Shown here: positions 1 to 54,973 of the stretch, piece by piece | Layout of the letters: every line of letters begins with the position of its first letter | Position numbering within the stretch: the stretch's first letter is position 1 | NCBI GenBank assembly: GCA_010093815.1 | Contig: ML996580.1 | DNA from: Pseudovirgaria hyperparasitica | Lineage: Eukaryota | DNA: 54,973 nt | Direction: 5' to 3' (one strand) | Position numbers and translations under genes: made by a program | The notes under the pieces: generated by a model | Seen by the model: only the letters and a program-made list of their open reading frames with translations | The model's database searches: none | Told to the model about the DNA's origin: nothing

Positions 1-777
1 ATTATAGGTTTCTAAGGATCTTTATTAGAATTATATTCTTTCTAATAAATTTTATATAGCTATATACTATCTTTAGTATATTACTAGCTAAGTATCTACT
101 TAACTTTATAGATATCTATACCTTCTTATATAACTACTTTATATAGTATCTATTTAGAATAATCTAGTAATAATAAGATATAAAATAGCTTAAGAAGCGT
201 AATATAGAATATATTATATATCTTTAATATAGAAGGGAGTTATAACTTATACGCCTAGTTATTAATTATATAAGTAATCTTATATAGATCTATTATTATA
301 TAGTTAAGCTTCTTCTTTAGCCTAATACTATAAATATTCTTACTATTTAGTAAAACTTTATCCCTAATATTAAAGATTATAGGTTTTCTACCCTTATTAT
401 AGTGTAATTTACTATAATCTATAGTATCTTATAGTAACTTTATAATACTTCTTTATATTTAGAATAGTTCTATAATAATTTCTATTACTTTAACATTAGA
501 TTATTCTACTTTAAACTAAGTCTCTAAGAACTATATATTATAGTTCTAACTAAAGTTTACTTTAAATAGACTTATATAGATTAATATATATTAGCTATTA
601 TTATATATAAATTCTATAATATAGACTAACCTTACCTAGTTATTCTACTTATAGTTATAATATATATATAAATACGCCTTAACTATCTAATTCTACTACT
701 CTATCTATCTATCTATCTATTTATAGATAGAATATAGTACTAAGTTTCTACTTAATTCCTAGTATATAGTAGAAATC
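1..777. mobile_element. RIP-degenerate repeat relic, family not identified
   Basis: Very AT-rich, TpA-enriched, almost no CpA/TpG, no ORFs; cut by the LTR at 778. No diagnostic motif recognised. Confidence 0.4.
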
Positions 778-1306
778 TATAATAAATTACTAGCTAGAGC
801 CATAGGGGGATACATAGACTCTAGCACAAGTAGCGTAAGAAATAGTATAGCATGTAGAAGAGGTGCCTATAATACGATAGGTAGCCTTAGATAGTAATCT
901 AAGGCCGAGATAGATACCTATAGGGAGAGCTAATTATAGATACTTAGAATAGGTATTCTAAGTAGTCCACTAGGTAATTAGAAATAGAATATTAGTATTC
1001 TAAGTAATATACTAAATACTTAGAATAAGTATTCTAATTAGAGGACCTTAGTAGAACTATATAGACCCTTTAGACCTAATCTCTAGAGATAGTTCTATAG
1101 TAATTAATTTAAACTTATACCGATATAATTACTACTTTACTCGCCTACTAGCTAGTTACTATTTATACCCTATTAATACTTACTATAAACCTACTTATAC
1201 TCCTCTAAGCCTTCTAAGTATCTTTACCTTTAGGAAAGTCGGGATACTCTATAGAATAGACTACTTTAGAGATAAGCTACATCCTTATTAGAGAAGGTTT
1301 ATTATA
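778..1306 (+). repeat. 5' LTR of family A (529 bp)
   Basis: Near-identical reverse-complement copy at 15362-15890; ends TATAAT...ATTATA, consistent with RIPed TG...CA. Confidence 0.9.
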
Positions 1307-4300
1307 GTTTAATTACTTCTACTTAGACTCCGAAGTAAGTATTTATACTATCTATTTAAATATAAAATAGTAAATAATAGATAGTCCTTATCTTCGTAAA
1401 CCACTCTATAAGTACTAACTATAGAATAAGTTAGATATCTTATTATAGAATTAGGGGAGTAAGTCACGGAGCTCTAAAGGAAAAATATTAAACTTAGGAA
1501 AGCTAAAGAGGGCTTTAAAAGAAAAATCCTAGAACCTTTTAAAGGTAAGCGAAGCGAACTCTAAGGATTCCTAATATAGATTAGAATATACCTCTAGGCC
1601 TATTAAATTTAGGACCTAGAAGAATAAGTTATATTTACCGCTAGACTACTAAAGGGAGATATACTCGCTTAGTTTAAACCCTACTTAAGAGACTTTATAG
1701 AAAATAATCTATAGAATTAATAGAATAATACTACTAAGGTCTTTAAACGCTTTAAAGAATTCGAGAAATATATTAAGATAACTTTTAGAGATATAGATAA
1801 ATAAAGAATAGCTAAGAGACGGATCTAGTAAATAGTCTAGATAAAATCTATATCTAACTACACCTCTAAATTCTAATAAATCTCTAGTTAGCTAGAATAG
1901 GACGATGAACCCCTAATTCTTTAGTTCTATACTAGACTATATAATAATATTAAGGACGAAATCTCTAGAGAGAGAGACTATCCTACTAACCTTTAGGAGT
2001 ATATTAAGCTAGTAGTCTAGATTAATAACTAACTATATAAGAGACGCTATAAGAAAAGAGGGAAGAAGGTCTTTTAATCTATACTTAAACGAGATATAAG
2101 AAAGGGCTATATTAATAGAGCCCTAAACTACTTATATAAGGGATTCTATAATAGATCTATATCTATAGAGCTTATCGCCTTATAGATAAAATATCTATCT
2201 AATAAAGAAAGAGAGTAACTAAAGAAGGAAGGTAAGTATCTCTACTATAAAGAAAAGGGGCACTACGCCCGCGAATACCCGAAAAATAAGAATAAGAAAA
2301 ATTAGATTAAAGACCTAGTACTAAGATAAGAAAACTTCGCTATAGAAAAAGAAGAAGTATCTTATATAGCTATATTATAGACTAGTTATACTAATAACCT
2401 CTATTTTATATATAAGTTAGAAAAAGATAGTATAGATTAGTATCTAAAGAAAAGAAACGTTTTAATAGCTAGTAAATAACCCCTATTACTTTATAAAAAA
2501 ATAGAACTATAGAAGTACTTAGAAGTAATAAGAAGACCTAAACTAACTAAAGAAATAGTATCTAAAGAAGTAATAATTAAAGGAAGTACTATTAAGGAAG
2601 ATAGTAAGGAAGAAAACCTTACTATAGAAGAACTATATAATAAGTTAATAATAAACTAAGACTCTATTACCTACTATATTATCTATTATTATAGAAAATA
2701 TAGAAGTAAGGATAATAGAGACCTACCTTTAAGAGATATAGAAACCTAACCGGAAGATAACTAACTTATTTTACCCTACTATAAGGAACACGGTAAGACT
2801 TTCTAGGTTATCTATCTCTATAATAACTATCTTTATTATCTTTATAAGAAGTAAACCTAGAAATAGTTCCTATAATAGTATTAAAATTAAGTAATTCTAA
2901 AAGCCTTTAAGGACGAAGATATATAATAGTATAAAATAATTACTAAGGAAGCTAATAAAAACTACTTTATATTAAAATAGATAGAAAATAAGATTTACCT
3001 AGAGAACTAATATATCTAATGCCCGGATATTACGTGCCGAATCTATCTAATATCTAAGACTATTATATAGTATAACCTTTAAGTAGACTTAGGCAAAATT
3101 AAGAAATAAGTTTAATCTATAATCTAACTTATATAAGAAATGGAATAGAAACTTAGTAAGCTATAAAAAAACTAGAAAGGCCGGATATACTAAGAGAAAT
3201 AACTAAGCTAAAAAGAAAATCTCTTATATCTATTAGTAACTTAGATAATAAAATATAAATATCTCTTAAAATTTAGCTCTATTAAAAATACTCTATTAAG
3301 GTACTAATTAATAGCGGAGTATAGTCTAATTTTATCTCTCTAACTATAGTAGATAAACTAAAAATACCCTATAATAGTAAAGAAGAACTATATAAATTAT
3401 CCATGTTTAAAGGACTTAATATAGAATATACTAATAGAATAGTATACTTAGAAATAGAACCTCTAGATTTAGTCTTAATAGTAGAATACTAATAATTATA
3501 ACTAGATATAGCGGAGCTAGGATAATACGACTTAATCCTAGGAATACTATAGCTTAAAGAAGTTAACCCTATAATTAACTAGAAAACTAAGGAAATTATA
3601 CTCTAGGGAACGTTAAAACCCTTAGAAACTATTAAAGAAGAAGTAGAGATTAATAAACCTATAAAGGCGCTAACAACTAGAAAGTCTATCTATTATATTT
3701 AGAAGCTTAATAATAAGTAAGGTAATATAAAGAGCGGACCCTTACGTAAGAAATATATAGTATAATAAGGCACGCCTATAGATAAATAGATTTAAAAAAT
3801 AAACGACGTACTTATACTAAAGGAATACTACTAATATTATATTATCTCTAAAGAAGAACTTAAGACGGGACTACTAAAGTATAGCCTATATAATTATATA
3901 ATAATACTCTAACTAGGAATAGCACCTATATTTAAAGATATATATACTAACTTATTAAAAAATAACTAGAAATAACGCGATAATATATTAAGAAAATAGA
4001 AGTAAAAGAATATATCTAACCCTCTAAATTACCTATAGAATATCTAATACTCTTTATACTAAAGAAAGACGGAAGTAAATAACTCTATATAGACTATTAA
4101 TACTTAAACGATATTACTATTAAAAATAGATACTCTCTACCCTAAATTAATAAATTATAGAACTAACTTATAGAGGCTTAGTACTTTACTATAATAGACT
4201 TATAAGAAGTCTATAACCTTATATATATAGTAGAAGGAGATAAATAGAAAATAGCCTTTTAGACTCGATACGGCTACTATAAATATCTAGTAATACTATT

Positions 4301-4440
4301 TAGACTAACTAATATACTAGCTATATTCTAAGTACTAATTAATAACGTACTAAGAGAATACCTTAACTACTTTCTAATAGTCTACCTAGATAATATATTA
4401 ATTTACTTAAGAAATCTATTAGAGTATAGAGAATATATAT
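778..4440 (+). mobile_element. Gypsy-type LTR retrotransposon, family A (5' LTR, gag, protease, partial RT), RIPed and 3'-truncated
   Basis: De-RIP readings: gag zinc knuckle GKCLYCKEKGHYARECP (~2231-2281), protease ALIDSGAQSNFIS (~3301), RT [31 protein letters not shown] (~4050-4140) and VYLDDILIY (~4380). Ends at the (TAA)n tail of a LINE. Confidence 0.9.
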
Positions 4441-7400
4441 ATAATAATAATAATAATAATATTAGTAAACTAGGTAGAGTACCACTCTATAGGCGCATGC
4501 CTCCTCTAGTCTAAGCTACTATATAAGAAGAAACCTACGAATAGGAAAAACTCCCTTATATCCATGACTACGCTCTGTCTATCCTCTCGTTCTTTATATA
4601 TATATAGCCCTAGGGGCTACCTATAGGCCTATAGCCTATATTATAATGGTTTACCCTTAGGTAGCACGTATAGGTACGGAGATTATTAGTTAAGGGCTGC
4701 CCTTAACTAATAATCGCGGTTCTCCTAGGGTTCTTCCGACGTATACCGGGGTTCTTCCGGCATATATTAGGCTTCTTCCGGTATATATACGCGGGTCTAC
4801 TAGAACTAGGGGAGAGAAAGGTATACGAGCATCTATTAGGCGACGTCCTTAGGGTACTTATTAAGCTATCGCGTAATATTAGAGGTCCTTATTATACGGA
4901 CGAGGGCTTATCTTAGAGTATAGAGGCTAGAGCACGTCGCGAGGTAGTGGCGTATTATACCTCTCTAGCCGTAGTCCTTATACTAGGGAGATATATCTAG
5001 AACGCCTCTCTAGTAGAGGTAATATAGAAGACCTATAGCGCCTATTTAGGCTTAGAGGAGTATAGATACTTAGGCCTTCGTTAGCCCTTTATATATCTAT
5101 TTACTCGGTTCCTTCTAAGGCCCTCGGATCTATTCTAGATACCTATCCTATTAGGAGGCCCACTAGACTTTAAGTATCTCCCTCTATTTATCCTAGATCT
5201 ATAACTATATAACGCGGCTAAGCTCCTTAGGGCTCTATTAGCTCGGGACGGTATCCGGGTTATTTTAAACCTCCTACGCGGTCTAGCTTGAGTCCGCCTC
5301 TATATAGTATTTATATTATACTCGAGTTTATTCTATAGTAGAGAGGGCCTAGTAATACACGCGGATATATGTACGTAGTATAGCGAAGGTATATACCCTA
5401 TCTTCTCTACGTTCTTATACTTATTATTTAGTAAAGTATATAAGTCTCTATATCTAGTAGAAGTCCTATATACTTATTATGTTTATCTCGCGTCGGAGGA
5501 GCGTTATATTAGTAGCTTTATATACGCTAGAGATAAGGCGGAGTATACGGTTTTATATAGACTTAAGCTTTGCCCGCCGAGCTTATATAAGGGCCGTATA
5601 CTAGTACTTATATCTATATATAAAGGCTAGGCGTGCTAGGGAGACGTATAGCTATCTCGCCTTATCCCGGGCTATTCCCTACGTAGATACCGTAATCTAG
5701 CGTATAGCGGTTTCTATCTAGAGGGCTCTAGAGACGGCGTGTACTACCTATGGTCCCTATTTTAGCTTATTATTGATTATAACGCCGAGTGCACGTATAC
5801 TCTATGCTAGTAGTTCTATAAAGGTATCAATTTAGGGGCGACGTACCCCCTCCCTAGTAGCCTATTCTCTACGGCGGTTAATAAAGTATATAAGCTAGTA
5901 TTTTTTAGGTGCGAATTTTACTCTATAGTACTTTATCTACTAGACGTATTTCTCGTGGTCTCGTTCGAGTCGTGTATATATTCTACTAGTACTACTATCG
6001 ACCGTAAGGAGGTATATATCGTCCGCGTATCCGACTACCTCTATATATTCTATTCCCTAAAGAAGGTCTACTATAAAGAAGAGAAAGAGGATTAGGGAGA
6101 TGGTGCTCCCTTACGGGATGCCGTATACCGTCTCCTTATATTCGCTTCGGTATCCGGGGATATATATTTAAGTAGTCCTTTACGCGAGGAAGGACTATAT
6201 AAATCATATAATCTACTTAGGTATTCGCCTCATCCGGAGGTTATAGATAAGTCTTATATAGTTTACCTTATTAAACGCCTCTACTATGTCTAGGGAGAGT
6301 AGCGTAACGACTCGTCCTTATTTCTATATAGTCTAGATAACCTCGAGGATGTATTAAATGGCCGTGATTAGGGAGCTTTCTACCTTCGCCTTCTAGTTTA
6401 CTAGGAGAAGGCCGTGTACCTATACTACTATACTTATCTTCTTAGTAATCGTAGCTTCTAGTACCTTACTAAGGTAGAAGAGAAGGGCGATCGGCCTCTA
6501 TCCCTTCGGCGTGTTTAGACTCTTCCCTAGTTTTAGAAGTATAACCGTATATATAGTTCGGAAGCTCTATAGGTAGTATCCTATACGGGCGCACGCTCGG
6601 AATATATGGCCTATAATTAGTAAGGTCGCCTATATAGTCCTCTTAAGGCATCGATTTAGAATTCCGTCTAGCCTAGGCGCTTTATCGTTCGGGAGTATCT
6701 TAATAGCGCCGAGTATATTATCGTCCGTGATTTCCCTAGGGATACTTACGGCTTCCGGGTATTCCGTACCATTAATATCTAATAGGTCTATAGATTCTAG
6801 AAGAGGGAACATAATCTCTCGTAGAATCTCTATTTTCTTAAGGCTCGTAGAGTACGTCTTTTCTTAATATATAAGAGGGGGTATAAGTGGTATAGATGTC
6901 GGGGAGGCGGTACTTTTAGCCTATTTTACTATATACTATAGTCTAGTAGTATTACGTGTATATCTATCCGTGACTATACGCTACTATTTACGTCGCTCGT
7001 TACGGAGGACCTTATCTCGTTATCTTCTCGCCTCTCTCTATTTATCCTACGCTTTAGGTGTGCGGTTATAGTATACGCGTGTGTATAATCTCCGGACTTC
7101 TCGCCTATGCTCTCGCACTTAAGGTATACTTTTCGGGTCTAGGGGTCTATATATTCGGTACGGCACGTGTTTATCTCTTACTCCCTAGTACGCCTATAGG
7201 AGTATATTCACGGCCTAGTTAATGGCCGGGCCATTAGATACGTCGACTATAGACGGGTCTAGAATCGTCGATTCTAGGTCCTTTAGGTACTTTTCCTAGT
7301 TAGTATCCTTCTATAGCTATCGCCCTCGTTAGTCTTAAGGGGTAGATACGTCTATTATAGTCTCTATATATTCGTAGTCGGAGTCTATCTATATAAGGCT

Positions 7401-9739
7401 TAGGCGGTAGTATTAAGTCCTATTATAAATGTGTCTAGTAGCTAGGGTAAGGTCGAGTATAGATCCGCCCTTATCTTATTTATGTTTTCGCTAGGTAATC
7501 TATTCTACTAGTATAAGAAGATATAGGAAGCCGTAGTATCGGGTGTATAGTTCTCTAGCTCGAAGCTCTTCGCGGGTAACGGTTAGTCCACCCTACTAGC
7601 TATAATAGAGATTGAAGTCTCCTAGGAGGATATATTATCCTAGCTTAGTAGTACCCTTAAGTATATTATCCACCTAAAGCGATCGGTTCTAATTATATAT
7701 ATTATATATATGGAGGGGTCTAATGTTTATCTAGAGGTGTAGTATTATCCGGAGGTTATCCCGTTTAGTATATAACTATAATAAGAGTAGGATAGACTTA
7801 TAGACATGGAAGAGGACTCTCCTCTCCGGTCCTAGGGGGTTCATTATATAATATTCTAGGTGTGTTATTAGTTTATTCGTCTAGTAGTGTTTATATAGCT
7901 CCTATATAGCGAGTATTACAGCTCCGGTCTTCTCGAGGAGTATCGCCTAGTTCTTACATTTATACTATACGTTTACCTATATAATTAGAAGTATATCTTA
8001 GTCTCTCATTAGGTGCTAGGGAATATATAGACCTATATATTCGTTCCTCTAAGACGCGACTATCCTCGTACGGCGGCGGCCTTAGTAATTCCTTAGGGCT
8101 ATTCTATTATTAGCTTTCTCGGGACGGTTTACCATTTCTAACCGCTTCCTTATAAGGAGGTAGTCTATAGTAGTAGTATTATAGTAAAGAGAGGAACGGT
8201 AGTAGATCGTATCATTTATAGCTACCTTACTCCCTTTATCCGGATTAAGTAGATATATTTGGTAATCTATTTACGTTTCGCGCACGTAGCCGACTACGAC
8301 GGGTGCTTACCGTCGTAGTTAGAGTACTTCGCCGTGTCTCTATCCCTCTAGCCCTCTCCTCGTGTCCTATAGGGGTACTCCTAGGTACTATGTTCTTATC
8401 GATACCACCTATACCTAGTCTTTTAGAAGTACCGCTATGCCGTATACCCGTATCTCTAATAGTTAAAGCACTATATTATCGCCTATACTCTATTCTATAG
8501 TTCCGCTATAAGAAGCTCCCCTTCTACTAGGAATCTCTCTTATATAATTTAATACGTAAGGGCGGGGTCCTTAAGCTCTACTATTATAGTAGAGTATGCC
8601 TTTAATCTAGTTTTAATCCCTTATATATTCTTCTACCATACTCTTATAATCTTAATCCCTAGGTATTTTCACTTATTTAACTATTCTATCTGCGTGATAT
8701 CCTCTTCTCTAATAACCTATCCGCTTATAGATATAGAGTATATCTATATCGGGTATATGGCCGCCCTAATAGAGGCGCCTAGGAAGATACTACTAATCGC
8801 GTTCGGATCGCGCGAGATAGTCTACTACACGATATTCGTTATCGTAGTAAGTACTACTCCTCCTAGTATAAGTTTAGTAGCGACGACGTTTAACTATATT
8901 CCCTTTTATTCGTTAATCTTACTTACTATATCCTTTGGGGATGCTTGCTAGACCTATGCTAGGGTGTCCTTATCCTAGATTGCGACGCGTATACTATACG
9001 CCACGTCGCCGGTCCGGGGGGCCCGTGGTATAGCCTCTAGTATTACTACTATTTATACCTATGTACTAGGGCGCTTACCTTAAGTAAGTTCCTCCTGGAT
9101 TCTACGTAGGCTAGCCTCTATTCGGTCGAGTCTACCCTCCGGTTCTCCTAGTTATATCTTCTTCTCCTTCTCTATAATTCCCTTTAGATTCTAGATAAGG
9201 TTCTAGAATATATATAGGAGGGTCTTCTAGCCCTCTCCGGCTTCCTTCTCTATATATACTACCTAGTAGTTAATATAATCTAGGAGGGTTTCCCCTCTTA
9301 GGGTCCCCTTTATTCTATCTATCTATGGCGGCGTACGCCTTTAGGTGTATTCTATATTTTAGATAGGTGTATGGTTGCCCTTAGTAATATTACTATATGG
9401 CCTTTTCTATCGTACCGGTAGAGGTATATCCGGTATATACCGGGGTATGTCGGTGCCTAAGGCCGCTATATTTATTAGTTAAGGGCTACCCTTAACTAAT
9501 AAAAGGGGGTTGGCGTATCGGCGTTCTAGTAGCGTAGTCCGTGCCTCTATCTCCGTGAGGATTTTAAGAGGGTGTGTATATATCTTTATACGGCGATAAC
9601 GTCTTGGTTTCGACGCTACATGTACGTGTATATGGTAGTAGTTAGTGTACTCGGTGTACTCTATCGATTAAGGTATGTATCTCGCTATATTACCCCGAAT
9701 GGACCAAGTTGGCCTCTTAGGGATGTAAAAGAAGTTTTT
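4441..9739 (-). mobile_element. Full-length Tad-clade LINE (copy 1), RIPed
   Basis: (TTA)n 3' tail at 4441-4460; RT VGYADD (~6015-6040, minus); ORF 6630..6812 keeps KAPRLDGILN (KAPGxDG motif); endonuclease region ~7400-8000; ORF1 with CCHC knuckles (~8270-8480); colinear with the copy at 35321-40617. Confidence 0.9.
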
Positions 9740-11515
9740 ATAATAATAAGTATATCTTAGCTCCTTATTAGGTGCTAGGGAATGCTTAAATCTATATACT
9801 AGTAGTGTTAAGGCGTAACTATCCCTACGCGGTAGCTACCTTAAGAATATACTAGGGTTACCCTATCTTTCTCTATATAGTATACTATTATACGTTAGAC
9901 CCGCCTTCTTATAAGGTAGTTAGTATAGTCGTAGGTATAGTTAGAGTAGATAGTAGAGGTCTTATAGCCTATTATATCTACCTTACTTCTCTCGCCTTTA
10001 TAGCGTTAATATACTTAGTAACTTATTTATATTTTATATATATTACTAACTATAATAGGTAATTTCTATTATAGTTAGAGTACTTAGTAGTATCTTTATT
10101 ACGTATATAGTCCCCTTAGACTTTATATAGGTATTTCTAGGTACTATAGTTCTATTGGTACTATCTATAGATAGCCTTCTAAGAGTATCTCTACCCTATA
10201 TATCTTTATCTCTAGTAGTTAAAGTATTAGATTATTATCTAAGCTCTATTCTATAGTTCTACTATAAGTAACTCTCCCTTAGCTAAGAAGCCTTTCTATA
10301 TAATCTAATAGGCGAGGGTAGGGTCTTAGAGCTCTACTATTATAGTAGAGTACTTTTTTAATTTTACCTTAATCTCTTATACGTTCTTCTACTATACCTT
10401 TATAATCTTAATTCTAGAGTACTTCCGGTTATTAGATTATTCTATTTACTTAATATTATTAGCGCTAATAATATATCCCTAGATAGAGACTATATATATC
10501 TATATTAGATATATATTAGCGTAGACGGAGGCGCTAGGGAAGATATTATTAATTACGTTCGGGTTATAGAAGATAGTCTACTAGACTATATTAGTAGTAG
10601 TAGTTAGTACTATATCTTCTAGAGTAAGTTTAGCTATAACTATATTTAACTATATCTCTTTTTATTTATTAATCTTATTAATAATATTCTTTAGAGATAC
10701 CTTCTAGATCTATATAAGGACTTTCTTATTCTAGATAATAATCTATACGCTATATACTTCTTCTATAGATATCCTTAGTATTTAGATTATCCCGGTTATA
10801 CTATCTAATAGTACTATAACTTATATCTAAGTAGTTAGGCGTCTCTCCCGGGTAAGGCCTTCTTAGATTCTTAGTAGACTAGCCTTAATTTAGTCTAGTC
10901 TAGACTCCGGACTCGTTTCCGGTATCTATTTTACTTCTATAGTAAGCCCCTTAATATTCTAGACTAGGCTCTAGAAGATATTAAGGAGGGTAGTCTCTCT
11001 CTTCTTAACCTCCCTCTCTATATATACTATCTAGTATTTAATCTTATCTATAAGGGTATCCGTAAGTAGAGTTCTCTCTATCTTAGTTATCTATAGTACT
11101 TTACGCCTCTAGTTATTTTTCATTTTTTAGATAGTAGTTTAGTCGTTCTAGAATATACTACTATATAACTATTTCTATTATACTAGTAGTAGAGGTATAT
11201 CTAGCGGAAGCTAGGGTATATTAGTACCGGAGGCCGCTATAATTATTAGTTAAGGGCTGCCCTTAACTAGTAAAGGGGGTTAGCGTGTTAGCGTTTATTA
11301 GTAGTAGTCTATATCTATTACTCTAAATAGTTTTTAAGTATATATATATATAGTATCTCTATATATTAGTACCGTCGTGTATTATATACTATATATACGT
11401 ACGTATATCGGAAGTTATTATACTTAGTATACTCTATCGATTAATGTCTATAGATCGCTATATCGCCCCGAATTAACTAGTTTTAGTCTCTTAGAGTATG
11501 AGAAAGTTTTTTTTA
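9740..11515 (-). mobile_element. 5' half (5' UTR + ORF1) of a diverged Tad-clade LINE (copy 2)
   Basis: Colinear with 7990-9740, including the 5' UTR palindrome at 11243-11273; breaks off at the start of ORF2. Confidence 0.85.
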
Positions 11516-11798
11516 TAAATAATCTATAATAGATTTAATAAATAGATTCTTTTAATAGAAGGTATACGCGCTATAATCCAATAGTAGACGTTAAGTCTAG
11601 TTACTAAGGCCTATATTAGGCGGCGTTATATATAATAATAAGTATTACTATAAGTCGATAGTAATTACTACTATAATAACTAGATATAGAAGAGTAGCTT
11701 TATTAATGGTTTTCTAGAAAGCTAGTAGAAATAAGCTAGATAATACTTACTTATAAGTAGCCTATAACTAGAGTAGACTCTAGTAATAAATAAGTAGA

Positions 11799-12025
11799 GG
11801 GAGGGGATAATATTAAGGGTAGACTCTAGGTATACTTAACGCTAGTATACTACGCCCGCGCTACTACTCTCTCCTTACTTAATAAAGCTAAGTAAACTTC
11901 TTTTTAATAGTATACTCCGTTCTATATCTTAAGAAAGCTAAGTAGACTCTAGCTTCCTCTCTTATTAAACTTACTATATTCTATAAATACTCTTATATCT
12001 ATGTATACGTCGTATTCCCGTAATA
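11799..12025 (+). repeat. Polypurine tract + 3' LTR of family C
   Basis: GGGAGGGGATAA immediately before an LTR (11811-12025) that matches the 5' LTR at 48215-48431. Confidence 0.85.
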
Positions 12026-12453
12026 GATAGTAGTAGTAGTAGTAGCCTTAGCTACCTTCTTCTCTTAATTATAGCGCTTCTTTATACTACTATAATAAGT
12101 AGACTTTTTAGCTAGTATAGCCGGGGTAGAGATAATCTCTTTAGAGTAAGTCTTATAAGAGAAGGAGATAGACTTAGAAATAGAACTAGTATTAGATATC
12201 TATATATATATATTAGCTAGAGATCTAAGAATAGAATACTCGTTTAGTCTTAAGAGTAAATAAGAAAGCTAAATTAATAACTATAATAATATAAATAGAT
12301 TTTATAGAACTAGCTCTAATAAGAATAGACTACTCTAGACCTAAACGGGCCTAAACTAAAGAAGATAGTATATAAATTAATAACTTATCTTAAGAGTAAG
12401 ATAGATATACTAAAGAAGAAAATTTAGAATAAGAGAACTAAATATAAGCTTAG

Positions 12454-13054
12454 TATAAGGAGGCGGGCTCTACGCACTAACCAACTATACCAAAAGGACC
12501 GAATCTTAAAGCTACTACTTTAAGGGTAGAGTATACTACTTATATACGACTACTATATACATATATAATTAACTAGTAGGCCACGTGCTCCTTATGTGCC
12601 TAACATTATCTCCCTTCTTAAAGGCGCGTGTCCTTACGCGTTATGGGCATGCTACCTTACGAAAGATAAACTAAACTAGCCGTAACGGGCCTAGTATAAA
12701 CGATATGTATATATAACTAATACTCGTAATGCCGCCTCTAGTACTAGATATGCTAACTTACCGTAGTAACGTTACTACTATGTTATCCGTTACGTGCATA
12801 AAGTATACGTAACATGGCAAGCTAAACGAAATCGTGTGAAATTTAATAACGGTTAACTAGACCGAGAGTTAAACCCGTGACCCCGTAGTAGCTTTAAGAT
12901 TATATAAGGAGGCGGGCTCCACGTACTAACTAACTATACTAAAAGGACCGAATCTTAAAGCTACTACTTTAAGGGTGGAGTATACTACTTATATACGACT
13001 ACTACACACATGTATAATTAACTAGCAGGCCACGTGCTCCTTACGTGCCTGACA
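12454..13054 (-). mobile_element. Complete TRIM-like non-autonomous LTR element, family B (601 bp)
   Basis: Two 152-bp direct repeats (12454-12605, 12903-13054), 297-bp non-coding interior, PPT AAGAAGGGAGATAA on the minus strand before the 3' LTR, 5-bp TSD CTTAG (12449-12453 / 13055-13059). Confidence 0.92.
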
Positions 13055-13371
13055 CTTAGTTTATATAGTAGTTATATAACCCGTAGAGCTACCTCTAAGG
13101 TAGTAGCTAGAAAGTAAGAAATAAGCGTGTATATAAGTTAATAAAAGTAAACTAGAGTTTTAAGTTTACTAATATAAAGGCTATTAATAATATTATATAG
13201 GTTTAATTAGATGTATATATAAATATAACGCTTATAGAATTATAGATTTATATATAGTATAGTTAGCTATTCTTAGGCGTGTCCTTAGAGAGAAGAGGTT
13301 TACTCTTTAATATAGTAGACGTAATAGAGATACGTCTATTTCTTCTATATACTATAAGCTCTCCTCAATTA

Positions 13372-13631
13372 TATAACGTCTTATTAGCTCTCTTATAATA
13401 GAACGGGTCTATACGATACTTATAATTAATTCCTTAATAACTATATCTATTAACCAATATCTATAGAAGCCTATAAACATAAGAAAAAGCTAAATAATTA
13501 AGTATTAGTAATAGGGGAGTACGTGTTATTCTAAATAAGTAGGGAAATGTCCTTCTTAAGTATATAAATATACCATGTAATTAAGCTAGAGATATATATA
13601 TATAGAGCTATAGATACGGCCTTCTATAATA
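13372..13631. repeat. LTR-like repeat, family E, copy 1 (probable solo LTR)
   Basis: About 260-bp direct repeat with 17717-17980; TATAAC...TATAATA ends. Confidence 0.75.
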
Positions 13632-16600
13632 GTTAAGTACTTTAGAGTAAAATATAAAAAGAAGAAGAATATTATTAGGACTAATACTAGAATAGACTTA
13701 ACTAGACTACTATAGTCTAGTATAGTCTCGTAATAGATAGATCTAGATTAAGTTAGCTAGATTAAGTAAGGGTACTATATAAGTAGACTATATATACTTA
13801 ATTCCTACTCTTTAGAAATTAACCTTATTATAAGAGTAGACTACCCTTTTAAATATATTTCTAAACCCTTCTATAACCTATTAGTCTACTCTTCTACGTC
13901 TATAATTCTTATATAAGTTTAGTATATATAAATATTAAAGTAGCTATAATAATTTAATCTATATAGATTAGATATTACTATACTATATCTATAAATAGTA
14001 TACTATATTAAGTAGTACTTACTAGACTTAAGTTCTTTATATATAGTAGTATTAAAGATATAGAAAGTCTAAGATATCTTATAGTATCTAGACGAATACT
14101 ATTTACTTATATACTACTATTAAATAGTACTATACTTATTATTTACTTAGGGCTAACTTCTATAGAATAATATAGGTATTTAGCTACTAGTCTTATAATC
14201 CCCTTCTTAAGCTAATTAATATCTTACTATATAATAGCTAACCTAGTAATATAAAGAGGCGTTAATATATTAAGTTTATTTATCTTAGAAGCTATAGTAT
14301 AGTTATTTTATTCTTTCTTTTTAGCCCTCTCTTCTTATATCTTATAGATCTCTCTAGCTATAAAGTTAGAGATACCTTTCTTAAATACTATATAATATAA
14401 GTTACTATTAAGGCTTAGTAGTTTACTAATAGTAATATTTATAGTTATTCTAAGAATATATACTAGCTATACTTTACTAGCTTCTATATCTAGTTATTAC
14501 CTCTTATATAGATAGTTATTAAGCTTAACTTCTTAAACACGTAACTTTTAACTAGAGTTTAGGTTGTCTTCTTTATCTATCTTATCTCTAAGTATTATTA
14601 GCTTCTATCTAGATATCTCTTAATTACTATTCTTTTTACTATCTTTTTATTCTTTAATAACTCTTATATATTATTCTTTATATATCCCTTAGAGGTAAGC
14701 TATTTTTCTCTTCTTAGTATAATTAGATATATTCTTTATAATCTCTTATTCTAAGATTATAAGTACTATAGATTCTATAGAGGCTATCTCTTTATAAATA
14801 TATCTATTACTAGCTATATTAAAGTACTTATAGAACTCTATATATCTATTCTTCTTACCCCTAGATAGTATAATTTCTTCTTCTAAGTTACTATCTACTA
14901 AAGCCTTATAGTAGCTTATTACCGTTTTAGTACTAATACTATATACTAGTATTCTCTATAAAGTATTAATATTTACTATGGATATAGAGACCTTTACTCT
15001 CTCTCTATACTAATCTAAGCTATTCTAAACTATTACTATATAGTTTCGAATTACTTATAGAGTAGTCTAAGAGCTAGCTAAAGAAGATAGTAGTAGAATT
15101 TCCTTACTATTTATTCTAAAGTGTTCTTTAAATACTTATACTCTTTTAATATTTAGTAGTCTATTCTTAATATATTCTATTATTTCTAGATATCTATATA
15201 TTAGGTAATCCTCTCTATATGTAATATAAATAATTAGTCTCTAGAGTCTATTCTAAATTATAGTAGAGTTCTAGATACTTAGAGTAGAGATATACTCTCT
15301 CTTCTAGATATAGTTTTATAGATAAACTTAAGCTAATTCTATAGATATAATGTTAGGCACGTATAATAAACCTTCTCTAATAAGGATGCGGCTTATCCCT
15401 AAAGTAGTCCGTTCTATAGAGTATCCTAGCTTTCCTAAAGATAAAGGTACTTAGAAGGCTTAGAGGAGTATAAGTAGGTTTATAGTAAGTATTAATAGGG
15501 TATAAATAGTAACTAGCTAGTAGGCGAGTAAAGTAGTAATTATATCGGTATAAGTTTAAATTAATTACTATAGAACTATCTCTAGAGATTAGGTCTAAAG
15601 GGTCTATATAGTTCTACTAAGATCCTCTAATTAGAATGCTTATTCTAAGCGTTTAGTACGTTACTTAGAATACTAATATTCTATTTCTAATTACCTAGTA
15701 GACTACTTAGAATATCTATTCTAAGTATCTATAATTAGCTCTCCCTATAGGTATCTATCTTAGCCTTAGATTACTATCTAAGGCTACCTATCGTATTATA
15801 GGTACCTCTTCTACGTGCTATACTATTTCTTACGTTACTCGTACTAGAGTCTACGTATCCCCCTATGGCTCTAGCTAGTAATTTATTATAGTACGTAAGG
15901 AGTACGTGGCCTACTAGTTAATTCTACACGTATATAGTAGTTGTATATAAGTAGTATACTCCACCCTTAAAGTAGTAGCTTTAAGATTCGGTCCTTTTAG
16001 TATAGTTAGTTAGTACGTAGAGCCCGCCTTCTTATATATAACTTATACTTAAAGGTATACTAAAAGGTTAAGTCTTTATATCTATTAGTTAATAATAGCC
16101 GAAAGTAATTCTAGTTTATACTTTCTAAGAGATAGAAATATAGAATTAGAAGTAAAGTAAGACTTTATCTTAATTAATATAAGGTCTAGTTTACTAAATC
16201 TCTCTACTATCTTATTAAACTTATCTAATTCTAGTATAATATAAGTCTTAACTATAGAGTAGTTATTAAACTTATTATTCTACCGTTCTCTATATAATTA
16301 TTCTTCTAAGTTAGTCTTCTTTCCTTCTATCTTTAACTTTTAGTATATAGCTATAGCTAGTTCTTATATAGCTAAGTACTTATTAATCTAAGCTAGTTTC
16401 TTAATTACCCTAGCTTTTTATAATATAAAACTATAAATAATTATCTAGTTATAGCTATATATATCTATTATAAGCTAATATTTCTCTATATTTTATACTT
16501 TAAGACTATTAGATAGGCCTTTAAGAAAGAGTTCTATTTATAAATATAGACTTAGGCTTCCTTTAGTAGTAAGTTTCTCTATAATAATATAATACTATAA

Positions 16601-17716
16601 TAATATATAGAGAGAGAGTATAAATAGTCTATCTTAACTATTTCTATATATTTCTATATAAAGTAGATGGTTTCCTTCTTAAGTACTAAGTTAAATAGAG
16701 AGAATTTCTTAAGTAACTCTTTACGTAATATAGTCTACTATTACTTTTAAAAACTAACTATTTCTTTAATAGTAGGTTAGAGATAGTCTTTATAGTATAA
16801 TAGTAGAGATATTATTTTCTTATCTAGTAGAATCTTATAGTTAGTATATATATCTTTATACTTCTAAAGAAAGGTTATAATATTTATTTCTTTAAAGTAA
16901 TCTAGAGCTAGTATAGATAGAGAGACTACTCTCTCTTATTATATAAATACTATAAAGAAGTTAAGTATCTCTCTATAAGTTACTAGGTCCTTACTCTAAG
17001 TTCTAGTTATACTATTACTAATAGTAGATATACTAATAGAGACGCTAGGGGTAAGATTACTAGTTAAGAGATTATTTTAACTAAGAGTTAATCTAATATA
17101 TCTACCCGCGATACCTACTATTCCTTTATTATATTAACTAGTCCTCTTATAAGGCGAGTTATTACTATTATCTTTCTTAATATAAGATTTATAATACTAT
17201 ACTTATATTAATATTTCTATATAAGGTATTTCTAGAGTAGTATATTTATAGACCTTTATTTATAAGTAGTAGCTATAGTAATACTAGAAGAGCTATACTA
17301 TTTACTTCTAAGGGTTCTATTATTATTATTCTTATTACTCTATTTAGTCTCTTTTTATATTCTATTTCTATAAAGTTCTTTTAAGTTATATTATTATATA
17401 AGCTAGTATATATATACTTTTAGTAGTAATTTCTAAGAGGCTAGCTCCTAGTAATTCTAGAATTTTTAGCTTCTAGACTTATAGCTTTAATCTAGTAGAT
17501 CTAGATTACCTTAGTAGTTACTTAACGTATCTTCTCTATATTAGTTTAGAAGTTCTAATCTCTTACTATAAGTTTAAAGTCTAGATATAATCTTTAAAAT
17601 TATAGTAAGCTATTCTTTAGTATATCTCTTTAAAGAAAGAGATTTACTTCTTAATAAGATAGATATAATAAAGTTATATCTATCTTCTCTATATACTATA
17701 AGTACTCTTTAATCTT
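13632..17716. mobile_element. Heavily RIPed transposon relic, type unresolved
   Basis: Extreme RIP signature; Glu/Lys-rich codon pattern on the minus strand (~14300-14900); no confident catalytic motif; hosts nested solo LTRs at 15351-16036. Confidence 0.45.
15351..16036 (+). repeat. Family B solo LTR interrupted by a family A solo LTR (15362-15890, minus)
   Basis: B LTR starts TGTTAGGCACG and resumes at 15891; outer TSD TATAA/TATAA; inner TSD GCACG/GTACG. Confidence 0.88.
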
Positions 17717-18209
17717 TATAACTACTTATTAGTTCTCTTATATAATAGAACGGGTCTATATAATACTTATAATTAATTCTTTAATAACTATATCTATTAA
17801 TTAATACCTACGGAAGTCTATAAACGTAAAGAAAAGCTAGAAATAGTTAAGTATTAGTAATAGAGAGTACCCTTCTTCTCTAAATAAGTAGAGAAATACC
17901 TTTCTTAAGTATATAAATATACTATATAATTAAGCTAGAGATATATACTTATAGAGCTATAGATGCGGCCTTCTATAATATATAATAGTTATATATAAGT
18001 AGTATACTCTACCCTTAAAGTAGTAGCTTTAAGATTTAGTCCTTTTAGTATAGTTATTTAGTACATAGAGTCCGTTTTCTAATACTAATCTTTTTCTATA
18101 TATACTCTTTAATTACTACTAAAGGGGCTTAGTAGTAATTTATTCTATAATAGAATATACTCTATTATTCTATCTAGCTATACTATTATTTATTTACTCT
18201 ATTCTTATA
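17717..18209 (+). repeat. Stack of LTR pieces: family E (17717-17980), 3' part of family B (17981-18084), 3' part of family D (18085-18209)
   Basis: Sequence matches to 13372-13631, 54735-54840 and ~40890-41009 respectively. Confidence 0.8.
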
Positions 18210-18678
18210 GTAATAGCTTTAAGATCTATATCTCTTTATATAGTAGTTAGTATATAGAATTATAATTCTTATAATAGTTTACTACTATATATTAGTTAAG
18301 TATAATAGATACTTTTATATAAGAGTTATAAAGTAGTCTATAATCTAGATTAAGTATATAATAGATAACTATATATCTATAGAAAGAGATTAAGATATAG
18401 TAATACTATAGAATATATATTATAGTACTAGATAATTAAAGAGAAAGAGTACTATAAGAAAGTAGATTTTACATTATATAATATATAATAGTAGACTATA
18501 TTATATTAGTTCTATAATTTACTATACTATATATTATTATATTCTAATATCTTACTATTACTATTCAAATACTATGTGTTCTTAGTTATCTAAGTAGAAA
18601 AAACTTCTTTATGAAATTTCTTACTATCTCTATTTACTTCTTGATATTTATCTTATAGCTTCTATTATCTACTACTTT

Positions 18679-20441
18679 TTAAGTCTCGCGATACCTTTGG
18701 CGTACTAAGTTCCTCTGGGGATATCCCTTGGTCCCTTTAGGTAGTGGCTCTAGTGCGAGTAAGATGGAGCTTCGATGTATTTGTGCTGGTATAGAACAGA
18801 TAGCATTCGCTTGCTCAATTGACGACCATATCTCGGCAATTAAAGCTTGAGTCTTGTCTGCTTCCTCAGGCCGCGGTCCTTGAGTTTGGCCTAAGCCCAC
18901 AGGCTCTATAACGACGTGTAACACCCCCTCTTCACAGTCACAGATGACCGCAGCTGCAATACTAGGGTGTCTCTCTATCATATGTTCCATCTCATTAGGC
19001 ATTAGAAGACTTGATCTCGACTTGATGGAGGCGATGTTTGGGCCAACACTGTTACTAGTCGGTGCCCGACAAATGATCACATCTTCCATTCGACCGACAT
19101 ATCTCCAATGATCGTCCTTCGCCGGATCAGGATGGCGGACAAAGATATCGTTGGTGTTCCACTCTTCGAAGCTAGGAAAGAGCTCGAAACCGATCTGGAA
19201 CCCCCTTGCACCCACATCCCTTGGAAGAACAAGATGGTAATAATTGGATGAGGCTATAGGCCTCATTTGATGGGTGAAGGAAGAGTCCCATTTCATATAT
19301 GCCCAGTCAGAGGAGACTGTGGTAAAGAGAGGATACATGCCTGTTTCTGTTGAGCCGTATAAGGGGTAGAGTTGGGTGTGAGTGCTTATAGCCTCTCCGG
19401 CATGATTTGGACATGCTGCACCAATATATCCGACGGAGTCAATCTTGCTTTTAATCAAAGCAAGCATACGTGAGCATTTAGCGATGTCCGGAAATATCTT
19501 GGGTGGTGCTATGACACAGGTCACGTTCGCGTAACATATAGTTTGCTCGAGCTTGTCAGCACTTAAAGGACCCGGGGCGGGTGGAAGAACGCTAGTGAAG
19601 TCGTACACGAAATTGAGTCCAAGGAGAAAGTATAACCCAGCTGCTGATGATACGGGACTAAGTAAAGCAACGCGCTTCCCTCGAAATCTTTCATAATTCA
19701 AATCATCCTTGTTGTTCACTGATAGAAAGGATTTTGCCATCCGTAGTAAATGTCTATGTGTCATCACAATCGCTTTTGGGTTTCCAGTGGTCCCAGACGA
19801 GTGAATGACAGTGAATGGGTCATTCGGATTGTTCCCTGTGCTCTTTGTGGATGCGAGAATCCCCAGTTGTTGTGGGAAATCCGTTGCAAACCAGAAATGC
19901 AATGGTGGAGCTGTGATAACGTTTATTTCGGACTTTATACTCGTTAAAGATTCGACAGCCATCCGTGCCTCTGGCATAAGGTTACTAGTCGAGACGAGGT
20001 ACTGAGTTTCCATCGTGGTGCTGATGTATACTAGGGCCTCTGTTGTACATCTTGGATGACAGAACAACCCCTTCCCACACATCAGCGGGAGAGTGGACAA
20101 GTATGGTACTAACTTACCTTGAAACCAATCTTTGCCGAAGCCAGCATGAACACAATAACACTTAAATCCTGCGGTAGCATGTAGTGGATCGTCTCAAAAC
20201 TCTCACTTTGATGACCAATCTCGCGTAGAAGCCATGAAGCTGCTTTGTCGATTGCGCTGGCTAGGTCTCTAAAGGTCACGTTTTTCCATCCACGGCTTGG
20301 GTTCTTCTCATCCTTTGGTATGGAGATAGCGACATGTTCAGGGTAGTTCCGAGCAATCACATCGAACAGGCGCGGAACCGTTGTGTCGTCGCCGAATTGA
20401 TTATAGAGCGTGGATATAGACATAGTAGAATTGGCAGACAT
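18679..20441 (-). CDS. NRPS-like / ANL-family adenylation (AMP-binding) enzyme, 2 exons, possibly C-terminally truncated by RIP
   Basis: Intron 20071-20117 (GTAAGT...AG) joins ORFs 20109..20441 and 18679..20100 in frame; motifs HSSGTTGNPK (A3), YGSTETG (A5), WNTNDIF (A7), YVGRMED (A8), LPKGTKG (A10). Confidence 0.85.
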
Positions 20442-20643
20442 AAGTAGACTTGGTAGATATAGTAGATATTGTAGACTCGGTAGACTTCATAAGGATTTCT
20501 AGCATGATCTAATAGTTTCGGATAGAGTGGCCACGCTAGGGCTAAGGATAAGTAGGCTAGCTTAGGTTACAATTCAAACCACCTCATTTCCTAGGATATT
20601 CATAGGTAGATATGTAGGACGTAGCGTCTTAGTATCTTTAGAA

Positions 20644-21770
20644 ATCTATTAAAAACTTTTCTAGTATAACTCTTCGTAAGTAAATCTACTATATAGTATC
20701 TCTAGATAGTCTCTAATTATCTACTAAACTATATTCTAATTAAATAACTTTAACTACTTCTATAGCTAGCTACTAGTAACTAACTTTTACTTATAAATAT
20801 AGAGATAGACTCTTCTTATCTATATCTTTATAAACTTTAACTTTGGAAAAAAATTAAATATTATTAAGAATATCTTTATTAAGATTCTTATTATATAAGA
20901 TAGTCTAAGATAATATTATATATATATCTAGTCTATTACTTATTAACTATTATCTATAATCTAGCTCTTTTAATACTTCTATTATATCTTATTCTTTTCT
21001 AGAGCTCTCTTTACTTATAAATTTAGATATATATATAAGAATATTTAAAAGTAGATATAATAGATACTAGTAATAGATATTAAGATATATTATAATTTCT
21101 TAGTATATAGAGAGTATTTAGAGTTCTTTATTATATAGAATAAAATAATTATATATTAACTCTATCTATCTATAACTTTATCTAATAATACTAGTATTAA
21201 TACTCTATAAGATATTAGAAAATATTATATACTTTTATCTATATCTTAAGAATATTTATTAAGTATAAGATAGTAGACTCTATATACTAAATATCTATAC
21301 TAAAAGAACTAAATCTTAAATCTACTACTTTAAGAGTAGAGTATACTAATTATAATAGACTAGATACTATATATAAAGATTATTTATAAATTATATATCT
21401 AATATTAAGTTCTTTTAAAGACTAAAGAGTCTTAAAGAGATAGATAGAGAAAATCTCTAATTTCTTACTATTTTTACTATCTACTTTAGTACTTTAGAAG
21501 TTACTTCTTCTATATCTTAGAGTTATAATTATAGAGCTTTTCTTAAAATAACTAATTAAATATATTCTTTTTCTCTTAATTTTTCTTATATAGAAAGTAA
21601 GATACTCTATAGAACTTAAAGTATACTTAGATATAATTAAAAAACTTCTTAGAGACTTAACTCTAGATTTATTAGAGGATATAAAAAGTTTTCAGAATAA
21701 TAGAATATATGTGTATATGTTATACACGTAACACGCGCCAAGAGTTACGCTGAAAAAGTTATGGACGGAT
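20644..21770. mobile_element. RIPed DNA-transposon-like element with ~31-bp imperfect terminal inverted repeats
   Basis: Left ATCTATTAAAAACTTTTCTAGTATAACTCTT (20644-20674) vs right AAGAGTTACGCTGAAAAAGTTATGGACGGAT (21740-21770); AT-rich interior bounded by these ends; no TSD recognised. Confidence 0.6.
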
Positions 21771-22062
21771 AGAAGAGCCACGCTAAACACGGATGTAGCG
21801 CCGAATGAAACAGTGGGCATCAGTCAAGGCCCTAAGGATACAATTGTATCGCACGTACTCCTCGAATGTCCGAATCGTCCGTAATGTCACGTCAGTGAAC
21901 ATCAGTTGTTAACCACGTCGAGTTAAGTGCAGTCATGGCTGCGCGAAAAGATGTCGTAAACAATAAACTAATGGACTGATATGACTAGTATCATAAAATG
22001 ATAAAGAGGCTTACAAAGTAGCGACTTTGGAATATTAAGTTCTGTTCATTGTAAAACAAACC

Positions 22063-23181
22063 ATGGCTAACAGTGAACAAAATATTGCGAGCGACGAACG
22101 AAGGGATTCTTACACACTGCAACGCAACTTTCAATCCTCAATTCGGTAAGAGCAATCAGTGCAATAGTGCTACTGCGATCATTTATTGACACATGCCAGC
22201 CTGAATGCACAGCACTACCTCTGGAAAGATGCAGTCGGATACAATATTCACCCACGGATTCCTGTTCTTGACTGCCCTACTTTCAAAATCGCCGACATAG
22301 GCACTGGTACAGCGTAAGCCAATCAATGAGTCCCGGCCGCTTGCACATGAATAACCGATCTCAGGATATGGGTGACAGATGTGAAGCGCGAATATCCTCG
22401 GGTTCAAGTCGACGGCTTTGACTTAAATCTGAAACAAGCCCCTGCTGTGAAATGGATGCCGCACGGAACGTCACTCATTACCTGCGATGCTAGGAAGCCC
22501 CCAGATCCTAGGTTTCAACATCAGTACGACATTGTTAACATTCGTCTATTTCTCGCTGTCGTGGAGAACAATGATCCTTCAATAATCCTAGATCATGCTT
22601 TAAGACTGTTGAGTAAGACTGAACAAATTGGGCTCCAATGACTCATATCATATGCTGACAGGTGGTTACAGAGCCTGGAGGCTGGATTCAGTGGAGCGAG
22701 CACGTCATGAGTGACATCTCATGCAAATCCGCTCAAGCTGATACGATACCTCCGCATTGCGCCATGGAGGAGCTGGCACAGTTCCTCCAACGTACTAATC
22801 TCGGACGGTCAGTCGAGCTTCCGTGTTACACGTGTTGTCTATAAATTTTCTCTAATGTTATTATCTAGCTGGGTGCCAGAACTACCGAAACTTTTCGCCG
22901 AAAGAAACTTTACGGAAGCTGAAATGTACAAGTACCCTATACTTCCGCATACTCGACTGTTTTGGACACAAATGCAGTTCAACTCTACTATGGATTACAC
23001 TTTTATGGCCCTTGATAATGATACGTCCGACTCAGCCGGCCCCCAAGCGCGTGAGATGATCGCTCGAGCAGTGGAAGAAACGCAACGTGGAATTGCTCTC
23101 GACTTTATACCAACTACTACCGTTGCCCAGCTTCCATTGACGTGGGGTGAGGGTGGAGGTAGAAGCTCATATCGCTTGTAG
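22063..23181 (+). CDS. Class I SAM-dependent methyltransferase (fungal LaeA-like type), 5 exons
   Basis: ATG 22063; introns 22146-22199, 22314-22364, 22613-22671, 22808-22868 give one frame with RLNAQHYLW...IHPRIP...IADIGTGTAIW...VDGFDL...YDIVNIR...LLKPGGWIQWSE. Confidence 0.88.
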
Positions 23182-23407
23182 CTATCTTTGATATATCCAA
23201 ACATCTTTAGACAGTATACTGACACTAATCATCGGTGAACTTTCGAAAGTTGCTCCCCACTGAGTATGTCACATGTTGTACACCCACTAGCTGTATACCC
23301 ATACAATCGGACGAAGACAACTTTGTTCTACTTGGGCAGGTACTTGCTAGTGACATGTGAACCTTTGGCCACTATCTCTTTACCCATACATCTCAATTGT
23401 CACCACT

Positions 23408-24241
23408 TTACAGTTGTGTTATGGTTAGGTTGTCTACGACATCCTTGATGATTCCGGCCAACGTGTTCTTCCGACTCAGCCATGCGCTATGGCTACTGTC
23501 CAGTTTGATGAGACTCCATGGGTGCTTAGCTCCGTTCTGCGCAGCACTGAACATCTGTTCTTGGAGCTCAGGATATACGCCCTGGTCTTTGGTACACATG
23601 ACGTAGGTGCATGGCACCTCCTCCCATGGAGAGTATTGAGCATTGGACGCAAAGGTGGCTGCAGTGTGAGGTTTCATGGCGTCAGTCCACGTCTTTGACT
23701 TCTCTGGTGACACATCATTGTAAAATGTGTTATGTGGATCGATAATGTCTAGGTATGCCTCATTCTCCTGCACTCGGTAAGTTTAAATCATGCATACTAT
23801 GCCATTGACAGAGATGGCGCGTCAACCTACTTCGTTTGGCTTGAGATATGGGGGCGGTGAGGGAAAGACCCCAAGGAGATTTTCGCCTTTCGGTGCGATA
23901 AAAGCACTAACGTATATGGCTGCAACGACGCCGCCTTGAGTACTGCCATTCTCGCCATTTTTGACAAGACCTTCGATGGCATCACTACCAGCCAGTCCGC
24001 CGTAGGAATGCATGACGATAATGACATCCTTCCCTTCCTCGACAATGTCCTTGATCTTTTCATGGAGAGCTTGGCTATCCTCAATGTGAGAGCCGAGAGG
24101 CGTATCGCGAATGCCTACGCTTAGTAATGACAGCGATACAGACTCAATCCCATCAGCACGCAGTACCTCTGCCACTCCATTCCAACATTTGTAATTGTGC
24201 CATGCACCGTGTATGAAGACAATTGTTGGCTTGCGCATCAT
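23408..24241 (-). CDS. Alpha/beta hydrolase (Abhydrolase_6 / methylesterase-like), 2 exons
   Basis: IVFIHGAWH oxyanion motif, MHSYGG nucleophile elbow, KDQGV acid, DSSHSAW His; intron 23768-23830. Confidence 0.9.
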
Positions 24242-24769
24242 GTTTAGCTGGTACGAAGACTGAGCAAGTGAGTATTGGTGGTGTTGCGGGGAGCGCGTCC
24301 GTATGTAGCGTTATGAGAAATGTCACTCGACGTGCGCAAAGCTTGTAGTTCTATACCAAACTAGGATGAAGCGTGTCACCTTTGCGCTCTCCGTCACGAA
24401 ATTCTTACTTCTATAAATAGGGGGCCGGCAGCCAAGCCAGTGACATGGTGTTGTACTTTGTGGTGAGGTCCATGCTTGCTCTAGTCTCTAGAAAGCTCCT
24501 AGAAGCGTCACAGTTAGTTTAGCGACATGAATGAATGAATCCTTCCTCGCAGTCGGTGGCTCCTGTTGGCTCATGCAATGGATGGCGTGACCATATCTAG
24601 ACTCCTTCACTGGCGTCGGAATGTTGACTGTCTAGTGGCAGGAGTTTGACACGTTTTGCTTAGCCACCAGTAAGTATTATTTTGGATGGATCTCCTGTCG
24701 TTTTTCCAGATTCTAACGAGCTTGGCGTTTTCCGTTTTCACGCATGTTCTAAAGTTCTTAACCCTCCAT

Positions 24770-25120
24770 TCCATACTTATTCTACCTCTATACCCCGACA
24801 TAAGAGTCTATATATTATTACTAATTATAGACTTATAGAATATAATAAAGTAATAAAACTCTACGTAATTTTCAAACCTTTTTAGTCTAAATCTAGTTTA
24901 TAATACGAGGGTTTAATTCGTTTTAAAAAGAAAGAAAATAACGAGCAGGTTTTCGTTCTAGATATTTTAGAAAGTCTACTCTATATCCTTATACACTCTA
25001 GAAAGAAGAAAAAATCTATAGGAAGGGTAAAGGTATATCTACTTATCTGTTATGTCTACTTGAAAATATTATTATATACTTATATATAGATACATAACTA
25101 GAAAGAGCTCTACATAGGAA
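24770..25120. repeat. Short AT-rich, RIP-like relic in an intergenic region
   Basis: Local drop in CpA/TpG and rise in TpA within otherwise normal DNA; boundaries approximate. Confidence 0.45.
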
Positions 25121-25966
25121 TGGGGGGTACGAATACGCCTGCACAAGTGCCAGGCTCATTAGGTTTTAGGAAAACAACCAATATTCATGCCTTCACAGCG
25201 TCAAACCTCCTACCCATTAAAGACTAGATGGTGGAGTAACACCAGACGTCTTAGCGTAACTTGAATGAAGCATGCACTACAGAGAAGTGGGTCTGTGGAG
25301 ACAGATCAGCATTACAGGATGAGTACCGACAAGGGCATGGCAATGTCACTTGCGCCAAAATTCCAATCGCCGCTGCGGTACCGCTTGTCTCAAAATGGAA
25401 AGTCAAGGTCGTGCACTGGCTAGTCAAAGATGACATCGGTCGGTTATTTGTCTTGGAAACAGCTTGGCTTATGCCTCATGACACTACATGGCTTCAGATG
25501 TTGACGTAGGATCGAACGTTAGTCTCAACTCCCAGAAACAATTGTGAAATCAGACAAGATTGAGAGGCCTATCTATCGCGAGACTTAGCATGCCGCTCTT
25601 ACTATACATGCGTCCCGATTCTGTCATTGAGCCAGTAGTGTGTATCAATTGATATTCTATTCAAAATAACTCGTGTGGTCACTATGGGACGCGCCGAACA
25701 TAGTTTCAATGCATGCATGGGCCAATCAGGTTTTTTTTCGTTGACCTAACGGGAAACAGGGAGAAACATACCTGACACTTGACATGAGATGTGCGCTGCA
25801 GGAGATAAGCCCTCACTTCTAGGAAACCCCATGGATAGATCAAACATTCCAATTTTATAAGTATGCTTGATTTAGTCTTTAATATGTGCCCTCACTCTAC
25901 GCCATTTAGACTTTGGACTATTGGATTTTCTTTCTATCTGCTAGCTACCTATCGATTACTACTGGT

Positions 25967-27109
25967 ATGGATCAGTACGAGGATGCCTCACTGAAGACCC
26001 TCGGGAGTATCATCCCCTTCGCAATACTAGCTTTCATCGCCGTCATCCTCCGTTTTTATGCGCGACGACTTGTGCGCGCCGAATGGGCTAGGGATGATTG
26101 GACTTCTCTACTTGCGCTGTTTCCAACTCTCGGTTGCTTTATTCTGTCCTGTCTCAGTATGTGCAAATGTGTTCTTCGTCTGTGCGCTATTCTAATCAAC
26201 AATTCTCGATAGTGGTCAAATATGGCTCCGGAAAGCACGTTCGTGTTGTATCACCAGCAAATTTTGAGCCGTATCTACAATGCCTCTTTGCCTACGAGCT
26301 AATATACGCACACGCTATACTATTCATTAAGACATCAGTATTAATGCTATACACGCGGATATTCTCAACACGTAAATTCAAGCTCGTCGTAATGGTCGTA
26401 CAGGCTGTCATAGTAGCCTGGTACCTAGCCGTTGTCTTCGTCTCAATCTTCTCATGCAATCCAACTCGGGGCTTTTGGGACAAGACTCTGGTACCTCCGG
26501 CCAAGTGTGTCAGCTCAAAGAAGTTCTTTGTTGGAAATGCGATTCCAAATATCGTAACAGATGTCGTAATCCTAGCGCTTCCAATTAACACCGTATTCGG
26601 TCTTCAACTTCGAACAACGCAGAAACTCTCTATATGCTTTACATTCCTACTTGGTATCTTGTAAGTCGACTTCTTACATAAACCGAACAAGCTGACATTT
26701 ATCTGCTAGCGTTACTGTGTCTAGCGCGGTTCGTCTCGTCGCGCAGTTCCGAGTGGACGAACCGGACTTCACTTGGGCCATGAACGATACAGTAATTTGG
26801 ACGTCGATCGAGCCTTCCTTGGGACTCATCTGTGCTTGTCTTCCTACAATGAGACCATTATTGAATAGCTTCACCCAAGCAAGCGAGAAACGCTCGCGTC
26901 GAACCACTTCTTATGCCTTGTCTGAACGTTCTAACCCTCCCCAGGGCTCGATAACAAGGAATGGCCGTGGAACATGGCCTCTTCAAACCACAGAATCTAG
27001 GTCTGATTTAGGTCGATCGGAAACTAGGAGTAAGATTGTTGTAGATACCCGAATCGATATTGAGAGTAGTACGGAGGATACCAGGCAAATACTTCATAGA
27101 GTTGTTTAG
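25967..27109 (+). CDS. PTH11-like (fungal rhodopsin-domain) integral membrane protein without CFEM, 3 exons
   Basis: LRFYARR...DDW, YGSGKH, IKTSVLMLYTRIF, FSCNP..GFWD, NIVTDVVILALP, WTSIEPSLGLICACLP; introns 26157-26212 and 26661-26709. Confidence 0.9.
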
Positions 27110-27797
27110 GTTGCTTTAAATTCTTTGCTAACACTGCCAGAGAAAAACATTGTATATCACGATGACTGTACTTAGTTAGTGTTTCTATATTATATAACCT
27201 TTCGACGAAGTCACTAGAGGCTACTGGACTTATATCATACTTTCCTTGTCTCTATGGGATGGGATGCCTAAGATTTCCTATAATGCATAAATGTCTTATG
27301 AAGTGATAGATAAGGTCCCGAACTAGGGATTCCAGGCCAGTATGTGAAGCGCTATAAAGACATACGATTCATTGGTACAGTGCTTTCTACTATGTAAGTG
27401 TACAGTACATTGTGAATATAATAGGTCCAGTTCCTACCTTAGCTCTTAGTAGTTAGAGGATAGTATATGGTCGTTTTAGAAACCAAAAAGCTGATTAGAT
27501 GATTCGCAGTAACAGGGCTTAGAGATAGCGTATGTCTTTCGTTTTTAGGCCAGGACTATAAGCATGGGCCCTATTTACCCGGGTAGGGTATGTGGCATAG
27601 ACAAGGGTTAGCGGACGCCGAGTATTTTGGACATCAACCAATCAAGATGATGCTGACAGGGAAATCTAAAGACTTTGTTTCGTATTTAGCAAGGTCGGTC
27701 ATTCCTAGTTTTCTCTCGGTCCCTCGACTCATTCGAAATTTCTCGCGATAAATACTGTTCTATAGATCATACAATTGATCCGCCGCATACACTCATC

Positions 27798-29240
27798 ATG
27801 TCACGCAGGGGACCAGACACTGTTAGCCTTGATGTTCCTTCTTTATGTTGCGATCTCAAGTCCGCAGTAATGCAATTGCAAGGAAGTAGTCCGATTCAAG
27901 GTACGGAAGAGCTTCTATGCGCTGCTAAGCAGCTCGTGGCAGTACTCGAGCAGCCATTCGACCGCATGGCTCGTTTGGCGAAAGCGGTACGTAGTCGATC
28001 AAAGTTGCATGGAATCTTCCACGCACAATCAGAAATAAGCTCACGTTAGTGTTTGAAGCCGGTAGGTCATGCGGTACTACGAACTGCTATAAATATCGGT
28101 CTATTTGAGCAATTTTATGCCGGAATCAACCATGCGGAAGGATTGGCGGCTCGGTGTGGTGTTGAGAAGACCCTTCTCGGTACATAATCTCCTACCACCC
28201 TTTAGAAATTGCTGACGGTGGTAGTGAGACTGATGAATGTTCTTGTGTCAGAAGGAGTCTTCGAACAATACGGACCACAGCAGTACAAATCTACCTTGAG
28301 CTCTCAGCATATGACATTGCCTGGATTCCGTGCGGTGGTCAGGGGTCTGTATGTCTATCTTAATACTTTCACATGTAACAAAGCTAATCGTAAACTTGAA
28401 GTGCGGAAACCGCTGATATCATGCCACACCTTCCGGATTATTTAGCATCGATTCAGTACAGAAATCCCAGTGAAAATAAACCCGGACTCTTTGGGTTCGC
28501 CAAACGATCAGAGCTGAGCATGTTCGAGTGGTTGGAACAAAATCCCGAAAAGCTCCAGGTTTTTCAAGAATTTCAAAGTGCAAAAGAGGAGATGTTAGAC
28601 ACGAGCTTCGAATCTCTGCTCCGGGAGCTCATAGAATCAACGCCCCCGGTAAAAAAACTTAGCAGCGATGAAGAGTCTTTCCAGACAGACACGGTCTTGC
28701 TATGTGACGTTGGGGGTGGCAGAGGGACAGCTCTACGTAGTGTATCTACGTCAATCCCGAAACTTTCGACATTCGGCAGAACCATAACACAAGACTTGAG
28801 AAGCGTTGTTGAGAGCATAGAGCCATGCCCAGAGTGGGAAGCCATGCCCTACGACTTTTTCGAACCTCAACCAGTGAAAGGTATGTTTGAGGGCAAATGG
28901 CTTTGACTTAACGCTTACATTAAAGTAAGGCGCATACATTTACATGCTTCGAGATGTGCTACACAATTGGTCCGACACAGCTTGTCTGTCCATCCTCAGC
29001 AACATCATCGAGGCAATGGGGCCAAAGTCGCAACTATTAATTCTAGATGCGGTACTACCGGAGACTTGCGCACCTCAATTCATGACATACATCGATATTC
29101 AGATGATGCAGTTTGGCGGAATGGAACGTACTGAGTCACACTGGAGGCATTTACTTTTTCAAGTCGGGTTGGAAGTAGAAAGTATTCAGGTAAGGAATAC
29201 TACAGGGCTGGAGTCGATGATAAGGGTCAAAAAGATTTAG
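27798..29240 (+). CDS. O-methyltransferase (Methyltransf_2 type, fungal secondary metabolism), multi-exon
   Basis: LCDVGGGRG SAM motif, QDL, YDFFEPQPVKG, LRDVLHNWSD, GGMERTESHW; N-terminal dimerisation region; GT-AG introns from 27987 onward. Confidence 0.9.
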
Positions 29241-30938
29241 ATCGTTCTGCTGGTTGCATTACCTGTCCGGGAGTTGATAAGTCGCTTCAAAGAGACCCTA
29301 TGAAACAAGGAATACGATAGGACAGGTATGAAAGGATAGCACAAGAGTACACGAGAGATGATAGTCATGATCACTTGTTCGTCAAATAAAGAGGTGCTAT
29401 TGCAAGACCAAGTAGAGCTCAGATCATAAGCAGGTCAGCAACATTTTAGGTGTAGAATAAGCATGTACCGGGGAAGGCTTCATGTAGTAAAGAGTCTCTC
29501 GAAAGATAACGTAGATCTTATACTATATAGAGGAAAACCGTGGAACTCACTAGTATACTGTACTTCACAGAAGTATGCCGTATCAACATTCTCCATTATA
29601 GCACGGCACAGCACTCTTAGAAAGCGTCTAAATTCATTATGTTGCATACACTCTTATCTTATCCTGTAGTACGATGCTATATATCCTCTGGGATACTTTG
29701 CGAAGGCGATTGCAGAGACGTTCTACCTCACTCACAAAGCTCCCTGTTGACTGCATTCGGGAGTATTAACCACGCTTTGGGAACCAAATCTAGGACATCA
29801 GAGTTCATCGAACTGAACTAAATGCAAACATGATCCAAGCAGGATGCGAGGCAACAGCTATTAAAATACTGTTAAGTGACCAAATTGGGGGACCACGACC
29901 CGAGGAAATGACGTAAAGCAAAGATGACCAAAATGAATGAAACGGTTTTATAAAGACGAGCCGGGGTATTCTTGGCAGTATAAGAAATACTGCAATAAAG
30001 TGAGGACGATCACCCTGCCGCTTGTTTGCGAACTATTAGTTCATTGACCCGACGAGCGGAACGACCTGCCCGCTCTGAAACCCCACGTCTAGATGCTGCG
30101 CCATGCTTACATGCAACATAGAACTCCGTGTAACGGAACACCAGCCTATCCATAGTGCCTCACCTCTACCGGTCTTTCACGATCGCTCATAGACGAGAAC
30201 TTGGTCGTTCTCCCGTGGTGAGTTGAATCCGAATACGAAATCACGCACAGGACACTACCCCGAGATATCAAATATTTTCAGTAATCTAGAATGAACGCGA
30301 TGTACCAGGAAGCAAAGAAATCGATGACTGAAGTGTGGCACATAATGCTGTTTACAGATGGATACGTTCCGGCAGGTGAGTCTGTGCGTATCCCTTGCAA
30401 CCAAAAACTTCTGGACAGCTGTCTCGGTACTCCGCTTTCATACCGCCGGTACAGCAGCAAAGACTGGGCCATGGTTACATCTGGTACTAGTCTGGAGAAG
30501 TTCGCCTCCGCTATTCGGGACTTTCATATGTGCAAGTAGTAATCGACGGTCTAGTAAGACGGTCTTGAGCTTCTGTTCGACACTGTCTAAGCTATCATAT
30601 GTACGAAAATATCCATTAATGAGAGTTCAAATCACGTAGAGTACTATAGTCAAGGTATGATGTGTTATATACACCGGTCCAGGGAGTGCTGCATACTGAT
30701 CACAATCCGAAAGCGGAGCAAGGGTTTCTCCAGGGCCTGGCAAACGATTCAGTGGCAATTTCCACCTTCTTTTAGCAGATCTGCCTCTCTGCGAGCAAAG
30801 GGCTGATCGTATTATATAGAGAATAGATGCACACTATACATATCCATACTTCATAGCATAGTTAACTCATACCAAGCCCCCGAACAACTTAAGTTGGATC
30901 TATTAGAGTTTATAGGCTCACCAATCTACAAACGAAAT

Positions 30939-32168
30939 ATGGAGACTAATAGCACTCCGGTCAGAGTGGTATCGCCGCCACCATTTGTCAGCCGAGAATT
31001 GTTCATGGTTGGTGCTCCAGAACTATGTTAAACTGAACTAAGACGTACCAGAGCTTCTCATGGGGTGGCACAGCGATGTGTACAGTCGCAGTGATCTGTC
31101 GGCTCATTGTACGGTGGTCGTCGTGGCGAAAATTGATGATCGACGACGTCTTCGTAGTAATCGCGTGGTTCCTACTTCTAGGCAGTGCTATCATCTGGCA
31201 ACTTTGTCATGATGGAATGTTTAGACTCATTCTAGTCTCGAGTGGTGTCGAACCAGAGCTTGCACGGGCACCAGGATTTGTTGCTTCTGCCGAGTACTTC
31301 TTACGCGGTAGTGCGGTATTTCTTATATTTCTGTACACGGGCTTGTGGTCGATCAAGATCTCGTTTCTACTGTTCTTTCGCCAGCTTGGTTTGAGGATAA
31401 GGTACTACCAGATTTTCTGGTGGGCTATCACAGCTCTAACAATCGCTACATGGACCGTCTGTATTGGGACAATACAATTTGAGTGCTTGTTAAAATCACT
31501 GGTCGAGATCACTGGACATTGCAATGACCCTGGAGGCACGGCTATCCACTGGCAGAAAGCAACTTTTGCTACTAACTGCACTTTCGATGTCGTCACTGAC
31601 GCCCTTAGTAAGATCTCTTTACTATGCTTCTTTTGATTTCTATTCACTAATCGATTACTTAGTTACAATGCTTCCAATCAGTCTTATCTGGAACGTCAAG
31701 ATAAATCTAAGAAAGAAGTTTATTCTTGCAGGTCTCTTTTCTCTTGTCGTGGTCACGGTTACCATTGCCATAGTACGAATCGCCATGGTCTACGGAGGAT
31801 CGCACATCAGCACTCGCGACCAACCAGAGGTTACTTGGCTCTACTTCTGGTCCATGATAGAGTTCTGTGTCGGTAGGTTGAGGTTCAATGAATTATTATA
31901 GCAAAACAGCGCACGTTGACACTGAGCAGCACTATTTGTTGTATGCATTGGATCCTTTAGGACGTTGTTTTCAGCTGATACAAAGCGCAAAGCGAATATC
32001 GGCCAAGTCGGGCGTATAGTGCACCAGGGCATAGATGGAATAGGGCAGATTACTACAGTAACTGGTGCCCGCTTACTACTACGACGGGGTGCAATAGTTG
32101 ACGAGTCCTATGACCTTGATACACTTGAGCCTTTCACGCCGTTAAGTTCCGAAACATCATGTATATAG
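30939..32168 (+). CDS. Second PTH11-like (fungal rhodopsin-domain) integral membrane protein, multi-exon
   Basis: ATG 30939; CRLIVR...IDDVFV, LWSIKISFLLFFRQL, DVVTDAL, WNVKINLRKK, WSMIEFCV, CIGSFRTLF; GT-AG introns link the ORF pieces. Confidence 0.85.
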
Positions 32169-32229
32169 ATAATAAGCTATACTTAGCTAGAAATCCGCTA
32201 TTAAACGTTATAAGAATCAACAAAGAATC

Positions 32230-32760
32230 GTAGTCTAGTACGATGATAGAATACTATCAAACTAAGAATAGATGGATGGAATTTAGATATCTTACTATCT
32301 ATAGAGTTTACTCCTTAGAAGAAGAAACTAGTTTATATAATCTATTTATATAGAGTAGATCTAGTACACCTAGGAAATATATTATCTATTAGTTATGTAA
32401 TACTTCAATATATATAGAAATAGTATATAGTATACTATACTAGTAGTCTTACTAGTAGAGTTATATAGTATTTAGACCGGATATTAATACTACTTAGTTT
32501 TTAGAATATATACTATAATAGATATTAATAGACTACCTTAATCTAGAATAATATTAGAGATAGCTAGATTTAAAGATAATACTATGTTCTATAATACTAT
32601 TTTTTCTATAAATATATTAGATTAGATATACTAAGTAAGATAGAATAGATATCTTATTATATATATATCTCTAGAGAGAGACTATTATTACTATGCTTAT
32701 AGATACTAAATGTTTTTTATAAAATATGTATATATTTTACTAGAGATAGTAAAAGTATAG
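32230..32760. repeat. AT-rich RIPed relic within the gene island
   Basis: Strong TpA enrichment, no ORFs; boundaries approximate. Confidence 0.55.
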
Positions 32761-33378
32761 GGTTAAGCCATTGTCGCGTAGTCTCGTGACACGCAAGTCT
32801 CATATTGACTTCGACTCTCTGCAGCGCTACAAGTGCCTGTTAGACCGGGCAGACGCCGTCCCGAGGAACACGAGTTACTTTACATAACCTCCAATGGCTC
32901 TGACGCCGGAATAGAGTCAAGCAAAGATTGCACTGTATTTGACGACCTTGATATACCATCGATGAAGCACACGCCGTGGTATCCATCCGAGTGCACGATT
33001 ACTACGGCGTGTGCTTCACGAGATCCGCGCAAGGTTGAGAGGCTTCGCGTTAGTCCGCGGCGCCTATTATCCATCTATGCCAGGCCTTTTATAGTCGACG
33101 CTCTCGAAATTGCTTTTAAATAAGGTTGAAATAGATCTTCTTCCAGGCCCGTGGACATAGATATAATTATCAATCTTCTAATCTTGTATCTGGTCGAAAA
33201 CTCTGTCCTCCATCTACATTTTCAGTCTTCTTAAAACAATTTTCTTAACACTCTTACTTTGTGTCGCACGCCGTCCTTGAAGCTACTACCCAATTGCCAC
33301 ATTCTACGCTAGGTTACTATAGTCAAGTAAGTCATGTCATTCATTATCGAAAGGATGGCTAATTAAGCAATTGCAGAA

Positions 33379-33825
33379 ATGGCAACGTACACACTCTCTA
33401 TTGTGGTTTACGGGGCAGGCGACGATCCCAAAAACCGGTCCCATTGGTCGCTTGTGTTTCATAGTGCTGGAGCAGACAGAGGCAATCTCTTGCAGGTCTC
33501 ACTTATAGATCGTGACCGCCTTTGGTACCAATTCGATCAACGCGACGACGTCACCATTCTTAGTCAAAGCGCCGAGGGCCGTTTTCAGATCGCCACTATT
33601 CCTGCGAACCGATATGCGCAAGCTAGCAAGGTTATTTGCAATGAGCCTCCCCCGAGGAATGGTAAAGACCGATGTCAAGATTGGACGCTGAATTGCATAG
33701 TTGGTCTTGAAGCTGACGAATTGATCCCTGACGGGACTTCTGCGTGGGTTGACGGACTTGTGGGAAAGTCGGCTACGGAACTGGCACAGGCATTAGGAGG
33801 ACGATGGATTGCCAATAGGAGATAG
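33379..33825 (+). CDS. 148-aa DUF6540-like protein (HW...CQDW; possible permuted papain-like fold)
   Basis: Single clean ORF with RSHWSLVF and PPP...RCQDWT motifs; 5' UTR intron 33327-33376 ends just before the ATG. Family call is from recalled motifs, not a search. Confidence 0.72.
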   Translation: MATYTLSIVVYGAGDDPKNRSHWSLVFHSAGADRGNLLQVSLIDRDRLWYQFDQRDDVTILSQSAEGRFQIATIPANRYAQASKVICNEPPPRNGKDRCQDWTLNCIVGLEADELIPDGTSAWVDGLVGKSATELAQALGGRWIANRR

Positions 33826-33868
33826 AGGGAATATGTCTTGCGCAGAAAGGGACGCTGCTTAGAGTCAT

Positions 33869-34786
33869 TTAAAATCCGCTGTACACTACAAGCTCCCTGT
33901 CAAGCTCCTCTAGAATTGAATAAACTTTCACGTCAGTTTCCCCAGCGAAGATAGAATCAATAGTCGCTTTCCATTCTGGGTTTCTTGCTCTTGATCGCGC
34001 TTCGTAATACTCTCTGTCCTTAATACTATATCCTGCAGATCCCCAATCGAGAATACCTGAGATTTTCCCATCCTTTACTAGAATATTGTCACGGTGAAGG
34101 TCACCATGAGTGAAAACAATATCAGGGTCTTGAAGGGTCTCGATGTTTTGTAGCAAAGACTCGTCTCTTGTGTCAAAGGTCTCAGGTGGCCTTGACATTT
34201 CCAAGGCACTTTTGAGGCCGGCGTTATATTCGACTCGGGTTTTATACGGGCCGTAACATGATTTAGATTTCTTGCGCATAGGGGAGTGCTTAAAGAAGAT
34301 ATCTTGGCATGGTTGGTAACCTAGAGCACCATAATAATCGCCTCGAAGCGTTCTCCATTCTTGAAGGTAACCTCGGAGCTCTTGGATTAGAGAATCCTTA
34401 GCCTCTAGCGATAGATTTGGCCACACGTCTGCTAGAGGTTCCCCTTCTAGTTGCGACATCAATATGTACCCAGAATCTCCTATTTCGCCGACCTGGTCGA
34501 CTCTGGCCACAGGTGCGGACGTTTGTGAAGCCACGAGAAGCATCGCTTCCGCTTCCGAGCGCGTGATGCCATAACCAATTTTCAATATCTGTTTCGTATC
34601 GGGAAATGATATAATTCTAGGACCGATTTTTTTCGGGCATATGTCTCTCGCATTATCAGGTAGTAAGATCTCATTTGCGAAAAGTAGAGCCAGGCTAAGA
34701 TAATGTCAGCTTAGGGACAATATGGAATTAAGATTATACTTGTGTGGAAGAGCCTCTTCTAGCGGTCTCGTATCATATGTGTTCAT
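33869..34786 (-). CDS. Aminoglycoside phosphotransferase / choline kinase-like (APH) protein, 2 exons
   Basis: HGDLHRDNILV and GILDWG motifs, LKIG...EAEAM N-lobe; ATG 34786 with intron 34695-34739 (GTATAA...GCTGAC...TAG) in frame with ORF 33869..34585. Confidence 0.88.
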
Positions 34787-34884
34787 GGTTATAGTTACGA
34801 CAAATGTAGCTGGGCAAAGAAGGTGCGTGGATAGGCACGGCCGACTTTCTCGTGCCGAGCGTTTCTTAAGCGTCTAGTGTAAAG

Positions 34885-35015
34885 ATCCGTTAGTAACTTT
34901 TCTAGTATAACTCTTGGCACGTGTCGTGCGTATAACACACATAGTTTTTTACTAATTTTTTAAAACATATACCCTCCCTAGTAACTCTAGTTTTAAGACT
35001 CTAGAATATATTAGA
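34885..35015 (-). mobile_element. Terminus of a second copy of the 20644-21770 TIR family, inverted orientation
   Basis: Its reverse complement aligns with ~21645-21770 (GTTATACGCACGACACGTGCCAAGAGTTATACTAGAAAAGTTACTAACGGAT vs GTTATACACGTAACACGCGCCAAGAGTTACGCTGAAAAAGTTATGGACGGAT). Confidence 0.7.
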
Positions 35016-35021
35016 AGATCT

Positions 35022-35254
35022 TATATATTAGAGTAAATTTATAGTAGTATAGCTAGATAGAATAATAGAGTATATTCTATTATAGAATAAATTACTACTA
35101 AACTCTTTTAGTAGTAATTAAAGAGTATATATATATAAAGAGATACTAATCTATCTAGTATATAACCATTTACTATCTATTATACTATCTTCTAACTAAG
35201 TTACTAGCTATAATATATATAGATCTAGTCTCTATCTAATACTAAGTTCTACTA
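35022..35254 (-). repeat. Family D LTR (solo, inverted)
   Basis: Reverse complement matches 40782-41009. Confidence 0.8.
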
Positions 35255-35320
35255 TACTATATAATATAAAATATTAAGTATATCTATAGTACTTCTTATA
35301 AACCTTATATATATATTATA

Positions 35321-38300
35321 GACTAAAAAAAACTTCTTATACCCTAATAGACTAAACTAGTTAATTTAGGGTAAAATAGCGATTTACATATATTAAACGA
35401 TAGAGTATACCGAGTATAATAATCTCCGATATACATGTATATATATAGTATATAATACGCGACGATACTAACGTATAGAGATACTATATATATACGCTTA
35501 AAGACTCTTCGATAATACGAGTATAGACTATATCTAATAAACGCCGACACGCCGACCCCCTTTTATTAGTTAAGGGCTACCCTTAACTAATAACCATAGC
35601 GGCCTTAGGTATTATAATACCCCGGTATACGCCGGATATACCCCTACTAGTACGGTAGAAACGGCTATATAGCGATATTAATATAGATAGCTAGATACCT
35701 ATCTAAAATATAGGAACTAACTAAGGGTATAAAGTACTATAGATAACCTAGACTAAGGGGACCCTAAGAGGGGAGACCCTCCTAGATAAAATTAAATACT
35801 AGGTAATATATATAGAGAGGGACGCTAAGGAGGGAAAGAAGACCCTCCTTTATATATTCTAGGACCTTATCTAGAACCTAAGAGGAATCATAGAGAAAGA
35901 AAGGAAGTCGCCACGAGAGAAACCTAGTAGTAGGCTCGACTAAATAGAAGCTAGCCTATAGAGAATCTAGGAAGAGCTATTCTAAGGTAAGCGCCCTAAT
36001 ATATAGGCTTAGATTATAGTAATACCCGGAGCTACCGTACTAAGGACTACTAGGACTATAGATAGAGTATATAGTATATATATCGTAATCTAGGATAAGA
36101 ACACGCTAGCGTAGGTCTAATAGGCATCCCTAAAGGAAATTATAAATAAGATTAATAAATAGAAAGGAATGTAGTCGAGTGTTGTGGCTACTAAAGTTAC
36201 GCTAGATAGAGTAGTACTTACTACTATAACGAATACTACGTAGTAAAATATCTTACGAGATCCGAACGTAATAGATAGTATCTTCCCCGGCGCGTCTATT
36301 AGGGTAGCTATATACCCGATTATAGTACACGTAGTACCTATACGGGGATAGGCTATTAGAGCGGAGGATATTACGCGTATAGAATAATCTAACGCGCGAA
36401 AATACCCAGGGATTAAGATCGTAAAAGCGTGGTAGAAGAATCTATAGGCGATTAAGACGACGGCGAAAAAATACTCTACTATAATTATAGAGCTCCGAGA
36501 CCCCACCCTTATATAATATATTATATAGAAGGGATTCCTAATAGAAGGAGAGCTCCTTATAGCCGAGCCATAGAATAGAGTATAGGTAATAATATAGTAC
36601 TTTAACTATTAAGGGTATAGATATACTATATAAAGGTACTTATAGAAGACTAAGTGCGGATAGTACTATAGGGACCACGCTATCTAGGAGTGCCCTTATA
36701 AACCGCGAGGAGACGGACTAAGAAATAGGAATATAGTATAGTATTTAAACTACGATGGGAAACACCTATTATAGTTATTAACGTATATAAAATGTAAATA
36801 GATTATAGAATATATTCGTACGATAAAAGCGAGAGGCGCGAGATAGTTATAGAATATAATACCTACCACGAGCCCTTCCTTTATAACACCCCTAACTTTC
36901 CCTCTAGAAGGTAGTTAGGCGGGATAGTAGACTATCCCGAAGACGATAGGACGACTAAAAGGCATAGTTAAAGCCGCTACCGCGCGAGGATAGTCGCGCC
37001 TCCGAGGAATAAGTATATAGATATATATACTCTCTAGTACCTAATAAGGGACTAGAATATACTCTAAATTATATAGGTAAACGTATAATATAAAAGAGAG
37101 AACTAGGAGACGCTCCTTAAAGAGACCGGGGCTATAATACTCGCCATCTAGAAACCCTATAAACACTACTAGACGAGTAAACCAACCATATACCCCGGAT
37201 ACTATACTATATACCCTCTAGGACTAGAAAGATAAGTCCTCTTCTATATTCATAGATTAATACTACTCTTATTATGGTCGTATACTAAGCGTAATAACCT
37301 TAGAATAACACTACACCTATAAATAGATATAGGCCCCCTATATATATATAATATATATAACTAATAACGTATACTTATACTAGACGAGATGCTTAAGGGT
37401 ACTACGGAACCAGGGTAATATATCCTCCTAGGAGACTTTAACCTCTACTACTAATAGTAGGGAGGCCTAGCCGTAGTTAGAGAAGAACTTAGAGTAAGGG
37501 AACTACGTACCCGCTACCACGACTTTCTATACCTACTTATATCTATAGAATAAGTTATATAGAAAAAATATAAATAGAACGAAGACGGGTCTATGCTTAA
37601 CCTTACCTTCGCCACGGAGTATATTAGTTACCAGATCTAATACTACCGCCTAGGCTAGGTATAGACGGATTCCGACTATAAATATATAGAAACCGTAATA
37701 AACGTATATACCCCGAATAAATAATAGGGATAATAGATATAGAAGGACACTAACTAGGAAAAGTACCTAAAGGACCTAGAATCGGCGATTCTAGATCCCT
37801 CTATAGTCGATATATCTAACGACCTAGCCATAGACTAGGCCATATAGACACTCCTATAAATATACTAGAATACGAGAAATAAACACGTACTATACTAAAT
37901 ATACCGGCCCCTAGAAGTAAAGGGGATTCCTTAAGTATGGGAAAGTAGATAAGACGCCTAAAGGCTATATAGACGCGTACACCGTATAAGAATACCCGAG
38001 TTATAGAAAGAATAGAAGGAAGTAATATAATAACGCGATAAAGTCCTCTATAACGAAAGGCGTAAATAGTAGCGTATAATTACTAGTTAATAGACACGAT
38101 ACGTAATAGGGCTATAGTATATAGTAAAATAGGCCAAGGGCGTAGATACTCCGATACCCCTACTACTTATACCTCCCCTAATATATTAGGGGAGAATATA
38201 CTCCACGGGCCTTAAGAAAACTAAGGCTCTATAGAAGGCTATATTCCCTCTCCCGGAACTAGTAGACCTATTAGACGTTCACGGCGCTAAATATCTATAC

Positions 38301-40590
38301 GCGGTAGATATCCCCGAAGAAGTTACGGAGGAGGATATACTTAATATTATTAAGATACTTCTAAATAATAAAGTACCTAGACTAGATAGAATTCTAAATT
38401 AATATCTAAAAAGCACTATAAAAGCGACCCTACCGCTTATTACTCGTATATTCTAAGCATACGTCACGTAGGGGTACCACCCCTAGAGCTTCCGAGTCGT
38501 CTATACTATTATACTTCCGAAACTAGGAAAGAGCCCTAACTCTCTAAAGGGATAGAGACTAATCGCCCTTCTCTTCTATCTAGGTAAGATACTAGAGGCT
38601 ATAATAGTAAAGAAGATAAGTACCGCGGTATAGGAATATAATCTCCTCCCTCTAAACCAGAAGGTAAAGATAGATAGCTCCCTAATAATAGCTATCTAAT
38701 ATATTATTAAAGTCGTCTAGGCCGTATAGAAATAGGGACGGGTAGTATCGCTTCTTTCCCTTAATATAGCCGGAGCGTTTAATAAGGTAAACTATATAAG
38801 ACTTATTTATAACCTCCGGATGAGACGAATACTAGAATAGATTATACGCTTTATATAGTTATTCCTTATAGGAAGAATAACTTAGATATATATTTCTAGG
38901 TACTAGAGCGAATATAAAGAGACGGTATACGGCATTCTATAAGGGAGTACTATCTCTCTAATTCTATTTCTCTTCTTTACGGTAGACCTTCTTTAAGAAA
39001 TAAAGTATATAGAGATAGTTAGATACGCCGATAATATATACCTTCTAGCTATTAATAATAATACTAACCGAACGTATAGATAACTAGAATAGAACTATAA
39101 GAGGTATCTCTAGTAGGTAAAACGCTACGGAGTAAAGTTCGCCCCGGAGAAATACTAGCTTATATACTTTATTAATCGTTAAGGGAAATAGGTAACTAGG
39201 GAAGGCGAATAACGCCCCCGAATTAACGTATTTAACGAACTACTAGTATAAAGTATACACGTGCTCGGAGTTATACTAGATAGTAAGCTTAAATAGGGAC
39301 CATAAGTAGTATACGCTGTCTCTAGGGCCCTCTAGATAGAAGCCGCTATATAATAGATTATAGTCTCCACGTAGAGAACCGCCTAGGATAAGGCACGCTA
39401 GCTATATATATCTATAGCACGACCCGCCTTTATATATAGACACGAGTGCTAGTATACGGCCCTTATATAGACTAGGCGAATAAAGCTTAAATCTATATAG
39501 AATAGTATACTCCGTCTTATATTAGGCGTATATAAAGCTACTAACACGGTACTACTATAACGCGAGATAGACGTTATAAGTATATATAACTTCTACTAGA
39601 TATAGAGGGTGGTATACTTTACTAAATAATAAGTATAGGAACGTATAGGAAACGTAGAATATACTTTCGCTACGCTACGCGTATAAATTAGTATATATTA
39701 CCGTGTACTTCTATATATAGGCCGGAATCGAATACGGTATAGATGCTTAATAGAAGCTAACTCTAGCTAAGTAGTATAAGAAGTCCGAGATAACCTAGAC
39801 GCTCTTCTAGACTAGTAGAGCCTTTAAGAACTCGTGAAAAATATACGGTCGTAGACTTAAGATAAGTAGAAAGAGGCACTCCGTACCTACTAGACCTTCT
39901 AGTAGAATAGGTACCTAGAGTAGATTTAAGGGCTATAGAAGGAACTAAGTAAATAGATATATAAAGGGCTAACGAAAGTCTAAGTATCTATACTTATCTA
40001 AGCCCGAACGGGCGCTATAGAACTCCTATACTACATCTATAAGAGAGGCGTTCCCGATACCTCTCTATAGTATAAGGCGTGCGGCCGGAGAGGTATAATA
40101 CGCTACTATCTAGCTATATACCCTAACCTCTATATATAATGGTAATAGCTTATCTACGTTATAAAGACTTTAGATATCGTATAATAGCTTAATAAGTACC
40201 CTAAGGACGTCTCCCGATAGATACTTATATATCTACTACTCCTCTAGTACTAGTAGACCCGGAAATATATGCCGGAAGAGACCCGGTATACGCCGGTAGT
40301 AACCCGATATATACCGGAAGAACCCTAGGAGAACCCTAATTATTAGTCGAGGGCAGCCCTTAACTAATAACCTCCGTACCTATATATACTACCTAAGGGT
40401 AAAATAATAGTAATATAGGCTATAGGCTAATAGGCGTACTCTATAGCTATATACTTAAGACGAAATAGAGGTTTAACGAGATGTAGTTATAGATATAAGG
40501 AAGTTTTTCTCTATAGGGTTTCTTCTTATATAGTGGCTTAGACTAGAGGAGGCATAGGCCTATAGAGTACTACTCTACCTAGTTATATAA

Positions 40591-40617
<27 letters not shown>
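35321..40617 (+). mobile_element. Full-length Tad-clade LINE (copy 3), RIPed
   Basis: 5' UTR, ORF1 with CCHC knuckles (~36595-36795), endonuclease, RT GYADD (~39020), C-terminal CxxC...HxxxxC, (TTA)n tail; 15-bp TSD TATATATATATTATA (35306-35320 / 40618-40632). Confidence 0.92.
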
Positions 40618-40627
<10 letters not shown>

Positions 40628-40781
40628 TTATAATTTTACTTTAAGAAGTAGAGATAGACCTATGCAGGTTACTATTTAAGTATATAGTTTAAGCGAGATC
40701 ACGTGATACCCCTATTCTAGTTCTATTTATCTTAGCTCTAACATATAATATTAAAGACAAGGTAAAGCTAAAGTCTATAAC

Positions 40782-43700
40782 TATTAGAACTTAGTCTTAG
40801 ATATAATCTAATCTATATATACCTTAGCTAATATAGTTAGAAGATAGTATAAAGGGCGGTAAATAGTTATATACTAGATAGATTAGCGTCCCTTTATATA
40901 TATACTCTTAGATTTCTACTAAAAGGGTTTAGTAGTAATTTATTCTATAATAGAATATACTCTATTATTCTATCTAACTATACTACTATCTAATAACCCT
41001 ATTCTTATATTTAAATTACTATCTATATAGTACTATAATTAAGATAGTCTAACTAGAACTAAGAAGGTTAACACAATCTACTATAGAGATAAGTAATACT
41101 ATATTAAATAATAGAAATCCTCTATAATTAATATTAACTCTAGCTATTTCTAACTAAGAAGTAGAGATATTAGACTAAATTATAGAGCTTTTAGATAAAG
41201 AAATAGTAGATATACTAAGTAACTTCTAATAATATAAAGCTAGATAATAAGTTATAGTAGAGCTATATAAGATATTATAATAAACTATTACTAAACTTTA
41301 GAAATATATTGCGAATTAGATTTAAGAGATTTAAACTCTTAAAGAGTAGATAGAATATATAAAACTCCTTATAAAGAGATAAGAACTTAAGGAGTCTCTT
41401 AAAGAACTACACTAAATAATAGTAGGTAGATAACTTTCTATACTAATTTAGGCGGAATTAGTTTATCTACTATTAGAGTTATAATAATCTACTATACTCC
41501 TAGCTACTTTATTACCGATTTACCCTACTTCTTCTCTAGATATACTAAAATCTAAAGATCTAACTATATTTATAGAGAAGAACTAAAAGAAGTAGAAAGA
41601 CTAGAAGAGAGACTATAAAAAGTACTTTCTTAATAACCCTCTACTCTTTTCTACTAAAGTATAATATATTTTATTCGGAGAATAATACCTAGACTTATAA
41701 TTCTATAATTAATAGAATAGATAGAAGGAAGTATAATAATAATAATAATAATATTATATAACTAGGTAGAGTAGTACTCTATAGGCCTATGCCTTCTCTA
41801 GTCTAAGCCACTATATAAGAAGAAACCCTATAGGGAAAAACTTCCTTATATCTATAACTATATCTTATTAAACCTCTATTTCGTCTTAAGTATATAGCTA
41901 TAGAGTACGCCTATTAGCCTATAGCCTATATTACTATTATTTTACCCTTAGATAGTATATATAGGTACGGAGGTTATTAGTTAAGGGCTGCCCTTAACTA
42001 ATAATTAGGGTTCTCCTAGGGTTCTTCCGGTATATATCGGGTTACTACTAGTGTATACCGGGTCTCTTCTAGTATATATTTCTAGGTCTACTAGTACTAG
42101 AGGAGTAGTAGATATATAAGTATCTATCGGGAGACGTCCTTAGGGTACTTATTAAGCTATTATATAATATCTAAAGTCTTCGTAACGTAGATAAGCTATT
42201 ACCGTTATATATAGAGGTTAGGGTATATAGCTAGATAGTAGCGTATTATACCTCTCCGGCCGCACGCCTTATACTATAGGGAGGTATCGGGAACGCCTCT
42301 CTTATAGATATAGTATAGGAGTTCTATAGCGCCCGTTCGGGCTTAGATAAGTATAGATACTTAGGCTTTCGTTAGCCCTTTATATATCTATTTACTTAGT
42401 TCCTTCTATGGCCCTCGAATCTACTCTAGATATCTATCCTACTAGAAGGTCTAGTAGGCACGGAGTGCCTCTTTCTACTTATCTTAAGTCCACGACTATA
42501 TATTTTTTACGAGTTCTTAAAGGCTCTACTAGTCTAGAAGAGCGTCTAGGTTATCTCGGACTTCTTATACTACTTAGCTAGAGTCGGCTTCTATTAAGTA
42601 CCTATACCGTATTTAATTCCGGCCTATATATAGAAGTACACGGTAATGTATACTAATTCGTATATATAGCGCGGCGAAAGCATATTCTACGTTTCCTATA
42701 CGTTTCTATACTTATTATTTAGTAAAGTATACCACCCTCTATATCTAGTAGAAGTTATATATACTTATAACGTCTATCTCGCGTCGTAGTAGTACCGTGT
42801 TAGTAGCTTTATATACGCCTAATATAAGACGGAGTATACGGTTCTATATGGATTCGAGCTTCATTCGCCTAGTCTATATAAGGGCTATATACTAGTACTC
42901 GTGTCCGTACGTGAAGGCGGGTCGTGCTATAGATATATATAGCTAGCGTGCCTTATTCTAGGCGGTTCCCTACGTGGAGGCTATAATCTATTATATAGCG
43001 GCTTCTATCTAGAGGGCCCTAGAGACGGCGTATGCCACTTATAGTCCCTATTTAAGCTTACTATCTAGTATACCTCCGAGCGCGCGCATGCTTTATACTA
43101 GTAGTTCGTTAAATACGTCGATTTGGGGGCGTCGTTCGCCTTCCCTAGTTACCTATTTCCCTTAACGATTAATAAAGTGCATGAGCTAGTATTTCTCTAG
43201 GGCGAACTTTACTCTATAGCGTTTTACCTACTAGAGGTACCTCTCGTGGTCCTATTCTAGTTATCTATACGTTTAGTTAGTATTATTATTAATAGCTAGA
43301 AGGTATATATTATCGGCGTATCCGACTACCTCTATATACTTTATTCCTTAAAGAAGGTCTACTATAAAGAAGAGGAATAGGATTAGAGAGATGGTGCTCC
43401 CTTATAGGATGCCGTATACCATCTCTTTATATTCGCTCTAGTACCTAGGGATATATATCTAAGTTATTCTTTCTATAAGGAATAACTATATAAAGCGTAT
43501 AATCTATTCTAGTATTCGTCTTATCCGGAGGTTATAAATAAGTCTTATATAGTTTACCTTATTAAACGCTCCGGCTATATCGAGGGAGAGGAGCGATACT
43601 ACCTATCCCTATTTCTATACGGCCTAGACGACTTTAATAATATATTAGATAGCTATTATTAGGGAGCTATCTACCTTTACCTTCTGGTTTAGAGGGAGGA

Positions 43701-46700
43701 GATTATATTTCTATACTATGATACTTATCTTCTTTACTATTATAGCCTCTAGTATCTTATCTAGGTAGAAGAGAAGGGCGATTAGTCTCTATCCCTTTAG
43801 GGAGTTAGAGCTCTTTCCTAGTTTCGGGAGTATAATAGTATAGGCGACTCGGAAGCTCTAGGGGTGGTATCCCTACGTGACGTATACTTAGAATATATGA
43901 GTAATAAGTGGTAGGGTCGCTTTTATAGTACTTTTTAGGCATTAATTTAGAATTCTATCTAGTCCGGGTGCTTTATTATTTAGGAGTATCTTAATAATAT
44001 TAAGTATATCCTCCTCTATAACTTCTTCGGGGATATCTACCGCGTGTAGATATTCGGCGCCGTGAATATCTAATAGGTCTACTAGTTCCGGGAGAGGGAA
44101 TATGGCCTCCCGTAGGGCCTTAGTTTTCTTAAGGCCCGTGGAGTATGTTCTCCCCTAATGTATTAGGGGAGGCATGAGTGGCGGGGGTGTCGGAGTATCT
44201 ACGCCCTTGGCCCATTTCGCTATGCGCCATAGCCCTGTTACGTGTCGTGTCTGTTACCTCTAGTTCGAAGTCGGATGACTCCTATAGGTTCGACGTGCCC
44301 TATACCATTAGACCCTACTCCTGTTTTCGCCTTATCTTATCCCCTTTAGACTTATATCTCCGGCTCTACTAGAAGAGGGGCACGACGCCTTATCTAGCTA
44401 GGAAACTACGAGGTTTACTTCTTAAACTCATGTTACTAGCGTACGTGCCTAGCGACACGTTCTATCTCTTTATAAATTAATACGCGCATCCGTTCTCTCG
44501 GGCTATATAGTAGTCTCCCCGGCTAGGACGTGATCCCGTCTACTTCTAGATATACTAAAGGTTAGAGCCTATTAAAGGGGTAAGGTTCTTAGAGCTAGTA
44601 GTTACTACTATATACTACGCCCCGCCTTTAAGTATAGCTACTATCTAGTTTCGCGTTACCTATAAGGATCTCTCTATAATAGGCCGACCGTGTCTTATAG
44701 GCGAGTATCCTTTAAATTCTATACGTGTATACTTACGTGACGCGCCTAGGCGACTTAAGTATCCTCTATCTACTAACCCGACTTGTTTCTACTACTTTTT
44801 AATAGGTCTCTATAGCCGCCTCTTACCTATGTCCGTGTACTATTATCTATATATACTAGCGCCCTACCTCCTACGGTAGACTATAATATCTCTCGTACAC
44901 GGGAGCCGCTCTATCTATCCTAGACCTAAGCGGTATCCCGTATCGAGCGAAAGGTCTTAATAGAGTCACGCTGCTAGTGGTCGCGCTAGGCGTCTTAATA
45001 AACGTAGTTTAATACTATAGGAGAGTTAGCCTTAATAAGTTCATCCGTAGTAGTTTATAGTTACCCTTAATATAATTTCTCGCTAATCCTTACGTACCTA
45101 GAGCCATTTAAGCCTCGAGGTATCCTATCGCGCTACTAGGACTTCCGCTTTCTCTACCCATATGGTAAGGTAAATTTAGGCCTGCTTTCGACATAGTAGT
45201 AGCGCGTTAGATGGTTTTCTTATCCCGGTATCCTCGTGGACTCCTCTTAACGCGTTAATTAAGAATAGGATAGGAGTATATACTATCCTAGCTGGTTTAT
45301 TATGGTGTGGTCTCTATAGAGTAACGCGTCGCGAAAACTCTATAACTACCTACCTAGCGATGATAAGGTCGCCATTAACGCCGCTCCGAACCTCTTACTA
45401 CCTCCGAAGAGGCATTGCCTAGCTACGATAACGTGGACGCGGTTCGTGAGACTTCGTAGCCATAGAAGGAAGTATAGCTACTATCTATAATAACCTAGAA
45501 ATATTTAGCTATATTTATACTAAATACCCTTAGAACGGATAGAGAATATAAAAGAAAGATACTATCTAAGTTAAGAAGCGTAGTATAATAACTAAACTAG
45601 ACATCTACTTAACTACTATAATACCTCTAAAATCTATAGAATAATATCCCTATACTATAGAAAAATATTTATATATTCTAGTTTCGCGAAGTACTACTCC
45701 TATTAATCTATAAAAGACTAGGAATAGTATTATTAAGTTTTAACTATCTATATAAATTAGAGAAGAAAGCTAATAAATACTACTATATCCTTAAGAAATA
45801 TAGCTCTTTAGATAAAACTAATAAACCCTATATAGATTAGAAATAAGGTTAATTAAATACATTCGATTAAGAGTAACCTTACTATAATTAGTACTAGAAG
45901 AGTATAAATTAGAGTAGAAACGTATTAAGAGGATACTAAAATAATTAAGGTAGTACTTCTTAATATAGAAAAGAATAAGATATAGGCTTAAATATAATAT
46001 CTATTATAAAATAGTAGAATTATAGTATACTTCGTTACTATAAGTATAGAGAAATAGAATATATTATATCTAACTATAAGAATCTAAAAAAAGAATAGAC
46101 TAGTACGTAAGATCTAACTATATTCTTAGCTAAATTATATATACTTAGAAGAAGCTATAGTATCTTCTAGTAAGTAAAGATCTAATATTACTAAAAGTAT
46201 CGTTATCTATAGTAAATAGTAATAAAACTATATAGACCCTTATAGATACTAGTATAGAGAATAACTATATTTTATTAATTCTTATAAAGGAGTATAGATT
46301 ATTATATAATCTTAGTAAAGTTAGCTAAACTATTATAGTTAATAGATATAAAGTTAGAACTTTAGATAAAGCTATAATAAATTATAAAGTTTATAACTTA
46401 AAGATAATAAAATAGTAGATATCTAATAAATTTATTATAGCTAATATTAGCTAATAGAATATAATTCTAGAGATACCTTAGCTTAAATATCTAAATCTAA
46501 TTCTTAATTTTTAGAAGAAGATATTAACGTTCCGATAATACTATAGTAAATTATACTAGTAAGTTATAACTATTAGTAAGGAGGTATAGAACCTTACTAT
46601 ACGGACCTAATTATTACTAATCTATCTTATATTCTTATTAATTATTAATAAAGATAAGGATAATAGTAATAATTAGGGCGAAGATATACTATCTAATATA

Positions 46701-48214
46701 TATTTATAGTATACGGATATATTTTTAGTAGAAGATATATTATTTCTCTCTAATTATAGACTGTATAAGCTAAAGATTAAGCTTAAAGAGGGAGTAGATA
46801 TCCCTTATAGTCTACTTTATCTACTTTTAAGACTAGAACTTAAAGTTCTTTATAAATATATTAAAGAATACCTTAGAAGAGGCTAGATATATTATAGTAT
46901 ATTATTAGCTAGTATATCTATTCTCTTTATAAAGAAGAAAGATAGAAGTTTATATCTATATATTAACTATTAGATACTAAATATAGTAACTAAGAAGAAT
47001 TATTATCTATTACTACTAGTTAGTAAATCTTTAGACTAATTAATAAAGGTAAAGTACTTTATAAAGCTAGATTTATAAGATATATATTACTAGCTTTAAA
47101 TTCATCACAGAGATAAGTAGAAAACCACATTTCAGACTAGATATAGTTATTTTAAGTATACTATTATACCGTTCGGGCTAATAAATATACTAGGAGCGTT
47201 TTAAGAATATATTAATACTATACTTATAGAATTACTTAATATGATTTATATAGTTTATCTTAATAATATACTAATTTACTCTAATAGTATATAGAATTAT
47301 AAAGAATATATAAAATTAGTACTAAATTATCTAAGGTACTATAAACTCTATATAGAATTATCTAAATATAAGTTTTACTAATAAGAAGTTAGGTTTCTTA
47401 GCTTTATTATAATATATAGCGGTCTAAAAATAGAGCTAGAGCGTATAAAGACTATTATAGAATAGCTAGAACCTACTACTATATATTAAATTAGAATATT
47501 TATAGATTTTATAAACTATTATTATAAATTTATTATAGGCTTCTTATAAATTATAGTACCGCTTAATAAACTTATAGAGAATAGTAGTAAAATCTCTATA
47601 GATAGGTAAGTATAGTATAAAGCTAAGTTAGTTAAGATATAGTTAATACTAGAAGCGTAAGATACGTTCCGATTATTAAAGAATTACTTTATAACTATAC
47701 TAATTCTTAGGTATTTTAATTCTAAGAAGTATATTTAGGTTAAAACTAATATATTAGGATTTATAATTACTAGAATTATTAGTTAACTATATAAAGATAT
47801 AAAAGATAAGGTATAATAGTATCTAGTCGTCTTCTTTTTCTATAAAATAGTAGATATAGAGACGTATTATAATACGTATAACTGGAAACTACTTATAATT
47901 ATTAAGAGTTTTAAGTAATAGTGATATTATTTAGAAGGCTCTATATATTAGATTAAATTATTATTAGATTATATAAATCTATATTACTTTATATTAACTA
48001 AGGTTCTTAATTACTAATAAGTATATTAGGCTAAGTAGATATTAATATTTAACTTTAAAATCTTATATAAAGCTAGAAGAGAGAATAAAGCTAATCCTCT
48101 ATCGCGGTATAAAGATTATAAGAAATCGTTATAGAATAACATAGATAGTTAGTATAATTTAGACTATACTATACTTTAGATATTATAAGACTAGTTATCT
48201 AATAGAATACTAGA
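40782..48214 (+). mobile_element. Gypsy-type LTR retrotransposon, family D (5' LTR 40782-41009, gag, RT, RNase H), interrupted twice
   Basis: De-RIP RT LFVKKKDGSLRLCIDY (~46923), VYLDDILIYS (~47253), RNase H VETDASG (~47738); split by insertion 41736-45461 and cut by the family C LTR at 48215. Confidence 0.85.
41736..45461 (-). mobile_element. Chimeric retro-insertion: 5'-truncated Tad LINE (41736-44256) fused to a 1.2-kb non-LINE 5' segment (44257-45461)
   Basis: LINE part is the reverse complement of ~38085-40617; the whole unit is flanked by the 15-bp TSD ATAGAAGGAAGTATA (41721-41735 / 45462-45476). Confidence 0.88.
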
Positions 48215-51200
48215 TGTTAAGGGTAGACCATAGATATACTTAACGCTAGTATACTACGCCTACGCTACTACTCTCTCCTCGCTTAATAAAGCTAAGTAAG
48301 CCCCTTTTTAATAGTATACTCCGTCCCTTATCTTAAGGAAGCTAAGTAGACTTCGGCTTCCTCCCTTATTAAACTTACTATATTCTATAAATACTCTTAC
48401 GTCTATATATATATATTATATTTCTATAATATTAAGTTTAATTCTATTTTACTCTCTAAGTACTTTACTATAGACTTCGGAGATAATACGTAGGGTAACG
48501 CTAGGGGCGAGCTAGGCTAAGACCTAGATCTAAATATAGGGTTATAAAGCGCCGAAGAGATAATCTTTAATCTACTATAATACTAGTAAGCCCTTAAACG
48601 AGAGATTCTTACTATAAGAAACTAAGCCTCCTAGAATTAATTAAGCCCTACTATAAATAAACTACTAAAGTCTCTACTTAAAAAGATAACCTTAACCCTA
48701 TAAACTAACTAGGAACTATTAGAACCTAGAGACTAGAAACCGCCCTCCTAGAACGGTAAAGTAGCTACCTTCTAAGACTATCTATTACGGTTATATAGCT
48801 TCTATAAGATATAATCCGCGCTTAAGCTAAAGCTATCTCTAGATTACTACTAGGACGCTATCTATAATACTCTACTAGCGCGTAAGAGAAACTAAATATA
48901 ATACTTCTAGAAAAGGGGAGACTCTATAAAAGGTAAGGACCCCGAAGCCTTCTTTATATAACTTAAGTATATATTTATAGATAGTAATAAGAAGGCTAAG
49001 GCCTTAGAAAAGCTTTTATTACTTAAATATATAAATAGCTAACCTTAGTATAAATACTAACTCGAATTTAACGGGCTTCTACTAAGCGCTAGTAGAGATA
49101 ACTAGAAAGATAGTATAAAAATTAGCTATCTCTAAAATACCTTCTTAAACCCCACTTATATATATATAGTCTCTATACTAAGGATTATAGACTACTATAG
49201 CTTCGTAGAAGAGATTAAGAGAATTATAATAAACTTAGAAGATACTAAGTAGTTTAAGGTAGCTAATAAGAAGTAGAAAAAGGATATAATTACTATAATA
49301 AAAAGTATAGTAGCCGTAAGGTTATATAAGTATTATACTATAGCTAAAAAGAGTAAGAATAGGGATACTATTATAGACCCTATATATATAAGTAGAGACT
49401 AGAAGAAAGAATCTAGATTCTACTATAAGACGGAGGAGATACCGAAGGTAAAGTAGATTAACTAAGTAGAAAGAGATAGATACTAGAAAGAAGGGCTCTA
49501 CTTCCGTTATAGAGTATCGGGATACTAGATTAAAGGCTATCTATATACTAACCTCTCCTTAACCTCTAAAAGGATTATAAAGATTAATTAAGTTAAAATT
49601 ATACCTCTATTAGAGATTAAAGATAATCTTATAGATTCTAGTAATAAGTACTTAGAAAACGCATAACTCCTTCTTAAAGTTAAGAGTAGAGAGTAGAGGA
49701 CGCACTAGTAGATAGATAGGCCGAGTTCTAAAGTATAATAGATAGAAACCTTATATATATAGACGTAGTTCTCTAAAAAGCTATTAGGACTTTTATACTT
49801 ATTAATAAAGGCTACTAGTACTATACTATAATTTAAGAAGACCTAATAGAAGGTCTAGAACTTCTCTATATAAATTATATAAAGTATATAATTAAGGGAG
49901 TAATGGACGCTATAAATGACTCTAAAATTTAGAGAGTTATTATATTTTATATAGAGATAGATAATTACGGATAAGATATCTACGCTTATATAGTATCTAA
50001 CTTAGCCTTCCCGCTTATTCTTAGAAACCCTTAGAAAGCGTATAATAAGGTACGGACCGTGTTTAATAAGTAATAGTACTACTACGGCCGAGTAAAGTAA
50101 TAGATAGATGAAGGTCTTAACTACTATAAGCTAGAGACCGCCGAAGAGTAGGTAGACTCTATAAAAGAATATAAGAACTCTAAAGGGGCCCTTATAGTAA
50201 ACGCGGTATCTATAGAGAATATCTATAAGACGCTAGAGAAGAAGAAAGAGCTATTACTAGAATAGATATAGAAGATACTACCCCCGTAACTCTAGAATAT
50301 AGCTCTACTATTTTCTAAAAGGGAAGCGGATAAACTCACGCCGTACTAACTAGATATTAATTATAAAATTAAGATACGCGAGAAAGCGGACGGGATACTA
50401 ATAGACTTACCGTAGGGGCGGCTATTTAGTATAGTAAAGGACGAGCTTCTTGTACTAGTAAAACTTCTAAGAGACCTTCTAGTAAAAGGGCTAATTCGGT
50501 ATACCGTATTAGAAGCTACGGCCCCTATATTATTTATAAGAAAGTCTAGCGGAGAACTCCGGTTCTATTACAACTACCATACCTTAAATACTATTACTAA
50601 GCCCGACTAATACCCCTTACTACTAATACTAGAGACCCTCTAAAATCTAATAGATGCTAAATAGTTAACTAAGATAGATATTATTACCGCCTTCTACTAG
50701 ATCCGTATAGCCCCTAGCCATAAATATAAGACGGCGTTTAGAACTTGGCTAGGGTCGTTCGAATAGATGGTATACCTATTTAGATTATTAGGGGCTCTAG
50801 TAACCTTCTAATAGTATATTAACTCCTTACTATAAGAATAGCTAAACGACTTCGCTTTAGTCTATATAGATAATATAATTATCTACTTAAATAGATCGAA
50901 GGAAGACCACTTTAGTAAAGTATATATCGTCCTTTAGAAGCTCTAGAACGGAGACCTCTATCTAGACCCTAGGAAAAGTAAGTTCGCTTATAAAAAGATT
51001 AAGTATCTTAGATTTATTATATATACTAATAGAAAAGGTATAGGCCCTAACCTAGAGAAGCTAAAAGTAGTAAAGAACTAGTAGAAGCTAAATACCTAGA
51101 AGAAAGTATAACGGTTCCTTAGATTCTATAACTACTACCGGATATTTATTATAAACTATTCTAAGCTAGCCGGGCCTCTTATAGCGCTTACTAGTAAGAA

Positions 51201-54200
51201 TACTCTATTCTTCTAGAGAAAGAATAAGGAAGAGTTATTCTAGACCCTAAAGAAGAAGTTCTTAGAGGCCCTAGTTATAGTATACTAGGACCCTCGTTAG
51301 AAGATATTCCTTAAGATAGACTATAGTAGGTTCGCGCTTAGAGAAGTACTACTTTAGAAAAATAAAGGAACTCTTAGATCTATTAGATTTTTTTTATAGA
51401 AGCTAAATAAAGTAGAGATTAACTATAATATCTATAATAAGGAGATACTCGCCGTAATCTCCTACTTAAAGTTCTAGAACCCTAAGTTAAAAGTATATAG
51501 TCCCTTTACTATATAGACGGACTATAAGAACCTTAAATATTTTATAATAAAGTATTATCTATTAGAACGCTAAATATAGTAGTACGAAACCTTATCTAAG
51601 TACTAGTTCTCTCTAGTTTACTAACCGGGATCTAAAGCGGTCGTCTCTAATACTCTATTAAGATAGAAATAAGATACGCTTAGAGTAGATAATAAAGAGT
51701 CTAGGTTCTATAGATTTCTAGACTCTAAGGACGTAAAAGATTAGCCGGTCTCTAAGGTAAGACTATTAGCGGCCTATACTATTAACTTACTATTTAAGGA
51801 TATATCGCTAGGGACTAAGTCTATCTATAAAGAGCCGGCTTCCCTAGAATCTTTCTAGAACTACTCTCTAAATAATCTATAGACTATAATAGTAGAAAAG
51901 AACTTAATATACTAAACTATACTCTATATAGTAACGGAAGGAGTATAGTTATTTCTAAGTAAGGTAAAGCTAAAAGTCTAAGTAGTAGATTATAGTATTA
52001 GCTTAGAGGGCTACCTTAACTACCGCGAGAAATTATAGATACTAGATATAAAGGTAACTACGGAAGCCAAGTATAAAGTACTAGGGCCTAGCGAGTTAGA
52101 AGGGGACGTCCTTTAGACTAAGCTTATCTAGTCTATATATAACTCGCTACTCTATAGCTATCTAGGCCGAGATTCTACCGCTTCTATACTAGTATAAAGC
52201 TTCTACTAGCCGCTATAGATAAGATATATAAGGTAGTTTCTACAAAATTATAACTACTATAGATAGAATAAGGTATAGTAGGAATAAAAATATAGACTTC
52301 TAAAGCCTCTTCTAGTCTCTAATTATTTCTTCTAGGAGATCTTAATAGACTTTATTACTAATCTACCCGGCTTAGAAGAGAACCGCTACTTATAGATTAT
52401 TAAAGACTACCTAAGTAAGACTATAGTATTATAAGCGATATCTACTATAAAGGTAGAGGAATACGCTAAGGCGTTTATAGATTACTAGGTAAGGTACTAT
52501 AGTATACCCTTAGCGATAATAAGCGATTAAGAAATAAACTAGACTAGCTATTTCTAGAAGACCTTTTATAGCCTTACTAGAGTAATCTAAAGACTAAGCT
52601 CCGCGTACTATTCTTAAACGGATAGAGACCTAGAGAGAATAAACTAGGAGGTATAGAGCTACTTACGAAACTTTATTAATTAGAAATAGTCTAATTAGAA
52701 AACCTAGCTTCTAACTACGTAACTAGTACTAAACGCGCGCTACTAAGTAGAGCTAGAAATAAGCCTATTCTTTACCACCTATAGATATAACCTACTATCC
52801 CCCATGCCTCTATAGATAGAAGCTAACTCTAGTTTCTTACTCCCCGCTAAATAAAGAGTAGAAACCTTTATAAAAAAGATAAAGAATATTACTAAGCTAT
52901 ATTAAGTAAATATAGTAGAGGCCGTCTAAAAGTAAGAGAAGTCTATAAATAGAAAGTAAACTCTAGTACTAGTATACCGTATAGAAGATAAAGTATAGCT
53001 TAATTTAAGAAACTATATAATAAGTTAACTAAAGAAGAACCTAGACTTAAAGCATGCGAAATATACTATAGATAAAGTTCTATTACTAGTATCCGTTAGA
53101 CTAAGGGGGCTCCCTAGTAATATCTACCCGGTATTCTATATAGATCTACTTAGACTAGCTAGTAAAGACCCTCTACCTAGATAGAAGACTAATAATAAAT
53201 AACCGGACTCTATACTTATTAAGATATATAAAGAGTAGTAAGTTAAAGAGATACTATATACTAGGAATAAAGGGCGAGGATAGAGAAGAGAAGTCCTAGT
53301 AAAATAGACTAGATACTATAACCTAATATAGAAACCCTTAGTAAACCTAATAGATACTACTATATTAGATAAGTTCGAATAGAAGTTCGGACCTACTAAG
53401 ATAAATAATAGCCTACTAGAGTAGTAGACTATAAAGAAAAAGAAGGTATCCGCCTAGTAATCTATAGAATATATAGATAAAGAAGAGAAAGACTATACGG
53501 CCTTAAGAGAGAATAGAAAAGAAATTTATTCTATAGAAAGAAAAGAATAAAAAAAAGAGAGAGAGAACTAAATACTAAAGGAAAAGATCTAGAGGCTAGT
53601 ATATTCTAATAGATCTACGGGTTAGTCTAATAGGGCCCTAATACTAACGCTAGAGGAATACTACCTATACTATAATAGAAGGTTAGTAAGAGAATTCGAC
53701 TAGAGTCTAGAATTAAACTTACGTTTAACTCTACTAGACTACTATCTTAGTTACCTAGGTAGTTACCTAGAAGGCGATAGTACTAAAAGCGTAGTTAGTA
53801 ATTATTCGTCTAGAGAGTCTAAATAGTCTTATATAGAAATTAGACTAGCTACTTATAAAGGCTATAAAGCCTTTATAGCTTTTAGAATCTAGGCGAGATT
53901 CTTATAGATATCTAGTCTAAACTAACTATTAGCCGGGTGTTAAAATATAAAACTAGAAGGGAAAAGAACTTACGCTCCGGTATTAGCCGACTAAGTCTAT
54001 ACTATATAAGTAATATAAGTAATCTCTAGCCTAAAATACTCGGTTAGCGGTTATTATAATAAGGGTTTCTAAGTTAGCTTATAGATTCTAATAATTTACC
54101 CTTCTTAGGGTATAACGAGTATAGAAGTGACTTTAGTTTAACTAAGTAAATTAGCGGAGCCCGACGTAAATAATATAGAGTCTAATACTTACTACTTAGT

Positions 54201-54688
54201 TAGTATAGTCTTTACTAGCTAGGGCGTAGCTCTAGTAGTAGATAATATTATTTATCTATAGAACCCGAGTATTAGTAACTAGACTCTAACTAGATAAGAA
54301 GGGAGAATCTAATCTTATAACGGAGAAGAACGAGGTTATTAAGGTCTAGAAAAATAGAAGGGAAACCGTACCTTTATACTTAGGACCCTTAAAATTATAA
54401 ATAGACCTTCGTAAATAAGATATCATAAATAGAACGCCTATAATACGCGAATATCTATTTATATATAACTCTAAAAATATATAAATAACCCTTATTTACG
54501 TACTCTTAATGGATGAGTTAATAGTCCCGGCGCACGTAATAATAGGCACCCTATTAACCGAGAAGCACCTAGTAAGGGATAGGTTAATATAAAAATAGTC
54601 CTTAATTAAAGAACTAACCCTTTCTCCTATATACTTAATAATAGGTCTAAGGCCTAAGGAGGTATAGGGCTAAGGTCTAAGAAGATAT
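48215..54688 (+). mobile_element. Chromovirus (Gypsy) family C: 5' LTR 48215-48431, gag, pol with chromodomain, long 3' region, 3' LTR absent
   Basis: De-RIP gag LCFRCGASGHWIKGC (~49496), RT FVRKSGGELRFC (~50533), YIDD (~50863), RNase H TDCSGFALG (~51316), integrase EISMDFITDLP (~52336), chromodomain EWQVEEIL...VLVKWTGY...WEP (~53230-53340); pol ends ~53460. Confidence 0.9.
53575..54371 (-). pseudogene. RIPed, intron-containing antisense gene of unknown function downstream of chromovirus pol
   Basis: Three minus-strand intron-like units (54256-54371, 54142-54192, ~53917-53973) with GT donor, CTAAT branch and TAG acceptor; spliced frame broken only by TAA/TAG, compatible with RIPed CAA/CAG/TGG. 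Confidence 0.55.
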
Positions 54689-54899
54689 TGTTAGGCACGT
54701 GAGGAGCACGTGGCCTACCAGTTAATTATATATGTGTGTAGTAGTCGTATATAAGTAGTGTGCTCTACCCTTAAAGCAGTAGCTTCAAGATTCGGTCCTT
54801 TTAGTATAGTTAGTTAGTGCGTGGAGCCCGCCTCCTTATATAATCTTAAAGCTACTACGGGGTCACGGGTTTAACTCTCGGTCTAGTTAATCGTTATTA
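54689..54899 (+). mobile_element. Family B element truncated by the telomere (5' LTR 54689-54840 plus ~59 bp of interior)
   Basis: Reverse complement of 12844-13054. Confidence 0.9.
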
Positions 54900-54973
54900 G
54901 GGTTAGGGTTAGGGTTAGGGTTAGGGTTAGGGTTAGGGTTAGGGTTAGGGTTAGGGTTAGGGTTAGGGTTAGG
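54897..54973 (+). repeat. Telomeric repeat (TTAGGG)12 + TTAGG
   Basis: Perfect tandem TTAGGG to the end of the window, G-rich strand running toward the end. Confidence 0.98.

What the first reader, a model, noticed from the sequence alone, without database searches (positions are those of the whole stretch)
41721..45476. LINE-captured 1.2-kb hairpin-rich sequence: a chimeric (MINE-like) retroelement
Seen: one 15-bp TSD (ATAGAAGGAAGTATA) encloses a 2.5-kb LINE 3' end and a 1205-bp segment (44257-45461) that matches none of the LINE copies here in either orientation, so it is not a twin-priming inversion. In LINE sense it has no recognisable coding motif but several hairpins: TGCCTC-TTCG-GAGGTA (a cUUCGg tetraloop, 45399-45414), AGGATAG-N9-CTATCCT (~45267-45289) and CTACC-N6-GGTAG (~44864-44879). 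It is itself RIPed, which suggests other genomic copies. Known: LINE template switching makes such chimeras; MINE of Magnaporthe is a ~1.1-kb non-coding transcript fused to a truncated MGL LINE. Inference: the segment is a cDNA of an abundant structured RNA (unknown ncRNA, rRNA spacer, or satellite/viral RNA) mobilised by the Tad LINE.
Basis: partly seen in the sequence, partly recalled or inferred. Interest (0 to 1): 0.8.

Follow-up and report, generated by a model that had tools for sequence, protein, structure and literature searches.

The report
LINE-fused non-coding head: MINE-like retroelement
A fungal LINE retrotransposon copied a 1.2-kb non-coding RNA onto the front of its own truncated copy and inserted both as one unit, and the same "head" sequence turns out to be a conserved, folded element fused to LINEs in several other fungi.

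Summary
An exact 15-bp target-site duplication (41721, 45462) encloses a microsatellite-tailed, 5'-truncated LINE 3' end (41736-44256, minus sense, RT domain present). It also encloses a 1205-bp RIPed segment (44257-45461) with no match elsewhere in the window, in Rfam or in Pfam. Contigs of public runs hold the empty site.

In another sample of the same species label, the same segment end is fused to a different LINE position (941 nt instead of 2521 nt from the LINE 3' end). This is the pattern of Magnaporthe MINE elements.

Eighty metagenome loci hold homologues of the segment (the "head"). These heads have fixed 5' and 3' termini. They join LINEs at 25 or more different positions and join several LINE families. 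Target-site duplications were found in 8 of 8 complete units.

The head is non-coding. It shows no codon periodicity, no codon-position bias, and mostly non-triplet indels. Its roughly 350-nt core keeps a secondary structure across 13 homologues.

The claim that the window copy is "hairpin-rich" is not above chance.

Verdict: this is a genuine MINE-like chimeric retroelement in a Pleosporales fungus, a new member of a known kind. The conserved, structured head is the interesting part. Homology to Magnaporthe WEIRD could not be tested.

The parts
41721..41735 (.). Left copy of the 15-bp target-site duplication
   Evidence: It is an exact repeat of 45462-45476 and these are the only two hits in the window. 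Contigs in run X1 join 41699-41720 directly to 45462 onward, which is the empty site.
41736..41753 (-). LINE 3' microsatellite tail, (ATA)6 on the + strand, abutting the TSD
   Evidence: Read from the sequence. All three LINE copies in the window carry the same tail.
41736..44256 (-). 5'-truncated LINE 3' part, 2521 nt, RIPed
   Evidence: It is 93.1% identical to copy B and 74.1% to copy A.
43177..43809 (-). Reverse-transcriptase domain of the LINE part, read with X at RIP-made stops
   Evidence: Pfam RVT_1, E 2.3e-10, residues 150-360 of the frame that starts at 44256.
44257..45461 (-). Full-length non-coding 'head', 1205 nt, RIPed. In LINE sense its 5' end is at 45461 and its 3' end at 44257.
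   Evidence: Matches in runs X3 and X4 stop exactly at both ends. The 5' terminus aligns with the fixed terminus of metagenome heads. The head is collinear with heads of 1424-1849 nt over its whole length. No coding signal was found.
44362..44717 (-). Conserved core of the head with a conserved secondary structure
   Evidence: blastn gives 65-74% identity to 57 loci. The structure has 97 pairs with 95.2% of cells paired, and no shuffle of 500 reaches the observed values.
45399..45414 (-). 5'-proximal hairpin (6 bp, UUCG loop) at a position where homologous heads also form a hairpin of different sequence
   Evidence: Alignment A6 and folds of five homologues. The window copy alone is not more stable than shuffles (z -0.15).
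45462..45476 (.). Right copy of the 15-bp target-site duplication
35262..40656 (+). LINE copy B, the near full-length reference copy used to place the breakpoint. It lies tail-to-tail with the chimera.
   Evidence: RVT_1 E 4.5e-12.
4444..9801 (-). LINE copy A, an older or more divergent reference copy
   Evidence: RVT_1 E 7.8e-14; Exo_endo_phos_2 E 0.0036, below the Pfam cut-off.

Best explanation
Bases 41736-45461 are one retrotransposition product of the MINE type. It was made by the LINE machinery and later mutated by RIP.

Shown: the LINE endonuclease and RT inserted a single cDNA at a site now marked by a 15-bp duplication. That cDNA consists of the last 2521 nt of the LINE plus its microsatellite tail. 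Upstream of the LINE part, in the same sense, lies a complete copy of a discrete 1205-nt non-coding 'head'.

Shown: the head belongs to a family conserved across fungi (the window's Pleosporales host, Lindgomyces, and fungi in metagenomes). The family has fixed 5' and 3' termini and a structurally conserved core. It is fused to many different LINE truncation points and to several LINE families.

Inferred mechanism: target-primed reverse transcription started on the LINE RNA tail. The RT left the LINE template about 2.5 kb in, most simply by running off a broken 5' end. It then jumped to the 3' end of a head RNA held in or near the LINE particle, copied it to its 5' end, and the cDNA was joined to the target.

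Inferred: the head is a selfish RNA that spreads as a preferred acceptor for template jumps. The head promoters of existing chimeras would supply new head RNA.

For this particular copy the junction may have been made de novo or inherited from a parent chimera.
For: - The TSD is exact and rare.
- The empty site is present in 5 contigs of run X1. Their loose end equals 41699-41720.
- The LINE identity, RT domain and breakpoint are established.
- The head is a repeat in the genome.
- In runs X3 and X4 the match stops exactly at 44257 and at 45461. The sequence left of 44257 maps, with purines and pyrimidines collapsed (2 mismatches in 30), to the homologous LINE position in all 3 window LINE copies (42647-42676, 5356-5385, 39697-39668). 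That is a second junction, 941 nt from the LINE 3' end. A LINE contig of X4 runs through 44255 as ordinary LINE.
- In X1, 7 contigs diverge at 44257 with only 0.45 agreement, which points to varied partners.
- Among the homologues, 26 of 27 loci share one head 5' terminus with unrelated upstream flanks.
- The head 3' terminus occurs 65 times, each time with a different downstream sequence. 27 of the 65 map to one LINE family at 25 or more positions, and others map to diverged LINEs.
- TSDs were found in 8 of 8 complete units against 1 of 56 mismatched controls, and in 13 of 26 loci that carry a 5' terminus. The tails are (TAA)n, (TAC)n-like or A-rich.
- The window head aligns end to end with these heads (score 1028 against 645-686 for shuffles), and it starts at their conserved first bases.
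- The head is non-coding.
- The core structure is conserved.
- The architecture equals that described for MINE (PMC2104539, sections 3 and 4 read).
Against: - No RNA evidence exists for a head-only transcript or for its 3' end, so the template jump is inferred from DNA products alone.
- For this copy, a de novo junction cannot be told from inheritance.
- The GCC|A/U motif reported at MGL chimerisation sites is absent at both junctions seen here.
- 38 of the 65 head 3' ends did not map to the reference LINE by blastn. 36 of these were tested further, and 23 of the 36 also had no tblastx hit, so some partners may not be LINEs.
- The covariation is partly confounded, because RIP turns G-C into A-U in any inverted repeat. 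Only 9 pairs carry transversion-type compensation, against 1-5 in slid controls.
- The structure was predicted on the same alignment on which it was counted.
- The window copy itself shows no excess folding.
Confidence: 0.85

Rival explanations
1. This copy was not made by a fresh template jump. It is the retrotransposed transcript of an older head-LINE chimera with the same junction, so the family behaves as a non-autonomous retrotransposon mobilised in trans through its LINE 3' end.
For: The head family has many copies. Among the metagenome loci, two pairs share a junction: L022 with L070, and L010 with L037 within 9 nt. MINE transcripts are reported in Magnaporthe (PMC2104539, section 4).
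Against: Most junctions differ: 25 or more of 27. In the window's species label, 2 of 2 differ. This rival modifies the main explanation rather than replacing it.
Confidence: 0.35
2. The head is a cDNA of an ordinary cellular housekeeping non-coding RNA gene, as was proposed for WEIRD. It was captured because it is abundant, and it is not a selfish element.
For: Its termini are fixed, its core structure is conserved and it is non-coding. These traits would suit a functional RNA.
Against: No Rfam family matches it, including in a less RIPed copy. No LINE-less source locus was recognised among the 80 loci. The head is fused to several LINE families in several fungi and is RIPed like a repeat.
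Confidence: 0.2
3. The head is the 5' end of a LINE subfamily, and the chimeras are internally deleted or spliced LINE RNAs.
For: Some metagenome units carry 5.2-5.6 kb of LINE behind the head.
Against: Window LINE copies A and B reach their 5' regions without any similarity to the head. The head joins different LINE families that have different tails. Neither junction in the window's species follows an AG acceptor.
Confidence: 0.05
4. The head is an independent transposon that nested beside the LINE, or it is a twin-priming inversion.
For: None beyond the juxtaposition itself.
Against: One TSD and one empty site bound both parts together. The head has no LINE sequence on its far side. It matches no LINE copy in either orientation. 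8 of 8 homologous units have a TSD around the head plus LINE.
Confidence: 0.02

Closest known systems
MINE (WEIRD-MGL chimeras) of Magnaporthe grisea/oryzae, as described in PMC2104539
   Same: Both have a full-length non-coding head of about 1.1-1.2 kb fused in sense to a LINE 3' part of variable length. Both are flanked by 10-20-bp TSDs and have many different junctions. Multi-part forms also occur: L059 and L066 carry extra head-3' modules.
   Different: The host is a Pleosporales (Dothideomycetes) fungus, not Magnaporthales. The head has homologues in several fungi, whereas WEIRD was reported to have none. The head pairs with several LINE families. The GCC|A/U junction motif was not seen. 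Sequence homology to WEIRD could not be tested.
U6 snRNA-L1 and other LINE-mediated chimeric retrogenes of mammals (as summarised in PMC2104539, section 3)
   Same: Both involve a template switch from LINE RNA to the 3' end of a second RNA, a full-length 5' partner, and a TSD.
   Different: Here the partner is a long, family-specific RNA that matches no known small RNA.
End-to-end template jumping of non-LTR reverse transcriptases
   Same: It explains a constant acceptor 3' end joined to variable donor 5' ends without any sequence homology.
   Different: It is a biochemical model only. No assay exists for this LINE.
SINEs with LINE-derived tails
   Same: Both are non-autonomous and depend on a LINE.
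   Different: The head is not derived from tRNA, 7SL or 5S. The head is more than 1 kb long. The LINE part varies from about 0.1 to more than 5 kb.

Membership tests
MINE-type bipartite chimeric retroelement | The 5' part is a full-length copy of a discrete RNA | tested here: met
   Matches in X3 and X4 stop at 44257 and 45461. The 5' end aligns with the fixed terminus of six homologous heads. The head aligns end to end with homologous heads.
MINE-type bipartite chimeric retroelement | The 3' part is a 5'-truncated LINE with its tail | tested here: met
MINE-type bipartite chimeric retroelement | Truncation points differ among copies | tested here: met
   The LINE part is 2521 nt here and 941 nt in X3/X4. 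In the homologous loci, 27 junctions fall at 25 or more positions.
MINE-type bipartite chimeric retroelement | Both parts are joined directly in the same transcriptional sense | tested here: met
   Taken in LINE sense, the head matches the loci on the strand that also carries their RT. No filler lies at 44256/44257.
MINE-type bipartite chimeric retroelement | Flanked by short direct repeats | tested here: met
   A 15-bp TSD, the empty site, and TSDs in 8 of 8 homologous units.
MINE-type bipartite chimeric retroelement | The head is non-coding | tested here: met
   No Pfam hit. No purine periodicity (p 0.77). No codon-position bias (p 0.92) and 81 of 105 indel runs are not multiples of three.
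MINE-type bipartite chimeric retroelement | The head RNA is expressed | not testable with these tools
   No RNA run was available for this.
MINE-type bipartite chimeric retroelement | The head is homologous to WEIRD | not testable with these tools
MINE-type bipartite chimeric retroelement | GCC|A/U motif at the chimerisation site in the LINE | tested here: not met
   Read. In LINE sense the donor context is ...CAGT|CAAC here and ...CTTT|CGCC in X3/X4.
SINE | Head derived from tRNA, 7SL or 5S, with a short fixed LINE-like tail | tested here: not met
   ARAGORN found none and Rfam found none. The LINE part is variable in length.
Tad1-clade LINE (for the 3' partner) | APE endonuclease plus RT, and clade placement by RT phylogeny | tested here: inconclusive
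RVT_1 is clear. Exo_endo_phos_2 was seen only in copy A and below the Pfam cut-off. The relatives found carry APE plus RT domains.

The most novel reading that the evidence does not exclude
The head is an evolutionarily conserved, structured non-coding RNA that is a specialised parasite of LINE particles. It would be a class of non-autonomous retroelement with no LINE-like 3' end of its own. It would spread only by serving as the acceptor for end-to-end template jumps. It would work with several LINE families across Dothideomycetes and could be the same lineage as Magnaporthe WEIRD. That would recast WEIRD as a selfish element rather than a cellular RNA.
Probability: 0.4. Interest if true: 0.8.

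Novelty: new member of a known kind. Interest (0 to 1): 0.6.

Why it matters
In the paper library searched, MINE-type chimeras are described for one fungus only. The nature of their 5' partner, WEIRD, was left open there, and no relatives were known. Here the same architecture appears in a distant class of fungi. Its head has homologues in several genomes, fixed termini, a conserved fold and several LINE partners.

This gives a comparative handle on a mechanistic question: what makes one RNA the preferred acceptor when a LINE reverse transcriptase switches templates?

It also flags an annotation error. Two 'uncharacterized proteins' of Lindgomyces ingoldianus (P0048, P0049) are translations of this non-coding head.

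Tried and rejected
- No whole genome is held for this window.
- The scan's earlier findings gave nothing by place, by sequence or by words.
- No RNA holder was listed among the sequencing runs, so expression is untested.
- Rfam at E up to 1 gave nothing on the window segment or on a less RIPed head. ARAGORN found nothing.
- An exact 28-mer of the head found no metagenome contig.
- Counting TGA stops per frame as a coding test was uninformative, because RIP removes TG in every frame.
- The apparent similarity of the 3' flanks of the three LINE copies dissolved on alignment. It was 64% column identity in AT-rich sequence. It is compositional, so the copies are independent insertions.
- TSDs for copies A and B were sought, but only low-complexity candidates turned up.
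- Using L010 as the reference first gave wrong head and LINE boundaries and no TSDs, because L010 is itself truncated. L039, L036 and L060 gave the correct boundaries.
- One script failed on my own pattern and was corrected.
- P0046, the top phmmer hit (2157 aa, 11 stretches, highly repetitive), was dropped as a low-complexity match.
- The RT search gave only distant APE+RT relatives at 22-27% identity, so the LINE clade was not assigned.
Full report
**Setting.** The window is a fungal transposon nest made of AT-rich, RIP-mutated blocks around one gene island (composition, RIP indices). A kinase-like protein from the island is 93% identical to one from a Phaeosphaeriaceae species. The next hits are other Pleosporales. 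The host is therefore a Pleosporales fungus, not Magnaporthe. No whole genome is held for the window.

**The observation.**
- The 15-mer ATAGAAGGAAGTATA occurs exactly twice, at 41721 and 45462. Shuffles give a mean of 0.11 matches, and 1 of 100 shuffles had two or more.
- An (ATA)6 run follows the left copy directly. All three LINE copies in the window carry this run at the same end.
- Bases 41736-44256 match LINE copy B (40608-38088) at 93.1% over 2521 nt and copy A (4444-6941) at 74.1%.
- The minus-strand frame holds a reverse-transcriptase domain (RVT_1, E 2.3e-10). Copies A and B hold it too, and copy A has a weak endonuclease match below the Pfam cut-off.
- Homology to both copies ends at 44256/44257.
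- The next 1205 nt, up to the right TSD copy, hit nothing else in the window. This holds for blastn with word size 7 and for a transition-tolerant local alignment (285 against shuffle tops of 259 and 284). An inverted LINE piece from twin priming is therefore excluded.
- The segment is as RIPed as the LINE (TA/AT 2.05).
- Rfam finds nothing at E up to 1. Pfam finds nothing credible in six frames read with X at stops.

**One insertion, and a repeat.** Contigs of four public runs were laid on 43500-46200.
- Runs X1 and X2 come from one sample and may be the source of the window. They place thousands of variant contigs on the segment, so the segment is a repeat family. Comparing summed depths with the depths of two long contigs suggests several dozen to about a hundred copies. 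The tool warns that contig depths are poor measures, so this is only a rough estimate of mine.
- Five X1 contigs that lie on 45462 onward carry, just before it, a loose end identical to 41699-41720. This is the empty target site in paralogous copies of the host repeat. LINE part and segment therefore arrived together.

**A second junction.**
- Runs X3 and X4 are another sample of the same species label, of unknown library type. They hold much less RIPed relatives, and the differences are almost all A>G and T>C.
- Their match to the segment begins exactly at 44257 and ends exactly at 45461. The contigs run on into unlike sequence on both sides.
- The 30 letters left of 44257 match, with purines and pyrimidines collapsed (2 mismatches), the homologous position of all three window LINE copies: 42647-42676, 5356-5385 and 39697-39668.
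- So the same segment end is fused there to a LINE part of 941 nt instead of 2521 nt.
- An X4 LINE contig runs through 44255 as ordinary LINE.
- In X1, seven contigs leave the segment at 44257 with only 0.45 agreement among their loose ends, which fits varied partners.

**Homologues elsewhere.**
- A phmmer scan was run with one LINE-sense frame of the segment, with X at stops. It found two 'uncharacterized proteins' of Lindgomyces ingoldianus and one metagenome protein at 42-45% identity over about 70 residues. A fourth, repetitive hit was dropped.
- tblastn places the match at 44408-44699, with a frame shift inside it.
- A search of metagenome contigs with the matching part of the metagenome protein returned 80 loci. 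In total 205 stretches matched and 87 were confirmed.
- Taken in LINE sense, the segment matches 57 of the 80 loci over its core (positions about 757-1075 of 1205) at 65-74% identity. It matches five loci from position 212 to 1097.
- A transition-tolerant global alignment shows the whole 1205 nt to be collinear with heads of 1424-1849 nt. The columns are 62-66% identical, 24-27% transitions and 10-11% transversions, and the score is about 1028 against 645-686 for shuffled targets.

**Anatomy of the family in the loci.**
- 26 of 27 loci that hold the head's start share one 5' terminus, with unrelated sequence upstream.
- The window segment starts at the same conserved bases, and its differences there are mostly of RIP type.
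- The head's 3' terminus occurs 65 times, and the sequence after it differs each time.
- 27 of the 65 map by blastn to one LINE family at 25 or more different positions. That family has an RT domain.
- 36 of the 38 that did not map were tested by tblastx. Eight touch diverged LINE-like coding sequence. Five reach the LINE only after extra head-3' modules. 23 gave nothing, and many of those had little sequence left.
- All 8 units with both ends on the reference family have a 10-17-bp TSD. The TSD abuts the head's first base and follows the LINE tail. The mismatched control gave 1 of 56.
- A search from the 5' flank alone found TSDs in 13 of 26 loci. The sequence before the TSD was a (TAA)n tail in nine, (TAC)n-like in one, A-rich in two and another kind in one. 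The head therefore rides with several LINE families.

This is point for point the architecture described for MINE in Magnaporthe: a full-length 1.1-kb non-coding WEIRD, MGL parts of 230-5461 nt, 28 junction sites, and TSDs of 10-20 bp (PMC2104539; I read sections 3, 4 and 11).

**What the head is.** It does not look coding.
- Purine periodicity, which RIP cannot alter, is absent (p 0.77). It is present in a gene (p 3e-5), in LINE ORF1 (p 1.5e-4) and weakly in the LINE 3' part (p 0.049).
- A composition classifier that picks the true LINE frames finds no coding frame in the head.
- A less RIPed head has no Pfam hit in three frames.
- In an alignment of 13 homologues, variable columns (73/74/77) and transversion columns (29/28/26) are spread evenly over codon positions (p 0.94 and p 0.92). 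81 of 105 internal gap runs are not multiples of three. The Lindgomyces 'proteins' are therefore translations of non-coding DNA.

The same alignment supports a conserved fold of the core.
- It has 97 pairs with 95.2% of cells paired.
- 41 pairs have changes on both sides, against 20.1+-2.7 in shuffles (0 of 500 reach the observed value) and 7-15 when partners are slid.
- One caveat is that RIP changes CpA and its complement TpG, so it turns G-C into A-U in any inverted repeat. Counting only transversion-type compensation leaves 9 pairs, against 1-5 in slid controls.
- A second caveat is that the structure was predicted from the same alignment.

The window copy as a whole is not hairpin-rich.

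**Mechanism.**
- Shown: this is one TSD-bounded cDNA with a LINE tail, a LINE 3' part and a full-length head. The head's 3' end is fixed, the LINE break points vary, and the partners include several LINE families.
- Inferred: reverse transcription was primed at the target on the LINE tail. The enzyme left the LINE RNA at a variable point, jumped to the 3' end of a head RNA and copied it to its 5' end. End-to-end jumping of non-LTR enzymes is recalled from my own knowledge and was not read here.
- The head's conservation and fold suggest that it is held close to the LINE particle.
- Tandem extra head-3' modules in L059 and L066 fit repeated jumps, like the tripartite chimeras of the Magnaporthe paper.
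- Neither junction of the window's species shows the GCC|A/U motif reported for MGL or an AG splice acceptor (read).
- Whether this copy's junction is new or inherited from a parent chimera cannot be told here.

**Novelty.** Four searches of the paper library found fungal LINE chimeras of this kind only in the Magnaporthe paper, and none for Dothideomycetes. Subscription journals are not covered. I file the element as a new member of a known kind. The conserved, structured, multi-partner head is the part that deserves follow-up.

Noticed in passing
window 38085-40656 and 41686-44259: LINE copy B and the LINE part of the chimera lie tail to tail about 1.1 kb apart. They form a 2.5-kb inverted repeat of 92.5-93% identity. 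Their flanks beyond the tails are unrelated, so they are separate insertions and not a duplication.
   Followed up: partly
window 9739-11785: A second LINE piece covers only the 5' 2 kb of the element (it matches copy B at 35063-37073 with 68% identity). It abuts the 5' end of copy A in the same orientation. It could be a head-to-tail array, a LINE-LINE chimera or a partial duplication; this was not resolved.
   Followed up: partly
window 18679-34705: A gene island that RIP has not affected (GC 0.42-0.48) lies between the RIPed blocks. It holds open frames for an AMP-binding enzyme and a kinase-like/APH protein. From the translations alone it also appears to hold a hydrolase-like frame, a methyltransferase-like frame and two membrane proteins.
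   Followed up: partly
L059 6620-7060; L066 6607-8101: In these metagenome units the last 380-525 nt of the head is repeated two to four times in tandem before the LINE part. Each repeat ends at the same head 3' terminus.
   Followed up: partly
P0048, P0049 (Lindgomyces ingoldianus); P0047 (metagenome): These annotated proteins are translations of the non-coding head. By eye, the first half of P0047 looks like a hAT transposase fragment, which suggests a fused gene model.
   Followed up: partly
window 45111-45158 in run X3: A short stretch is covered by a contig of much higher depth (about 3192) in X3 only. The cause is unknown.
   Followed up: no
L011, L045, L074, L030 (ends of the units): Heads in the same metagenomes are joined to LINE parts with different tails: (TAC)n-like, A-rich and another kind. 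Each unit has its own TSD.
   Followed up: partly

Follow-up and report, generated by a model that had tools for sequence, protein, structure and literature searches.

The minus strand at 53615-54371 of the window (the whole 54,973-nucleotide stretch of DNA that was analysed) very probably holds a RIP-killed copy of an accessory gene of this fungal Ty3/Gypsy chromovirus lineage. The gene lies beyond pol and opposite to it, and comprises 125 codons, with a frame start at 54255, and six introns. An extra, intron-bearing gene carried antisense by the chromovirus had been put forward in the initial annotation of this DNA, and that proposal is borne out by collinearity with the intact related element L001, by the position of the gene inside the LTRs of relatives, by its constant antisense orientation and by spliced RNA from L001, all of which are set out below.

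The element itself sits at a chromosome end, as the telomere repeat TTAGGG (12.8 copies) closes the window at 54897..54973 (+). Its recognisable parts, and what follows them, are:

48215..48431, plus strand: 5' LTR of the chromovirus, matched by alignment to the LTR termini of L001, L002 and L020
48711..53457, plus strand: RIP-mutated gag-pol with a chromodomain at its end, the pol stop lying at 53455-53457
54612..54896, plus strand: a different repeat, in the place expected for the PPT and 3' LTR and reaching the telomere

The 5' LTR starts with TGTTAAGGG and ends with ..CTATAATA, after which comes the TTAAGTTTAAT leader; a second copy of it is found in the window at 11809-12025. For comparisons with relatives we used BLAST in a purine/pyrimidine (R/Y) code, which RIP is unable to alter, and in this code L001 105-283 matches window 48307-48491, the window gag-pol is collinear with L001 543-5341, and collinearity with this intact element as a whole extends from window position 48307 in the 5' LTR, across gag-pol, as far as position 54298 in intron 1 of the antisense gene. 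With stops masked, the window pol frame matches the Pfam families RVT_1 (1.1e-9) and RT_RNaseH (1.1e-13), and it is 44-46% identical to the intact pol proteins P0001-P0008; PF00078, PF17917/PF17919, PF00665, PF17921 and PF00385 are all present in the closest intact relatives (P0001-P0007), with whose consensus the chromodomain-like end of the window pol aligns. The window element qualifies as a Ty3/Gypsy chromovirus, a group defined by a pol with reverse transcriptase, RNase H, integrase and a C-terminal chromodomain, and the pol stop falls where it had been placed beforehand (near 53460).

Two like LTRs flanking an internal region were not found; nothing resembling the 5' LTR follows pol in the window, in keeping with the earlier remark that no LTR occurs in the 1.2 kb beyond it. 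The copy is truncated at its 3' side, without PPT and 3' LTR. Of the repeat that occupies their place, 54612-54841 matches 12681-12453 and 54689-54896 matches 13054-12847 (100% in R/Y code), whilst the window contains six copies of its core (54694-54842). The block 54689-54896, with its TGTT start after a purine-rich run, could pass for an LTR and is unlike the 5' LTR: the local R/Y score between the repeat and the 5' LTR is 49, as against 46.9 ± 5.7 for shuffles. Since the window offers no matching 3' LTR, membership of the gene in the window element rests on collinearity with relatives.

Read in antisense, the gene and its surroundings resolve into the following parts:

54372..54555, minus strand: remnant of a first exon and promoter, tentative, from comparison by eye
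54256..54371, minus strand: intron 1, in the 5' untranslated region, with an acceptor backed by homology and a putative GTACGG donor
54193..54255, minus strand: exon A, 63 nt, first CxxCx6C half; start codon now ATA, Cys codons now TAC, TAC and TAT
54142..54192, minus strand: intron 2, 51 nt, GTAAGT .. GCTAAT .. CTTAG; its L001 homologue is removed in RNA
54083..54141, minus strand: exon B, 59 nt, second CxxCx6C half; three Cys codons now TAT
54031..54082, minus strand: intron 3, 52 nt, donor now ATAAGC, branch GCTAAC and acceptor TTTTAG kept; its L001 homologue is removed in RNA
53974..54030, minus strand: exon C, 57 nt, with a remnant of the LPxIAHIAYAVWTRS motif, its Trp codon now TAG
53917..53973, minus strand: intron 4, 57 nt, GTAAGT .. 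GGCTAAT .. TTTAG, acceptor at 53917
53833..53916, minus strand: exon D, 84 nt, a length equal in nine relatives
53783..53832, minus strand: intron 5, 50 nt, donor now ATAAGA, branch TACTAAC and acceptor TTTTAG kept; positional homologue of a GTAAGT intron in relatives
53723..53782, minus strand: exon E, 60 nt, a length equal in all relatives modelled
53670..53722, minus strand: intron 6, 53 nt, GTAAGT .. TACTAAC .. TATAG, a strict-pattern match with place and length (53 nt) as in L001
53615..53669, minus strand: exon F, with its stop codon TAG at 53617-53615, aligned to the ..GGVPPALVLGxRRxN(P)stop end of relatives
53520..53575, minus strand: T-rich tract read from the sequence, within the 3' untranslated stretch of the gene and A-rich when read along pol

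The initial annotation had already picked out three intron-like stretches on this strand, and these are present as described: GTACGG (54371) to ACTAAT and TAG (54256), GTAAGT (54192) to GCTAAT and TAG (54142), and GTAAGT (53973) to GCTAAT, for which TAG acceptors are available at 53926, 53922 and 53917; the last of these, with which it had built its spliced frame, is the correct one, since it yields the 84-nt exon of the relatives. They correspond to introns 1, 2 and 4. Introns 3, 5 and 6 (54082-54031, 53832-53783 and 53722-53670) had been missed, the first two now starting with ATAAG, so that there are six introns and not three. The model also changes in its reading frame: a start at 54246 (MSSTTRATPQ) and some 190 codons had been suggested, whereas the frame shared by the relatives starts at 54255 and comparison with them gives 125 codons, and the supposed helical, Gln-rich C-terminus is spurious, arising when TAA/TAG are translated as Gln in a frame that is not the gene's. 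For intron 1, homology bears out the acceptor and lends no support to the GTACGG donor. In the relatives, the AG end of the 5' UTR intron lies immediately upstream of the ATG, and exon A begins right after the acceptor in the window as it does there, with the same length in L001, L003, L005, L006, L017 and L020. Further upstream, a CTATTA..CTATTAAC motif at about 54515-54555 was compared by eye with GTGCTATTG..CCTATTGTCA, which stands upstream of the TATA box in L001-L006; R/Y BLAST against the relatives gives no support past 54298 for this putative first-exon and promoter remnant. At the other end, the T-rich tract (noted earlier near 53520-53570) has its counterpart in a poly-T run at the equivalent place in relatives (in L001, minus strand 5460-5485).

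The window copy is unable to make this protein because its ATG is lost, the frame holds 15 internal stops, all six of the Cys codons that are invariant in relatives have become TAC or TAT, and two donors are destroyed, now starting with AT. For ten of the 15 stops, a Gln, Trp or Arg codon in the relatives could be the source. The region has been heavily mutated by RIP: GC 0.318, TpA/ApT 1.89 and (CpA+TpG)/(ApC+GpT) 0.07. No second copy of the gene was found within the window by plain or R/Y BLAST.

Given this state of decay, the intron-like motifs might be thought a product of chance in TA-rich, RIP-mutated DNA, and the region a degraded spacer or LTR; GTAAGT, CTAAT and TAG are easily made by C-to-T and G-to-A changes, all three minus-strand frames are filled with stops, and a Pfam search of the six frames of 53401-54900, with stops masked, gave zero matches. 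Against this, strict GTAAGT..CTRAY..YAG patterns number three in 1229 nt of the minus strand, when dinucleotide shuffles average 0.18 and 0/500 reach three; the plus strand has none, and elsewhere in the window five stretches show densities of 0-0.59 per kb. L001 5615-6287 matches window 53619-54298 collinearly with 352 bits in R/Y code, and L017 5365-5967 matches 53620-54246 with 277 bits, every other match in the same search being at or below about 80 bits. Exon lengths (63/59/57/84/60 nt) are equal in the window, L001 and L017. Across 375 ungapped exon nucleotides compared with L001 or L017, 180 are identical, 104-108 differ in the manner of RIP (C in the relative to T in the window, or G to A), 13 are reverse transitions and 74-78 are transversions; allowing RIP-type changes, identity is 0.76-0.77, as against 0.447 ± 0.028 (maximum 0.54) for 2000 random placements in RIP-mutated DNA. 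Likewise, 88/124 codons are identical to, or derivable by RIP from, those of one of five relatives, compared with 24.1 ± 4.0 (maximum 39) when codon order is permuted 1000 times. On this sequence evidence (nucleotide spectrum, R/Y homology and codon fit) we consider the chance or spacer reading already refuted, and accord it next to no probability.

The intact relatives also speak to whether the gene belongs to the element, and to whether it encodes a protein. The possibility of a host gene beside the insertion, or of a capture private to a few copies, has in its favour that no 3' LTR brackets the gene in the window and that none of the 40 distant chromovirus loci (L026-L065) has a match to it; however, in L001, L002 and L020 (three relatives that have both LTRs) the gene is enclosed by these LTRs, with pol on one side of it and the 3' LTR on the other, and 10 of the 12 close loci that reach far enough, whose pol proteins are 63-92% identical in their best segment, have it likewise placed and oriented. 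Matches occur at 12 of 65 loci, in every case (12/12) antisense to pol, and we regard a host or private origin as extremely improbable. A standing part of the element could still be a spliced non-coding RNA, perhaps a regulator of the sense transcript, with an incidental reading frame; this would fit with an in-frame TAG in most relatives, the lack of a match to any named protein family, a strongly conserved intron core and a conserved hairpin in exon D. Yet dN/dS of the relatives' spliced frame, for which a value below 1 had been set beforehand as the mark of a coding gene, is 0.20-0.43 in 10/10 pairs among five relatives, whilst pN/pS in the two other frames, computed downstream of the TAG only, is about 1-1.7. 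The six cysteines are invariant in five relatives, L004 has lost intron 2 precisely with its frame intact, and the position of the TAG is occupied by Trp in L017 and in four database ORFs. A non-coding unit is accordingly judged very unlikely, and we return to the reading of a protein-coding accessory gene of the element.

In the relatives this gene has one 5' UTR intron and five introns in the coding region, each of 45-58 nt, and a product of about 125-139 residues. All introns are bounded by GT..AG in L001, L006 and L017; the donor of the last L003 intron reads ATAAGA, and L020 is a copy that has itself undergone some mutation. The initial annotation had called for antisense spliced RNA, and such RNA exists: contigs of RNA run X15 join L001 across 6126-6185 (58 nt skipped) and 6019-6068 (48 nt skipped), both gaps reading CT..AC on the plus strand and being introns 2 and 3 exactly as modelled, each junction being represented by a single contig of depth 2-3 from one leaf-litter metatranscriptome run, for 2/6 introns. 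Neither join occurs in DNA run X1. Unspliced RNA contigs over the same L001 region exist too; removal of introns 1, 4, 5 or 6 is seen in no RNA contig, and some parts of L001 are covered only by unspliced ones.

The predicted protein opens with six cysteines, spaced C-x2-C-x6-C-x10-C-x2-C-x6-C in L001, L003, L004, L006 and L017, and continues in the relatives with the motif LPxIAHIAYAVWTRS; an amphipathic segment (DAHDDLKKVLKAWKALKPLQ) follows, and then a tail ending ..ALVLGxRR. The two Cys halves are alike, which is why one alignment set exon B pieces, wrongly, on the first half. This spacing falls within the range of the Zn2Cys6 domain (Gal4-type, PF00172), and the likeness extends to the linker and amphipathic, helix-like stretch that follow; as a difference, the basic residues of the first half of the Zn2Cys6 motif are absent here, and profile and PDB sequence searches gave no match. 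The contiguous, intron-less Cys6 segment of L004 (40 and 61 residues) gave no PF00172 (Zn_clus) match at E up to 10, and phmmer gave no PDB sequence match at E up to 10; DUF5939, at E 0.2 on the L004 segment, was disregarded. A single-sequence AlphaFold2 model has a mean pLDDT of 59.1, too low for fold comparison. Among proteins 54-174 residues long, a word-index search with P0052 (L001 exons B-D together with the two in-frame introns between them) had no match, and a full HMMER search returned 11 proteins, none of them named. Seven of these are ORFs of related elements (P0056-P0061 and P0064); the long P0054, P0055, P0062 and P0063, matched via a serine-rich intron read-through, were taken as spurious. 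In the ESM Atlas, the Cys6 segment led only to nameless clusters under 0.9, and residues 1-76 of P0060 to no usable match. By analogy, then, the protein perhaps works like a Zn2Cys6 domain, membership of that family being unsupported by profile.

In most relatives, exon D contains the in-frame TAG, common to L001/L002, L003, L004 and L005/L006 and situated in L001 at position 5870, and on a plain reading the product would end there, at residue 73; the codon is TGG in L017, and Trp stands at this position in P0058, P0060, P0061 and P0064. In fungi, restorative A-to-I editing converts UAG to UGG through Tad2-Tad3, mainly in sexual development, which is also when RIP and meiotic silencing attack repeats. 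In L001, L003, L004 and L005 a hairpin of 9-11 bp is predicted (z-scores -1.4 to -2.8), with the TAG in its loop; the hairpin alignment has 83% of cells paired, with one GC to AU double change in 2/8 rows. The relatives therefore present, in predicted structure, the sequence context of an editing site (UAG, U at -1, the loop of a stable hairpin) as well as a G at the site in relatives (L017 and the four ORFs named above); site preferences of fungal A-to-I editing are covered in PMC4817773 and PMC11156358. Because this UAG follows a U in a conserved hairpin loop, is Trp elsewhere and precedes a frame under purifying selection, we speculate, rating it as less likely than not, that A-to-I editing of the UAG may gate the antisense gene in a single clade of live relatives. 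Were this so, the full-length protein would be confined to the sexual phase, with a truncated, Cys6-only form otherwise, and the site could link transposon expression to sexual-stage RNA editing. A single RNA contig (record 10, depth 3) spans the TAG and is unaltered there; coming from a leaf-litter sample, it is uninformative either way. A remnant of the hairpin survives in exon D of the window (53862-53886), and there the TAG codon reads ATA and the copy is dead, so the editing reading concerns the family and not the window locus.

As to how such a gene might work, we suggest that it would be transcribed from its own TATA-type promoter, the TATA box of L001 lying at about 6390, and that its introns, reading CT..AC on the sense genomic RNA, would stay unspliced and so pass through reverse transcription intact, splicing being confined to the antisense mRNA. 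This orientation would account for the persistence of introns in an element that multiplies by way of RNA; the opposite process is seen in L004, from which intron 2 has been cleanly removed. The protein may be a small zinc-binding nucleic-acid binder, and could regulate transcription of the element that carries it, or the ratio between sense and antisense RNA. The gene is a candidate, open to experiment, for a regulator that a retrotransposon encodes for itself, kept by a chromovirus lineage as a small, six-intron antisense unit which, in the relatives, is under purifying selection and spliced in nature. For annotation, regions of this kind behind pol in RIP-mutated repeats are to be read as dead element genes, and not as host genes or junk.

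To our knowledge, extra genes in LTR retrotransposons are rare, and those that are known have hardly been studied. One such gene, brtn, was reportedly described by Zhao et al. (2011, Virology 417:248). As cited in PMC8365987 and PMC4227169, brtn is an additional antisense gene of the Boty-like (BcGypsy1) Ty3/Gypsy elements of Botrytis cinerea, and it was the only extra gene of a fungal LTR retrotransposon found in the literature searched. The present gene is like brtn, so far as those descriptions go, in being an extra antisense gene of a fungal Ty3/Gypsy element with a chromodomain. Its place is within the element, past pol and on the opposite strand, and in L001 it is transcribed in antisense and spliced. 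In plants, some of the additional ORFs of Ty3/Gypsy elements are likewise antisense and between pol and the 3' LTR. Additional ORFs beside gag-pol in plant LTR retrotransposons are reviewed in PMC7264820, and they share with our gene the extra frame beside gag-pol; they belong to plant elements, and the gene described here is interrupted by six short introns of fungal type and encodes a Cys6 N-terminus. A looser analogy, and an analogy only, may be drawn with HBZ of HTLV-1, a small nuclear regulator that is also made from a spliced antisense transcript of the 3' part of its element. The transcript of HBZ starts in the 3' LTR and its product is a bZIP protein, whereas here the promoter apparently lies in the internal region and the protein is Cys-rich.

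The intron-bearing minus-strand feature behind the chromovirus pol of the window is real. It is the dead copy of a gene whose kind is known but has hardly been studied, and it matters for the family to which it points. The window ends in 12.8 TTAGGG copies (54897-54973), and its end is therefore a chromosome end; the final 7 kb are AT-rich, with a GC content of ~0.31-0.36. Across 53460-54688, TpA/ApT is 1.89 and (CpA+TpG)/(ApC+GpT) is 0.07, both of which, by the generally known cut-offs for these indices, are the signature of repeat-induced point mutation (RIP). On the plus strand, with stops masked, a Ty3/Gypsy pol was matched by the Pfam families RVT_1 and RT_RNaseH; its chromodomain-like end can be aligned to that of intact relatives, with the pol stop at 53455-53457.

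The intron-like patterns of 53460-54688 are above chance. On the minus strand the strict pattern GTAAGT..CTRAY..YAG occurs three times, with donors at 54192, 53973 and 53722, and a fourth (donor 54371) appears once the donor is relaxed; dinucleotide shuffles held a mean of 0.18 strict patterns and reached three in 0/500, the plus strand of the same region has none, and the density elsewhere in the window is 0-0.59 per kb. The three intron-like stretches that the initial annotation had noted on this strand were found where it had placed them. Its point that TAA and TAG alone break the frame has no value as evidence, because all three minus-strand frames are equally rich in such stops.

The stop-masked window pol matched 51 proteins, including the intact database proteins P0001-P0008 (1167-1264 residues, 44-46% identity to the damaged window pol), and an alignment of the latter, used as query, retrieved 65 loci (L001-L065) from public metagenome contigs. 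Both LTRs, each of 172-192 bp, are present in three loci, where the pol stop and the 3' LTR stand ~1.3-1.4 kb apart:

L001: 50-221 and 6748-6919, LTRs
L002: 707-878 and 7410-7581, LTRs
L020: 862-1053 and 6743-6934, LTRs

In L001 the minus strand of this spacer carries a TATA box, a first exon and a 5' UTR intron with its AG immediately 5' of the ATG, followed by exons of 63, 59, 57, 84, 60 and ~93 nt, between which lie GT..AG introns of 58, 48, 51, 49 and 53 nt. The same plan recurs in L002, L003, L005, L006, L017 and L020, and is followed more loosely in L009. Searched by tblastn with five spliced proteins, 12/65 loci gave a match, on the strand opposite pol in every case, and 0/40 of the distant loci (L026-L065) did so. 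The initial annotation had suggested a check of whether the region always lies between pol and the 3' LTR; the gene is in place in 10/12 close loci extending at least 600 nt past the pol match; in the two without it (L011 and L012) the pol match ends at residue 1106/1261. L013 and L025 gave two further matches, both placed upstream of that to pol.

Both signals for which the initial annotation had proposed to look, a dN/dS below 1 and antisense spliced RNA, were found in relatives. Nei-Gojobori dN/dS for the spliced frame is 0.20-0.43 in 10/10 pairs of five relatives (L001, L003, L004, L006 and L017). Contigs of the metatranscriptome X15, searched with L001, join 6126 to 6185 and 6019 to 6068, at a low depth of 2-3 and with one contig per junction; the gaps (58 and 48 nt, CT..AC on the plus strand) are exactly introns 2 and 3, and the same region is unjoined in the DNA run X1. 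Unspliced RNA contigs are also present over the gene, as expected for a stretch that the sense genomic RNA spans too. In L004 (6241-6362, minus strand) intron 2 is precisely missing with the frame preserved, which looks like loss via a spliced antisense cDNA, in an element that otherwise retains its introns.

In purine/pyrimidine (R/Y) code, which RIP cannot alter, L001 is collinear with window 48307-53446 and, in a second block of 352 bits, with 53619-54298. The window copy reads as follows:

54371-54256, minus, intron 1
54255-54193, minus, exon A
54192-54142, minus, intron 2
54141-54083, minus, exon B
54082-54031, minus, intron 3
54030-53974, minus, exon C
53973-53917, minus, intron 4
53916-53833, minus, exon D
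53832-53783, minus, intron 5
53782-53723, minus, exon E
53722-53670, minus, intron 6
53669-53615, minus, exon F, stop at 53617-53615

Its exon lengths (63/59/57/84/60 nt) are those of L001 and L017, against either of which 180/375 aligned exon nucleotides are identical, the differences comprising 104-108 in the RIP direction, 13 reverse transitions and 74-78 transversions. RIP-tolerant identity is 0.76-0.77, versus 0.447 ± 0.028 (maximum 0.54) in 2000 random placements; likewise 88/124 codons match a relative's codon, identically or as RIP derivatives, versus 24.1 ± 4.0 (maximum 39) when codon order is permuted. The copy is damaged: the start codon is ATA, 10 of the 15 internal stops are derivable from relatives' Gln, Trp or Arg codons, 6/6 Cys codons have become TAC or TAT, and introns 3 and 5 have AT as their donor. 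The initial annotation was correct in kind in reading an antisense spliced gene of the element, and chose the right acceptor at 53917; it had introns 1, 2 and 4 of the six, but its frame was 9 nt out and its length of ~190 codons too great.

No partner of the 5' LTR (48215-48431) is present: it scores 49 locally against 54640-54900 (shuffles 46.9 ± 5.7). A different repeat, at 54612-54896, replaces the chromovirus 3' LTR; hence the element is truncated somewhere in the interval 54298 to 54612. The part 54612-54841 of this repeat corresponds to 12681-12453. The part 54689-54896 corresponds to 13054-12847, and these two copies differ by transitions only, with no transversion, and end at the same base. 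The repeat's core (54694-54842, ~150 nt) begins TGTTAGGCACGT downstream of a purine-rich run and has six occurrences in the window. The repeat stops exactly at the first TTAGGG; it may be a subtelomeric unit, or else an LTR that belongs to another family. Its copies are:

12453-12681, repeat copy
12847-13054, repeat copy
15890-16038, repeat copy
17978-18085, repeat copy
18175-18261, repeat copy
21263-21400, repeat copy

Elsewhere in the window, 46827-47606 and 4004-4424 are further RIP-mutated Gypsy reverse-transcriptase fragments, ~75% alike to the element's pol in R/Y code, beside which no copy of the antisense gene is detectable. The repeat map also holds an inverted 257-nt pair (44000-44256 / 38088-38344), identical in R/Y code, to which 6709-7197 is related.

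Exon D of L001/L002, L003, L004, L005/L006 and the partly mutated L020 contains an in-frame TAG:

L001: 5869-5871, minus, TAG codon

This position is TGG in L017, Trp in the database proteins P0058, P0060, P0061 and P0064, Cys in P0056, and His in P0057 and L009; the window codon (53874-53876) is ATA. In the relatives a T directly precedes the TAG, and a hairpin of 9-11 bp, itself conserved (83% of cells paired, with one GC to AU double change), is predicted to hold the codon in its loop. Purifying selection still shows downstream of the TAG: in TAG-bearing copies the synonymous share there is 0.43-0.55 versus 0.28-0.29 expected (p between 0.002 and 0.04 for individual pairs, which are not independent), and pN/pS in the other two frames is ~1-1.7, with one exception at 0.46. 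Fungal A-to-I mRNA editing is described, in the portions of the literature consulted, as preferring U at -1 and hairpin loops, and as correcting premature stops from UAG to UGG in the sexual stage (PMC4817773, PMC11156358, PMC10776026, PMC11087585). The site fits these preferences, and the TAG is a candidate for restorative A-to-I editing or for read-through.

The introns themselves (45-58 nt in L001, L003, L004, L006 and L017) have a common internal core, YTCCG..GAAAAGCGTCGCTAACCG, listed also for window introns 54192-54142 and 54082-54031; one 28-mer recurs unchanged in the final two introns of L006, and in L003, L005 and L006 self-BLAST finds repeats spaced by ~111 nt. The introns may be paralogous (‘introner-like’) or may share a binding motif.

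The relatives' spliced frame encodes 124-139 residues with six invariant cysteines (C-x2-C-x6-C-x10-C-x2-C-x6-C), the spacing of Zn2Cys6 clusters; C-terminal to the cysteines lie LPxIAHIAYAVWTRS, DAHDDLKKVLKAWKALKPLQASGLLS and ..AQQGQTAGGVPPALVLGxRR. With E values of up to 10 allowed, Pfam did not match the natural intron-less segment of L004 to Zn_clus, and the PDB gave no sequence match and the ESM Atlas no usable neighbour; a single-sequence AlphaFold2 model has a pLDDT of 59. A full HMMER search returned only unnamed short ORFs of related elements and P0060, a partly spliced model joining exons C to F. Given the Zn2Cys6 spacing and the lack of a Zn_clus, PDB or named HMMER match, the product is a Cys6 protein of an unnamed family; it is probably zinc-binding, and might serve as a self-encoded, nucleic-acid-binding regulator. 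Its published analogue, in the portions consulted, is brtn of the Boty-like elements of Botrytis cinerea (PMC8365987, PMC4227169), the likeness being one of published description rather than of sequence comparison.
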